Below, one piece after another: positions 1 through 64,000 of a DNA stretch of 64,000 nt. Below the pieces are notes generated by a model. The model saw only the letters and a program-made list of their open reading frames with translations. It ran no database searches and was not told where the DNA came from. The DNA is from Schmidtea polychroa. Taxonomy: Eukaryota. The position numbers and the translations under genes are program-made. The first letter of the stretch is position 1, and each line of letters starts with the position of its first letter. The DNA lies in assembly GCA_044892525.1 (NCBI GenBank), contig CM097886.1, forward strand, positions 182,206,312 to 182,270,311. The letters are read 5' to 3'.

Positions 1-116
1 ATTGGAACTCTGTTTGGTTTGATGTGGTTTCTTAGTTACTGTTACGCATTCAATTTTATATAATATAGATTATTTTTATGTTTGTCTTTTCATTTTCATA
101 ACGATGTCATTGCTAT

Positions 117-538
117 CAGTGCTCGAAGTGAGGCGGGATAGCCGGGATATTATCCCGGCATTGATTATGTAGGCGGAATTGCATCCCGGCACTTCATTTC
201 ATATAATCTATAGGTTTATCCCGGTACTTATTTCATTTTATAGGCACACAAATACTGCAATTAAGGTCACACATAGTACATCCATATATGTATGTATATA
301 TATATATATATTCTTTATTCTCTATTCAATTAAGAATTTCCCAAGCAGCAGTAATGGATAGGTAGGTATATTCTGAAACTTATGATTAAATGGGTGGACA
401 CCCCCCCAAAAAAAATTTGTTGGACACCCCCCAAAGTTTTGCAACACCCCCAACTGAAAATTTCTGCATAAAAGCCTGGAATCCCGGGTGCCACAGCATG
501 CCTATCCCGGCACATATTTTGTTCCACTTCGAGCACTG
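117..538. mobile_element. hAT-type MITE, 422 bp
   Basis: Perfect 14-bp TIR CAGTGCTCGAAGTG / CACTTCGAGCACTG; perfect 8-bp TSD ATTGCTAT (109-116 and 539-546); repeated subterminal ATCCCGG motifs. Confidence 0.93.
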
Positions 539-991
539 ATTGCTATGGTGATTATATAATTTGACCATAGTGGGAATCCTTGGTATACATTACGAATGAT
601 TTTATCCAATCAAATATTGCCAATATGAGCAGTAGCTTTATTAGGTTTTTCCTTCCACTCACTGGAACTTCCATCACTTACGCGAAATAAAAATTCTAGT
701 GGGTTCCATCGCGTTGTGTCATCCAGGTTTTCCACTGCTCGGACCTCAGGTGAAAAAATCCGTCCTCTATCTGTTTTTTAAATTTCCTTTCCCCGAAGCT
801 ATTGGAATAATGATGACCATAAAAATACAACAATCTACTACAATCTCAATTAAAACATTTCTGACACTAATTATACTAATAACAATATTCTTTATTCAAA
901 TATGAATCCTCGACAGCATTATTGAAGTTCCAAACATCTAAATCTAAAATCAGAGGCTAAAAAATGTCCATCTAGTAAAATTAATTTCGAG

Positions 992-2677
992 TTACAAAAA
1001 TTCCAGCATTGGTAGCATGAAAAATGTATTGGGCGATTTCTCTTAAAATAAAATGGCATGGAAATGTCATTATCAATATATTTAGGATTTACTTTCAGCC
1101 GAGCACAAATTTAACGATTCACAGAGTGAAACCGTTTTCTCTTCAGCAATCATAAAGCGGGAAATTTTATCCTGGAAACTCAGGATAAATTCCTTGCATT
1201 CCTTGGTTTGCGATGTTGCCACAAAGAAGCATGCTGCCTCCGCAAGTGTTTTAGTGTTTCCCTATATTGAATTTTTATAAATAGTTTATTATGGCCTGGT
1301 ATTAGAGAAGAACAAGATGTTATATGAAATCTTAGCCTTGGGAATCGAAAACTAATGTTGACTTCGTAAGCACTTATAGAGATGGTTAAGTATGATAGAA
1401 TAAGATCAAGACTAAACGAAGAATACCATAGTTACGCAAAAGTATAAGGTTTCCGCAAGAAATTGTCTCAAAGGAAATTAGCTCCTACTCGGGATTCATT
1501 TGTGAATTGCAATGTAAATTATTTGGTTTCAAAGGGCCTTATCGGTTATTTATCAAATATTATCACATTTTACCACTAGTAATGATGTTTTTGACTAATA
1601 TTTTAAAAACGAGAAAGGAGTATATCAATAAAATGAAAAAAAAATCATGTTTCATTGATAAAGAAAATCGAATATACAAAATATTTAAATAATAAAGTGA
1701 TTTATTATTTAAATATTTTATATAATATATATACATTAACCAATATTTAAAAATTTTTATAAATGAAATGTTTATTAATTTTGTTTAAATGTAGTTACTT
1801 AATTTTGTTTTAATTTGATCATTTTTTATAATTTGTAAAAATAATTGTTTTTTGATGACGTTTCATGGAGTGAATTTTGAAAATGTTGTTTCATAATTTT
1901 GTTTTAATATGGTGATTTATTTAATTTTGTTTAAATGGAGTTTTAAATTTGTTTTAATCAAGTTTTTGTTAACTGTATATAAAAAGTTCATATGAAGTTT
2001 TTTGTATTTTGTTTAAATGGAATGTTTATTTTGTGATTTTTAAATTTTACTTAAATAGAATGTTTCCCCTTATTAAGTTTTTTTATGATATTTTAGGTTT
2101 ACTTTCAGTGTTTAAGTTTTTAAGAAAAGAATTTTTTTGAATTTCATTTGAAAGATATTTGTAAATTGCCAGAAGTTTCCTAAAATGATAAAATCAATAA
2201 TAACAATAATAATAACTTTGTAGATTTTCATTTTTCTTAAGTTACCCAGTGTACTTGAAACCGATTTGCAGATCGAACAATACTTTGAGGGATCTGATTG
2301 GAAGATATATTCAAAAATCTCTAAGTAAATCAAAATACTTGATACACTTTCATCATTTTTGAACAAATCTTCGATTTTGTGGCAAAGGTTTTCCATTTGA
2401 CAAATCTTTTTTGGACTGTCTTTTTTAAGTATTCGTGGAATCAATTTCGGTCCTTCGTTAGTCAAGAAATTGATAATTTTTTCTTTCTTTGGTGAAGAAA
2501 TGATTTTGCAAACATCGATTAAATGCATTTGCACTTGATTCTATGTGAAGAGATGAATAAAAATAGGTAAAGCTTGCCATTTATTTACCGAAGTCAGTGA
2601 AGTGTTGACGAAACGCTCAAAAATATGGATGAATATTTTACATTTTACGCATTTTCTATTTGGTTTCCAATGTGGTT
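992..2677 (-). CDS. Prosaposin-like protein with two tandem saposin-B domains (3' exons; 5' end unresolved)
   Basis: Exons 2677-2589, 2540-2217, 1261-1093 and 1041-992 splice in phase through GT-AG introns of 48, 955 and 51 nt. The product has CVKC...DVC...IC..ENLC, then CSIC...AAC...KEC...SLCESLNLC, the SapB cysteine and helix pattern. Confidence 0.8.
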
Positions 2678-2929
2678 CTGTAAATATATTGGATGAAAAG
2701 TCATTCTATGCCAAGTAATATTTTTTAATAATTACTAATTCGAAATTTCTTTCAGTTTTAAAGAAGTATTGAGTTTTCAAATAATTAAATATTAAAATCT
2801 GTGTTTCTTACTCCACGTGTTCTGTAAAAGCAATTAACTAAAGAACACTCAACATATATTTGTATTAGAATTCGTATAATCAACAAATTACTAAATTCCG
2901 AATATCACAATAAAATGCCTATTCTCACA

Positions 2930-3560
2930 ATTCAATAAGTCTCGCCGTGCCCGCTTTGGTTCTGGACATTTTGCAACAAAAAATCACTTCTTTTCTTTAA
3001 TTCATTAACTTAACTTGATTTTTTTATTTTCCTTTCCGTCTTTTTTTTCTTCGATCTTTAATTTTTCCTTTTTATTCCTATTGTCGATTTTTTCGTCCCT
3101 TCCTGAGGCAAAATACCGATTGCTTCTGAGTTTGAGTTCCTTTATATAATTGAAATAATAGCATTGATTAATGACGTTTCAACTAGATCACCTCTTTTTG
3201 ACAAGATTTGCCTTGCGGCCTTTTTCATATTTTCTCATTCGAAAGAAATAATTAATTAACCCACCGTGCCTCTCCCTTGTGATAATCTTTTTCCCATTTT
3301 CCCATAACTCATGCTGTCATGATGTTTTCCAGAATCCAATTTGTCGACTCTTCTTTCTGTTTACCTAACTCGGGTTTCCCTAATTACCTTTTTTGTACGT
3401 TTTCTTGCATTTCGGCCCTCTTTCTTAACATATTCTAATGAATCCGTTCTCGCCATGATCTTTCCCATCATCTCATTTACATCTGACCCGTTTTTCAAAT
3501 TGTAATTCGATGATTTCTTGATTTTGAATTTTCAATATTCCTTTTTTAATTATTTGGAAA
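2930..3560 (-). CDS. Putative Lys/Glu-rich coding exons of unknown protein
   Basis: Purine-rich minus strand can be spliced in phase through candidate introns of 51, 45, 52 and 53 nt (...ARTDSLEYVKKEGRNARKR...SYGKMGKDYHKGEAR...ELKLRSNRYFASGRDEK...). No family recognised; several alternative splice paths exist. Confidence 0.35.
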
Positions 3561-5852
3561 TTTTAAATTTAAGAACCTCAGCAGAACTATAGCTTTTTAA
3601 CTTGTTTAACATTTATTATAATAATCTATATAATAGTGTTTCTCAAATAATGAAACTCGTATTCATGAGGATAGGAGAAAAGTTTGCAAACAATATGTAA
3701 AAATGAGTGAACGAGCAAGTATTGATTTACAGGGAAAGACGGCATTTCACGCCACACAGGTTAAAGTGTTTTGTCATATTCCAATTAATATTTCTATGGA
3801 GTAGCTTCTCGGTGTTCATACATATTTAATCAAAAGAATACATACATCAAGAAAAAATTAAGAGCTAGAAAGCCAAATTATTATCATATGTCATCTCAAT
3901 TATAATAATATCATCTTTTTCATGGTATTTATAATATAATTTGTTATTTAGCAATTATTATAATTATTACTACTATTAATTCTAAGAACCAGTATTTTAA
4001 ATAATAAATATTTGTTATTGTTAATAAAGTTTAAAAGCGATAAGAGGTTATAGGTATCAAATGTACAAATAGATTCGCACCATTTTGTATATATACTTAT
4101 AAATGTCTATAATATTTAAATTTCCTGTAACCATTAAGACTAAATCAATAATAAATTTTACTTCAGTAATCCAAAAATTACTGAATTTTTAATTCACTAT
4201 TATTAAATTAAGCATTCATTATTTTGAGACGTATTTTAATTGAGCCAATAATTTTTAAAATTATATTAATTCAATAATGCGATAATTGCTCAATTATCAT
4301 TTTTAAAATGATTCTCAAATTTGAAAATAAATCTGCAAGTATTTTCTATTCATAATTTTTATATTTACTCTGCTTGAAATTTTCACATTTTAAAATTACA
4401 TTCTACTTTTAGTTTTCAAAATTATAAATCCTCATATGGAATATCAAATGAACTTCAATCAAAAAATAGCAAATATGACTTTAGCTAAACTTATAAAAAC
4501 CTCGAATACCGAAAATCAAGTTAATAAATCAAGTCTTTTATCAAATATTTTCATTTCTAAAAGTTAGAACTGAGAAATTCGAAATTAAAATATTTGTCAC
4601 TATTGTATTTCTGGTCTATTACAGAATCTTCCTTTCGGCGATATTATTGAAAGGTGGAAGACATTAATAACTAATAATATATATTTGGAAGTATTATATT
4701 GCTTTTTAACAGATAATTTTGATTTAAAAGTCAATTAAAAGTCGAAAATTAAAGTCCATGTCAGGGCTTTGGCACTCAATAAACTATGGCGAATTTTTGA
4801 AAAAGTTCATCATTTGATCCCTCAGGCATAAAGTTAATAAAATCATAACACTAATAAACATATTGCTTTGTAATCACATTTTCTGATGTTTTTGTAAATT
4901 TATTTATTTGTGCAAGAATAAATACGTGTTTATTGTTCCAAAACTAAAGAGAATTAATTAAAAATTTAATTAAAATTAAATTAATTAAATTAATTAATTA
5001 AAATAAATAGAGAATTAATTAAAAAAACTAAACATTTCCAATGAGAATACCAGATTATAATAATTATATTGTAGACCAGGATAATTACACAAATATCCAT
5101 AAAACTAAAACTCCTTAATATAGTACAATATAATAAAATTTTCGGTATCTTGTTTAATTGAGTGAAATCGATAAGATAAATTGTACTTAAATTGGAGATG
5201 TTTTAATTAACTATATTCAAGGTCACTTGGTGCTAATACAAATTAGATTTATTAATTGGATGTTGTAATTAAAAATATAGGTATTTAAACGGGTGATAAA
5301 ATGAAAATAATAGAAAATCCGATTTATTAACATATTATTAAGATCGCAATATTCTCATTTTTTTTATTATAATTGGTTTACTTAAGATATCTTAGCAACT
5401 TTTGTCTTCATAACAATAGATGTTAATATCATTCAATTGTATGAACACAATGTCTATCTCACAACTGCAATTAATTTAAATTCATATATCTGTATTTCAT
5501 TCATATGTTCTTTCTTCATAATAAGTCATCATAGTTTTGTGTTTTTATGTCCTGTGAAATATTCATTAAAAAGTAATGCTTCTTTTAAGATTAATATATA
5601 GTCCCGTTTTATATTCTTAATGTCATTGATTTCACTTAAATAATCAAAAAGGTCAAAAACGAGTTTTATACAGCTGTCATTTCCCATAGAGGAAGACTTT
5701 TGGTTTAGAAGAAATCTAGACCTGAATGATCTCATGAATCTTTTTACAATGATAATAATTTTTGCCACGAATAGATGAAATTAAATCTGATAGTGTCAGA
5801 ATTATTTTTATGGCGTTAATATTTTCTTTATAGAAATCATCATCAACACTAT

Positions 5853-6708
5853 TGTTGAGGTTATAAAATAACCAAAATTAATATTAAACTAAAAGAAGGA
5901 GAGATGTGGAAATTTGGTCAGGGATAGAATCGAGAGTGAAAAGAAAGAAAAAGGGAACAAATGTGTGAGAAAGTGTATCATTATATGGGAAAAGTATAAA
6001 AGTGTGAATAGTGAAAAATCGATAAAAGATTCAAATATTCGAATTGAAATCTGGAAAGTTGGTCATAGGTAGAACATGTAGCGAGGAATAACATGGTAAT
6101 AACGGATTTTTCAGAAAGTGCCAGGAAGAGTGCGAGAAGTATTAATTAATTAATTAATTAGCAAGAAGAAAGAAAACTCGGGTAAATAAGGAGAAAAACA
6201 AACAGAAGGAGATTTTAGGCTCATTATCTTGTCACTATGATTATTGGGAGAAGACCAAGAGAAGATAATGTATGTTCGTTGGACCATTCCGGATGACAGC
6301 CGAAGCTGGGATGTGGAGCTGAATGTCATGAGAGAGATTGGCTCGGCAATAACCATTTGTCATCCCGATTCTGAAGAGTATAAAAGGTAGTGAAAAATCA
6401 GAACAAGCTGGATATCCCCAGATATGGATTTTAAGAAGAAATTTGAGAATAGGCAAAAGGAAAATTATTGGAAGGATTAAGGATAATAACGAGGTGAATA
6501 TTAATAAAAACTTTGACAAAGCATCAACACTGACCGTAGGATCGGTCAAACTCATAAAACTTTGGTCTTTGATTATCTTTGTTTTGATTATTGTGTGAGA
6601 GATATTTTTGTGATTCAATATACGTTGGGTAGTTTGTTGTTTCGTTATTTTCAATTAAAGGGACATGCAGAGTCAGATAGCACCTACTCAAATTAATAAA
6701 ACCCAACA
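5853..6708 (+). mobile_element. Solo LTR-like element, family A copy 1 (856 bp)
   Basis: TGTTG...CAACA termini; 4-bp TSD CTAT; TATA-like TATAAAA near 6378; ATTAAA and GAGTCAG near the 3' end; homologous to 39107-39682 and 50499-50965. Confidence 0.75.
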
Positions 6709-7151
6709 CTATTAAGAAATTACTACCGAAGAAATTCAGTAGAACATTCTGAAAACAAATTACACTTTGTACTGAATATTTTCAAGTCGACTTAAAAAAT
6801 CTGCTTATAATAATAAATCAGTAATTTTATATCGCAGGCCGACTTAGTTGTGTATTGAAAATCTTGTTACACTCAGTATCATTTTTATTATAAGTTTAGA
6901 AATGATAACACACCTCGTAAGATTCCTATAATAAAAAAATACAAACAAATTGCAAAAAATTAATCTATGCGATGAATTAAGTTTTCTTTAATATTTATTT
7001 GATGGAAAATATTAATTATTTTTGAAAGGAAAATTCTTCCTTTATTTCAAATGAGATTTATTTACACAAACTTCACACGTATACGTGTACTTGTGCTTTC
7101 GCTATTGTCTGCACTGGGTTTGGTCAATCAAAAGACAATAACTTCTTAGAA

Positions 7152-7307
7152 ATGGTATTATCTCTATGCAAGTATACAAAGCAAGCAGTACATCGTATAA
7201 TTCCTTCAAGTCTTGCATTAGGTATAGCTTAAAGAACTGTTAACAATATATTGCATGTGTATGAGCAGTGTGGCATTACAACAAACAGAAAAGGTGGTGG
7301 AAAATGA
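7152..7307 (+). pseudogene. Remnant of an IS630/Tc1-like transposase N-terminal HTH
   Basis: Reads ...SLALGIA*RTVNNILHVYEQCGITTNRKGGGK*, resembling the Tc1/IS630 HTH followed by a GG-basic motif; in-frame stops. Confidence 0.35.
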
Positions 7308-7706
7308 GATAATAGGCTCAAGTGACTCAAATACCCGTGAAATCGCTAGAAGATTGAACTGCATCCGACATCAATCGTTCAAATGAAGCATATTTGTTTT
7401 TACCTAATATAGACAGTACTCACTTTGTTAAGGTGACACTGATTTTCCTGAATCACCCCCAAATACCAATCTCCACCAAAAGATATAAACCTGCAGTCTT
7501 AATTCAAGGTCGACGCATAGAAAGCCTGTGTGTGCAGTTGATACCCCTTAACAATGGTTGTTCTGTATGTTTGCACCGCTAGTATGTAGAAATTTTGTGT
7601 TTTACAATTGCTTCTTACCATTTCATATATTATAATACAATTTAAGAGTAGTGCAAATAAAATAAAAGAGAAAACTACAATAGATAGAAATTTTTTAAAC
7701 ATTTTT

Positions 7707-7857
7707 ATTGTATTTATTAAAAAGCTTGATTATGAATCAGTAAATATATCAAAAAGATCGATATATTTACTGATTCAACCTTTTTAACCTTTTTAATAAA
7801 TACAATGTCAATGGAAAAAAAATCAGTGGTGAAGTTTGAAAAAAAAAGTTCTTATAA
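7707..7857. repeat. Hairpin-plus-tail repeat, copy 1
   Basis: About 100-bp imperfect palindrome with an 18-bp perfect inner stem (TGAATCAGTAAATATATC / GATATATTTACTGATTCA) and the tail AATGGAAAA...AGTGGTGAA...TTCTTATAA; homologous to 29555-29692 and 61000-61259. Confidence 0.85.
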
Positions 7858-8889
7858 ACCTTTTTAGTTAAACTAGGCTTTAAAAGAAAATAAATATTAA
7901 AATGTTAAATAATAAATTAAACTTACTTGCAATGTTTAGACGTTTCTAATATTTTTATGCACAAACTATAAATTATTTTTATCAATTTTTATAAATTTAT
8001 TATATATTTCGTTGAAACTAAGTCCTGATTTATACGCCTGTAACTTGCATAGTGCTATCCGGCCAATAAATACAAAAATTAAAGTAAAATTATGTTATAG
8101 AAAAATTGACCAATTGAACCAACCACAACAACAAATATAAAATAATATAAATTAGAAAGCAATGTAAAAAAAGCAAAAGTAAATTTTAAGGATTAAAATT
8201 GGCAAAAAATTGATTTTAAGGTTAGAAAATAAAATCATAAAGAATTTTAATTATTATCTATTTACCCTTCTTTGACAATTCCGATTCAGCGTGTACTTTA
8301 ATATTTTTATTATTATTCCCTTGAAAATAATTTGAACACTGCAATTGGAAAGCCTTAGGAAGTGCTCTACAGAGAGATACTTGATTGGCATTTTGCTAAA
8401 AAGGATTTACAAATAATGGTTCGAATTTGTTTTGAGAAAAAGTAATAGTATGATATTATGTCTACTTTTGAAGCTACATTAGTCACTATTCGATTGAGAT
8501 TCAGTACTGTATGATATATTTAGAAGATCTCAAACATGTCGATGAGATTGTGTAACGTGTTATCAAACGATAATAGATTAGCCAACACCGTCAAAAATTA
8601 CTTATTTTTGTTTAGAAAATGTACTTACGTCAAAGAATCAGTTAAGATTTGAATTATCAAAATAGGTTATTACAATTACATTATTAATTAAGATTTCATA
8701 GTAAATAAATTATATTTAAAAAAATCCATACTATAAAATCCATAATAAATATTGAGCTATGGACAAATATACCTAGAGAATTATATAATTTGATTATTTG
8801 AAACTTTGTAACAAATAGATAAAGGGGTTGTCTCTTTCTCAGGCTTTCGCGTTTACGATCACCTGGCGGAGAATAACAAAGAAAACTGC

Positions 8890-11200
8890 GACGCAATAGA
8901 AAAAAATTTAACAGATGGATGACTTACAGGCTTACGAAACTTTTCACATTCGACTATGGAATGGAGATACAATTGATGTTTTTCTTGCGGATCTGTAGCG
9001 ATTGGCTACGCTGGCCGGGATAAATGATGACGGTCTCCTCAAGAGAGCGCTTGTAGTCGAACTCCTATCAATGGTTTCCCACCAACTTAGAGCTTCAACT
9101 ATAATCTTCAAAATGAACCTTTTCGAAGTTTTTCAACAAGGTCGAGCACTAATATCCGATCAAAATAGCTCTGCTTCTCTAATTGGGGTGAAGAGAAGGG
9201 GTTTGGGCCGGGTAAATAAATCAAACTGTGCTATGGATGTGGAAAATCTGGACATTTCAAAAAAAAGTGTTGGACATGCGGAGTCAAAGGCCGTTCGTCC
9301 AGACAAACTGGAGCGCCAGCGGTTTTTCAGTGACGTCAGGGATGGCACGACTACTTGTCATACTCAGAGTGAATGGAAAGTCGTGCATTGAACTAATTGA
9401 TTTCGGATGTTCCATTGTTTCCGGGATCTTTGCAGAAAGAAGTGGCGAAGCCAGAGATGTTGTTACAGACGATGGAAGAAGAGCCCGATGTATACGCGAG
9501 GATCAGTGTCATTTATCTATTTGAGGAACAAGTTTTGTGTTAAAATTGCTAAGTAATTCCGGGGTGGATGGTATTTTAGGTATCGGTGTGATTGAACGTC
9601 TTGGAGGAGTCTCGATTGACAATTATGGCATAAAGTTTAGTGAATGCATCTGAGTATCTATGGCGGCATTAGTTCAAGAACAAGTGACAATCGATAACGA
9701 ATTTTGACGGAGACAAGCGTACGGTATCTTGGAAATGGAAAGACATACCCTTTATTTTGCGGAACTTTGCCAAATACGCAATTAAGCCTGAAGTGCGACA
9801 AGAATATGAAGCTAAAGTGAAGCGATGGATAATGGAGGGCTGGCTATACCCCGTTGAAAAAGACAGGCTGCGGCATTCTTTCTTTTTTAGCTGCAGTACA
9901 AGAAAACAAGGAGAAGGTTCGACCCATTCTTGACTTTAGGGAACTTAATAAATTCGTGAAGAGACACATTAGCGATAGTGATGTTTGTGGTGAGAGTCTA
10001 AAAAGATGGAGACAGATGGGAGAACAGTTATCGATGCTTGACTTAAAAAATACTTTTCTGCAGTTACATGTAAGCAAAGATCTTTGGGAATTCCAAAAGA
10101 TTAGCAACAAAAAGTAAACATGCTATCTCACAAGTCTAGGATTTGGTTTTAGTTGTGTTCCAAAAATAATGTCCTTGGTGTTGAGAAATGTGCTGAACCT
10201 CGATACCCGAATCCAGAATGCGACAGATTACTACCTTTATGACATAGCTATTAAAACGAGTTTCGTCAATATTGATGAGGTAGTGAAACAGTTGGCTCGG
10301 TATGGATTGGTAACAAACTCAGCGGAACCGTTAGTTGATACAAGTTCTTGGTCTTAAAATTGAACTCAATCTTCGGTTGTACGTACCTGTTATGTTCTAG
10401 ATGAAATGCAGTTGACCCAATTGAAGGTAAAGTTACTCAGTGTAAATTGTCTTCTATTTGCAGAAATCTTATTGTGCAGTGGCTTGCAGTTAACCAAGAG
10501 AATTGGGAATGGTACAAATTGGGATGATCTCATCGGAGTAGAAGATCCAGTCAAAGGGAGCTGGTCTGTAAATAGCATGGATCACTGTACTTTATGGTGC
10601 GATGATAGCAGTTAGTGCTAAGTGTCATATTAGTGATAAATGGCCATGTCGTGGAGGATACAATTTGGCTCAGGAAATGTGATGAAAATTCACATATAAA
10701 TCTCGCTGAGCTCGATGCAGTTCTTAAAGGCGTGAACTTAGCAATTAAATGTAGCGTTAAAAGAATCGAACTGATGATGTATTTGGTCACGGTGGTAGGC
10801 TGGCTGAGAACAATTTTTAACAATGAAGGCAGGATTCGTGTCTATGGGATTTCAGAGACTTTGCTTGGGAATAATAAAAGAGATCATCGAAAATGACAGA
10901 ATTTCCATTTATAAACAATTGGTGAAGTCATCGTAAAACCGAACACATATTGGCTGCGTGACCTTATCGTCAGAACAAGTAAAGAACTGTCACAGCAAAC
11001 ACCGTTTTGGACTGGAAAAATTCATTTATTTCGTTCATTTGGAAAACCCAGATACCCCCGGAGATGAGTCAAGTGTGAAAATGGATAATTAGGGGTCGAT
11101 ACAAATTGGGAAAGACTAGCTGTAGATGTCACGCACTACGAGGAATCTATTTCCTAACTATCGTTGATTGTGGGCCTAGCAGATCTTGCCTTTATAGCCT
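8890..11200 (+). mobile_element. Decayed Ty3/Gypsy-type gag-pol
   Basis: Fragments in order across frames: CCHC knuckle CYGCGKSGHFKKKC (~9225-9270); protease-like LIDFGCS; RT (VRPILDFRELNKFV, SMLDLKNTFLQ, RLGFGFSCVP, degenerate YLYDI); RNase H (TLWCDDS, HINLAELDAVLKGVNLA); integrase (WERLAVDVTHY...IVDCGPSR, ~11105-11185). Many stops and frameshifts. Confidence 0.88.
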
Positions 11201-13039
11201 AGTTTCAATTTTCAATGAATTCTTTGTAATAAAATAAACATAAATAATGGAATAATCTAAACCGTTAATAATCTAAACTGAACGCAGAGGTGGACAGTAT
11301 TCGGCGCCCGGTACAATATATAAATTTTGCGCCCTCCCACCGTGTCATTGAAACATTGTAGCACAGTATTCGGTGCCATTGAAAAATAAAACAACAGTAG
11401 TCAATACCCAATATGACATAATATCACATTTAAGTGAGCATAAGAGCATCTTCTGCTGTCACCTTATGAACAAGACTATTGCTATCAAAATCTGTTTTAA
11501 ACAGAAATATTGACAAAGGCAGGAAACAACAGTTGATTCTTTCTGACTCCTTAGGTAAACTTTGTAAAATTTTAAGTCCAAAACGAATACAGTAAATCCT
11601 CCTCTAGTAACTCCTCATGCCCCTCTCCCTAGCTACGCCTCTGTGCAGAAGAAATCCTTAATTGCCGGTATCATGACTTTCAGGCCAAAATTCAAATCAA
11701 ATACTTGAATTTATTTCCCATTATGTTGTCGATTAAAATTGAAGTGATTAAACAATATTTCAAATCAATAAGTTATATTTATTCAAAATCTATATTTAAT
11801 ATTTATCATAATATAACAATTATAAAAGGAATAGTATGCTAAACAGGTAAATAATATCTCATTTGATAGAGTAAATCGATTTTATTGAAATATTTTATCT
11901 GTAATTTGGCACAAAAATATGTTTATTATTTTCCTTGTTACTATTCAATTGGTAGACGCCATCGTGGTAATTAATTAACAGTTCCCTCAATAATACCTCT
12001 TATCTAATACTTTTTAAAAACCAAAATAAACTATTTCCTCGCTTAACTAATTTCTTACCAATATAACTGATTTTAAAAATCTTAATCGCCAATTAGGTTA
12101 GATTATTTTCATTACTTTTTAATATAATCTTTATCAATTTCAATATTTTGAATGAAATTCGTTAGTTATATAATTTAAATCAGCCTGTTTAAGTGGCATT
12201 ATCATACAATTCATTTTGATAATGATTCAACTTTTGTGGCTTTTAAAAAACTTATTAAAGTTAATTCATTCATACCAAGTAGATAAAGCGTAATAAATGT
12301 TGGGAAAATTTTATAAAAAGTAAATAATAATTTTGAAAACTCAGTGGTTTACCTGAAATTCATCATCACATAAAGCTGAAGAATTCAATGCCAATAAGAT
12401 AACTTAATGCAAATTTGATTAATAAATAAAATTTATAAAAGAAATAAATACTTAAACCGATCAATAATTTCATTTTTAAGTTTCAACTCCGTAAAATTAA
12501 TGAAAATAATCAAATAAAATGGAGCGATTATATATATATTTAGTAATATATTAAAACAACGAATGAATTACTTTGTAAGATATAATAATTTGAAAAAAAT
12601 AAAACTGATTATTCAATTGATGAATTTAAAAAAATTTTAATTTTAGATTATCAAAATTTTTAAATATTTAAAGGATGACAAGTAAATGACAATATATTTA
12701 TATATTAAAATGGCTCATTCGGATATCCTTAATTTTTAATTTCAAAATAATGTTTCAATGATCACTACTTTGAGAATTACTCTTACTCTAACAAAATTTG
12801 AGATGAAGCAGGTGAATTTTTAACAAATGATCATTAACGAAAAATTATAAAATCAAGATTTTGGTATTGGCATTGGTAGAATATTTTTCAGTTTGTCATC
12901 GCTTTATTCTTGGAAACATCTTTTGTTTTATATAATGTTGAGGTAATATATAGAGGCACAAAAATAAAATAGAAGCACAGGTCAAATAAATTAAAAAAAC
13001 CAAAATAATAAATGCAAAAATTAATCAAATTTATAAAAA

Positions 13040-13688
13040 TAATATTAGTCAAAGGAAATTGGTATGGTTGAACAGCAAATGGAGAATCGAGCACAGGAAT
13101 AATACCATTAACTTAGTAAGGAGTCCCATGGAAAAACCCTGACTTAAAAACAAATTAATTAATTATGTAGTGTGAAGCACGAGCTTGTGGAAACCACGAA
13201 TCAATAGAAAACGCGAGCACTGTGTAAAACTCGATGCGCATAGAGATCTGAGAAGTGAGGAAAGCCGGTGAGATTAATAAATGATCAGGATGTTTTAATT
13301 GTTGTGGACCCAATCAGACCCGGAGTGAAGGAATAATTGTTGAATAGCACTTTAATTGTTTAAAAGAGTGCTGTTGAAAAGCGAATCGCCAGTTAGTTGA
13401 ATAAACCAAAAAAAGAATTTGTGAACGTTTGAAAAGCTTTGAGAGAAACGAAAATAAAATTGAAGTGAAATTAAAGAAAATTACAAATTATCTTACGATG
13501 AAAGATGATTACTCATTGGGCAACCTACCTTATAAATAATTTCGATGAAAAGCTGCAAATACAGTGACAAGTTGTAATCTTGATCAAAATTGAATAGGGT
13601 TCTGTGTTGGGTTTTAGTTATTCGATTGCAATAATAAATGACAGGAAGAGTCAGAAACTAACCAATTTCATTGATTAATAACCCAACA
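13040..13688 (+). mobile_element. LTR-like remnant ending in the TGTTGGGTT...AATAAA...GAGTCAG...AACCCAACA module
   Basis: The 3' module (13605-13688) matches the ends of the other LTR-like units; the 5' boundary is approximate. Confidence 0.45.
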
Positions 13689-13776
13689 ATAATATATATT
13701 AGTATAACATGAATAAACAAGAAAAAATTAAAATGAAGTGTTCCCTACATATTCTTATAACGGTTTGTGTTATAAT

Positions 13777-13899
13777 TAGAGTTGCCACACGTCCTACTTT
13801 CAGTAGGACAGTTCTACAATTTGGATATTTGTCATATGTACTACATGAAAGGATTATTGATTTGTCCTACTTTGAGCCTGTCAACATGTGGCAACCCTA
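13777..13899. mobile_element. hAT-type MITE, 123 bp
   Basis: TIR TAGAGTTGCCACA / TGTGGCAACCCTA (1 mismatch); perfect 8-bp TSD GTTATAAT (13769-13776 and 13900-13907). Confidence 0.92.
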
Positions 13900-13970
13900 G
13901 TTATAATTGGTGGCTTATCTTACATTTATTCTCGTGAGGTAATCGTACAAAATAACATGTAAAAACAATT

Positions 13971-14097
13971 AACTATTTACAATGAATTACGTCATATGCC
14001 AAAATAAAAAGCACAATACAGGCATGTTCAAACAGAAACAAAGTTGTCGCTATACAAAGTTTATTTATAACAGTTTTATCATTTCAGTCATTAGAAT
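13971..14097. repeat. 127-bp direct repeat, copy 1 (3' flank of ORF 14150-14569)
   Basis: Ungapped-length match with high identity to 16964-17090; contains a minus-strand AATAAA. Confidence 0.9.
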
Positions 14098-14149
14098 ATC
14101 TTTTTTCCATTGAACCCGATTGAGATGCCTCTTGAATCTGTATTTTCAA

Positions 14150-14569
14150 TCATTTGATTTCTTTTGAATTATTATTTATTTCTTGAAGTGGAACTCGCTT
14201 CTCAATTGTCATTTGGTCGGTAAGTTCCTTTCCGAGAATTTCGTCAATTTTCTTATCGAATTTCTCGGCGAATGAAAAATTCACTCGACAACTTTTTCGA
14301 ATATCATTCTTTGAAATCGGTTTTCGTTTAATAGATTTTTGATTTTTTAATTGAGAAATCTTGGAGAAATCCTCTTGAACAGTCAGTGGATTACTCATGT
14401 CACTTTTGCAATTGACTGGCATGAATAGTGGATAGCCAATTCGATTGGTCCAAATTGGATATTTTGAGCAAAATTCTGTCGCGCAAATTCGCACTATCTC
14501 GTCCAACATTTGGACGTTGGTGTCTGATTTACGAGAAGAATTGAATAAATTGAAATTGGGAGCACTCAT
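14150..14569 (-). CDS. Intronless 139-aa protein of unknown function, paralogue of 26766-27032; candidate cell-cycle regulator
   Basis: True ATG; N-terminal ~50 aa align with the 26766 ORF; C-terminal RVPLQEINN D-box; upstream promoter-like motifs and a downstream AATAAA. Confidence 0.75.
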   Translation of the reverse strand: MSAPNFNLFNSSRKSDTNVQMLDEIVRICATEFCSKYPIWTNRIGYPLFMPVNCKSDMSNPLTVQEDFSKISQLKNQKSIKRKPISKNDIRKSCRVNFSFAEKFDKKIDEILGKELTDQMTIEKRVPLQEINNNSKEIK

Positions 14570-14599
14570 TTTTTTCTTTGTTATTGATTATTGAAATTT

Positions 14600-14720
14600 T
14601 CCAACCGTTTTTATACAAAAATTTTCACGGCGTGCGCGCGTGTGTGTGTGAGATTTCGCTGAATGGCTTATAAAGCTCTTTCATTGGTTAATACCTATTG
14701 TGCAATAATTTTTCAAACAA
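14600..14720 (-). promoter_or_regulatory. Putative promoter of ORF 14150-14569
   Basis: AACGG (14605-14609), a CG/TG alternating tract (14631-14650), TATAA (~14670), CCAAT (14683-14687) and TTTGAA (14712-14717) on the minus strand. Short motifs are common in AT-rich DNA. Confidence 0.4.
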
Positions 14721-16963
14721 AGCGCTGTGCTTTTTTTCCAGTTGATTTTTATTTTTAAAAAAATCGATAAGAATTTTTAAAAATTATTTTCTGAGGATTT
14801 TTATAAAACGTCTAAAAAAAATTTTATTGTACAAATTTTGTTAGATAAATTATTTTCATTTCCCCTTTAAAACTTAAAAAAATTTATTCATTGCGTAACT
14901 TATTTTGATTTGGACTCATGCATGACAGTACGTGGCAGGAATGAGTAGTTAATATGCAAGTGTGCGGCGTGATAATTGCGATTGCGTAATCATTTGATTG
15001 TAATCCGGGTACTCAAAATCTATTGTTATAGAAATAAACGTAGAAATATACATAAACAAAAGGATGGAGATTGGCCACTGTTTGAGTTGCTATTGTTAAT
15101 TTATTTTTCACAATGGTTAAGGATTGTTTTGTTTCAATTTTTATTTAAATTTTTTTTAATTTCTGATGTATATCAACAAATATTTCATTAATTATTTGCT
15201 CTCCTCAAATTTATAGTCAAGCCGCCCTTATTTTAAAAATTATAATAAAATTACATAAAAAATATTTTTTCTATATAAATATTAAATTGAATATTTTTAT
15301 GAATATTGCCAAGCGAAAATTTCTAAGAAACGAAAGAAAAATCTAGTTAATAAATTTGTATTAGGGAAATAAACGAGGCCTCCCTATTAGGATCCTATAT
15401 GAAATTGGAGAAATAAATAAAACACAAAAATATAAAAACTCACACATGAGATCAACATTTGGATAGCAAACATTTTAAAATCAAAATAATTTTCAGTGTC
15501 AAATGATTGAACTAATTGTCCGCCTCCCCCTTCCTCCCCCCATCAAGTTCACAGCGATAAACTTTCTATATGTGGCCAATTTCTATAAAATTCTCTAATT
15601 GTTCAGCAATGCTCGCATAGTTTTCATTGAGAGAAATATAGAAATTTATAAATTTTATTCGCGGGTTTGATAAAAAAATAATTATTTTTCGCTAGCACTA
15701 AAAGCATTTTATTTGTTAAAAATTTCAATTAAAAAATTTCGATTTTACTAGATAATTTTACAAATAAAAAAAATAATAAAAAATTAAAATTGCAAAAAAT
15801 TCGACATCATTTACATATATAGATTTGTGTTGAATATTGAAGCTTTTGTACAGGAGGTTTGGAACTCCGTGTTAAGAGACCTTGTAAGGTGATAGTTGAA
15901 AAATCCAAAGTAATCTTATCAAACTGAAAACCAAATCCATGTAACTACCTTTGTCAATTATTACATTATTTCTGAAATCCTGTGAAATTTTCTTCTGCTG
16001 CACTGTTCAAGACGGAACCAAGAGAATTATATAAGACAAAATATTCTGCGAAAGAAATCCAGTTTAGTTATGAATAGTGATGTTAATTTCTTTGTGTAAA
16101 TTATTTTAGTACAAATGAGTTCTGGTGACCCAGAGCACATTATTCACTGGATTCCCATAAATTGGAAAAAAAACCCTCAAAACTGAAAAAACTAGAAGTT
16201 TCATTATCAATATCATGAAGGTTAAGTTTTTTAAAAAACACAAAAAAAGTAGTCCGAAGTAGTTATATAAACTGATCTTGTAGGTCAGTGCAAATCCTGG
16301 GGCACTTGCCCCCTCCCTGAATTTCCCAAACCATTTTATTTTTCGATTAATTTAAACACATTTTAATAGATGCTCTCAAACAATGTTGGAAAAACTCAAG
16401 ACAAAAAAAATTAATAAAAAACTTTAATTTAATGAGGCTTCCACATTTTTTTTAAATTTTATTAATTATATCTGGAAATCAATGATTTCAAATCATCTTA
16501 TTTTTATAAAAGCGTTCAATATTAACTGACGTTCTGGTTTTAAAAAAAGTGTTCTATTTTGTAAATAAACGGAAAAAGTCCTATTTTGTATAATGCCCCA
16601 AATATTTATTATACAAATGCCTTTTATTTTCAACTCTCTTCCCCCTAGAAAAATTGTCTACTTGGTAAAAAAATAGTTTTGCCCCCTACCCTGGAAATTA
16701 CTGTGGACGCGCATGCGACTTGAAGTCTTTCAAAATCTAGATTGTATGTTTACATGAGATGTATTATTTAGTTAAAACCACACAATGTGTAGACTCTGTT
16801 CTTCAATTTTTGGCATCAAAAAGTCCTAAATCATTTGTCATCAATGCCATCAGGTTAAAGTTTGTCCATGTTCACTTTCAAAGAAATAATATCAAACGCT
16901 ATTTTGGGCTTTAATCGCACACATTGCTGACACTTTCTGTGAAGCAAATAGTAACATTTAAAA

Positions 16964-17090
16964 AACTATTTACAATGAATTACGTCATTTACCAAAATAA
17001 TAAACACAATACAGGCATGTTTAAACAGAAACAAGGTTGTCGCTAAACAAAGTTTATTTATAACAGTTTTATCATTTGATTTATTAGAAT
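16964..17090. repeat. 127-bp direct repeat, copy 2
   Basis: Matches 13971-14097; no adjacent paralogous ORF detected. Confidence 0.9.
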
Positions 17091-18997
17091 CTTCCGATCT
17101 GGATTTGCTTTTAATGAGAAGCTGCAAAACTTGATTAAGTTTATTTAAAAAAAATAAGTCAGTCCAACTAAGTCAAAGAGAATCTCAAGGAAAACATCTT
17201 ACAAAACTGATACCTCCGATCAGTAATTCATTCATGAACGTCATTACATTCACTGAAAAGTTGCAGTTTGATGTAATATTAATGCCACAAATGTCATAGG
17301 ATCTTTTTTCTTTGAAAATGAACACGAACAAACAACAATAGGACCTCAAGAAACTAGAAGATCAAGAATTATTTTCTCGTTTTTATAGTTGGCATTGAAC
17401 CTAAAAATGACTGGATTTATTAGCTCATGAATTCTTTCCATCAAGTTATTTAAAAGAAAGGGTGTAAGTGAAAATCGCACAAACTACTTACAAACTGTAG
17501 GATATTATTCGATAAGAATTGAAATGTCCAAAAGTTATAGCGGTACGCTTAATTATAATTATTAACTTCAGAGCATCAGTACTGTTTTGCTCTTGATAAA
17601 TTATGAGGGGAAAATATTAGCCATATTCTGGGTTATTATTATCGCGTTTTTAAATTTTCGGAACTACCATCATCTTTTCTTTTAGGGCTAGCCTTGATAC
17701 TTAGAAATAACTCTTTAGGGCGGTTTGAAATAACCGATTACTTTCCTTCAGTAAGCAACACAATTATTTTACATTACATTCTTATTTGTAGCTTTTATAA
17801 TATTATTAATAAAAGTTAAAATCATTCTGCTATTTATTGCAATATAACTTATTGTGCTATTTTCAATTTTTGAGTGAGATAAATCGCAATAAAATGATTG
17901 TGTTAGTTGTAGACCAACGATACGAACCTCACAATATTGAACACTTAAAACGATTTTTGACTCATTCGCTGGAGAAGTGGAAATGTAGCAGAAACGACTG
18001 ACAATCTTGATCAAAAACCAAAATCTGCTTCGTAAAACTTTGAAATTAGTCCGAAGAAAATGCTTGCAAGCATCGATAATTTGTTGGCATTCGGCGCACT
18101 GGTTTCAGTTACAACCGCAGAAGTATAGCGTTAATTTAGCAAGTCAAAACTAATTACAGAAGCACAACAAGGGAAGAGCGACTGAGGGAACTGACGCTTT
18201 AATTTCCCCTTCAAAATCCTGACTACGTCCCAGGACCCGTCAAGGTCATTTAAAATCAAATTTATTTCTCTGTTTTTTAAATTACAACACAAATATAAAG
18301 CTTCCTTTTGAAAATTTGCACCTGTTAATCACGACCTTAATTTCAAGGAAACACGCTAGTTCATTCTTTTTCTCATAAGCCATAGCAATTTTCGAACGTT
18401 ATTAAATTTTAGTTAAGCAATTGAGTAATGCTTAGTTTTTTATTCTTAATTACATTTCCTGATTAGGCTTTTCTTTTGTGAAGTTAATCGATTTGGCGAG
18501 CGCTTGAGCCCAACCATAACCATAAAAAATCATTAAATTAAAAAATAAATGGCACCCTTTGTGTAAATATCCTACCCAAAATGAATCTAAAAGTACTAAA
18601 GATTTTTTTTCCTCATGTATTATATATTGAAAATGAACTGGACCCTTAAAAAAAGGTTTTCTCAGGTTGAGCACCCCAAGCGAAAATTCTGGGTACGTGC
18701 GTGCAGAGAGTAATCATATTTGTGAATACATGTAATTGGGTCTATAGAAGTGTTTCCACCTATGGGGCAACGCGCTTCAGAGGTGGAACAAGTCAGCAAT
18801 TATCAACTATTCCACACATATATTTTGAAATATAATATATTCATTCAGGACTAAATATAACAACGTGCATACAGCAATTTCCTCGACCGTTATTTTTGCG
18901 TACTGGCATTAATGATTATCAAAGTTTGACCGCTACTTTAAAGGGGCCAGTGGGACATATGACTTTTGAAAATACTATGGTTGGGCATGGTATAAAG

Positions 18998-19329
18998 CAG
19001 TGCTTCTCAAAGTTGTGGTCCGCGGAAGATTTTTGTAAATTTTATTTTTAAGCGTTAAAATATTTACAATAGCACAAACAGGCAATACTTAAGAAATAAG
19101 CACAATAGTACCAAGAGATATCTCAAGGTTTATTTGCCATAAACTAAAAAAGTAACTTTAACTGAAATGCTGGATGCTAAACTGTGTTTTCGATAACTCT
19201 TCAATTTATTGCGAATTTCGTTAATAATTCTTTGTGTATTGTTTACTTGTTACTTTTTAAATAAAAATTACGTTTTTGGATTAGGAAAAAATAACCGATC
19301 CACGACACAAAAAAGTTTGAGAAGCACTG
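18998..19329. mobile_element. hAT (Charlie/Buster-type) MITE, 332 bp
   Basis: Perfect TIR CAGTGCTTCTCAAA / TTTGAGAAGCACTG; perfect 8-bp TSD GTATAAAG with central TA. Confidence 0.94.
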
Positions 19330-20843
19330 GTATAAAGAATGTCGGGAAACACTTGTGTAGAATGAATTGATAAGTTTACATGACTAAGATTCCAAAAAGA
19401 AAGGATCAAACATTTTCATTCCAAGATAACTGAAAGCTCGCTAAAGCTGCCCGTCACAGTTGCGTGTTTAAATTGTGTCCCCTATCCACCTTAGATAATG
19501 CATCGAATTGAAAACCGTTGTCAATGTCAACTAATCATTGATTCGAAGAGCTATATATATCGAGATAAGGTTAAAACCCATATTGATAATCAAACCCTAG
19601 AAATATCAGTGGGAAATGTCAACACTAAAATAGCCTATCAGCTTGAAATTATCAACTACTGCTAGGAACCGAGAAAGGAATAATTCGTAACAATAAAGCG
19701 TTCCAAAACTAATTAGGGCTACAGATTATAATGACGCCCAACGACTCTAATCTCATTCTTTTTTCTTAACTATATTTAGAATGCTCCACTCCAATAACGT
19801 CATAACAATTATTTTATTCGTCATTTATGTTATAATAAGTTATCTTCTCATCTAGTTAATTTCAGTTAGTAACTAAATATATACTATTGCCTTCCCAATT
19901 TCAATCAAATTTATTAGAAATTGAAATATAACATCTTTATTTTAAATAAAGTTTCATAAAAAAACAAATTCAATTTAACTAACAAATTATATAAAAGTAT
20001 CTAGCATTGAATTTGGAAAACTTTGTTCGATAAATATATCAAATATGATAACAAGTCAAGAATCAGAAGTTTATGTTAGAGTAGATTTGGCACATAAACT
20101 ACTTTGATTGATGACTCGTTATTATAAGTTATTATAACCACAGTATCAATTCTTATTTAAATAATAAGATAACATAATGTATAATTAATAATAATTATTA
20201 GTAAACAACTTTAAAATTAGTCATTACCAGATCTTCATTATCATTGACCAAAATAAGAATATATAATTTAAATGCCGCTTTAATGAAGTATTATAAATAT
20301 TTAAACAATTGTTAAAGTACTCAATAAACTTATCAAATAATAATAAAAATGTTTGTTAAGATTATTATGGTTAGAGTTAATTTATTTCATTAATTAAGCT
20401 TCAATTTTAAATCTAATTAAATAATTCTTAACGAAAGACGTTATTAAATAAAAAACATTTAAAGTAGCTTGATGATTCAAGAATTTGGGTGTAATTTAAA
20501 CTTTAAGTTTAGATAATCCAGTAAAAAGACATTAATGTTATAAGTTAAAATTAGTTCAAATTTAACCAACAGTCAATAAAAACAATTTTTATTCATAAAT
20601 ATGATGCAAATTGTAGTAAGTCTGTCTAAAACGAATTATACAAATTAACTACATTGTTATCTCGAAAAAGATCCTATCAGTTTTAGATTAAAATATAGAA
20701 AGGAACAAAAAATAAGTTAAATTGTTAATTGTTAGAAAAACAAATTTTAAATTTCTAAAATCTTTGTGCCTTCCAACATTTGCAATACATAAAAATACCT
20801 TATATTTTAGTTAATATATTTTCCAACTACATTTACCTTGGAG

Positions 20844-22258
20844 GAGTGGCGGATTTAACGTTTAAAGGACCCGAGGCGGAAAATAATTCTAGGCACCCTT
20901 AACTCTCCCCCTCTGGGTAGAAAATTTGAAAATATAGTTTACGCATTTGAAAATGCGCGTAAGAATGGAGAATGATCGTTCTCTTGTTGCATTGCAGGTT
21001 GGTAATGTTAAAAAGAAATTTTAAATAGTTTCAACATTTGAAAAGGTAGATTGCAATCCACCATTATTTATTTTGTAAATTTTGAAAGGGCACTTAATAT
21101 TTTCCTCTTTAATGAATTTTAAGAAATGGTGAACTTCATCCCTGAAATAATATATATCAATGTCATTTTTATACAGGTCAGATAATTTCAAAATACATTC
21201 GTCATTGCTCATAGAATGATTGAAGAATGGCTCAAAATCATATAATACCAGTTTGTAAACAGCAGATCTAGTAGTAATTTCCATTTCAATTTTATCACAA
21301 ATTGCGTTATGCATTTCTACCACAAATAATTCTAGCCCCACCAGGCGTACATCATTTGTAAGTGATTCATTGAACTGTAATTTTCGTGTCTTACGTCTTT
21401 CTTTATAATTTATATTATCAGTTAATAAAGCTGCCTCATGTTCTCTACTTTCAAAATCATCTCTAACGTCCATTATAAATTGAGAAAAAAAATTTTAAGA
21501 GATTGACGCATTGAAATAAATTTGTTTGAACTTGTTGTAATGAACGACTTGTACTGTTTATTCTTTGCAACAATTAATCCCAGAGAACGATTAGCAATGC
21601 ATTTTCGTACGTGTCTAAACAATTAAATATTTTTTTGCTTCTAATTTAGTCATTTGTTTTTCGTTAACATTTTCGCTAATACTAATAAGAACTGCTTTTA
21701 CATTTTTATAATTGAACTGTAAAGCAGAAACTGCATCAGCTCTTTCTGACAATTTAGTATTATTAACTCTTTATGAGTTTTGAATTATTATTGCTAAAGC
21801 TATCAACAAGTAGCTTCCATCTGTATGTAGACGAAGAAAAAAATACATAAGTGTTTTGTATTAATTCGAAATAATAAACAGCTGCCGAAAAGCGCAATTT
21901 CCAATTAAATTTATGGAGTGACTTGAACATGGAATAAAAGTGGCAGATTTGTTTAAATTCTTAATTCTAGCTTCTAAACTTGCCAAAAAAATTTTGCCAG
22001 AAAAATTTTGTATTTAGATATTTAATTAAATTAATATATTTTAAAACGTCTATATAAGTTAACTGCTATGTTTGTTCTACTTTTATATTTTTTGTATTAA
22101 TTTCTTTTTTACCTTTTAAAATTTAAATCATGGGTTAAAATATAAAAATAAACACCTACAAATTAGCCTATTAGTTACCCACTTTTCCAAATAATTGTTT
22201 ATTGTAGTTTGGGGCCCGAGGCACTAGCCTCATGTGCCTGTGCGGAAATCCGCCACTG
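20844..22258 (-). mobile_element. Internally deleted hAT element (1415 bp) with the C-terminal half of a ZMYM1-like transposase
   Basis: TIR (G)AGTGGCGGATTT / AAATCCGCCACTG; perfect 8-bp TSD CCTTGGAG. ORF 21021-21473 is followed by FLTLPTCNATRERSFSIL (hAT dimerization motif) and preceded by TKLSERADAVSAL (TRWS-like). Confidence 0.92.
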
Positions 22259-23669
22259 CCTTGGAGAATACAGTTAGTCAGGGGGTCATTTTATTTACAA
22301 TTGTGTTAAAATAAGAAATATTTTTAATAATGTTTATCAAAATTATAAAATATTATTCGAATATGATTGTTGGCCTGCCTATAAACTAGAAGTATTAAAT
22401 TTCTTTTGTGCACGTAGTTATTATGGTAAAAAATAAAGCAATTAAATATATCATATGTCTCCTCACCTGGGTATTTATCTACCTATGGCTCATAAACTAG
22501 ATGCTCCTATCAGATATTGTCAAATATCTTTAATAATAATAATATATCATTTCAGAAAGCTCTGAATAAATATTTTAATTAAAAATTTTCTTTAACCATA
22601 GTTATTAAATAAATTATGAGTTCTAAAAGTTGCATGCAGGGTTTAAAATATCAAAATTAATTTATGTGTTAAAAATAAAAATGAAAATTTCCAAACAAAT
22701 TAAATATTATTAAGATAAAAATTTTAATACAAAATTAATATGGTATTATTATTTCAACTTGATAAAGGCTGTGCATAAAATTTGTGTATAATTTGAATTT
22801 ATTGAGTTTATTGATCTAATGTCCAATGAAAATGAAGAGAAATGAAATTAACTAAAAAATATGAAATAAATTTCCTTTAGCTTTTAAGATCACATTTATT
22901 ATTTTTCAAAAAATTACTTCCAAATATCGGATCACGGTGACAGACATTTGAGACGTGATTAAGGAGAACACAAAATAATCTCCCATATTTATGCTAGTGA
23001 AATAGTTGAGGCACAAATAACACTGGCACTCAAATAGCTCGCCTGACAATTATTGTGTACATACTAAATAAACAAAGACAAAGTAAACAAAATATGAACA
23101 TTTAATAATACAAAGAAAAGCTTGAGAAGATTAATTTTATTTTATGAGTAACTCCTGGCAAAATAAAAAGAACAACGCCAGGAAAATAATTCCCCTTAAC
23201 TCAAGTTTAAAATAAAACAAATTGCTCAAATTTCATTTTAATGTTTTATTAATAAATTATTATTCTTAATTAATTTGATAATTACATTAATTTTTTCTTT
23301 AGTTTCAGATTCATATTTTTAATGAACTAGTTCACAAATTTTTATCCAATTTTTATCACGGTACCCCTATTTTAAAAGACCACAAATAGCTTCCTTTAAA
23401 TTATAATCATTTTTAACTTTTTAGCAGTAATATGATCACCATCACCACACCTGCAGATAGTACGAGCTTGGTGATCCATATGGTTAGAACTTAATATTTT
23501 GAAGGGGTCTACTCCTCTTGCTACATGCAAAACGCGATTATTTGATAAAGGATATAAATATTTAAAAAACTTTTGTATTTACTGCTTCATATAACAATAG
23601 TATTAGAAAAATCTTTGATAAAATAAATAATAAGTAATATTAGGTATTGTTTACAACTATATATAAGTT

Positions 23670-23949
23670 CAGAGACGGCTGTGGGTTTTGCGGGGCCCCT
23701 TCTCAAAAAGGAAGAAATGATACATGAACAACAAACAAGGAGGCATCAGATGCAATAACATGTACAGGTATGTAAAGAAACAACCATAACGAATGAGATG
23801 TTAATGCAGGGAAAGACCTACGTTAACATCCTACTTGTAAAAAACGTTACATTTGGTGTCAAAAACTTATGTTGTTAATAGTTGTTAGAAATATGAAAGC
23901 GCGGGGCTCGGGAAAAATCCCCGAAGTCCCAACCTCTAAGCCCGTTCTG
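23670..23949. mobile_element. hAT-type MITE, 280 bp
   Basis: Imperfect TIR CAGAGACGGCT / AGCCCGTTCTG; TSD TATAAGTT / TATAGGTT (7 of 8); internal 42 bp (23689-23730) recurs at 28659-28700. Confidence 0.7.
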
Positions 23950-26765
23950 TATAGGTTACAATATTTTAGATATTAAGTTCTAATATTTATTTAACAAAGC
24001 GTTTCTTTAAATATACATTTTGTCAATTTTCAGTCATTGATAATCCCAGTTAGTCTAATTCAAATGAAATCAATTTACAATAATCAATTTTACAATAAAT
24101 AATTCTTCCTCTTAAATAGAAGGATCGTGCTGAATTTTACATTTAAAGTTGGAACTCATATAAAATATTGAAGTTAATTTTGTATTCTACGTACTCTCTA
24201 GTTGGCACCCTTTCAATGATGTGAATTATCTAATTTAATGAAACCTTAACTATCCTAGTCACTGTACTTTATGTGGATTAATAAACACTGTCTTGCTTAA
24301 ATTCTCAAGCTTTCTTAAAAAATAATATTTAAGCCAAGAATATTATAATTCCACCCCTCCCCCTGTTCCCCTAGGCCTTGGGATCACTCACATTCGACAA
24401 TCACAATATAAAAACCCCCGTGCTAAAAACATAAAATATTGTTAAGAAAACTACATAAAGTGAATATATCGATTTCCTTATCGATTCTTCAAGGTGCAAA
24501 TGGATTAATAAATTAATAATCAATAATAATCTCAAATCAATACTAATCGGCGATAAATCAACACCGGGTTCAAGATTGTTTTCATTGGCTCGTATCGAGC
24601 CTCGGATTAGTGCCGGTGCAACATCCTGGTAACCCAAGCTTAGAAAAACACAGCAATATAATCTATAATTGTGTGTCGATCGATAAAATAATCTATTTAT
24701 TATTCAATCAATCACTGAAAACAATCGACAACTTACCAAAAAAAATTCGATTGTATTTATTTAACCTTTTTTGAAGCTTGTTTTTTAAAAAAATAGTTTT
24801 TTAACAAATCACAAAAAATAAAATTCATTTAGATAATTTTGTTTTACTGAAAAATTTGTGAAAGAAAATTTTTTTTATAAAATTTTTAAGTGATATTTAT
24901 GAACTTGCGGTCAGTTGATTTTGCAACTATCATCACCCGTGAAAGGTGTTGCGTAATCGAATTTTTAAATTGCAGTCCAATCGGGGCAATAGTGCTGATT
25001 TGATTGCATTTTGAAACTGGGAATTTCCTTGAGTCCTTAAGGAGGTTTTAAGTTTTCTTTGATTTTAATTTAGTAAACATATTTAAATAAATTGGTGAGT
25101 AAATATGGAACTAACTGGGCACCCCCCACCCCCCAAGAAGCTTAATACAATGGTGGAATTATAAAACAAAATAATGTCCTCGGTGTTAATAAATCGTGTA
25201 TCCTTCCATCAATTATCGTTTACTTTGGTCTTTTCGTAATTATTTCACGTGTATTCGTAGAAAATTATTTTGGATTTTAAAATGTGGCAATGTAAAATTT
25301 TTAACAGTAGAATTAAAAAATAAAATTTGAGCCAGTCCTCAGGAGAAACCCAGTAGAAACTGAAATTCCTTATAATCCTTGTAAAATCAATAATTCATGC
25401 AGATTATGTAGAATATTACTATTGACGTGCGGTCGGCGCATATTTTTTAGGCTTTGTTTTAAGCTAGAGAGCAGTGACTCAATCGCCAGTTAATTCACTC
25501 AATTGGTTTCACTTCCTCATCAGTTTCATTGTCAAGTTTCCGTCAGCCGTGTTGTTGATATTTATTTAAAAAGTTTCTTTAAATAAATTAATAAAATAGT
25601 TTTTTATAATATAAAAATATAAAATTGTGTATGTAAGGAGAACATATCTTTTTAGCTGCCAAAAATGATTTCCTTTAAGAGTTCTACGAGTTACACTTTT
25701 TAAAGTGTCTACCTAAGATTCATTGGGAGCACTCGGTTTTAGTGGATGGCATTATTTAAATTTATCTTGTAATTTTTTACATTTCTTAAATACATAATTT
25801 TATAAATAGGTCACTTAGAAATGGCTCACTTACCATATTTCAACATAAAATGCATGGAGAAAGCCAATGGTGCATTAACCTATCCCCTCCAACAGGGATG
25901 CTCGAACTTATCTTTTATAAACTCATTAGTAAAATGAATATCGGAATTTAAATTTGACGTCATTTTTTGGGATTCTAGATTGCTGGTGTACCACATCGAA
26001 AAGCTATTTTGACAATAGTCAATCGAGAAAGGATATGCTTGATTGCTGATGACAACAACTGTATGCTTCACATATTTTTAGTATTTATTTTTGCACTGTC
26101 AGTATTAAATTCAAAAGAATACCGAATGTGGGATTATCACCCCCCTCCTGAAGAAAATTATCTATAATCAACAATATAGATAGGTATTCCGAATTCAACG
26201 AGTCAATGAAAATGCATTAAAAAATCATCAGCTAGTCATAACTCAAAGTTTTATAAAAATATTTTATTTAAAAATGATAAAATTTAAAAGCCACCTTTAA
26301 TTTTATTAGGGAGAAAATTCCTGACCCCAATAATATAATACTGGTTACACTTTCATTGCTCTATAAATGAAACTGGTGATTTCCCCCGGGGGCCGACGGG
26401 TTTGATGAGGGTTGAAAAAATAAAAAGATAAACTAAGACATGAATCATTACGTCTTTTTTGGACCGACTCACCGGTAATGTCTTTCAATTTCCGTGTTGT
26501 AACAGATTATCCAAAAACAATATTAATAATTGCTACGAAACAAACTCAAAAGAGGAACAACATAAATAATTCATATAAATTATATTATATACATTTCTAT
26601 TAATGACTCGGATCCGTGAATGGAGCAGTCTTGCAGTGATTTCCTATCGAATGGAATCCATGCCGAAATTCGGCTTGAAACTTGTTCACCGGCTACAATG
26701 GAAAAATCACATAACAAACTTGAAATCGACAACAAAATAAATCATACCTTCACAAAATGACAAAT

Positions 26766-27032
26766 CTATCCGATAATATTCCCATTGATAATTGACATTG
26801 GTTTTCTTGGACTTCTTAATTTGCATTTCATGACGCAATCTTTCTCTTTATTGTCTTTGACAATTATCTTGTTTTCCTTATCAAAATTCGGGTACGCAAC
26901 TCGCTTTGACCATTTCGGATATTTGTGCTGAAAATCATATTTTGACAAGTTGGTAATTTTGTCAATGTCTTCCGATAAATTCAAGTTTTCATTTTGTGAA
27001 ATTTGAAATAGATTTCTAGCTGGAACTTGCAT
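26766..27032 (-). CDS. Intronless 88-aa protein of unknown function, paralogue of 14150-14569; candidate Cip/Kip-like regulator
   Basis: True ATG; RNLF motif; DFQHKYPKWSKRVAYPNF block shared with the 14150 ORF; SPRK CDK-type site; RKPMSIIN tail; two CCAAT boxes upstream (27106-27110, 27123-27127). Confidence 0.72.
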   Translation of the reverse strand: MQVPARNLFQISQNENLNLSEDIDKITNLSKYDFQHKYPKWSKRVAYPNFDKENKIIVKDNKEKDCVMKCKLRSPRKPMSIINGNIIG

Positions 27033-28658
27033 GTTTTCAATGAATAATCATTTCAATGGAATTCCGCTATTTATTTAATGCGATTGTTTGTGTGTCTCGA
27101 ATTTGATTGGATAGTTGATAAACCAATCGGACAAATGAAATTCACTTACATATTATATGCATATTGAAGAGTAAATAAATGAAAATCAAGAAAATATGAA
27201 CGGAATAATTTTTTTGTCGAATCTATATAGATTTTATTATAATTTTAATAATATATTAAATCTCAATTTTTTATTGTTATAATTATAATTAATTAATAAT
27301 AATTTTCTATTACGTAAGGACAATTATAATATTGATAAGGAAATTTTAAAATCTGATAAGCACAATAATTACCTATAAACAGGAAGAAAAGTATTAACAT
27401 TTTATGAGTAATAAAATGCACAATTATTCATATAAATATATTTTTTTGTTTCTGAAATGTATTAAATAGAATGAATTGTTGTAATATTCATTTTCTAAAG
27501 GATTCATGACTAGAAATGTTTCAACCATTTGAGACTGTCCAGATTCATTCTTTTACTTTAATTGAGTTCGGAGTTAACAGAAGGTCGGTAAGAAGTGAGA
27601 ATAGTTATTAGTCTATAAAGGAGGGTAAAAGAAAAAAAGAAAAACGATAACCCAATCTTTATGAAATACTGGGTGAATATAAATATAATCATTGGGGCCT
27701 TGTTCAAAGGAAAAAATCCATACAAACTACAATTAATATTAAAAAAGATTTATTTTCAATAAAATTGGGCTTTATTTTTCAATGATAAATTCCTAATTGG
27801 TTTATGAAGAATAAAATTAAAAAACCGACCCGTGGAAAAATTGCAGTTCAAAGAAGTAACAACTCTATTAACTTCATATCTATAAAAAACATATCTATTC
27901 TGATGCTTAATTGTTATAAAAAAACAAACCACCAAACTACTGACAAATTAAAAGTAGAAATATTCCCATACATCTATGAGTAATTCGGAATTACACCGAA
28001 TATTTTTGTTGACCAAAAAACAAATAACTAACAAGTGAAACTTGTTTGCATACTACTGTTATTAGGATTTATTCAATTTAGTTTTTGTAAAATATTAATT
28101 AACATCCCAGATTACATAATCCGCCAATAGACCACGTCATTTCAAAAGTATGTTCAACAAATTATTTGCATGCAAAACTAGCCAAGTGTGCCATTAATTG
28201 TGCTTGCAATTTATACCGTATCCCAATGAATAACATCCTTTATTTGGAATGGGTTTTAGATACATTTTATAAAATAATAAGCCAGGATTAAACTGTGAAA
28301 GAATGGAAGGGAGTAACAATAAATTAATTCTAAGTAACAATACAACCGTATTATAACGTGTACTTATTCTAGTGAATTACAAACTGTCTTTACCTAATTG
28401 TTTTAAGCTTTTCACTCAGTAGCACAAATTTTCAAGACACTTCTAACTGTTTCGGTCAATGACACTAGTCGGAATTTTCTCAAAACATTTTTTTTATAAA
28501 TCAACTAAACAGAGCCGTCCTACCTTGGTATACCGATACAATCCTGGTGTTTGTTTCAGTGGCATAGCGAGCATAACTTGGTGTCTGAATATAATACTTT
28601 TTGTCGTTCTCCCGAAAAATACAAAGTTGCTTTTGTGGGGCCTCGAGAAAATATTATA

Positions 28659-28700
28659 TGCGGGGCCCCTTCCCAAAAAGGAAGAAATGATACATGAACA
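28659..28700. repeat. Fragment shared with MITE 23670-23949
   Basis: TGCGGGGCCCCTT(C/T)...AAAAAGGAAGAAATGATACATGAACA, near-identical to 23689-23730. Confidence 0.8.
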
Positions 28701-29554
28701 CAATTTTATCAATTTATATAATGAAATATTTATTTCTTCAATGTATTCAATAATACACATATATACATGGCCGTGCGAAGACGAAACTGCGCTCGGGCGA
28801 AAACAAAATACCCCCCCCCTCCCAAAAGTGGGAGTTAATTAAATAGCATATATTCAGAAAAGGTTTATTCAATCGTTATATATAATACATTTATCATCAT
28901 ATAAGATAATAACATAAAAAAAAGATTTTGGCATCCGGGTGAACGCCCCTCTTACCCCTCCCCTTTGCACAGCCCTACATACATAAAAATAATATTTTTT
29001 ATTCTTCATACAAACTTTTTTTACTGCAAATTCCTCGATAATATCATCAACATTTATCTGTTTTGTTACTGCAAATGTTATTTGTAAGATATTTTTACAG
29101 ACAAATCAAGAGAGGAAATAAATAATTATGTTACAATAATTATTAATTTAAAATAAATTTCCCAGAAATCGTCCAAAATATAGATTGAAATTTTTTAGAA
29201 AATCTTTTCTGTCATGGGGACGATGGGGATAAGGTAGATGATAAGACAGTTCAATAGTAGGAGGCCGTTTAGATAATTACTATTTCGGCTGGGTTCTTGG
29301 TTGGACCTGAAAAGTCCGTGTCAGGTTCAATACATCCTGCACAATCACTTCTCGATCGACATCTTAAGTTAATTCTCTTTTCCAAGCTTTGTTGCTTTTT
29401 GCCTGTTCCGGGGTTTAAGCTCTTTTAAGGAATAACTTAAGAAGATATTTAACTCTCAGTGTGAGTTTTGGGCGGCTTGCATACGAATTAATTTATTGAG
29501 TCTCGTTAGACTATTATATGTAATTTGCATATAATTTTTCTTAACTTTAATTAC

Positions 29555-29692
29555 ATTTATTAAAAAAGCTTGAAGACTGAATCAATAAATATATCGATGT
29601 TTTTGATATATTTACTGATACATAGTCAAGCTTTCTTAATAAATACAATGGAAAAGAAATAAGTGGTGAAATTTGAAAAAAAAGTTCTTATA
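29555..29692. repeat. Hairpin-plus-tail repeat, copy 2
   Basis: Arms ATTTATTAAAAAAGCTTGA / TCAAGCTTTCTTAATAAAT; same tail as copies 1 and 3. Confidence 0.85.
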
Positions 29693-31308
29693 ATATTTAA
29701 TTACATTATATTTACTTTATTATTACAATTTAAAACAGACATTAAAATTATTATTTTAAATATTCCCCATTTATTGAATTTAGCTTGTAACCAAATTTTG
29801 ATAAAACAATATATTTTTTTCAAATTTCTAAAAATAAACTTATACAAATAAATAAAAGATGAGGACTAGACGTTTTAATAGATGGAAGATATACACTAAG
29901 AGTCACAAAATACGAATATCAATATAGTGTTTAACGAATAAAATCAATATTGAAATGTTTTTTGTTAAACTGCACCCTTTAGATAGATTGTAGAATGTTT
30001 ATGAGACTGAACGGATTGATATTGAAATTATTTATTGTTCGCCGAATCAAATTGCTTGGATTGATGTTTTTTTTCGATCTTTTACTGTAGGTTCTTTCTG
30101 TATTTGCTTGGAACTGTTTTATAAAATTTGCTTACAGTGAATGTATCGATGGGCCAACCCTCATCGTCACCATGTAAGGCTATCTCGTTGATGTTTTCTT
30201 TTAGTAGTGTCAATTGTTTGCAATTCGATTATGGATTGCGCATATTTTCGAGAATTTTCTATTATAACCTGATTAAATTTGTTTTAATTGTATTTTTCAA
30301 ATATTTTTATTCATATTTCTTGTATTTTTAATCAAAATTTTATATCCATTTCCTATTTTTAATCATCGCCATAAATTTGAATTTGTTTTAATTGTATTAT
30401 TTATTTTTGTTTATTTATTTGTGTCTCTTTCTTGTAATATTTTTTTTGTTTATTATTGATTTTTTAAACTTCTACACTTTCGATTTTGGTGTTGTGTTGG
30501 CTCCTTTTATGTGGTTTAATTAATGCTTACTCGTGTTTTGATTTTAACTTTACTTAGGACTATGTCTGTGTGTCTTAAACAAAACTCGGATACTAAATTC
30601 CAGCAAAGAATTCTAAAAATCAAAAATTCATTTATTTTAAAAGAAAAATTTTATTCAAATATGAAAAATGTAAAAAAATATTAAAAATTTTGATTTTTTA
30701 AGATTATTCTAATTACATTTTAAAAAACATTTTCTTATAATCTGAAATAATTCTTATTTTAATAGAAAATCTCACCAAAATTCAGTTTGAATTAGTTTGC
30801 TTCCAGTGTGATAGGATATTATCAGCACATTCAAACAAAATAACGAAAATGCTTATTTTTATTCAACTTTATTTTAAAGTTTTTTCGAAAAAATTTATTT
30901 ATTAATATAATTTATTCACATTTGATCTGTTATTTTCGTTTTCATTTATCCTCATTTAAAATCTAAATTGATCAACTGACACAAATATTGCTAATGATAA
31001 TCTTCCATGAAAATTTATGTTTTATATTATTTAAAATTTATTTAAAAAAATTGTAAAAAATATAATTATTTATAAGTTTTAAACTCTATATCAAAAATAA
31101 TATTTGATTAAGAAACAAAAGTTGTTTTAATAATATTATTTAATTTTAATTAACAAATTATTTATTTCACATGCTTCCAAATTATTTAAATTTTATAAAA
31201 TCGATTTTAAATTTTAAATCATTAGATTCTTTCGAGTTATTTAATTTTATTTCATCATGGTATGCTTTTCTTATTTTCTTCGTATATATTTAATTGTATA
31301 CATTTTAG

Positions 31309-33633
31309 CGATTTAATTCCATTAGATGTCTACAATCAATGTATTGAATTGTTTTTACAAATTAATTTTACTGGTCCTAAAAATAACGAAATTGAATTGA
31401 TATTGGATAATAATAATGAAATAATTAAGTTAATTAATGATGATTTAACATGTGAAGGAGAAGTTCCTTTTATTAAAACGAAAGGAATTGTTCTTTTATG
31501 GATTGCAAAATCAGTTACATTGAAAATGCGAGAAATGAAGCAAGATATTTACAGAAGCTGTTTAGGATATATGAAATGCATATATTTACATCAAGCAACA
31601 TTAATGGATGAAAGATCAGCTTTATTAAAATCTCAAATGCAAGAGTGCTACAATCAAGCAATGGAATGTAAAGAACATGCTGTAGAAATAATTAATCCCG
31701 TTGATGAATTACAAATGTTATTGCTTGCAAGTCATTTTCATATAAAATTCTACGAATATCAGAAATCCGAAGAAATTTTTAATGATATCCAAAAGTTATT
31801 AGGAATATCAACTGAATTTCGAGGTGCATTAGGAAAACGATTAAAAACCCAATATTACACTCACAGTCAGTTGTATTTAGCTTTGTCCAGACAGCCTTCA
31901 GAAACCGCAGAGAAAATAAACGAGATTTTAGAAGGAGCTCGTGTAAAGAATTTACCAAACGATCAAATGGTTGAAGACGAAATTTTACTCGATGAAACGG
32001 AATTTCTTCAAATCGATGATAACGAAAAACCGTTGATTATTAAGCCGACTCTCGCAGAACAAGCAAGTCTCGTGTTGCAATCCTCAATTCATCGACTGAA
32101 GCACGCAAGAGACGACACAACAATGGAACAATGCTCAGAGATTCTTTCATGCGCTCTTGGAAATAATTCCACTAGATCGTCGACTTGGTCGTTGATAACT
32201 GATGCTCTCTTGCAACGCTGTGAACTACCAACGAAATCGTCGAGACGAACCGAGAAATCGTTGATGCAAATGGAAGAAATATCAACCCAATTCACTCATT
32301 CGATTCCCAGCGCTGAAATTCGAGTCAATTTGTTTTTCTTGTCGCGACTGCCATCGATTTGGGAGGTGCAATTGAAATACGGGAGAATTCTAATCGGGAT
32401 GGGAATGACTAGATCGGCTCTCGATGTTCTGTTGCCATGGCAACAGTGGCCAACGATTATCGAATGCCTGATTCAGATTGGTGAACGTGGACGAGCCGAA
32501 CGGATTATTCGTGAGCAAATCCAGGAAATCGGCGAAACCGCTCAACTTCTCTGTTGCCTTGGTGACGTTACAAAAGACCGATCGCATTACGAACGAGCCT
32601 GGACGGTTTCCAAGGAAAAATCAGCCCGAGCGATGCGCAGTCTCGCTGTCCACTACATGTTTGTCGATTCTGATCATTTCAATGCGGCTCAATGCTTTGA
32701 GAAATCTCTCTCAATCAGTCCGTTGCAAGTGGCAACCTGGTTCACTTACGGCTGTTGCTGTTTGCAATTGAAAGAATATCGCAAGGCCGTTTCGGCTTTC
32801 AAGCAATCCCTGAGACTGGAACCGGACGTGAGTTGATTCCCATGTTCCAGTTTGGTTGATATTGATTGTAATTTCAGAATTTCGAAGCCTGGAATAACTG
32901 TGCCAGCGCAATGGTTGAACTAGATGACAAGTAAAACTTTGCTTCATTTTTATTGGCTGATTTTTTCCCTATTTTATTCAATGCAATTTCATTTATTTAT
33001 TCTATATTTAGAGTAAGCGCGCTCGCCTTGCTAAAGGAAGCAGTCAAATACAACTATGAAAACTGGAAAGTTTGGGACAATATTTGCATCGTGTCGTCAC
33101 AAGTTGGAGAGTTTAATACAACAATTAAGGCATACAATAAAGTGATGGACCTGAAAGAAACTCACCGGGATCCAGCAACATTGGCCGTTCTAGTTAATGC
33201 AGTTGTTAGTGGGAAAAATGAGGAAATTCGGCCTAAACTGAAAACATTATTTGCTCGTATCTCAAGCAAGGACGGCAGGGATCCTCGAATTTGGATGGTT
33301 TATTCTGATTTATTGGCCAACGATGTCGACCAATCAAATGAAATTAAAATGAAAGTTTTACAGTGCTTATCACGTGCTCATCATGGCATGTGTGCTAGTG
33401 GATGGGAACTCGATAAAGCTCAATGCAAGCGTGCAATTCTGTCTGCATTAAGATTAGTCGACAAAGCTATCGAATATGATATCAATTTTACATCAGCCAA
33501 ATTAGCAGTCAAAACCGTTAAGGCAGTAATGGACAGTTTGAAAAGTTCACAGGTTCAACAGTTAGATATAGAAGTTCAGAATTTATTAACAAAAATTGAT
33601 GAAGCAAATGTACAATTAGCTGAAAAGATTTAA
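31309..33633 (+). CDS. TTC27: Tetratricopeptide repeat protein 27 (5' exon(s) not resolved)
   Basis: Exons 31309-32827, 32878-32930 and 33012-33633 in phase (introns 50 and 81 nt). Motifs match TTC27: LFLQINFTGP, FRGALGKRLKTQ, RSARAMRS, PLQVATWFTYGC, LEPDNFEAWNN, KYNYENWKVWDN. Confidence 0.95.
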
Positions 33634-33850
33634 TTAATAAATTCTTGTTAATATTTTAAAAATTTTCTTTGCAAGTTAATTTTATATTTATAATTAATTA
33701 GAAATTTTAATTTATATTCAAATTAATTATTATAGTAAAAAAAATTAATATAGTAAAATCGTTTGTTTAAATAATTATGTATTACTTTAAAATTGAAACG
33801 AGACCTTAAGCTGATTGAGATTATTATTGCATAATATTAAAATTCTGCTA

Positions 33851-36800
33851 ATGTCGGTGTTACATGATCCAAATTACAATATACTATTCACTTTAATTAA
33901 AAGTATTAAAAATGGTTTAATGTAAGTATGTTAATATTATTCGATTCTCCTATCATTCCTCGAATTACAATTTAGTTATGGTGTCAAAGTGCGGTTACCA
34001 CATTCTTTGGTTAACTGTTTAATTTTCAGCAAAGGCAAGTAAGTACAACTTTTTCACAAACCATCAATCTTAAATAATTCAGTCTAAAGACAAATTTATC
34101 TTTTATTCTAAATTCCACAATTTCCCATGCAACTGGATTGGCAACTTTTGCAGCTCTGTATAAAGTTCTGAAAATAATTTTGACTAAACTAAAATTCCCC
34201 AAACCGTTGCAATCACTACTGTCGGCTGGATTTGTTGGATTTATAGTTTTTGGTCAGGGTACAAAAGTAAACGAACAGGTGGAGGATTTTCATTTTTCCA
34301 ATTTATTTTCCAATAATTATTATTTCTATATATATATAAATTGGGGGAACAATGGAGCGCTAATAGGGGGCTGTTGTTATGGAAACTATAACCAGGGTAA
34401 GTTGATAAAATTGGACGGACAATTGTTGTCAGGTTTAATTTATATCTGGAAGGTATTTTGGATTACACAATATAGAATTTCCATTATAATCGATTTGGTT
34501 GCGATTTAAGGGGGGGGACAAAGACGTTCCATGGGAAAGGGTAATTTAGCTACCGCAACATGAGGGTTTCATTCTGTACTCTATTTGATTTCCCCGTCAT
34601 CCTCAACATGATACATAATGGGTGCCCCCCCCCCCACGAGGTGGAACATTAAAAGGAACCTCTATTCCCCCGGGAAAGACCATTTGATTAGAGTGACATT
34701 TGAATATGAAAACCAAATAAAACATTTGATAATATGATATTTTCCCGATCAATAATTATGGAAATAATAGAGGGTAACAAATGGAACGCAAAGTGGAACA
34801 CATTTATTGATTAATGTTAGTGCACTCATCAAATTGGAATGTGGGAAGAGATAAATATATGAAGCTTCGAGTGTATCTGATTGAGTCAGTAGGCTATGAA
34901 AAATTTGCCGCAAAATAAGCATCATAAATGGGACTAGAAAGGGAACGTCAGAACGTGCTCAAAGTCAACGTTAAATCGATTGAAAATTAAATCAATAGTC
35001 GAGTGATTGTGAATCTAATTTGTATTGAATCGTGCTTGTCAATCATCCATAGGAGAACATTGAAACCGCTCATTGACATATATCGAATCTCGAGTAGTAA
35101 TTGGCTTAAATAAATGCCGAGCCGAGCCAAGCGAATAAATAAACTATAAAAATGCACAAAAGATTACCAAAACATGAGATTACATCAACAATATAAAGAT
35201 AAAAAGCAAAATAAAAGATCACATAAAAACGTTCGTGATTGGATGCCCACTGCAAGTGACATAAAATATTTTAAACATTCATCACATATCATAATTTCCG
35301 ATGTCTTTCTGTCTGACTGGATAAAACGCTATTAAAAAATTAAATTAATAAATAATTTTTTATACTACTCTATAATTATAAGTAAATAAATATTAAAAAA
35401 ATTATTTTAGTTACAGACATCATATCAAGGGCAAGACAACATTTACTGAAATATTGTCATTAAATAATCATCATTTTCAGCCAGGATTTTAATATATTGA
35501 CGTGAAATTGTCTTTTTAATATTGAAGTTAATTGAAAAACCCGTCATTACGATACAAATAAACAAAACATAAATTTACAAATACAAAAAACTTGGGATGA
35601 GGTTCAGTTATCACATCAATAGCTATAAAATAGCAACGCCGAGGACGTCCGTTATAAACTTCATCAATATTACGTTTGATTGGTACACATTTATTAGAAC
35701 GACAAATAACGACAGGCCTTTGTCGATAGTTCAAAGTATGTTGCTCACCTAAGAATGGAAAAAAGAATTTGAAAGAAAACAACATACTATTTTCCAGATT
35801 GTAATGTAGGGCTATTTATAGAATGTTTCAAAACATTAGACAAAAAAACTTATTGAATAAACCCTTATTAATGTTCGTACTTTTTTAAATAAAATGCAAT
35901 ACTTCAATACTCTTCAATCTTGCATTTGGGAACCTCTGACATAATTTTGCACTTTGCACTTAAAAATCAATATATGCGCGATAACTCGTCGATCAAAATC
36001 AGTGATAATTCATAATACTCCCTCTGTCCAAGAATGATAGTCCAGTTGCATTTTAGCCTTTTCGCCAAAATGATAGTCAATAGAGAATATAAAAAATTGA
36101 ACGGTTTTGTAAAATCTTTTACAGTAAAAACACATTAAATAATTTTATTTTATTGATTGAACAAATAACAAAACTGCATTTTAAGTATCACTGTTACGTA
36201 TAAAAGAAATTGTCAAAAAAGTCAAACTGGACTATAATTTTTGGACAGATGGAGTACATTCTAACATAGCCGAATTTTTGAGAATTATCGATTGGTTTTG
36301 CCTTTTTTTAATTCCTGGGAGAACCAAGAAACTTTTCGGAGATTTTATTTCGGAATATTCGTAGTTGAATCAAGACGCAACTTTTTTGTGAAGAATGTCT
36401 CGACTAAATATGCCTGGTTACCAATGTTCCAAAGTATTTTAATCTATCTGGAATAACTCTGTTAATTAATTCCTTTTGAATGAACAAGGATGTGTCAGTC
36501 CGGTTTTCGTAACGAATTTTATCAGGAGAATCGCTAGAATTGAGAATTAGTATTCTAAGGAAAATTTCTTGTGTTGAATAGAAAGCGTTGATGATCAGAT
36601 CATCAACAGAGAGATGACAGCTAGTTAAACGAACGCTTCAGCTTCTTGAATATTTGGCAATTTTCTTAATTGGTTCTGTCGAAAATTAACGCTTGAAATG
36701 CCGAATGATCTATGAATTGTTATATATCGACTGTTTTTCTTTAATTTTTTTAGTTATAATTAGTTTAATTAATTTAATAGTTATTATTAAGTTTAATTAT

Positions 36801-37981
36801 TAAATTGATATTTTTATTAATGTGGAAGTCAGAGGCACTATATTGATAATTATCCCATTAACTATACTGACTGATATTCTTTGTTGATAAAAAAGGCTTT
36901 GAGGACATTAGATTATAAATCGTATTTTGAATTAAAGAATTAGAGAATTATGATCTAGGTCAAAGATGCCCACAATATTTTCAACAAGTGCCTAAAAATT
37001 TCTGAAATAAATAGTGCTAATTTAAAAATTCAAATTTTTTCCTAAAATCATTTATTAATATTATTGACTAATTTTTAAAAATCAATTGGCTATTTTAAGT
37101 TAAATATTTAAATTTGAATTTAGTAATCGATTTCTGTTTTATTTTCAAAGCTGATCTCTTTCGATAGTAAATAATTATTGATTTCAAGGTTAGGGTAATT
37201 GTTTGGAAAATTTAAACAAATATTAAAGTTTAAAGAGTGCCAATAAAAAGTCTAACGCGTGCCACACCTTGGACACCCCTGATCTTGATCATCACATACT
37301 TTTACTGCTTTATGCATGCACTGTGTCACAAATGTTCATGTTAAATGCATTTTTAAATTTTGAGTTAATCGTATTTTTTTGGTCGAGAATGAAAGCAATT
37401 ATTTTTTGAGTCTTTCAAAATTTCATTTATTTTCATTCTGACAAAACATCAAAAATACAATAAAAATTTTCTTAGTCATTATCAATTTGTTCATTTTTTA
37501 CCAAATAATTATTTTATTGAATTTGTATCAAGATCAGTTGTGAAATTTTGAGTTTTGTGTATTTTTTTGTGAAAATTATATTTGTATTTTGGGTTGTTTT
37601 ATTTTCAATGAAAATGAACCAAATCAGAATGTATTTTTATTTTTCTTTCAAAAATTTTGGCAACCCAACAAATTATTAATTATTTACCTTTTAATGATTT
37701 TGTGTATTATTTAGATCAATTTATATTTGCTCTCTCGGGTTATAATTGGCGGCATTAAATTATTTTATCGGAAATATGTTCCAATAAATAATGTTGCAAA
37801 CAAAGAGGTTCTAGGTGAGTTCCAGTTGCAATACCGATTGCTGGGTATGCTCGTTTGGGCGTTGTCTTTGTGGTTTTTTGAAAATCACAGAGAATGTTTG
37901 CAGGGTTCATTGAAATCTTCGATGACCTTCATATTTCAGGACAGCGATTCCTGGAGCGACTGGATAGATTTATTTTTCTAA
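33851..37981 (+). CDS. PXMP4: Peroxisomal membrane protein 4 (PMP24, Tim17 family), 198 aa
   Basis: Exons 33851-33921, 33976-34038, 34083-34278 and 37715-37981 in phase. Motifs [30 protein letters not shown] and [28 protein letters not shown] match PXMP4. Confidence 0.95.
35528..35785 (-). CDS. Candidate small nested ORF (85 aa) antisense within PXMP4 intron 3
   Basis: True ATG 28 nt after a TATAAATA box (35813-35820); hydrophobic N-terminus; internal KR...NGR motif. No homology evidence. Confidence 0.3.
   Translation of the reverse strand: MLFSFKFFFPFLGEQHTLNYRQRPVVICRSNKCVPIKRNIDEVYNGRPRRCYFIAIDVITEPHPKFFVFVNLCFVYLYRNDGFFN
36018..36254. mobile_element. Tc1/mariner-type (Stowaway-like) MITE, 237 bp
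   Basis: 30-bp imperfect TIR CTCCCTCTGTCCAAGAATGATAGTCCAGTT / AACTGGACTATAATTTTTGGACAGATGGAG flanked by TA on both sides. Confidence 0.9.
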
Positions 37982-38929
37982 GTCTTTTTTTATTATTTAT
38001 CCTGCCAATTGTACGCGTTTAGCATGATAATAATTATTTCGTATTTTTTATAAATTAGTTTGAATTTACGCTCTTTGTTGTGAAACTTGAACAAGTGCTT
38101 CTCGAGGTTATCTTGGGGTTATTGCTAGTAACTAGTTCCTTGTATTAATCGAATCCAAGGGTAAATTCTAATACAATAATATGTAAGCAAACGATTACTT
38201 TTATAAAATCGGTTTGTTTTAATACAGTTAAACATATTTAATTTTAGAATAGAAAAACAAAAATATAATCTAAAAAATTTAAATTAAAACATTAATTTAA
38301 TTTTTCAAAATTATTTATTAATAATTTTGAAATTTTTAATCGCTCATTAATTCTTGATCTGTTTTCTGAATGCTGATTTCTTATTCTACTTCCTTTGCGA
38401 AGATAGAAACCAGAAGCGCCAGGAGGCTATATGTCACTAAAAATGTTAACTGAAAACAGGAGTGTTAAAAAATTAAAAAAAATTTTCCATAATATGGCAA
38501 TATTAAATTAAATAAATTTTAACTGGTACAGAAACAATACAGATACTAATTGGAAGTTGAAAAAATAATTTTTCTAGCATTCGAGACTGCAAATTTTTTC
38601 TATTAAAATTATATTATTTAAGTGTACAAGATCACATAGGTCAGTGAATTGCAATGAGTGCTCCGCGGAGCTTGTGGGCTCATCGGCAAGTTCCAAATGG
38701 TTCCTTAAAATTTAAAAATTTTTGATTTGAGACTTGAATTACCACCAATAATACGAGATTTTCTAGGAATGTTTAGCTTAAACTTCAATGATTCTCATTG
38801 CTCTCATTGAAGTGCTCTTTTTCTTTATTAGACTCATTAATAATATTGAACCTCCGCTTTTGCGAAGAATATTAAATAGTGATCCGCTTCTAAAAGGGAT
38901 GGAAAACCTCTGACATTGTTCTATCAATG

Positions 38930-39045
38930 TGCATACAAATGAAAGAATGAACATTAACTTGTTAAGGAAACGCTCAGGACTTGCTATTGATACTGCAATT
39001 TTCAAAATTTGCAGGGAAATACATCAATTTGGAAATTTATCAATA
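38930..39045 (-). pseudogene. hAT dimerization-domain remnant
   Basis: CIDKFPN*CISLQILKIAVSIASPERFLNKL resembles the hATC consensus FPN..IALRI.LTIPVS.AS.ERSFSKL. Confidence 0.6.
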
Positions 39046-39106
39046 CAATAAGTTAAAATGAAAGAAAAAAAATCAAAAAGCATCAATGGTAAAACAACTA
39101 TAGTAA

Positions 39107-39682
39107 TGTTGGGGTATAACTATTAGAAAAATCAGTTGTTTAACAGAAATAACAAAGCACCGTAAAAGAATGAGAATTGACTTGTTAAAGAAATGCAGAA
39201 AAATTTTAAAAAATGAGAAAATAACGAGATAATGACAAGGAACAAAGAAATTAGAATAAAATAAAATGGAGAGAGTAATATTAAAAGATATAATAATTAT
39301 TGAGTTCAAAATACAAAAAACGAAAATATATAAATGTTGAGTTATGTAAATTAAAATAAACTTAAATAAAATGTAGGTTGAATGATAAAGACAAATAAAA
39401 GCGTGGTCATGCACATAATTTATAGTAAAGGCAAGCAGGATTATTTTAGTAATTATTATTATTTATACCTTTTATTATAATTTATAATCTTAACGTCACA
39501 TCAACAAAAGCATCAACACCGTACGGAGAATCGGTCAGACTTGTAAAACTTTGGTTAGTGAATATATATTGTCGTGAGAATTATATTTTTGTGATTCAAA
39601 TGTACGTTGGGTAGTTTCTTGTTTTGATTAAAAGGACGCGTGGAGTCAGAGGTTACCGACTTGAATTAGCGAAAACCCAACA
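39107..39682 (+). mobile_element. LTR-like element, family A copy 2
   Basis: TGTTGGGGTATAA start and AACCCAACA end; 39506-39682 is homologous to 6518-6708; TSD imperfect. Confidence 0.65.
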
Positions 39683-42600
39683 TAAAGATCCATTAAAAAA
39701 GATTATCGTTTGAAAAATTACAAATATGATTAAAACGACAAGCGTAAAATATCAAATTCGAGATAGAAAAGTAAGACGAAAATACGACGAATAAGTGAAT
39801 AATAAAAATGAGGATTTTATAAGAAAATTATGTGAAAAAATTCAACAAAATCACAAAAGTATGCTGAAAAGAGAGTTATAGAAAGAGTACAAAGCAAAAG
39901 ACAATTAGTTAGGAGGATAAACAGTATTCATACAAAAGAGAAGAGAATCGAAGGAAATCCAAAAATTATATTTTTATGTTTAAACTTGGACTGTATCATT
40001 ATTCAAAATTTTGCTCCAAAAAAGTAGGTGCTTAATCAAAAAATAATATGTATACTTACATAAAACAACAAGAAAAAACTCAAAAGAAATACTCTTTGAA
40101 AACTAAAATTCTATCTCAAAAAACACAAAATCTAGAAGACAAAAGGGAAGAATAACTCTCAAGCATCAAAACCCAATCTAAGGCAAAACTCAAAAATACC
40201 CAGTTCCAAATACAAAAAAAGGCAATACAAAGTAAACCATTTTTGAGAAAAACAATACCAAGAAATTTCAGAAGCCGACAATCGAAAATCAAATCTATAA
40301 TCAAAACTCACTAAACGCAAAACTTCCTCAACGAAGATTATCCACAAGGATCTGCACTCAACACAACAGAAGTTTCATAAACTAAATCAGCAAACGTTGT
40401 TTTACATCATTCGACAGAATAAAATAATTTACAATCAAGCACTATGAACACGGTAAGTGAACAGACTTAACTTCTATGATGCTGGTTTGTTCAAAAGCGA
40501 AGGATATTTATCTCACCTAGACTTCGAGTATTAGAAACTTTAGTGAAGCACAAGAAATGAAGAAAATTGAGACATCAAATAGCAGTGACGATCAACGAAA
40601 TAAAACACAGTAGTTGCAGCTTTAGGCTGGCATTATTTGTAAAAACACGCATGAAAAGGATTGAAATTCACAGAATCATAAATTGTAAAATCCACATCGC
40701 CTTTAAGTCCCTCGTGGCACCTAAAGTGCAAGTACTAAATAGCAATGATTTGTCAGCAGAATTTCTGGACTTAGTGAATCACCCTGTGTTTAAATCAATA
40801 CACGTTCTGTAACTCACCACGGATGACGTAGAAATTTCTCTACGATCGACACAATAACACACTGAGAAATCTCTGGCCTTATATAATGTCTGAAAAATCA
40901 CCATTGATTATCGCCAATTAACTATGGTACCCTTTCTTAAACAGGGTACTGAATCGGAGTGAGTGAGCAACATCAATATGTACTAAACAATTTCTTTAGT
41001 GATTTTAATGGATTATAAAATAAATTATTACTTTGGATATATTGTTCATGGGCGAACAGGTATGCAGAATAAAGATTTGTTGAAGAAAATGTCGATGTAA
41101 CAAATCACTAAACAGACACCAGTCTTCAAAGAATAAAGATTTTTTGGGAAATATATATAATTAACTCAAGTGGACCCAACAACCTCAATTTGTTATTTTT
41201 GTTACATTATTATATTTAATTAATTTTATTCCACCCGAAAAAATGTAAGAAGGTTTCAGAGCTGATTTTAAAGCTGCGATGTGACAAATCGAAATACATC
41301 GAAATACTCGAACTGAGCGCCTGAGGGATCGATACAGAACTGTGTAACCCACGTACTTTTACCCAAAGAAATGAAGTGGTAATACAGTCAACTCAAGAAA
41401 GTTAATTGTGATTATTTCGAATAAATATTATTGTGTTGGGTTGTTCAATTTGCCTAATAAAAGAATATCAAGGAGTCAAACAGTGGTACCGCCTTGCACA
41501 AAATATCTAATAAATTTATTGCGACAATTTATAAAATTATTGGGCTGAGATCTAAAGGACTCACACCGCTTCTTAATGTTTTTCTTATTTTTTCCTTTTA
41601 ATTTTTCCCATTAAAATAATACATGACAGTACAGTACAATAGTCAGTAAAATAAAATAGATAAATAAATAGAATAAAGTAAAAATACCAATCGAAATAAG
41701 AAATAAAAAATAACTGAGTAAGTTGAAAGGACAATAAACTAATAACTAACAATAAAACAGAAAATGAGTGAAAGAGAAATTAAAAAGGAAAAATTAAATT
41801 AATTAATGCAAACAGAGAAAGAAAAACAAGAAAAACAAGTAGATCATTTAATCAATAATAATTAGCCAGGGAAAAGAGAGACAAAACATAAAAAACCTAA
41901 AAATCTAAAAATATAATAATTAAAAAAAAATTATGCGCAACCAATCATATCAATCAAATATAATTACGAAAATCAATAGGTCACTAGGTCAATTTTGATT
42001 GGTTAAGACGACCAGCCAGAAATCTATAAATACAATAGACCAAAATGACTATTCCACTGTCAATTTCTAACTATTACAGAACTTCTACGACTCATCTTAC
42101 TTTTCAGCTCAGCCTAACGATCACACGGAGACAAACTTAAATTTGTGAGAGACAAACCATTCAGTGTACCAGGAATTTATTGTTATTGGATTACGGGAAG
42201 ATAATTGTATATCGGTAATTTTATTGTTTTATGGATTCATAGAGTTAACGTAAAGTATGATATCAATAATTAAAAGTTTTTAAACATGATGTCTTCGTTT
42301 TCAATCGCAACAAAAACTTATTTTAGTAATATTTATTTAATGACAATTTTCATGATGATTTAGTACATTTTATGATAATAATATATGATGATTGCGAGTT
42401 GATGAAAAATGCGAGAAGTCATCGGATAAGTTGAATTGAGGGCACATTCCATGATCAAGGTACCTTCGGGATGCTTGGTTGGTGGAAATACCGGATCTTC
42501 AATCGCTTGGCTGACACTGGGGCCGAAATGTGTGGGCTTCCTCTCGGGTCCGTCGCCTGAAGATGAGTATTCGTGAAGAAAGTAATTTATATTCAGGATA

Positions 42601-43554
42601 TTTACCGATAGGGAAGCATTGAAGCGATTTAGATGATGAGAGGTCATTTTCGAGAGACCGAGAGTGAATTCCGCAGTGATTGAGGCGTCAGAGACATGAT
42701 ACTTAAAATGATTTTGTCCTAAGCTACGAGTTTAAGCGAGCAAGTATGACAGTTGTATGAGAACGGATTTTTTCTTTTCGCTGCATCACTGTGGCCGGAC
42801 GATGAGGAAGCGACGATATTCCAAATATTAATTTGCTCGGAGTAAGCGTCAGACTTAGATTAACATTACCAATAGCGATTTCAATTTCGTGATAATTTGT
42901 TGATATTACAAATCGATAAAATCGCTACAATGAAACAGTAGGGGGTGATAATTGTGGGAAATTCATTTAACTGACCTCATGAGAAAACTGATTTGCGAAA
43001 CCTAATAATCGATAACGTGAATGGGAAAATGTTTTAAGAATGAACTTCCTCGGGGTGAGGGTCTGATTTAGATCCAATTTTTCGTTATAACTTAGTCATC
43101 TTATAAACCAATGAAATTTCTATAACAAAGCAGTAAAGAGTAATAGATCAAACCAAAATATTTTGTGAAGCTACAAATAATTAATTCAATAAATGAGGGA
43201 ACTGATGCCCTTTATGATTATGTCGTCAATGCCGTCGATACTCTTTTAATTCTAACTCATCATTGATGGCTATTTTCTTTGGCGGATAGTGATTTTTTGA
43301 TACCCTAAAAACAGCTTACCTAATGTGACTCTTGGAATTTAATTGTTTTATTTTTAATTTATGAGTTCTGACGTTCGATAATGTAAACTGGTGATACTCA
43401 TCATAAATAATTTTTAGAACAATGACGTCTAAAACCCCAACCAAATCTCCACTCCTCCTTTGTTTTCTTGTGCCGACAAGAACAGTATCATCCGAACTCT
43501 CCAAACCTAGATAGAACTTCTCAAGAAGAAGATTGACCACCTTGAGGGAACCTG

Positions 43555-44133
43555 GTGAAGAAGAAGCTGTTCTGTAGTGAACACTGCAGAGATAACCTAA
43601 TCGAGGAGAGCAGGACTCAACGCTCCCTCATCAAAGAGCAGTCGGAAGCCTTACACAAGGTCTATTTACAGGCCACAATTACAAGAAAAATAGTGGACAT
43701 CCCGATTGCAGAGAACGATAATCTTTTCCCTCTCCATCACCATTAATCGGATCACTCTAATATTCCACCCAAGAAAGGGTGTCGCGACTGTGTAGAGGCC
43801 GATTTATCTCCTTCCACCTCGGAAGTGGTCATTACCGGCACTAGCCGAGTGTCATTGAACATCTCTGCACCCCTTGTTACAACCTAGAAAACAGCAGTAC
43901 AGTAAACACCCAAACGGCGGGAATTATCTCGCGCCGAGCGCAAGAAGAAACAGAAAACGCACCGACTCGAAGGACAGGCTAAAAGACAACTTGCTGGTGT
44001 ACCATCTTCTGATGCTATACAGGGCCCGAGTTTTCGTGTGATAACATCCACTGGTGCGACTTGGCAAGAAAACGCGGCTGAGCTATTCGATCTCGAAGCT
44101 CTGTTCGCTGAAGCGGCAGCCGTTCGAACATGA
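43555..44133 (+). pseudogene. Decayed 193-codon ORF of unknown, probably retroelement, origin
   Basis: A single frame with three internal stops; FCSEHC motif, basic RRELSRAERKKKQK segment, acidic ELFDLEALF tail; GC-richer than the flanks. Confidence 0.45.
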
Positions 44134-45706
44134 ACAATGGTCCTCGCTGATTCTGTAGTGGTTCACATAGAACTTAATAGTCTGAACTTATCCGATTGTT
44201 TTCTTTTGCTGTTGTCAATCTCTGTTGTTATGTCTAACTTGTTTAAATATAACAATGTGGTAGTATAATGCTTGTTGTAGTAGTAAATAATTCAAAATCT
44301 AATAGTTTTGTTGATTGAGTCAGGAAAGTGAGATAAAAGTGTCGAACGTTGCCGAAATGACTAAACAGAGGTCCTTTTATGATATATCGAGGCAAGTCAG
44401 ATGGAAGTCACGACGGAATGATATGAGAACATGGTGTAAAGATAAGACGTAAGACCTTCTATCGGTAGTCAGATGAAGTAAGTTGAAATGGGGCGAAGGA
44501 GTAGTCCTAAGATAGGGACTCACATGCTTCTTTCTGTTTCGCCATCATGGGGCAGTACCAACATAACGTCGGTCATGGGCATCATGGTGTGAGAACGATC
44601 AGTTGACATACCACTCAAGTTGACATTCGCGGATAGCACAATTGTAGACGACCTTCATCTCTTAGACATAACGCATAAAAATATTTGGTCAATAGGTTAG
44701 AGTAGCAACAAAATATTTATTTATGTAGATTGAACAGTAATAAAATAGTCAGCTCTTTATTTTTATAGAAGTAAAAAAACTCAAACGTGAAAACTTTCTC
44801 TCAGTAAATTCATAAAAAAAATTTCCACCTTCCAAACAATGCAATGTTTCTAAGCTCAAATGCGACTATTTTAAACGAAATAAAAATGGGTCTCGATTTT
44901 ATCTCTCTTATTACTCAAAAAATTCATGGCTGAACGTCAATTCAAAAGAAAGGTCAAACTCTGACACTTGTTCAGAAAAGCTGTTAAAGGGTGCAATTAA
45001 AATTGGAATGTAAAGATTTTGTTCAGAGGCTGGAAAATCCAAATTTGTGCCCTAGACAAGGAACAAAATTTACGCCATTTCAAAGAAAACTGTATACATT
45101 AAGAAATCAATCAGTTTTTACAGTGAAATAATCAATACATGATTTTGTAAAAATACTTTTAATAAAAAAACAACCCTTTCAGCTATTACAAATTAATTTC
45201 CCTTATTAAAAATTATAATTAATTACAATAAAAAATTTTATTAAAAAATTGATCATTGTTTCTGTGCCCCATTAGATACTGCACATAGGCAAGGAAGTGT
45301 TCGTCTAGGCCTCGTACCGCGTCGTCTAGAGTCCAAGCCAAATTGAATGAGTAGAATAATTATAAATAAACATTTTATAATTAATTTCACTTGCAATTTA
45401 TTCCACAATATATGATAATTAAACCGGAATTTATTAAAATTTATTTCGAAATAATCCTGAGCGGCCAATATCTCAAAACATCAAGGGAAACCATAAAAGA
45501 TTTTTTAAAATATATTTTGCTTGGCCCTAACTGATAGAATTAATAACAATAATAACATATTCATTTTAAGCTGTCAGAATAAAAAAGTAAAGAGAGAAAA
45601 GTACCGGCGTCGGCATCATTTATTAATCCTGATTTTCTCATTGCCAGCTCAAATTTCTTTATTTGCCCAATTATTTTCACCGGGATTTGGAAATTTATTA
45701 TTCTCA

Positions 45707-48334
45707 ATGAAAGTTCTCGAAATAATAAAAAGAGCACTTTCAAGATTTACAAAATTCATTTTCTCATGCGCTGGTTCCATATTGATGATTGTGGTTTACA
45801 CTTTGATGGGGGGGTTTATGTTCAAATTAATTGAAAATCAACAAGAGAGAAGGATCAAACTCAAAATGAAAAACACATCTCAACGGTTTGTTGAAAAGTT
45901 GAGTAATTATATTTTGAATTCATTGAAGGAAAACGTCAGTCTGGATCCGTCGGATTTGAATAATTTCTTTCTTAAGTACACGGAAGAAGTGAGCAAATTG
46001 AAAAACGAAGGATGGAATGGGACCTTTGGAGAAAATGAATATAATTGGACTCTTGAAGGATCTATTTTATTTTCTCTGACTGTTATTACAACAATAGGTT
46101 CGTTTTATTGTAAATATTTTCATTTAATTAATTTTTTATCATGTAAATATAATTCTTACTGGGGAAAATTTCAGTGAAAATTTTGCCTATTTTTTACTAA
46201 TTGAAAAACATTTTTATTCGTATGAAAGTTGACATCATGAAAATCATTTTTATTTAATTTAAAATTTATATTCAAATATTTTTGTTTTTATAATTATTTT
46301 AATTAATTTTGCTCAAATAATAAATTTAAAATCTGTATAGATTTGTCGTTTCTATCTGATGATGACATTGAACCTGTTGAAATATATCGTATAATTGATG
46401 TTTGAATGGCGTTTTTTAAGTATTTAAACTATTGTCATGTTTATATTTATGTCATAATTTCCTTATCTATGGGCGCTGGCAGGATTTTTTGAAAGGTGGT
46501 GCAAAATAAAACAAATCTATGGGAGGAGAACTATGTCAAATCCTTTTAGTCCCTCAACATATTTTCAAGAAAATCGAAGCTCTATGAGACCAAAACAATA
46601 ACTAATTGACTATTTTGGTGGAAATTTTCGAATATAGACTGCAGTCTACTGACCTACGGTAATATTGTGTTGTATAAAAATCTTATACTGTTTTGCAAGA
46701 GTTATTTTATTATTTTGTTTTAGACTTATATCTTCGATAAAGATATTATATAAATGAATTTTTTAGAACGAAAGTTTGTTTTAATGTGCCAATAAAAATT
46801 TCAAAAATTTTGTATTGTATTATTTAGAAAGTGAAAAGTGGTGCACTTGCACGACCTAAAGGGAGCATAAATTCAAATTTTCAAATTATCGAAATCAATT
46901 AAAATTAATATAAAATTTGGAAAAGATAAAAGTCAGTATTTTTCGGGTAGAGGAGTGATAATCGGTGACAAATAAGATTTTGAAGACGAATAAAATAATT
47001 TCAAATTGATCAGAGGTTTATGAAAGGGCTAATGACCAAAAACAAATTAATTAAGTTTCAACGAAAGCTAATAATCAAAGGATACCCAATTGATTGTCAG
47101 ATCAAAGGATTGCCTGGGCGAGGGAAATATTAATGACCACTAAAGTACATATAATCAGAGAGCAAAAAACAGAAAGAGCCAGTTGGTCAAAGAGGGAAAA
47201 TTATAATAACTTAGCATAATTAATCAAAGAAGGTGAACGAGAGCAATTCAGAAAAGAATGATAAACCAAATTGTGCTTTGACTTATTTTTGGTCATTTAT
47301 ACAGCTATTGTAATCCAAAACAGTTTGCAAGTTAAAAATAAAGATTTAGTTGGGATTAGAGTTCTATTTCCTTGATTGAATCCCATCAACAATCATTTAA
47401 ATATTGTTTATATTAATTATATTTTATATTCTTTTTCATTATTCAATTTTGTAGGATATGGTGTAGCCACACCAAAAACGAGATGGGGAAAATTCTTGAC
47501 CATTGTATACGCGATAATCGGAATTCCATTTACATTTTTGTCCCTGTCAAATATCGGTCAACATTTTAGCAAAGCGTTTTGTGGTTTTTATCTTTTTTTA
47601 AGAAAGTCAAAATTTTTGAAAAAACAACGGGAAAATTTCAATAGATTGATCAATATAAAGAGCTCACTTCCAAAGCAACCAGAAAAAACTTTGAAAAAAG
47701 TTTCATCGAAATTAAGATACAAGAGAAAGCATCCAAAAAGAGAGGGACAACTTGTCAATTGGAATAATATTGACTCGGATTTGTTTATTTATTCAATTGA
47801 ATCGGATGAAAGCAGTTCCAGTGATGACGCAATTCCGGAACTTGAAGAAGATTTCAATGAATGGCTGATGAAAAATCAAAGTGTCAACGTCAGTTATCTA
47901 ACTTACGATCGGGAGATTCCAGAAGAAACAGAAACTGTCGAACAAGTAAACCTTTCTTATTCCCAAATAAGAATTCCGATAGCAATCACTTTTGCAATTA
48001 TGATTTGTTACATTCTGATTGGAGCGCTCTTTTTTACGATCTGGGAAGACAATGATTACTTGAAATGGGCTTACTTCTGTTTCATAACATTATCAACAAT
48101 AGGATTTGGAGACATCGTTCCAGGTTGAGACATTTTATTTTCATTTTTAAATTTATATTACTTTTGTTTTAAGGCACAAAAATCGATTCGGATAATCCAA
48201 AAGAAAAATTAATTTTCGTTGTTTTTTATGTAGTTGTGGGCCTGTCGGTCTTTTCAATGTGCTTCAAATTGATGGAGGAAGAAATACGATACAAGTGGAA
48301 AACGTTTGTAGATAAAATCAGAAATAGAGAATAA
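45707..48334 (+). CDS. Two-pore-domain potassium channel (K2P, TWK/KCNK-like), 406 aa
   Basis: Exons 45707-46097, 47455-48123 and 48174-48334 in phase. P1 WTLEGSILFSLTVITTIGYG; P2 YFCFITLSTIGFGDIVPG; four hydrophobic segments. Confidence 0.95.
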
Positions 48335-48897
48335 ATTCTTAGAGTAATTAACAGCATAAACTTTAGAATATTTCGTTTCTCGATCATCAAATATAATTTC
48401 TTGCATATACTACTCATTAATAATTAAAAAAAAATATATGACGTACAACATCCAAAATATTATAACTATTGAGGATAGCTGAGCAACAAGAAAAATAAAT
48501 AATGTTTCAAAATGAATAGGAATGATCGGGGGAAATGGCTATAATGAATGATGTTATGCTCTCAAATTCGGGGAAAATGAATGTAGTGAAGAAATTAGAA
48601 AACGAAAAAGATATAGCAAAAATTAAAGAAATCGAATAACGAGAAACGTGATGAAGTCGTTTTTAATTACTAAGTACGAATAAAAAGGAAGAAAACAAAA
48701 ACAAAATCAAAAAAAGGAAATCTTTTATCTTAACAGTTACAGAAGATAATAAATAAATCACTGGAATAGTAGGAAATGCAAATAATAATTATCTGCAAGT
48801 GTCAGGAAATGACAAGTATAAAAGAAAAGCCACTAATTACAATAGACGTGTTGAGAATACCTAAATGAAAATAACATTATAAATAAATAAATTACCT

Positions 48898-49809
48898 GGG
48901 GGAAGATTGCCATGACAAACGGGACGATCATTGGGATCTCAGAAAAGAAAACGAAAGTAAAAAAAATTAAAAATGAGAAAGATAAATCAAATAAAAGGAA
49001 ACAAACAAGAAGTTAAAACAAAGGTCATTGTTAATTAAGAAGTACAAATGAAGATGGAATTTCAAATTCAAGAAAAACATAATAAGGGGAAAAGCCGTAT
49101 CTTGACAGCTCGCCAAAGATAGCGAAATTGTCTGGAGAAGGCGGCTTAACAAAAAAGGAAAATGGAAAAATATCTTGATATCTGTCAGAGATAAGGCAGG
49201 CGTAGAGGAAAAGAAAATGGTAAACAGAAACTGTCGCCATTGCCACAAATAAAATAACTATATGAAGGAAAACTGGTGGACACGAAAGGAGAACAAAATT
49301 TGGGAAAGTGGGAACAAAAATTGAGACAATTGTGAGACAATTTTGAGAGAGACAATTATTGGAGAAAAATTAGACAACGTCGGATGAAACGTTGTGGGAG
49401 AAACGATTGTGAAAAGAATTGTAAAGAAAATAATTGCGAAGAATAATTGTTGGAGATTTGAATAAAAGAATTAGTTGGAAAATTAAACGAAAAGAAGTTA
49501 TTTGATTATTTGAATAAACTTGTGAAGAAAGTCAAAGAAAACAACCAGCTCAAAGTCCCAGTTGATAAACCAATCAGTAATTTGTGATCCTTTAATCCGG
49601 TGTTATACACAAGTGATATTCCTCAGCGAGTGTTGTAAAAAGCATTGTATAGTCACCAAGCAGAGTGTTGAATTTATTGCCAGAGTAGTAAAAATTATTT
49701 GTGATTATCAATAAAGATTTCTGTTATCAAGTGTTATTTGTGAATCGTATAAAGGCACGCTTGGAGTCAGAGTAACATTTAATTTTATCACCAACTCAAT
49801 AACCTATTT
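48898..49809 (+). mobile_element. LTR-like segment, possibly preceded by a polypurine tract
   Basis: Purine run GGGGGAAGA at 48898-48906; internal GAGACAATT repeats; GGAGTCAG near the end; directly followed by a PBS. Termini are not clearly TG..CA. Confidence 0.5.
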
Positions 49810-49827
49810 TGGTGAGCCCGACGTGAT
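49810..49827 (+). promoter_or_regulatory. Primer-binding site complementary to tRNA-Trp
   Basis: TGGTGAGCCCGACGTGAT matches 17 of 18 nt of the reverse complement of the animal tRNA-Trp 3' end (ATCACGTCGGGGTCACCA). Confidence 0.8.
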
Positions 49828-50498
49828 CAAAAGTTGGTGAAAGGATTGTTGTAAGGGTAAAATTGTGAAAAATAAAGTGTGATAAATTGAAATTATTAAA
49901 GTAATTTTGAAAAGGTAAATTATTTTATAACCCAACAGACGGAAGAAAAATTATTTTATTAACTTTGTCAGAATTTTTTGGCATTTTCACTTTTAAATTT
50001 TAATTAGTATATCTACAATGCATATTATACATATTCAAAATACTTTTCTGTTGATAATTAATTTCCAAATACGCAATAACAATGAGGATTTCAAATGGAA
50101 TTTTGCTATTATCCTATTCTTATTTATCATTCATTAATTCAACAAATTTATCCTTTTATTGAATCGATAAATACTTTAATAAATTGTGACATTCACTATT
50201 TACCGAAAATACGATAATTAACACTTTAATTGCTATAAGCGAGTTTTATTGATTAAAACTTACTCCAATCGTATTCTTAGGTATCAAATCAATGAACTCC
50301 TAACATTATATAAATTTTATGATATCACAATTTGCAGCTCTTAGATCCAAATATTTTAAATAAATGCTGGTGAGCAAGAGCTTTAAAATTGAGAGCTTGT
50401 TCAATTCCGCCAGAAATACATATGATGAAGACCACACCATGTGGAATAAAAATTAATGACTATACCACAAATAACACAAAGTAAAATACAAAGCATAC

Positions 50499-50965
50499 TG
50501 TTGAGGTTATAAAATAATCAAAATTAAATTATATTTATAATTAAAGGTAGGAGAGATGGGAAAGTCTGACCAAGGATCGTATCGATATTGCAAATAAACA
50601 AAAAGAGAACAAAGGTTGGAGAAGGTATATCTATATATGTAAAAAGCACAAAAATGTGAATTGTGAAAAATCGATAAAAGATTCAAGTATTCGAATTAAA
50701 ATATGAAAAATTGGTCATGGGCGAACAAGTAACAAGGAATAACATGGTAACAATGGAATTTTCAGAAAGTTTCAGGAATAGAAAAATCCAAAAAGGTGCG
50801 TAAGAGAAAAAAAACAAGTAAATCAAACTAATTAAGTAACAAATTCGAAAGAGGAAAGAAATTCCGAGTTGGCTAAACAAGGAGAAAAGGAAACTCATTG
50901 AAAGGATCAAAGATAAAAAGGTGAATATTGATATAGATTTTTCCAGAGCATCAACACCGAGCGGA
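50499..50965 (+). mobile_element. LTR-like element, family A copy 3 (3'-truncated, internally deleted)
   Basis: TGTTGAGGTTATAAAATAA start; collinear with 5853-6130; ends in the AGCATCAACAC block shared with copies 1 and 2. Confidence 0.75.
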
Positions 50966-51158
50966 GAATTAATAAGAATGATTATTGGTCGAATTTACAA
51001 ATTGTTTGGGTTCGTATTTAATAAGCTCAAAATAAATTTGAAAGTTCAAATCAAAAAAATGCTAAAATTTATAAAAATCCAATAATTATAAATTTCAAAA
51101 AATGAAAATGAAGTTTTTCAGGTGGAAATTGGCATGTAGGGAAAGTGAGCATTTTGAG

Positions 51159-51498
51159 CAGAAGTGGCCAACCGGCGGCCCGCATGCTTTAATATTTTGA
51201 AAATATAATAAAAACTTTTTAAAACTTTTTAAAATACGATATAATACAAAAAATGTAATAAATGCAACACAAAGAATATATAGTTAGCATAATTTATTTA
51301 ACATGCACGCAAATCGTTTATTGTTTTTTAGCGGTTGTCTCAGACCCCACTACGGGCTAGTACTGCGCTTCTCCTGTTCCTTAGTTGGAATTAGCACAGA
51401 AGCATTAGTTAAAAATTTACGCCTTTCAAACCTGCAGCCCGCCGCATTATTCAAAAATATTGTAATGGCCCTTTTACCAAAAAGGTTGGCCACTCCTG
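51159..51498. mobile_element. hAT (Charlie/Buster-type) MITE, 340 bp
   Basis: TIR CAGAAGTGGCCAACC / GGTTGGCCACTCCTG (1 mismatch); TSD ATTTTGAG / ATTTAGAG (7 of 8). Confidence 0.88.
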
Positions 51499-52700
51499 AT
51501 TTAGAGGAACAGAAATATATTGTTATGAAAACAGTGGGGGTCGCCAGAAAAGATATTTAATAAATACAAAAAATCTAAAATAAATGAACAATTTACTAGT
51601 TATGTAGGACACCCTAGCTATGTAGAAAATAAAACAAACTTTCACAATCAATAAAGTTGATTAGTTTTGAATTAGAAAAATGAGACCTACGAACAAAGGT
51701 GATAATGTGCCAGTGGGGTGTGTCCAATTATCTGATTAAGCGCGATAACCAACAAGTTAGGCAAATGCCCGGTGATCAACGAGAGAAAAAGCGTTGCCAA
51801 GCCTAATAAAAGCAATCTCCATTAGTGTCTAGTTACTGCTTTCTCCATTCTTACTAAGTGCAGAATAGCGTTTTGTGCTGTTTTATATTGATAATTGAGA
51901 CAAAGAGCACGAGCAGTCAGAACCAGCACCGGCTTTAACAATAATAACCCAACATTTCGAATAATTATTTTCAGTATTATATTTTATATCGTCCAGTTCT
52001 AGTTACGCTGAATGATTCAGCATCAATCACGTAATCATTTCAATTTTTGCATGAAATGATTCAATAAATAATTTGCATTTACAAAGTTTTCGTTTTAAGA
52101 ACAATTAGACAAGCACTTTTAAAAAAAATTATGGCCTTCATATAGTACTACTTATACTTTAGATTTGGTTATTATTGAACACTATGAAGCCGGAGGCTGG
52201 TTATATACCTCTTTTGCATGATGCTTTAGGATCCTTGTTCCAATATCCTGTAGATATTTTGCGCTTCATGTCCATAAGTTATTGCGCAATGGGAAAATGA
52301 ATTGCTTCCTTGAGATATTATAGAATACGCCGAGGCCACCTGAGAGATCTTTGATACCAAATTTTCAGGATATTTTGAGCTAAATTCAACAATTTTTTGA
52401 TCATGTTTATATAAAAATTCCTCGGCTTATAAAGCAGTGAAGCTTCAGTGGCCCATTTCAATCATTTTCTCAGTCCCAGCAACACTTGACAAATATAATC
52501 AAAATCTAAAACTTTATTGCTTCTTTGAATTATTTCTTTATAATTTAGCCAGCCATTAAAATTAAACAATGAATATAAATTTAATTTCAAATTAAATCAA
52601 TTAATATTTACTGCAAATCAATAAAAAACAATAAAATGGAAATAATTAGACTAGGGAGGAAAATATAAGAATAAGACGATAGATGTATTAAGAAAAGAAA

Positions 52701-55700
52701 TCATTCATCACCATCAAGGATTTCCTCATAGAAAATCGACTGCTTGAGAAGCTTGCATTCCTCAACAATTCTCATGTCAGCTTGCTGTCGGTATATTTGT
52801 CCGTTGTGCTCATATGCAAATCTGTATAAATGGCAACATAAATGAAGGAGGAGATGGAAATCATGCTAATTACGGCAATCTGAGCACCCACAAATGGCCC
52901 GGTTCCAGTTCGATTGGCGTGTCACTACCGGGAGTGAAAACCGGCGTTTCTCCTGACGGTCCCGGCCGGACTTTTGGTTGGATATACAGTTTCAGTAGAT
53001 TGCTATTGGGAACCGCAACATAGATGCGCATCAGCTGGGCGAGATAAGTGGAACACTGGCACGGGAAATAGAGAGGCACATCACGAGTCAGTAGCCCACT
53101 GACAGCCTCTTTTACCTGATGACTCGCCATGGAACCTTGCATCATGTTGTCGGGACCTGCGAGGAAAAATCGATGTCCAACTGGACATTCCATCTCAAAT
53201 CCGAGGAAGGCTTTGACAAAATTGCCCGCTGCAAACGCTAAACAACGACGATGCCATTTTATTGTCAGTATTGATTTTTCCTGGAAATGTTATGTTACCT
53301 CGCTTGACTCGTTGCTTGCGCACCTTATTGATTCTAGTCTTCAACGGGACGTCCCAAGGCAGCAGGAAATTGCTGCCATGTACAAATCCGCTATATTCGA
53401 GTCCAGATGAGTGAGTGTACGAGAAATATGGACCGGAATCCATGAGATTCCAGCTGGGGTAACGCGGCATCGACATCGGGTCATCAGTGAGGGTGAACAT
53501 GCCGGGGAATATCGATTTTTGAACAGGGCCATATTCGATTGGTCGATTGCTAGGAGCGATCGATGGTGTGCTGTCGTCACTGGGAGCGCTAGCACTCTCG
53601 TTGTCATCGGTTTGCGAGTCCCCTAGTTCTTTCTCGCGTTCCATTTGTTCCCCTTGTTCCTCCGCTATCAGTCGGTCATCTGTACTCGATACCGACGTTT
53701 CCAAGGTGCGCCTAGAACGGGGTAACATTTGCTTGGTCTGAGACAACGACAAATCCGAGGGGCTCATTGACTCCATTCCGTGCTCACTCTGGTCACTGAT
53801 GTCATCGTCTTCGTACGGCTGCAATTTGTCGAATTTCTTCTCGATCGATATGATTTCCCCGCCGGCGTTATCCGGGTTTATCGGCACGATTCGAGTATTT
53901 TCCGGAAGCGCAACCCGATTGAACCGCAAACAACACAGCTCTGTCATTTGCTCATAGAAAACATAATTTGCCTCTTTGTAATCGAATGGATCCCGCCGGG
54001 TTCCTTGACGACGACCACAATTACAGGCGGAAACCAATTGCACTTCCGAGCAATGTTTCATGTAGGGCAAATTATTGCGTTTCTCTTCCGATGGATTTTT
54101 AACGATGTCCACAATGGAATTATCGCGCCCAAATAGACCGTATTTATCCTCCTCACCGGTACTAGAACAAAATTTTTTTGTCAACAATATCAACATATCG
54201 AATGCACACCAAGGATTTCTGGGATTTAGATCGCAACAACATTTCGATGATAATTTAACTTTATTTTATTATAAAGAAAAAAGGAAAGGAAAAAAAACAA
54301 AAAATAAAAAACTTAAGAAAATCATAAATATTATTAAGAAAAAGATTAGACAAAAATAAAAATGAAATTGAAGTAAAAGGAAGAGAAAAAAACGCTTGAT
54401 AAGGAAAAGAAAAAAGAAAGAAACGAGAAATAAATAAAATTAGAAAAGAATTGAGGAAAAAGAAAAATAAAGAAATAAAAAAGAAAACAAAAAAATGGAA
54501 AATAAAAAAGAAAATATTAAAGAGCAGTGAAAAACACAAAAAGAAAAAGATTAGAAATGAAAAAATGATTAGACAAAAAAACGAGGTAAAAAACTAAAAA
54601 CACAAGAAAAAATGAAAATAAAAAGATAAAAAAAACAAAAAAGAATAAAATGCAAAATTTACAAAAAAGGAAAGGAGCAGTGAAAAAAGTGAAAAACACA
54701 AAATGAGTAAAGAAAAATAAAAGTCAAAACAGAAAACAAAAAATAATAGACGGAAAATAAGAAAAAATAGAAATGAAAAAAATTAAAAGGAAAAATGAAA
54801 TAATGGTAAAAACAGAACAACGAAACTAGAAAATAAAAAATAATAAAAAAAATTGACAAAAAAGAAAAAATGAAATACTTGATAAGTAGCAGTGAAAAAC
54901 ACAAAACAGAAAAATATATAACAAATAATAATAAAAAGAAAGAAAAAAGAATAAAAAACAATGAAATATAAGAAAATAAAAGTAGAATTAACAATGAAAG
55001 AAAGCGAAAAGGAAAATGGGTAAATAGAGGAATGGAAATATAATTTGCTATTTGGCTGGCGCGCTACAAATGAAATTCCAGAAATTGGCGTGATAGATAA
55101 ATAAATATGCAAACTTATTGCCATATGTAATCTGCTGATTGGCGCCTTCCCAGCTGGCAGATTGCTCCTCTGGCAGCAAGTGCACCTCGTGCTTGCACCG
55201 CTGCCTGGTGACGGAAATGGCTTCACAGATCTGCCTGCCAACAGCCCAAACTTTATTCAGATTCTCTGAGAGCTTCCTCACGCAGCTCAGCAAATTGGGC
55301 CCCTTAGCAATCGACAGGAGAATCTGGCGCGCTGCCTTGGTCTAGCGGGACGGGTACACTTAATTAATTATCCAAGGGAAATCCAAGTCAAACTTTCTCA
55401 TAATGAACATCGCGAGAGTACTGAGTGGGCAAGCCCTCCTTGTAATGCGTTTCCGCTACCGACAGCGCCAGCTCGCAGCCCTTCTTAAAGAATCCAAATC
55501 GGTGATTGAAAAGCGAATCCATGAATCGGAACTTTTCCGAACAGAAAAGATTGTAAAGTTTGTGACAGGCCTGGAGAAATCGCGAGAAATTATTTCCCCA
55601 TAAATTTTAATATTTTTTTTATTTTAAAAGTGCACAAAAATTTTTTTTAAATAAAATAAAATTATTTAAATTTTTTAAAAAATATAAGTCTAAAAATAAA

Positions 55701-56760
55701 AAAAAAATTTCATTTATTTGGAAAGTTTTTATTTTTTTTCAAATTAAAAAAAAATTTTTATATAAAATTTTTTAAAAATTCAAAAATTCTTTTAAAATTA
55801 AAATAAAAATTTTTAATGTTATTGGAAAGTTTATTTATTTTTTTTAATTGAGAAATTAAAAAAATATTTGTTCATTTTTTAATAAAAACATTTTAATTTT
55901 AAAAATGCAGAAAATCTTTAAAAATTATTTTATTTTAAGTAAAAAAAATTATTGTATAAAAAGTTTCTAAAATTTAAATTATTTTGAAAATTGAAAACCT
56001 TGAAAAATTAAAAAAAACGATTTTTATTTATTTGGAAATTTTTAAAAAATATATATTTGAATTCTTTTAAAATTTTAAAAGTTCACAAATTTATTTTTAA
56101 AAATTAAGTTTTTTAATATAAAAATATTTTAATTAAAAAATGCAAAATATTTTATTAAAATTATTTTGAAATTAAATTTTTAAATATTTTTATAATAATT
56201 TAGAAAATATTTAAAAATTCCAAAAAAAATAAATTTATTTGGAACTTTTTTTAATTAAAAAATATTATTTCAATTTAAAATATTTAAAAATTTAAACTAA
56301 ATTAAAAAATTTAATTTTCTAAAATTATTCTTCAAATTTAAATAAATTATATTTCCATATATTTTATTTAATTTTAAATGGGCAAAATATTTAAAAAAAT
56401 ATAGAAGTCTTTAAATATTAAAATAAAACGATTTTAATATATTTATAAGGTTTTTTTAATTAAAATTATATTTTAATTTTTTTTTTAAAAGTGCAAAAAA
56501 TTTTTATATCATAATTTTCTAAAATTTAAATTATTTTGCAAAATTAAAAAAATATTATTTCAATTTAAATTTTAGTTATTTTTAATTTAGTTATAAATTC
56601 CATCAACTATATTGATGTGAAATTACTAGAGAAATTACAAATCGATATAGATAACGAATTAAGCGTTGACAGAACTCATAAATAGTAATAAAAAAATTTA
56701 TCACAAAGCCGCATAAATTCCAATCAGCACCACGTAGGAGATCTTTGCGTACTTTTCCAA

Positions 56761-56830
<70 letters not shown>

Positions 56831-59800
56831 GGAATCTTCGATGTCTCGCGATATCATTGGCTATTTTTGTTACAATTTGTACTTTTAATCAATGTATTTT
56901 GTACTTTTTATTAATAAGATTTGTACTTTTGTTATTGAGATTTGTACTTTTAATCAATTTAATTTGTACTTTTTATTAATGGAATGTATTTTTATTAAAA
57001 AGATTTGTACTTTTTGTTGAAATTTTTACTTTAAATCAATGTATTTTGTACTTTTATTTATGAATTAGTACATTTATTAACAATATTTGCACTTTTTATT
57101 AATGAAATTTGTACTTTTTGTTGAAATTTGTACTTTTAATCAATGTATTTTGTACTTTTTATTAATAGGATTTGTACTTTTCTTATTGAGATTTGTACTT
57201 TTAATCAATTTAATTTGTACTTTTTATTAATGGAATGTATTTTTATTAAAAAGATTTGTACTTTTTGTTGAAATTTTTACTTTAAATCAATGTATTTTGT
57301 ACTTTTATTTATGAATTAGTACATTTATTAACAATATTTGCACTTTTTATTAATGAAATTTGTACTTTTGTTATTGAGATTTGTACTTTTAATCAATTTA
57401 ATTTGTACTTTTTATTAATGGAATGTATTTTTATTAAAAAGATTTGTACTTTTTGTTGAAATTTTTACTTTAAATCAATGTATTTTGTACTTTTATTTAT
57501 GAATTAGTACATTTATTAACAATATTTGCACTTTTTATTAATGAAATTTGTACTTTTTGTTGAAATTTGTACTTTTAATCAATGTATTTTGTACTTTTTA
57601 TTAATAGGATTTGTACTTTTCTTATTGAGATTTGTACTTTTAATCAATTTAATTTGTACTTTTTATTAATGGAATGTATTTTTATTAAAAAGATTTGTAC
57701 TTTTTGTTGAAATTTTTACTTTAAATCAATGTATTTTGTACTTTTATTTATGAATTAGTACATTTATTAACAATATTTGCACTTTTTATTAATGAAATTT
57801 GTACTTTTTGTTGAAATTTGTACTTTTAATCAATGTATTTTGTACTTTTTATTAATGGAATGTATTTTTATTAAAAAGATTTGTACTTTTTTGTTGAAAT
57901 TTGTACTTTTATTTATGAATTTAGTACATTTATTAACAATATTTGTACTTTTAATTAATGAAATTTGTATTTTTATTAATAAGAATTGTAATTTTTTGTT
58001 GAAATTTGTACTTTAATTTATGAAATTTATTCGTTTATGAAATCCTGTATATGAAAGATAACAATAGTCGGGATGGGCGATAAATGGAGGAAATCTAAAC
58101 AATCACAAAAGTGCGTTGCGATATCAATTGGAATTTATGCGGCCTAATAAGACAGTAAAAAACAATAGGAAAACCTTAAACCAATTTCTACATGAAATAT
58201 TATCCGATCCGAAACCGCTCGATTCCTTTGTGACAGAAAACGAATGGATTTGTTTCGTAAGAAACTTTTCTAAAGCTACCGATTGAATATCTCGATCTGG
58301 CCGACAGATCGAGTCGTAATCGAAATTGCTATCGATGAAATGTGACAACAAATCATCGAATGTCCGCAAATTATTCCCATAGGGTAATCGAATAAAAACA
58401 AATGGGCAATTCGTTTGGACTTTGGCTAAACTGATAATTGTCAAATGGTAACAGTTTACCCGGGAATCAGTTTCAAACACCGTTTACCTATTATCGGATC
58501 CGCAAATGTTGTGGTATTTCAATACGGCATACAATTTCTCTTCGACGCGATCACGCAACGTCACAACGTTATTTGGGCTCTTGAAATGATATTAATGAAT
58601 TTTCAGTTGATTATGTAATCAGTATTCACTTGATTCAAAACGGCACTAACGGGCGATATCGGGATATTAAACACAAACAACAGCCTCGGTTGTACTAACC
58701 TACCGTTATTAACAACTTCCAGACTGTTGGAAATTGTTTTCAACTCATTTTCCGTTAAAGATCTGAATTTTTTCCTGGAAAATGAACACGATTATCAATA
58801 GCCAATAAAAGGATGTTTGGAACACATTTTTATTTCATTTTTTTCAGGGACTGTTAGATATAAATATATTATTTCATTTTAAGTCCAATAGTCATGGTAA
58901 CGGTAACGAAGTTAAAGAAATTGTATTGTTTCATATAGAGCATAAAATTGTTCAATATCTCATGATTCAGCACATGGGACATATAAATGATCTCAGAAGG
59001 CAACAAACGATTTATTTCTTTTAAAGACAAGAAATATTGTATTTTAAAATCATATAATTATGTAAAATGAGTTGTATTGTACAAATTATATTCAAAATAT
59101 AAAACGCCAACTTTATATTATAGCAATAACTAATATATTAAAATTTATTTAAACTAACAATTATGACTATTTTTAACAATAAAATATTAAAATTCTTTAT
59201 AAAAATTAAATTAGAAACATTTACAATTTATAACCTTAAATTTATTATAAATATTTCAATTATTAACTTAATCAATTTGTTTAAATATTCAACTAATTAA
59301 AAATAAATATTTAAATAACTAATAAATATATTCATAAAAACTACAGTAAACTGTCAAATAAAATATAATTAAAAAATTTATTAAGTGCAAATATTGTGAT
59401 AAATTAAAAATTATTTGAAAAATAATTACCTCAAAATATTAACTTGTGAAAACATTTCAATATAAAACGGATCAAAATGCAACCCAATAACATTAATCTA
59501 ATTAAAATAGCATTAATAACGAAACAATAATTAAATTATTACCAATACAAAATCTGAAAGCAAAAACAAATATAAAAGAAATTTTAAATAAATCGAATCT
59601 TCGATATCAAAGGCATTTTCTTTCAGTTTCTAAAATAATTATTAAAAAATAAGTTTTACAATTTAACTATTTTACTTTATTTACAAGAGTTTTATTCATA
59701 TTCAACAGTAAATCAGAATCATTTAATGATCTTAAATGAATAAAGACTATTTTATGTTTTTCACAATAAAAACCAGTTAAATAACTCTAAAGTAGTCAAT

Positions 59801-60145
59801 ATTAAGAAAAAAACTAACTAAACTTACACTGCTATGTTCAGTAGTGAATTCATTTCTAAATGGCGGAATAATATTCTAAAATCATTAATAACAATTATAA
59901 TAATCCTATATTTACCATTGGTGTCATAGATGATGATGTAAGATCTTCAAACATTTCGGTTTTATTGATAACAGTAAATAAATCACTTTCACCAATGACT
60001 GAAATAATTGTTGTTGGATTATCTTTGCCAGGTATTATACTAGTAACATATTAAAATTAATTTGTGGAGGAAAAATTGTTAAATTTTACTTAAAATCAAA
60101 ATTGGGGGGAAAAGAAAATCGTCCATTATTATAATAAGAATACAT
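52701..60145 (-). CDS. SMG8: Nonsense-mediated decay factor SMG8, 14 exons, 906 aa
   Basis: Exons 60145-60090, 60039-59916, 59875-59828, 59786-59685, 59629-59543, 59497-59430, 58774-58630, 58579-58488, 58430-58175, 55570-55394, 55341-55115, 54161-53299, 53228-52874 and 52821-52701 are all in phase (2721 nt). Motifs NGRLVQPRLLFVF, SACNCGRRQGTRRDPFDYKEANY, AFLGFEMECPVGHRF, AQLMRIYV and LWVLRLPFAY match SMG8. Confidence 0.93.
54262..55030. repeat. A/purine-rich low-complexity tract in an SMG8 intron
   Basis: Almost pure A with scattered G/C on the + strand; AGCAGTGAAAAA recurs near 54523, 54677 and 54888. Confidence 0.9.
56763..56826. repeat. (AT)32 microsatellite
   Basis: Perfect dinucleotide run read directly from the sequence. 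Confidence 0.99.
56876..58030. repeat. Minisatellite (~21-bp ATTTGTACTTTT monomer) with higher-order structure
   Basis: The landmark TTATTGAGA ends at 56940, 57191, 57379 and 57630 (spacings 251, 188, 251); lies in the SMG8 intron 55571-58174. Confidence 0.95.
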
Positions 60146-60437
60146 AACAATAATTAAAATATATCAGTAAATTATTTTGAATTTTAATTTGATACTAAAG
60201 ATTTTAAACAAATTTAAATAAAAATTATTAAATACTTTTATTGAATTGTATCAGTCTAAAATAAATTTGTAAATGGAAATTTTAAATTTTATTTAAATCA
60301 AAGTTGGAGGAAAAAGAAAATTGTCCATTATTATAATAAGAATACATAGTAATAATTAAAATATATCAGTTAATTATTTTGAATTTTAATTTGATACTAA
60401 ACTTTCTAAACAAATTTAACTAAAAATTATTAAAAAC
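60085..60437 (-). repeat. Tandem duplication (202-bp offset) of SMG8 exon 1 and upstream sequence; upstream copy forms uORF 60347-60282
   Basis: 60085-60237 matches 60287-60437. Copy 1 reads MYSYYNNGRFSFPPNFDF|GT; copy 2 reads MYSYYNNGQFSFSSNFDLNKI* and has lost the donor. Confidence 0.92.
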
Positions 60438-60999
60438 ATAGTGAGCTGTGAGACCTTTATAGGTACGATTCATAATTTACACATAGATGACTTGCTTATA
60501 TGTATGAATTTATAATTTGATTGCTATATTTAAAATAAATCCTTTATATTCAGATTAAGTCAAATTATATTTGTGTCTACTTTAAAGACTAAAATGTATT
60601 AAGACTTATTTAACCACCAGGTATGACTGGCACCAGTTTAAATTTAAAAGATTATTGGTCTGTTGAAAACCCCGAAACTCGTCGGATAGTTGGCTTGAAA
60701 ACCTGTTTACTGGAGTAGTTTCCGAGTAGTTTTATCACAGTGAGATGAAAATGGCAAAGAAAGAGTAATTACATAGGGTTTGGACTCAATGAACAAACAC
60801 AAAGTAGGCTATTGTATCACCCGGAAAGAACTATTAGCCATAATTTATTTTACCGAACATTTCAAACCTTCTATAAGACAAAAATTAAATTAAGGACATA
60901 TCATAAGACAATAACGTTTATTCTGGAGACGAGTAGCCAATTACACCTCAATTTTAAAAATGGATCAACCAATCAAGTGGTCCCAACATTGAATTTTTA

Positions 61000-61259
61000 A
61001 TTGTATGTATTAAAAAGCTTGACTATGAATCAGTAAATATATCGATGTTTTTTTGATATTCACGAATTTTTGGCACTGTCTTTTTTAAGTGGTATTACTC
61101 TAGTATATGGAATTCACTTGAAAAGGCAGTGCCGAAAATTCGTTATTATCAACAAACATCGATATATTACTGATCTATAGTCTTCAAACTCTCTTTATAA
61201 TAAATTCAATGGAAAAAATAATCAGTGGTGAAATTGGAAGAAAATAAATTTTTTTATAA
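61000..61259. repeat. Hairpin-plus-tail repeat, copy 3, with an extra inner stem
   Basis: Same outer arms and tail as copies 1 and 2, plus a 28-bp inner stem (61063-61091 pairing with 61115-61142). Confidence 0.85.
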
Positions 61260-63601
61260 CTCATCGATTTATCGATAAATATCGATAAAAATCAAAAAAT
61301 ACAAAATTTCTTTTTTAATTTTTATTTAATTTAACTTATTAAAAAACGCTCTTAAAAACATAACGCATTTAGGCTTTCATCATTTAACCGTGACTGTATT
61401 TTTGTGCAGAAAATCCATGCAGCCGAAAACACCCTTTCTGAATCAACAATTGTTGGTTGCACGGGTCAAAGATAGTTATTGGCCAATTCTAAGTATTTAT
61501 CACAAACTTTCATATCTTCAAAGTATATAATTTCTCTTTTGATAATTTTATTTATATGTCTTAACATTCTTCGCTGTGGTCCTTGTGGACCTTCGAGATT
61601 CAAATTAGAATTTTCTTGTATTGTTCGGTGAAGTTTTTCTTTAATTGATAGTATAACATCAGGAACAGGAGTGTGTGACACCTCTAAAACTTCTATAATA
61701 TCATCCGTGTTTTCAACAAAGTTTTCATCATTTTTGTTATGATGACTCATCACCAATTTTACAATATCTTTAGTTATTGAACTTTTACCTGTTTGATAGA
61801 ATATATCGTAATCTTCTTCGCTTGATGTAAAGTAGCCTTGCGGATTATTCAAATATTGAAAAACATCTACAAAAGTTGTTCGGCGTTCCTTGATAAGTAA
61901 AATCAATTCTGATTTAAATTGATTACTTAAACAGCTGTTTTGTTGAGACAATTCATCCAACATAAATTTTAAAGTGATGTCAGCACTAAATAGACTTGTG
62001 TCTCGACAACAAAGTGTTTCCACCGCCACTTTAATGGGAAGCAGCAATGATATTACACTTGATAATAAGTGAAATTGTTCATGTGAAAAGCTTATATATA
62101 CGTTAAGGTCAATTAGACTTTTTCTTACCATATTTTTAATTAACTGAAATCGTTTGAGATAACTAGTAAACTATTCCATCGTGTTTTCGAATCCAATTTC
62201 AATTCCATTACTTTTCCAAATTCTGCTTTTACATATTCTCGAAAAATACTATCATTTTTTGTAGGTGATCTGCGAAAAACTTTTAAGACCTTTCGTATTT
62301 GTTCAGTTAACGAGTATATTTTTGAGTACAATTTTATATTTGAAATTTCTTCTATGGGTGTACCATTAATTACATCAAAACCATCATTTCCTTCACTTTC
62401 ATCATCTTCATCATTATGTGGATTCTCATAATTATTTAATTCTTCATTTACGGTATGTTTTTTATAAAGGACTTTTACCACAGCTAAGTATATGCCATGT
62501 GCTAGGCAAAGCTGATAATCAGAATTTACTAATTTTCACACTTTTGTCATCACGGAAGCACCGTCCGTTGTAATTGAAATAATATTATCAATTAACAAAT
62601 TCACGTAATTTCTCACCAAGTAGTTTAACGCACTTCTCTGCTGGCATCGATCCCTACACTCGCGTTAAGCCAAGGTTCCAAAATATGTTATTCACGTGAA
62701 TATTAATATTCATATATCGGCGATTTTTAACCGATGTCCACTCGTCAAATGTCAAACTAAATCTTTCGCCGCGAACAGTTCGTGAAGATAACTCATTTAT
62801 CATTTCATCACGTATTTTTTGGTAATAAGATAAAACTATATTCCTAATTGTGTTGGATGATTTAGGAATTTGTTGAAGACCTTTACTTTTTAATAGCTCT
62901 CTCAAATCATATGACGTACAAAATGTTTTAAATGCCAGGCCATCTTTGTTTGTCATCCGAGATATTATTGCAGGTAGAGATTCATCAATGGTTTTGGTGA
63001 AAAATTTGTAATTTTACCAGAAAAATTCGCTTTGGTTGATAATTTTACATTTTTTATTTCGCTTAAGCTCAAGGTTCCACAACTTAGATCTCTTTTTAAT
63101 AAACTTATATTATGCTGTGTTCTAAGATGGTTATGTAAACCAGTAGTCGTTCTGCCTGAAGATTTCATGGTTTTCAAGCAACCTTGAATTGTGCCTGCAT
63201 TTCCATCTTTAGTGCGGTTAAAATAATTCCACGGTGAATCTTTATTCTTATCATTTACATTTGTATTATTCTCCATGCCTTGAAAAGTATCAACATGTAT
63301 AATATATATTAAATTAAAAAAAAACTCGTTACCTTTTATGAAATTTACCAAAATGTAGGAGAAGTTAAAATTTAACAATTTTACAAACAAACAATTTAAA
63401 TAGTTTAAGTGTAAAAACAAATTAAATTAATTAGTTGAAAAATTAAACTATACAAAATTTTGAAAAACTTTTCAGAAATTGAAAAATGTATGTTGGTTTA
63501 TTTATCGAATTATCAATAATATTTAGAGGATTTATCGATAATTTAAAATGATATTTTTGTCCGATTAATCAGTTTATCGATTATCGATATCGCAATCCCT
63601 A
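61260..63601 (-). mobile_element. Decayed hAT transposon with BED zinc finger and near-full transposase
   Basis: Fragments in order: BED (SPWNYF...GLHNHLRTQH), FSLTFDEWTS, TDGASVM, CLAHG, LDSKTRWNSL, and DSERVFSAA...RLNDESL (dimerization domain, after a stop). One terminus TAGGGATTGCGATATCGAT at 63601; ATCGAT subterminal repeats at both ends; the second TIR was not found. Confidence 0.92.
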
Positions 63602-64000
63602 CTTACAATACAATTATTTTATGCTGAGGGATAATCAGTTTTAAAATAATAATGCATCGTTTGTCTCCAAAGTCTTCTAACAATCAAGGAGCCTTGTAAC
63701 TAATTAAAAGACTAGAATTCCTTTTATTTGTAACCTAAAAAAAACAAAAACCAAGGCATTGCAATTTGAATTTTTATTAGTGGGGTCTAACAAAAATCAT
63801 TATATTCATAAATTTTTATTTTAAATCTCATTATCAGTATTTTTTTAAAAATACATTTAAAAGGTAGTGCCTAAAATTCATGTTAAATATAAAACAAAAT
63901 ATTGATCTACAACAGTGATGTCAAATTTATGGTTTAGTTCCACAAGAAAATTACAAGAATTGATTAAAATTAAACAATAAAGTTTTTTTAATTAAAATAT

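What the first reader, a model, noticed from the sequence alone, without database searches (positions are those of the whole stretch)
14150..14569. Paralogous pair of small intronless proteins resembling highly diverged Cip/Kip CDK inhibitors with D-boxes
This ORF and 26766-27032 (12.5 kb apart, same strand) share about 18 identities over the first 50 aa: M..P..NLF...D.I.......F..KYP.W..R..YP.F. Both end in RxP[LM]xxIN (RVPLQEINN, RKPMSIING) (seen). Established: Cip/Kip proteins have an RNLF cyclin-binding motif followed by a helix and F-x2-K[WY]-N-[FY]-D; RxxLxxxxN is the APC/C D-box. The 26766 protein has RNLF and an SPRK CDK site. Inference: a lineage-specific family of unstable cell-cycle regulators, probably missed by automated annotation. 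The YPxW..R..YPxF extension is not canonical Cip/Kip, so the family could be new.
Basis: partly seen in the sequence, partly recalled or inferred. Interest (0 to 1): 0.78.

Follow-up and report, generated by a model that had tools for sequence, protein, structure and literature searches.

The report
Hidden mini Cip/Kip CDK-inhibitor gene pair
Two small neighbouring genes in this planarian-type genome encode proteins whose first 40-50 residues match the cyclin-binding half of the Cip/Kip CDK-inhibitor domain of tapeworm cki-2, which matters because free-living flatworms are published as having no CDK inhibitor at all.

Summary
ORFs at 14150-14569 (139 aa) and 26766-27032 (88 aa), both on the minus strand, are true paralogs (BLASTP E=5e-11). 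They share 18 identities in the first 50 residues and an R-x-P-[LM]-x-x-I-N motif. They are the only copies in the genome. One further member (P0001, 87 aa) exists in a public assembly of another species. Codon-position patterns show protein-level selection.

Pfam's CDI model does not hit them, and the genome has no canonical CDI gene. Parasitic-flatworm CKI sequences published in 2025 supply a bridge:
- The family profile matches the N-terminal CDI half (P-A-R-x-L-F, linker helix, F-x-K-K-Y) of cestode cki-2.
- Smith-Waterman shuffle P is 5e-5; hhalign gives 93% probability (P=4e-7).
- HMM ranking is top in both directions among about 980 decoy ORFs.
- The match holds between the two anchor motifs alone (0 of 10,000 shuffles).

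The supposed D-box also matches a motif conserved after KWNF in trematode CKIs. The FDF hairpin and the Tyr-bearing 3-10 helix are missing, so these would be miniaturised CKIs.

Expression and cyclin-CDK binding remain unverified. A ribosomal uS17 lead was tested and rejected. Homology is likely (about 0.65); inhibitor function is inferred.

The parts
14150..14569 (-). ORF A: 139-aa family member, stop codon included. Intronless, start Met conserved with its relatives. Has FNLF in place of RxLF and carries a C-terminal extension.
   Evidence: rank 2 of 979 ORF segments with the merged CKI HMM
14420..14569 (-). ORF A residues 1-50: conserved N-terminal block. Order: P-N-F-N-L-F, predicted linker helix with L-D-E-I-V-R-I, then F-C-S-K-Y-P-I-W-T-N-R-I-G-Y-P-L-F. 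This is the CDI-like module.
14300..14326 (-). ORF A residues 82-90, RKPISKNDI: positional homolog of the C-terminal motif of B and P0001, and the best match to the trematode-CKI R-[KQ]-P-L-S PSSM.
14171..14197 (-). ORF A residues 125-133, RVPLQEINN: second copy of the motif, near the C-terminus. It also fits the D-box pattern R-x-x-L-x-x-[ILVM].
26766..27032 (-). ORF B: 88-aa family member, stop codon included. Best-preserved CKI-like copy.
   Evidence: SW 53, P=5e-5; rank 1, E=0.006; rank 1, E=4e-4
26883..27032 (-). ORF B residues 1-50: CDI-like block. Contains P-A-R-N-L-F (cyclin-docking RxLF, residues 6-9 at 26997-27017), a predicted helix at 19-37, F-Q-H-K-Y-P-K-W and K-R-V-A-Y-P-N-F.
26781..26807 (-). 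ORF B residues 76-84, RKPMSIING: conserved C-terminal motif, preceded by SPRK (a minimal CDK consensus site).
14641..14687 (-). Putative promoter elements of A: CCAAT box (14683-14687) followed by a CA-repeat (14641-14650), about 115 nt upstream of the ATG. The same CCAAT then ACACACA order lies upstream of B and of P0001.
   Evidence: sequence read directly; function inferred
27088..27127 (-). Putative promoter elements of B: inverted CCAAT (ATTGG, 27123-27127), CCAAT (27106-27110) and ACACACA (27088-27095), about 80-95 nt upstream of the ATG.
   Evidence: sequence read directly; function inferred

Best explanation
ORF A and ORF B are a tandem pair, 12.5 kb apart, of intronless genes. They encode miniaturised, highly diverged members of the Cip/Kip (CDI-domain) CDK-inhibitor family, closest to the cki-2 lineage so far known only from cestodes.

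Shown:
- The genes are real coding paralogs.
- Their conserved N-terminal block of about 50 residues aligns colinearly with the cyclin-binding half of the CDI domain. That half comprises P-A-[RK]-x-L-F (the RxLF cyclin-docking motif), a linker helix of about 20 residues with the [LV]-D-[EQ]-I-[IV]-x-x-I signature, and F-x-[KS]-K-Y where canonical CKIs have [KR]-[WY].

Inferred:
- The protein docks its RxLF on the hydrophobic patch of a cyclin and lays the amphipathic helix across the cyclin.
- It uses the family-specific aromatic stretch K-Y-P-x-W-[ST]-x-R-[IV]-x-Y-P to contact the CDK N-lobe, so blocking substrate docking or restraining the kinase.
- It lacks the F-D-F hairpin and the Tyr-bearing 3-10 helix that plugs the ATP site. 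It may therefore be a docking-site blocker or partial inhibitor rather than a full p27-type inhibitor.
- The conserved distal R-x-P-[LMI]-S-x-I-N motif corresponds to a motif of trematode CKIs. It could be a further CDK contact or an APC/C D-box degron.
For: Paralogy and coding:
- BLASTP E=5e-11 for A against B.
- Third member P0001 found at E=1.2e-5 in an exhaustive HMMER search of 1.84 billion proteins.
- Identity by codon position is 0.51/0.59/0.31, and dN/dS is about 0.23.

Link to CKIs, using sequences from Tables S1 and S5 of PMC12693960:
- Smith-Waterman of the Echinococcus cki-2 residues 8-51 against B scores 53 (null 22 +/- 4.1, P=5e-5). Against P0001 it scores 48 (P=1e-4); against A, 33 (P=0.04).
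- hhalign of the family against the cki-2 profile gives probability 80%, P=1.4e-5, score 30.6, against 9.6 +/- 2.4 for shuffled columns.
- Against the merged CKI profile (5 cki-2, S. mansoni, C. sinensis, human p27) it gives probability 92.8%, P=3.9e-7, over 36 columns.
- The accepted cki-2 reaches only 25% against the Smp/Csin/p27 profile.
- The CKI HMM ranks B first (E=4e-4), A second and P0001 fourth among 979 ORF segments of the window. The family HMM ranks the five cki-2 peptides 1-4 and 6 among 984 sequences, best E=1.1e-5.
- With the RxLF and KY anchors left out, 0 of 10,000 column shuffles and 0 of 26 circular shifts reach the real score; z=5.

Other support:
- AF2 predicts a helix at B residues 19-37, where the linker helix should be (low confidence).
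- A PSSM built from the trematode motif picks exactly the family's conserved distal motif (P=0.003, 0.001 and 0.0002).
- The genome has no canonical CDI hit.
- The literature reports no CKI in planarians. Those searches used cki-1 queries only.
Against: - Pfam CDI (PF02234) gives no hit at E<=10 for any member.
- The hallmark [WY]-x-F-D-[FL] and the downstream W..V...P-x-F-Y-x-P elements are absent.
- A lacks the basic residue of RxLF.
- Pairwise alignments to S. mansoni, C. sinensis and human p27 peptides are not significant on their own (P=0.06-0.77). The link to canonical CKIs therefore runs through cki-2.
- Only three family sequences exist.
- The reference peptides are short (34-44 aa).
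- cki-2 was chosen after looking at five CKI groups.
- Scaling the CKI-HMM score of B alone from 979 segments to my estimate of about 1e7 six-frame ORFs in the genome would give E of about 5. It is about 0.01 only at proteome scale.
- There is no microsynteny: the TIM21 gene is on another chromosome, and there is no wasf2, tubb or tyrosine kinase in the window.
- Transcription is not demonstrated.
Confidence: 0.65

Rival explanations
1. A lineage-restricted orphan family of small, largely disordered proteins. Its resemblance to CKIs is convergent or accidental: a short RxLF-like motif plus an amphipathic helix. The proteins do something unrelated to CDKs, binding some other partner through the conserved K-Y-P-x-W...R-x-x-Y-P stretch and the distal R-x-P-L-S-x-I-N motif.
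For: There is no Pfam, NCBIfam or Atlas assignment. The most conserved stretch in the family (KYPxW..R..YP) has no counterpart in canonical CKIs. ORF A has lost the Arg of RxLF. The CKI similarity covers only about 36 columns.
Against: The colinear match includes the helix in register, independent of the anchor motifs. Reciprocal HMM ranking is specific for cki-2 among about 980 decoys. The block sits at the extreme N-terminus, as in cki-2. A second motif matches trematode CKIs.
Confidence: 0.22
2. Decaying or non-functional remnants: ORFs that survive in an intergenic, repeat-rich stretch but are not expressed as proteins. They could be relics of an ancestral CKI gene.
For: No run on record as RNA holds the stretch, and the exact proteins are absent from a 15-billion-protein collection. 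The region is rich in repeats and transposon fragments.
Against: Two paralogs and a distant-species member keep the same start, similar length (88 and 87 aa) and both motifs. Third codon positions are saturated while first and second are conserved. CCAAT and CA-repeat elements are shared upstream of all three. ORF A lies in single-copy DNA.
Confidence: 0.08
3. A very divergent mitochondrial ribosomal protein uS17m: K-Y-P-x-W-x-K-R would correspond to K-H-P-L-Y-G-K-R, and R-x-P-L-S to R-P-L-S-K.
For: The only three PDB matches to the family profile at E<=10 are bacterial S17 chains, E about 0.12. Pfam S17 finds only the cytosolic RPS11 gene in this genome, so no uS17m is recognisable. The lengths are similar, about 87 aa.
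Against: With an unbiased S17 profile from 70 bacterial genomes, HMMER scores are about 1 bit. hhalign gives probability 0.34% and score 13.5, inside the shuffled range of 9.8 +/- 2.0 with maximum 16.8. AF2 predicts helices, not an OB-fold barrel.
Confidence: 0.02

Closest known systems
Cestode cki-2 (for example Echinococcus EmuJ_001155400, Taenia TsM_000212200; Wendt & Collins 2025, PMC12693960 Table S1)
   Same: The CDI segment sits at the N-terminus. It has P-A-R-R-L-F (family: P-A-[RK]-x-L-F), a helix with V-D-E-I-I-D-R-I (family: L-D-[EQ]-I-[IV]-x-x-I), and F-R-K-K-Y (family: F-x-[KS]-K-Y). It uses Tyr rather than Trp after the Lys. Tandem duplicates occur in Hymenolepis.
   Different: cki-2 proteins are about 180-215 aa. 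They keep Y-Q-F-D-[FL], W-S-W-E-A-V and V-P-x-F-Y-x-P (the full CDK-binding half). Their helix is one turn (4 residues) longer. The planarian proteins are 88-139 aa, replace the hairpin by Y-P-x-W-[ST]-x-R-[IV]-x-Y-P, and end with R-x-P-L-S-x-I-N.
Trematode cki / cki-1 (Schistosoma mansoni Smp_199050)
   Same: RxLF, a linker helix (T-L-E-T-I-I), [RK]-F-x-x-K-[WY], and a conserved R-[KQ]-P-L-[ST]-x-x-[NQ] element downstream. Functionally shown to restrain stem-cell proliferation in schistosomes.
   Different: Pairwise similarity to the planarian proteins is not significant on its own. The proteins are much longer (about 250-290 aa), with W..L.QPE..FY..PPR, a PCNA/NLS-like tail, and TIMM21-tubb microsynteny that is not seen here.
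Vertebrate p21/p27/p57 kinase-inhibitory domain (Pfam CDI, PF02234; p27-cyclin A-CDK2 structure 1JSU)
   Same: Order and spacing of the elements. From the F of RxLF to the aromatic residue after Lys is 28-29 residues in the family, against 27 in p27 (counted from the Table S5 peptides; family). The block length of about 50 aa matches the 49-position Pfam model.
   Different: No G-P-V-D after RxLF, no W-N-F-D-F, no P-L-E-G-x-Y-x-W, and no Y88-type 3-10 helix. The Pfam model does not hit.
APC/C D-box degrons (R-x-x-L-x-x-[ILVM]-x-N; from my memory the human PLK1 D-box reads R-K-P-L-T-V-L-N-K)
   Same: R-V-P-L-Q-E-I-N-N (A) and R-M-P-L-S-L-I-N (P0001) fit the pattern.
   Different: B has Met at the Leu position. 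The motif is near the C-terminus rather than the N-terminus. Trematode CKIs carry the same kind of motif within or after the CDI region, so it may be a CDK-contact element. No degradation data exist.

Membership tests
Cip/Kip CDK inhibitors (CDI domain, PF02234) | Cyclin-docking [RK]-x-L-F motif at the start of the domain | tested here: met
   B has R-N-L-F (residues 6-9) and P0001 has K-I-L-F. A has F-N-L-F, with the basic residue lost. The preceding P-A is shared with cestode cki-2.
Cip/Kip CDK inhibitors (CDI domain, PF02234) | Linker helix of about 20-22 residues between RxLF and [KR]-[WY], at conserved spacing | tested here: met
   AF2 predicts a helix at 19-37 in B, at low confidence (pLDDT about 75 locally). 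The spacing is 28-29 residues, against 27-28 in S. mansoni, C. sinensis and p27 and 33 in cki-2. In-register similarity to cki-2 without the anchors: 0 of 10,000 shuffles, z=5.
Cip/Kip CDK inhibitors (CDI domain, PF02234) | Hallmark [KR]-[WY]-x-[FY]-D-[FL] beta-hairpin that binds the CDK N-lobe | tested here: not met
   Only K-Y is kept. It is followed by P-x-W-[ST]-x-R instead of x-F-D-F.
Cip/Kip CDK inhibitors (CDI domain, PF02234) | Downstream P-L-x-G...W..V and the P-x-F-Y 3-10 helix that enters the ATP site | tested here: not met
   Absent from B and P0001, which end at 88 and 87 aa. There is no convincing counterpart in A's extension. Y-P-[LN]-F at residues 46-50 could be the P-L element, but this is not shown.
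Cip/Kip CDK inhibitors (CDI domain, PF02234) | Significant match to the curated Pfam model | tested here: not met
   There is no CDI hit at E<=10 for A, B or P0001. No CDI hit in the six-frame genome search either.
Cip/Kip CDK inhibitors (CDI domain, PF02234) | Profile-level homology to bona fide family members | tested here: met
   hhalign against the merged CKI profile gives probability 92.8%, P=3.9e-7. The reciprocal HMM ranks are top in both directions. Smith-Waterman P=5e-5.
Cip/Kip CDK inhibitors (CDI domain, PF02234) | Binds cyclin-CDK and inhibits kinase activity | not testable with these tools
   The one complex prediction (B with the cyclin box of L005) gave no verdict.
APC/C D-box substrates | R-x-x-L-x-x-[ILVM] degron that confers APC/C-dependent instability | tested here: inconclusive
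   The pattern is met in A (RVPLQEI) and P0001 (RMPLSLI) and not strictly in B (RKPMSII). The same motif matches a trematode-CKI element. Instability cannot be tested here.
Ribosomal protein uS17 (PF00366) | Match to the S17 profile and an OB-fold | tested here: not met
   HMMER scores about 1 bit. hhalign probability is 0.34%, within the shuffled null. AF2 predicts helices. Pfam gives no hit.

The most novel reading that the evidence does not exclude
Free-living flatworms have not lost Cip/Kip inhibitors. Planarians keep a vertically inherited, miniaturised cki-2-type gene (here duplicated) that escaped BLAST, OrthoFinder and Pfam. If so, cestode 'cki-2' is the ancestral flatworm CKI. The published case that flatworm parasites gained their CKI by horizontal transfer, because free-living relatives have none, is then weakened. 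The idea that Cdh1 is the only brake on the neoblast cell cycle would also need revision.
Probability: 0.5. Interest if true: 0.88.

Novelty: new variant of a known kind. Interest (0 to 1): 0.8.

Why it matters
Planarians are a leading model for adult pluripotent stem cells. Several papers state that they lack every CDK inhibitor: Grohme 2018 and Pearson & Sanchez Alvarado 2010 as cited, the 2021 Dugesia cdh1 preprint, and a 2026 Schmidtea preprint. A 2025 Science Advances paper uses the absence of cki from 37 free-living flatworms to argue that parasites acquired cki by horizontal gene transfer. A candidate CKI in a Schmidtea-type genome turns 'how do neoblasts leave the cycle without a CKI?' into a direct RNAi experiment. 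It also offers a test of the transfer hypothesis. Finally, an 88-aa CKI without the ATP-site helix would be a natural minimal version of the kinase-inhibitory domain.

Tried and rejected
1. uS17m idea. The family profile's only PDB matches were bacterial S17. I fetched a motif-biased S17 set and then an unbiased one. HMMER and hhalign with a shuffled null showed nothing beyond chance. Rejected.

2. Complex prediction of B with the cyclin box of the A/B-type cyclin in L005. Verdict 'no answer' (score 0.01). This is not evidence either way.

3. Expression.
- The look-up of sequencing runs found no holder on record as RNA.
- Read laying showed that X15 and X17 are genomic DNA.
- X1 looks regionally covered, possibly RNA, but its contigs break at the same repeat edges as the DNA runs.
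- X2 has one 159-nt contig over the 3' end of ORF A.
- Result unresolved.
- Runs of a second organism each hold 0.04 of the words. That could be an ortholog about 10% diverged or a repeat; I could not check.

4. Searches that found nothing:
- Exact-sequence look-ups: A and B are not in the protein collection.
- Word-indexed homolog searches found nothing beyond P0001.
- The ESM Atlas gave nothing usable for A and B. For P0001 it gave a DUF4277 hit at 0.94, not supported by Pfam and treated as chance.

5. Pairwise Smith-Waterman against S. mansoni, C. sinensis and human p27 peptides: not significant.

6. Synteny. TIM21 is on C1 at 206.3 Mb. The window's neighbours are a TPR protein, a K2P channel, SMG8 and transposon fragments. 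No support.

7. Other points:
- The source species of P0001 shows no DNA similarity to this genome, and the run id appears in no paper.
I did not try another route.

Full report
OBSERVATION.

The two ORFs are present exactly as described, both on the minus strand: ORF A at 14150-14569 (139 aa) and ORF B at 26766-27032 (88 aa).
- BLASTP of the pair gives 31% identity over 87 residues, E=5e-11.
- RNLF, SPRK, RKPMSIING (B) and RVPLQEINN (A) are all there.
- The window is AT-rich (about 30% G+C). It lies on contig C2 of a 781-Mb assembly.
- Searches with either protein and with the family profile find only these two copies in the genome.

ARE THEY GENES?

An exhaustive HMMER search of 1.84 billion representative proteins with the two-sequence profile found one relative, P0001 (87 aa, E=1.2e-5).
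- It is encoded on a 911-nt contig of a public run from another species. That contig has no DNA similarity to this genome.
- P0001 has the same start, nearly the same length as B, the same N-terminal block, and R-M-P-L-S-L-I-N near its end.

The three-way alignment shows that B's and P0001's motif aligns with an internal R-K-P-I-S-K-N-D-I of A. A therefore carries a C-terminal extension with a second copy of the motif.

Further signs of real genes:
- Between A and B, identity in the N-terminal block is 0.51, 0.59 and 0.31 at codon positions 1, 2 and 3. NG86 dN/dS is about 0.23, the pattern of a protein under purifying selection.
- All three loci have a CCAAT box followed by an ACACACA run 80-115 nt upstream of the ATG.
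- ORF A lies in single-copy DNA between high-copy repeats.

Transcription itself could not be shown.
- No holder of the stretch is on record as RNA.
- The laid runs are DNA or ambiguous.
- The exact proteins are not in the 15-billion-protein collection.

STANDARD ANNOTATION FAILS.

- Pfam and NCBIfam give nothing for any member, even at E<=10, including CDI PF02234.
- The ESM Atlas gives nothing usable.
- The genome has no six-frame hit to CDI at E<=1.
- AF2 with the three-sequence alignment is of low confidence (mean pLDDT 58). It predicts a long helix at residues 19-37 of B.

A FALSE LEAD.

The family profile's only PDB matches at E<=10 were bacterial ribosomal protein S17 (E about 0.12), with a tempting K-H-P-L-Y-G-K-R / K-Y-P-L-W-T-K-R match. 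Pfam S17 finds only the cytosolic RPS11 gene in this genome. I collected S17 from 70 bacterial genomes without reference to that motif.
- HMMER without filters gives about 1 bit.
- hhalign gives probability 0.34% and score 13.5, inside the shuffled-column range of 9.8 +/- 2.0 with maximum 16.8.
- The idea is rejected.

THE LITERATURE SETS THE STAKES.

- Planarians are reported to lack all CKIs.
[quoted passage not shown] From this they argue for horizontal transfer.
- Their genome searches were tblastn with three cki-1-type queries. They included Schmidtea polychroa, S. nova and S. lugubris.
- Their supplementary tables give the parasite CKI sequences. I used short N-terminal pieces of these (34-44 aa) as references.

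THE TEST.

Pairwise Smith-Waterman against the S. mansoni, C. sinensis and human p27 peptides is not significant (P=0.06-0.77). A semi-global profile comparison is suggestive (P=0.0015; between the anchors only, P=0.006-0.01).

The cestode paralog cki-2 is much closer.
- Echinococcus cki-2 reads S-P-A-R-R-L-F ... V-D-E-I-I-D-R-I ... F-R-K-K-Y-Q-F-D-F.
- P0001 reads F-P-A-K-I-L-F ... L-D-Q-I-I-D-I ... F-A-K-K-Y-P-L-W.
- A has L-D-E-I-V-R-I ... F-C-S-K-Y.
- B has P-A-R-N-L-F ... I-D-K-I-T-N-L ... F-Q-H-K-Y.

The numbers:
- Smith-Waterman scores are 53 for B (null 22 +/- 4.1; P=5e-5), 48 for P0001 (P=1e-4) and 33 for A (P=0.04).
- An HMM of five cestode cki-2 N-termini, run without filters against all 978 stop-to-stop segments of at least 30 aa in the window plus P0001, ranks B first (E=0.006), P0001 fourth and A seventh.
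- hhalign of the family against cki-2 gives probability 80%, P=1.4e-5 and score 30.6. Shuffled columns give 9.6 +/- 2.4.
- Against a merged profile (five cki-2, S. mansoni, C. sinensis, human p27) hhalign gives probability 92.8%, P=3.9e-7, over 36 columns (family 4-39).
- As a yardstick, the accepted cki-2 reaches only 25% against the Smp/Csin/p27 profile.
- The merged HMM ranks B first (E=4e-4) and A second.
- In the reverse direction, the family HMM ranks the five cki-2 peptides 1-4 and 6 among 976 decoy ORFs plus 8 CKI peptides, best E=1.1e-5.

None of 10,000 column shuffles and none of 26 circular shifts reaches the real score (z=5). Circular shifts keep helix periodicity, so this null is the stricter one.

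THE DISTAL MOTIF.

Trematode CKIs carry R-[KQ]-P-L-[ST]-x-x-[NQ] about 10-14 residues after K-W-N-F. A PSSM of eight such 9-mers, scanned over the part of each family protein after residue 50, picks exactly the conserved motif:
- A: RKPISKNDI, then RVPLQEINN.
- B: RKPMSIING.
- P0001: RMPLSLINI.

Shuffle P values are 0.003, 0.001 and 0.0002. Even so, it is the next conserved element in both groups. The motif also fits the loose D-box pattern in A and P0001, so a degron role is not excluded.

WHAT IS MISSING.

- The family has no [WY]-x-F-D-[FL] hairpin, no W..V element and no P-x-F-Y helix.
- B and P0001 stop soon after the distal motif.
- The most conserved family-specific stretch, K-Y-P-x-W-[ST]-x-R-[IV]-x-Y-P, has no clear counterpart in CKIs.
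- A has lost the Arg of RxLF.
- There is no synteny with the parasite cki neighbourhoods.
- The one complex prediction (B with an A/B-type cyclin box of this genome) gave no verdict.
- A CDK could not be fetched.

STATISTICAL CAVEAT.

The scores are convincing for a pre-selected candidate and at proteome scale. They are not convincing for a blind scan of every six-frame ORF of a 781-Mb genome. Scaling B's CKI-HMM score from 979 segments to my estimate of about 1e7 ORFs would give E of about 5. The case therefore rests on several things holding together:
- a conserved coding family;
- family-level profile matches in both directions;
- in-register helix similarity independent of the anchors;
- the N-terminal position;
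- a second colinear motif.

VERDICT.

The pair is most likely (about 0.65) a miniaturised, highly diverged Cip/Kip homolog of the cki-2 type. It keeps the cyclin-docking half of the CDI domain. That it inhibits CDKs, and how completely, is inference. It is a new variant of a known kind, in a clade published as lacking the family. It is directly testable by RNAi, binding assays and wider profile searches.

Noticed in passing
window 13971-14097 and 16964-17090: A 127-nt direct repeat (92% identity) with start-to-start spacing of 2993 nt brackets ORF A. Each copy lies next to a very high-copy element (13400-14000 and 16200-16800), where summed contig depth in DNA runs reaches thousands against about 25 elsewhere.
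   Followed up: partly
L005:1096-2331 (G000 C2, about 46.73 Mb): An intronless 411-aa cyclin that scores equally well against human cyclin B1 and A2 (E about 1e-20). It has D-R-Y-I-F-I-N-W-L where cyclins have M-R-A-I-L. A close paralog fragment is in L009 (C3, about 105.2 Mb).
   Followed up: partly
L008:1090-2022 minus strand (G000 C1, about 208.33 Mb): A single-exon, 311-aa cyclin B-like ORF that starts M-K-R-R-G-L-S-D-L-T-N, a canonical N-terminal D-box.
   Followed up: no
whole genome: Pfam Ribosomal_S17 finds only the two-exon cytosolic RPS11 gene (C1, about 37.79 Mb). No mitochondrial uS17m is recognisable in the six-frame search.
   Followed up: partly
window 27039-27053 minus strand: A four-codon upstream ORF (ATG ATT ATT CAT TGA) begins 21 nt before the start codon of ORF B. 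It would be a uORF if it lies within the 5' UTR.
   Followed up: no
window 10551-10896, 21021-21473 and 61466-63420: Mobile-element debris. An RNase H-like ORF of a retroelement lies near 10.6-10.9 kb. Transposase-like ORFs lie at 61.4-63.4 kb, with a weak DUF7813 hit. The 150-aa ORF at 21021-21473 has no family.
   Followed up: partly
window 31262-33633, 47376-48128 and 53195-54196: Neighbouring genes: a TPR-repeat protein (plus strand), a two-pore-type potassium channel exon (Ion_trans_2, E=5e-22) and SMG8 (minus strand, E=4e-41).
   Followed up: yes
P0001 (L004:102-365): The ESM Atlas feature search puts P0001 next to bacterial DUF4277 clusters (score 0.94). Pfam does not confirm this, and A and B show nothing similar. 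It is probably a chance hit.
   Followed up: partly
PMC12693960 Table S1: In Hymenolepis the cki-2 gene is itself a recent tandem duplicate, with copies about 17-20 kb apart. This parallels the tandem pair seen here.
   Followed up: no
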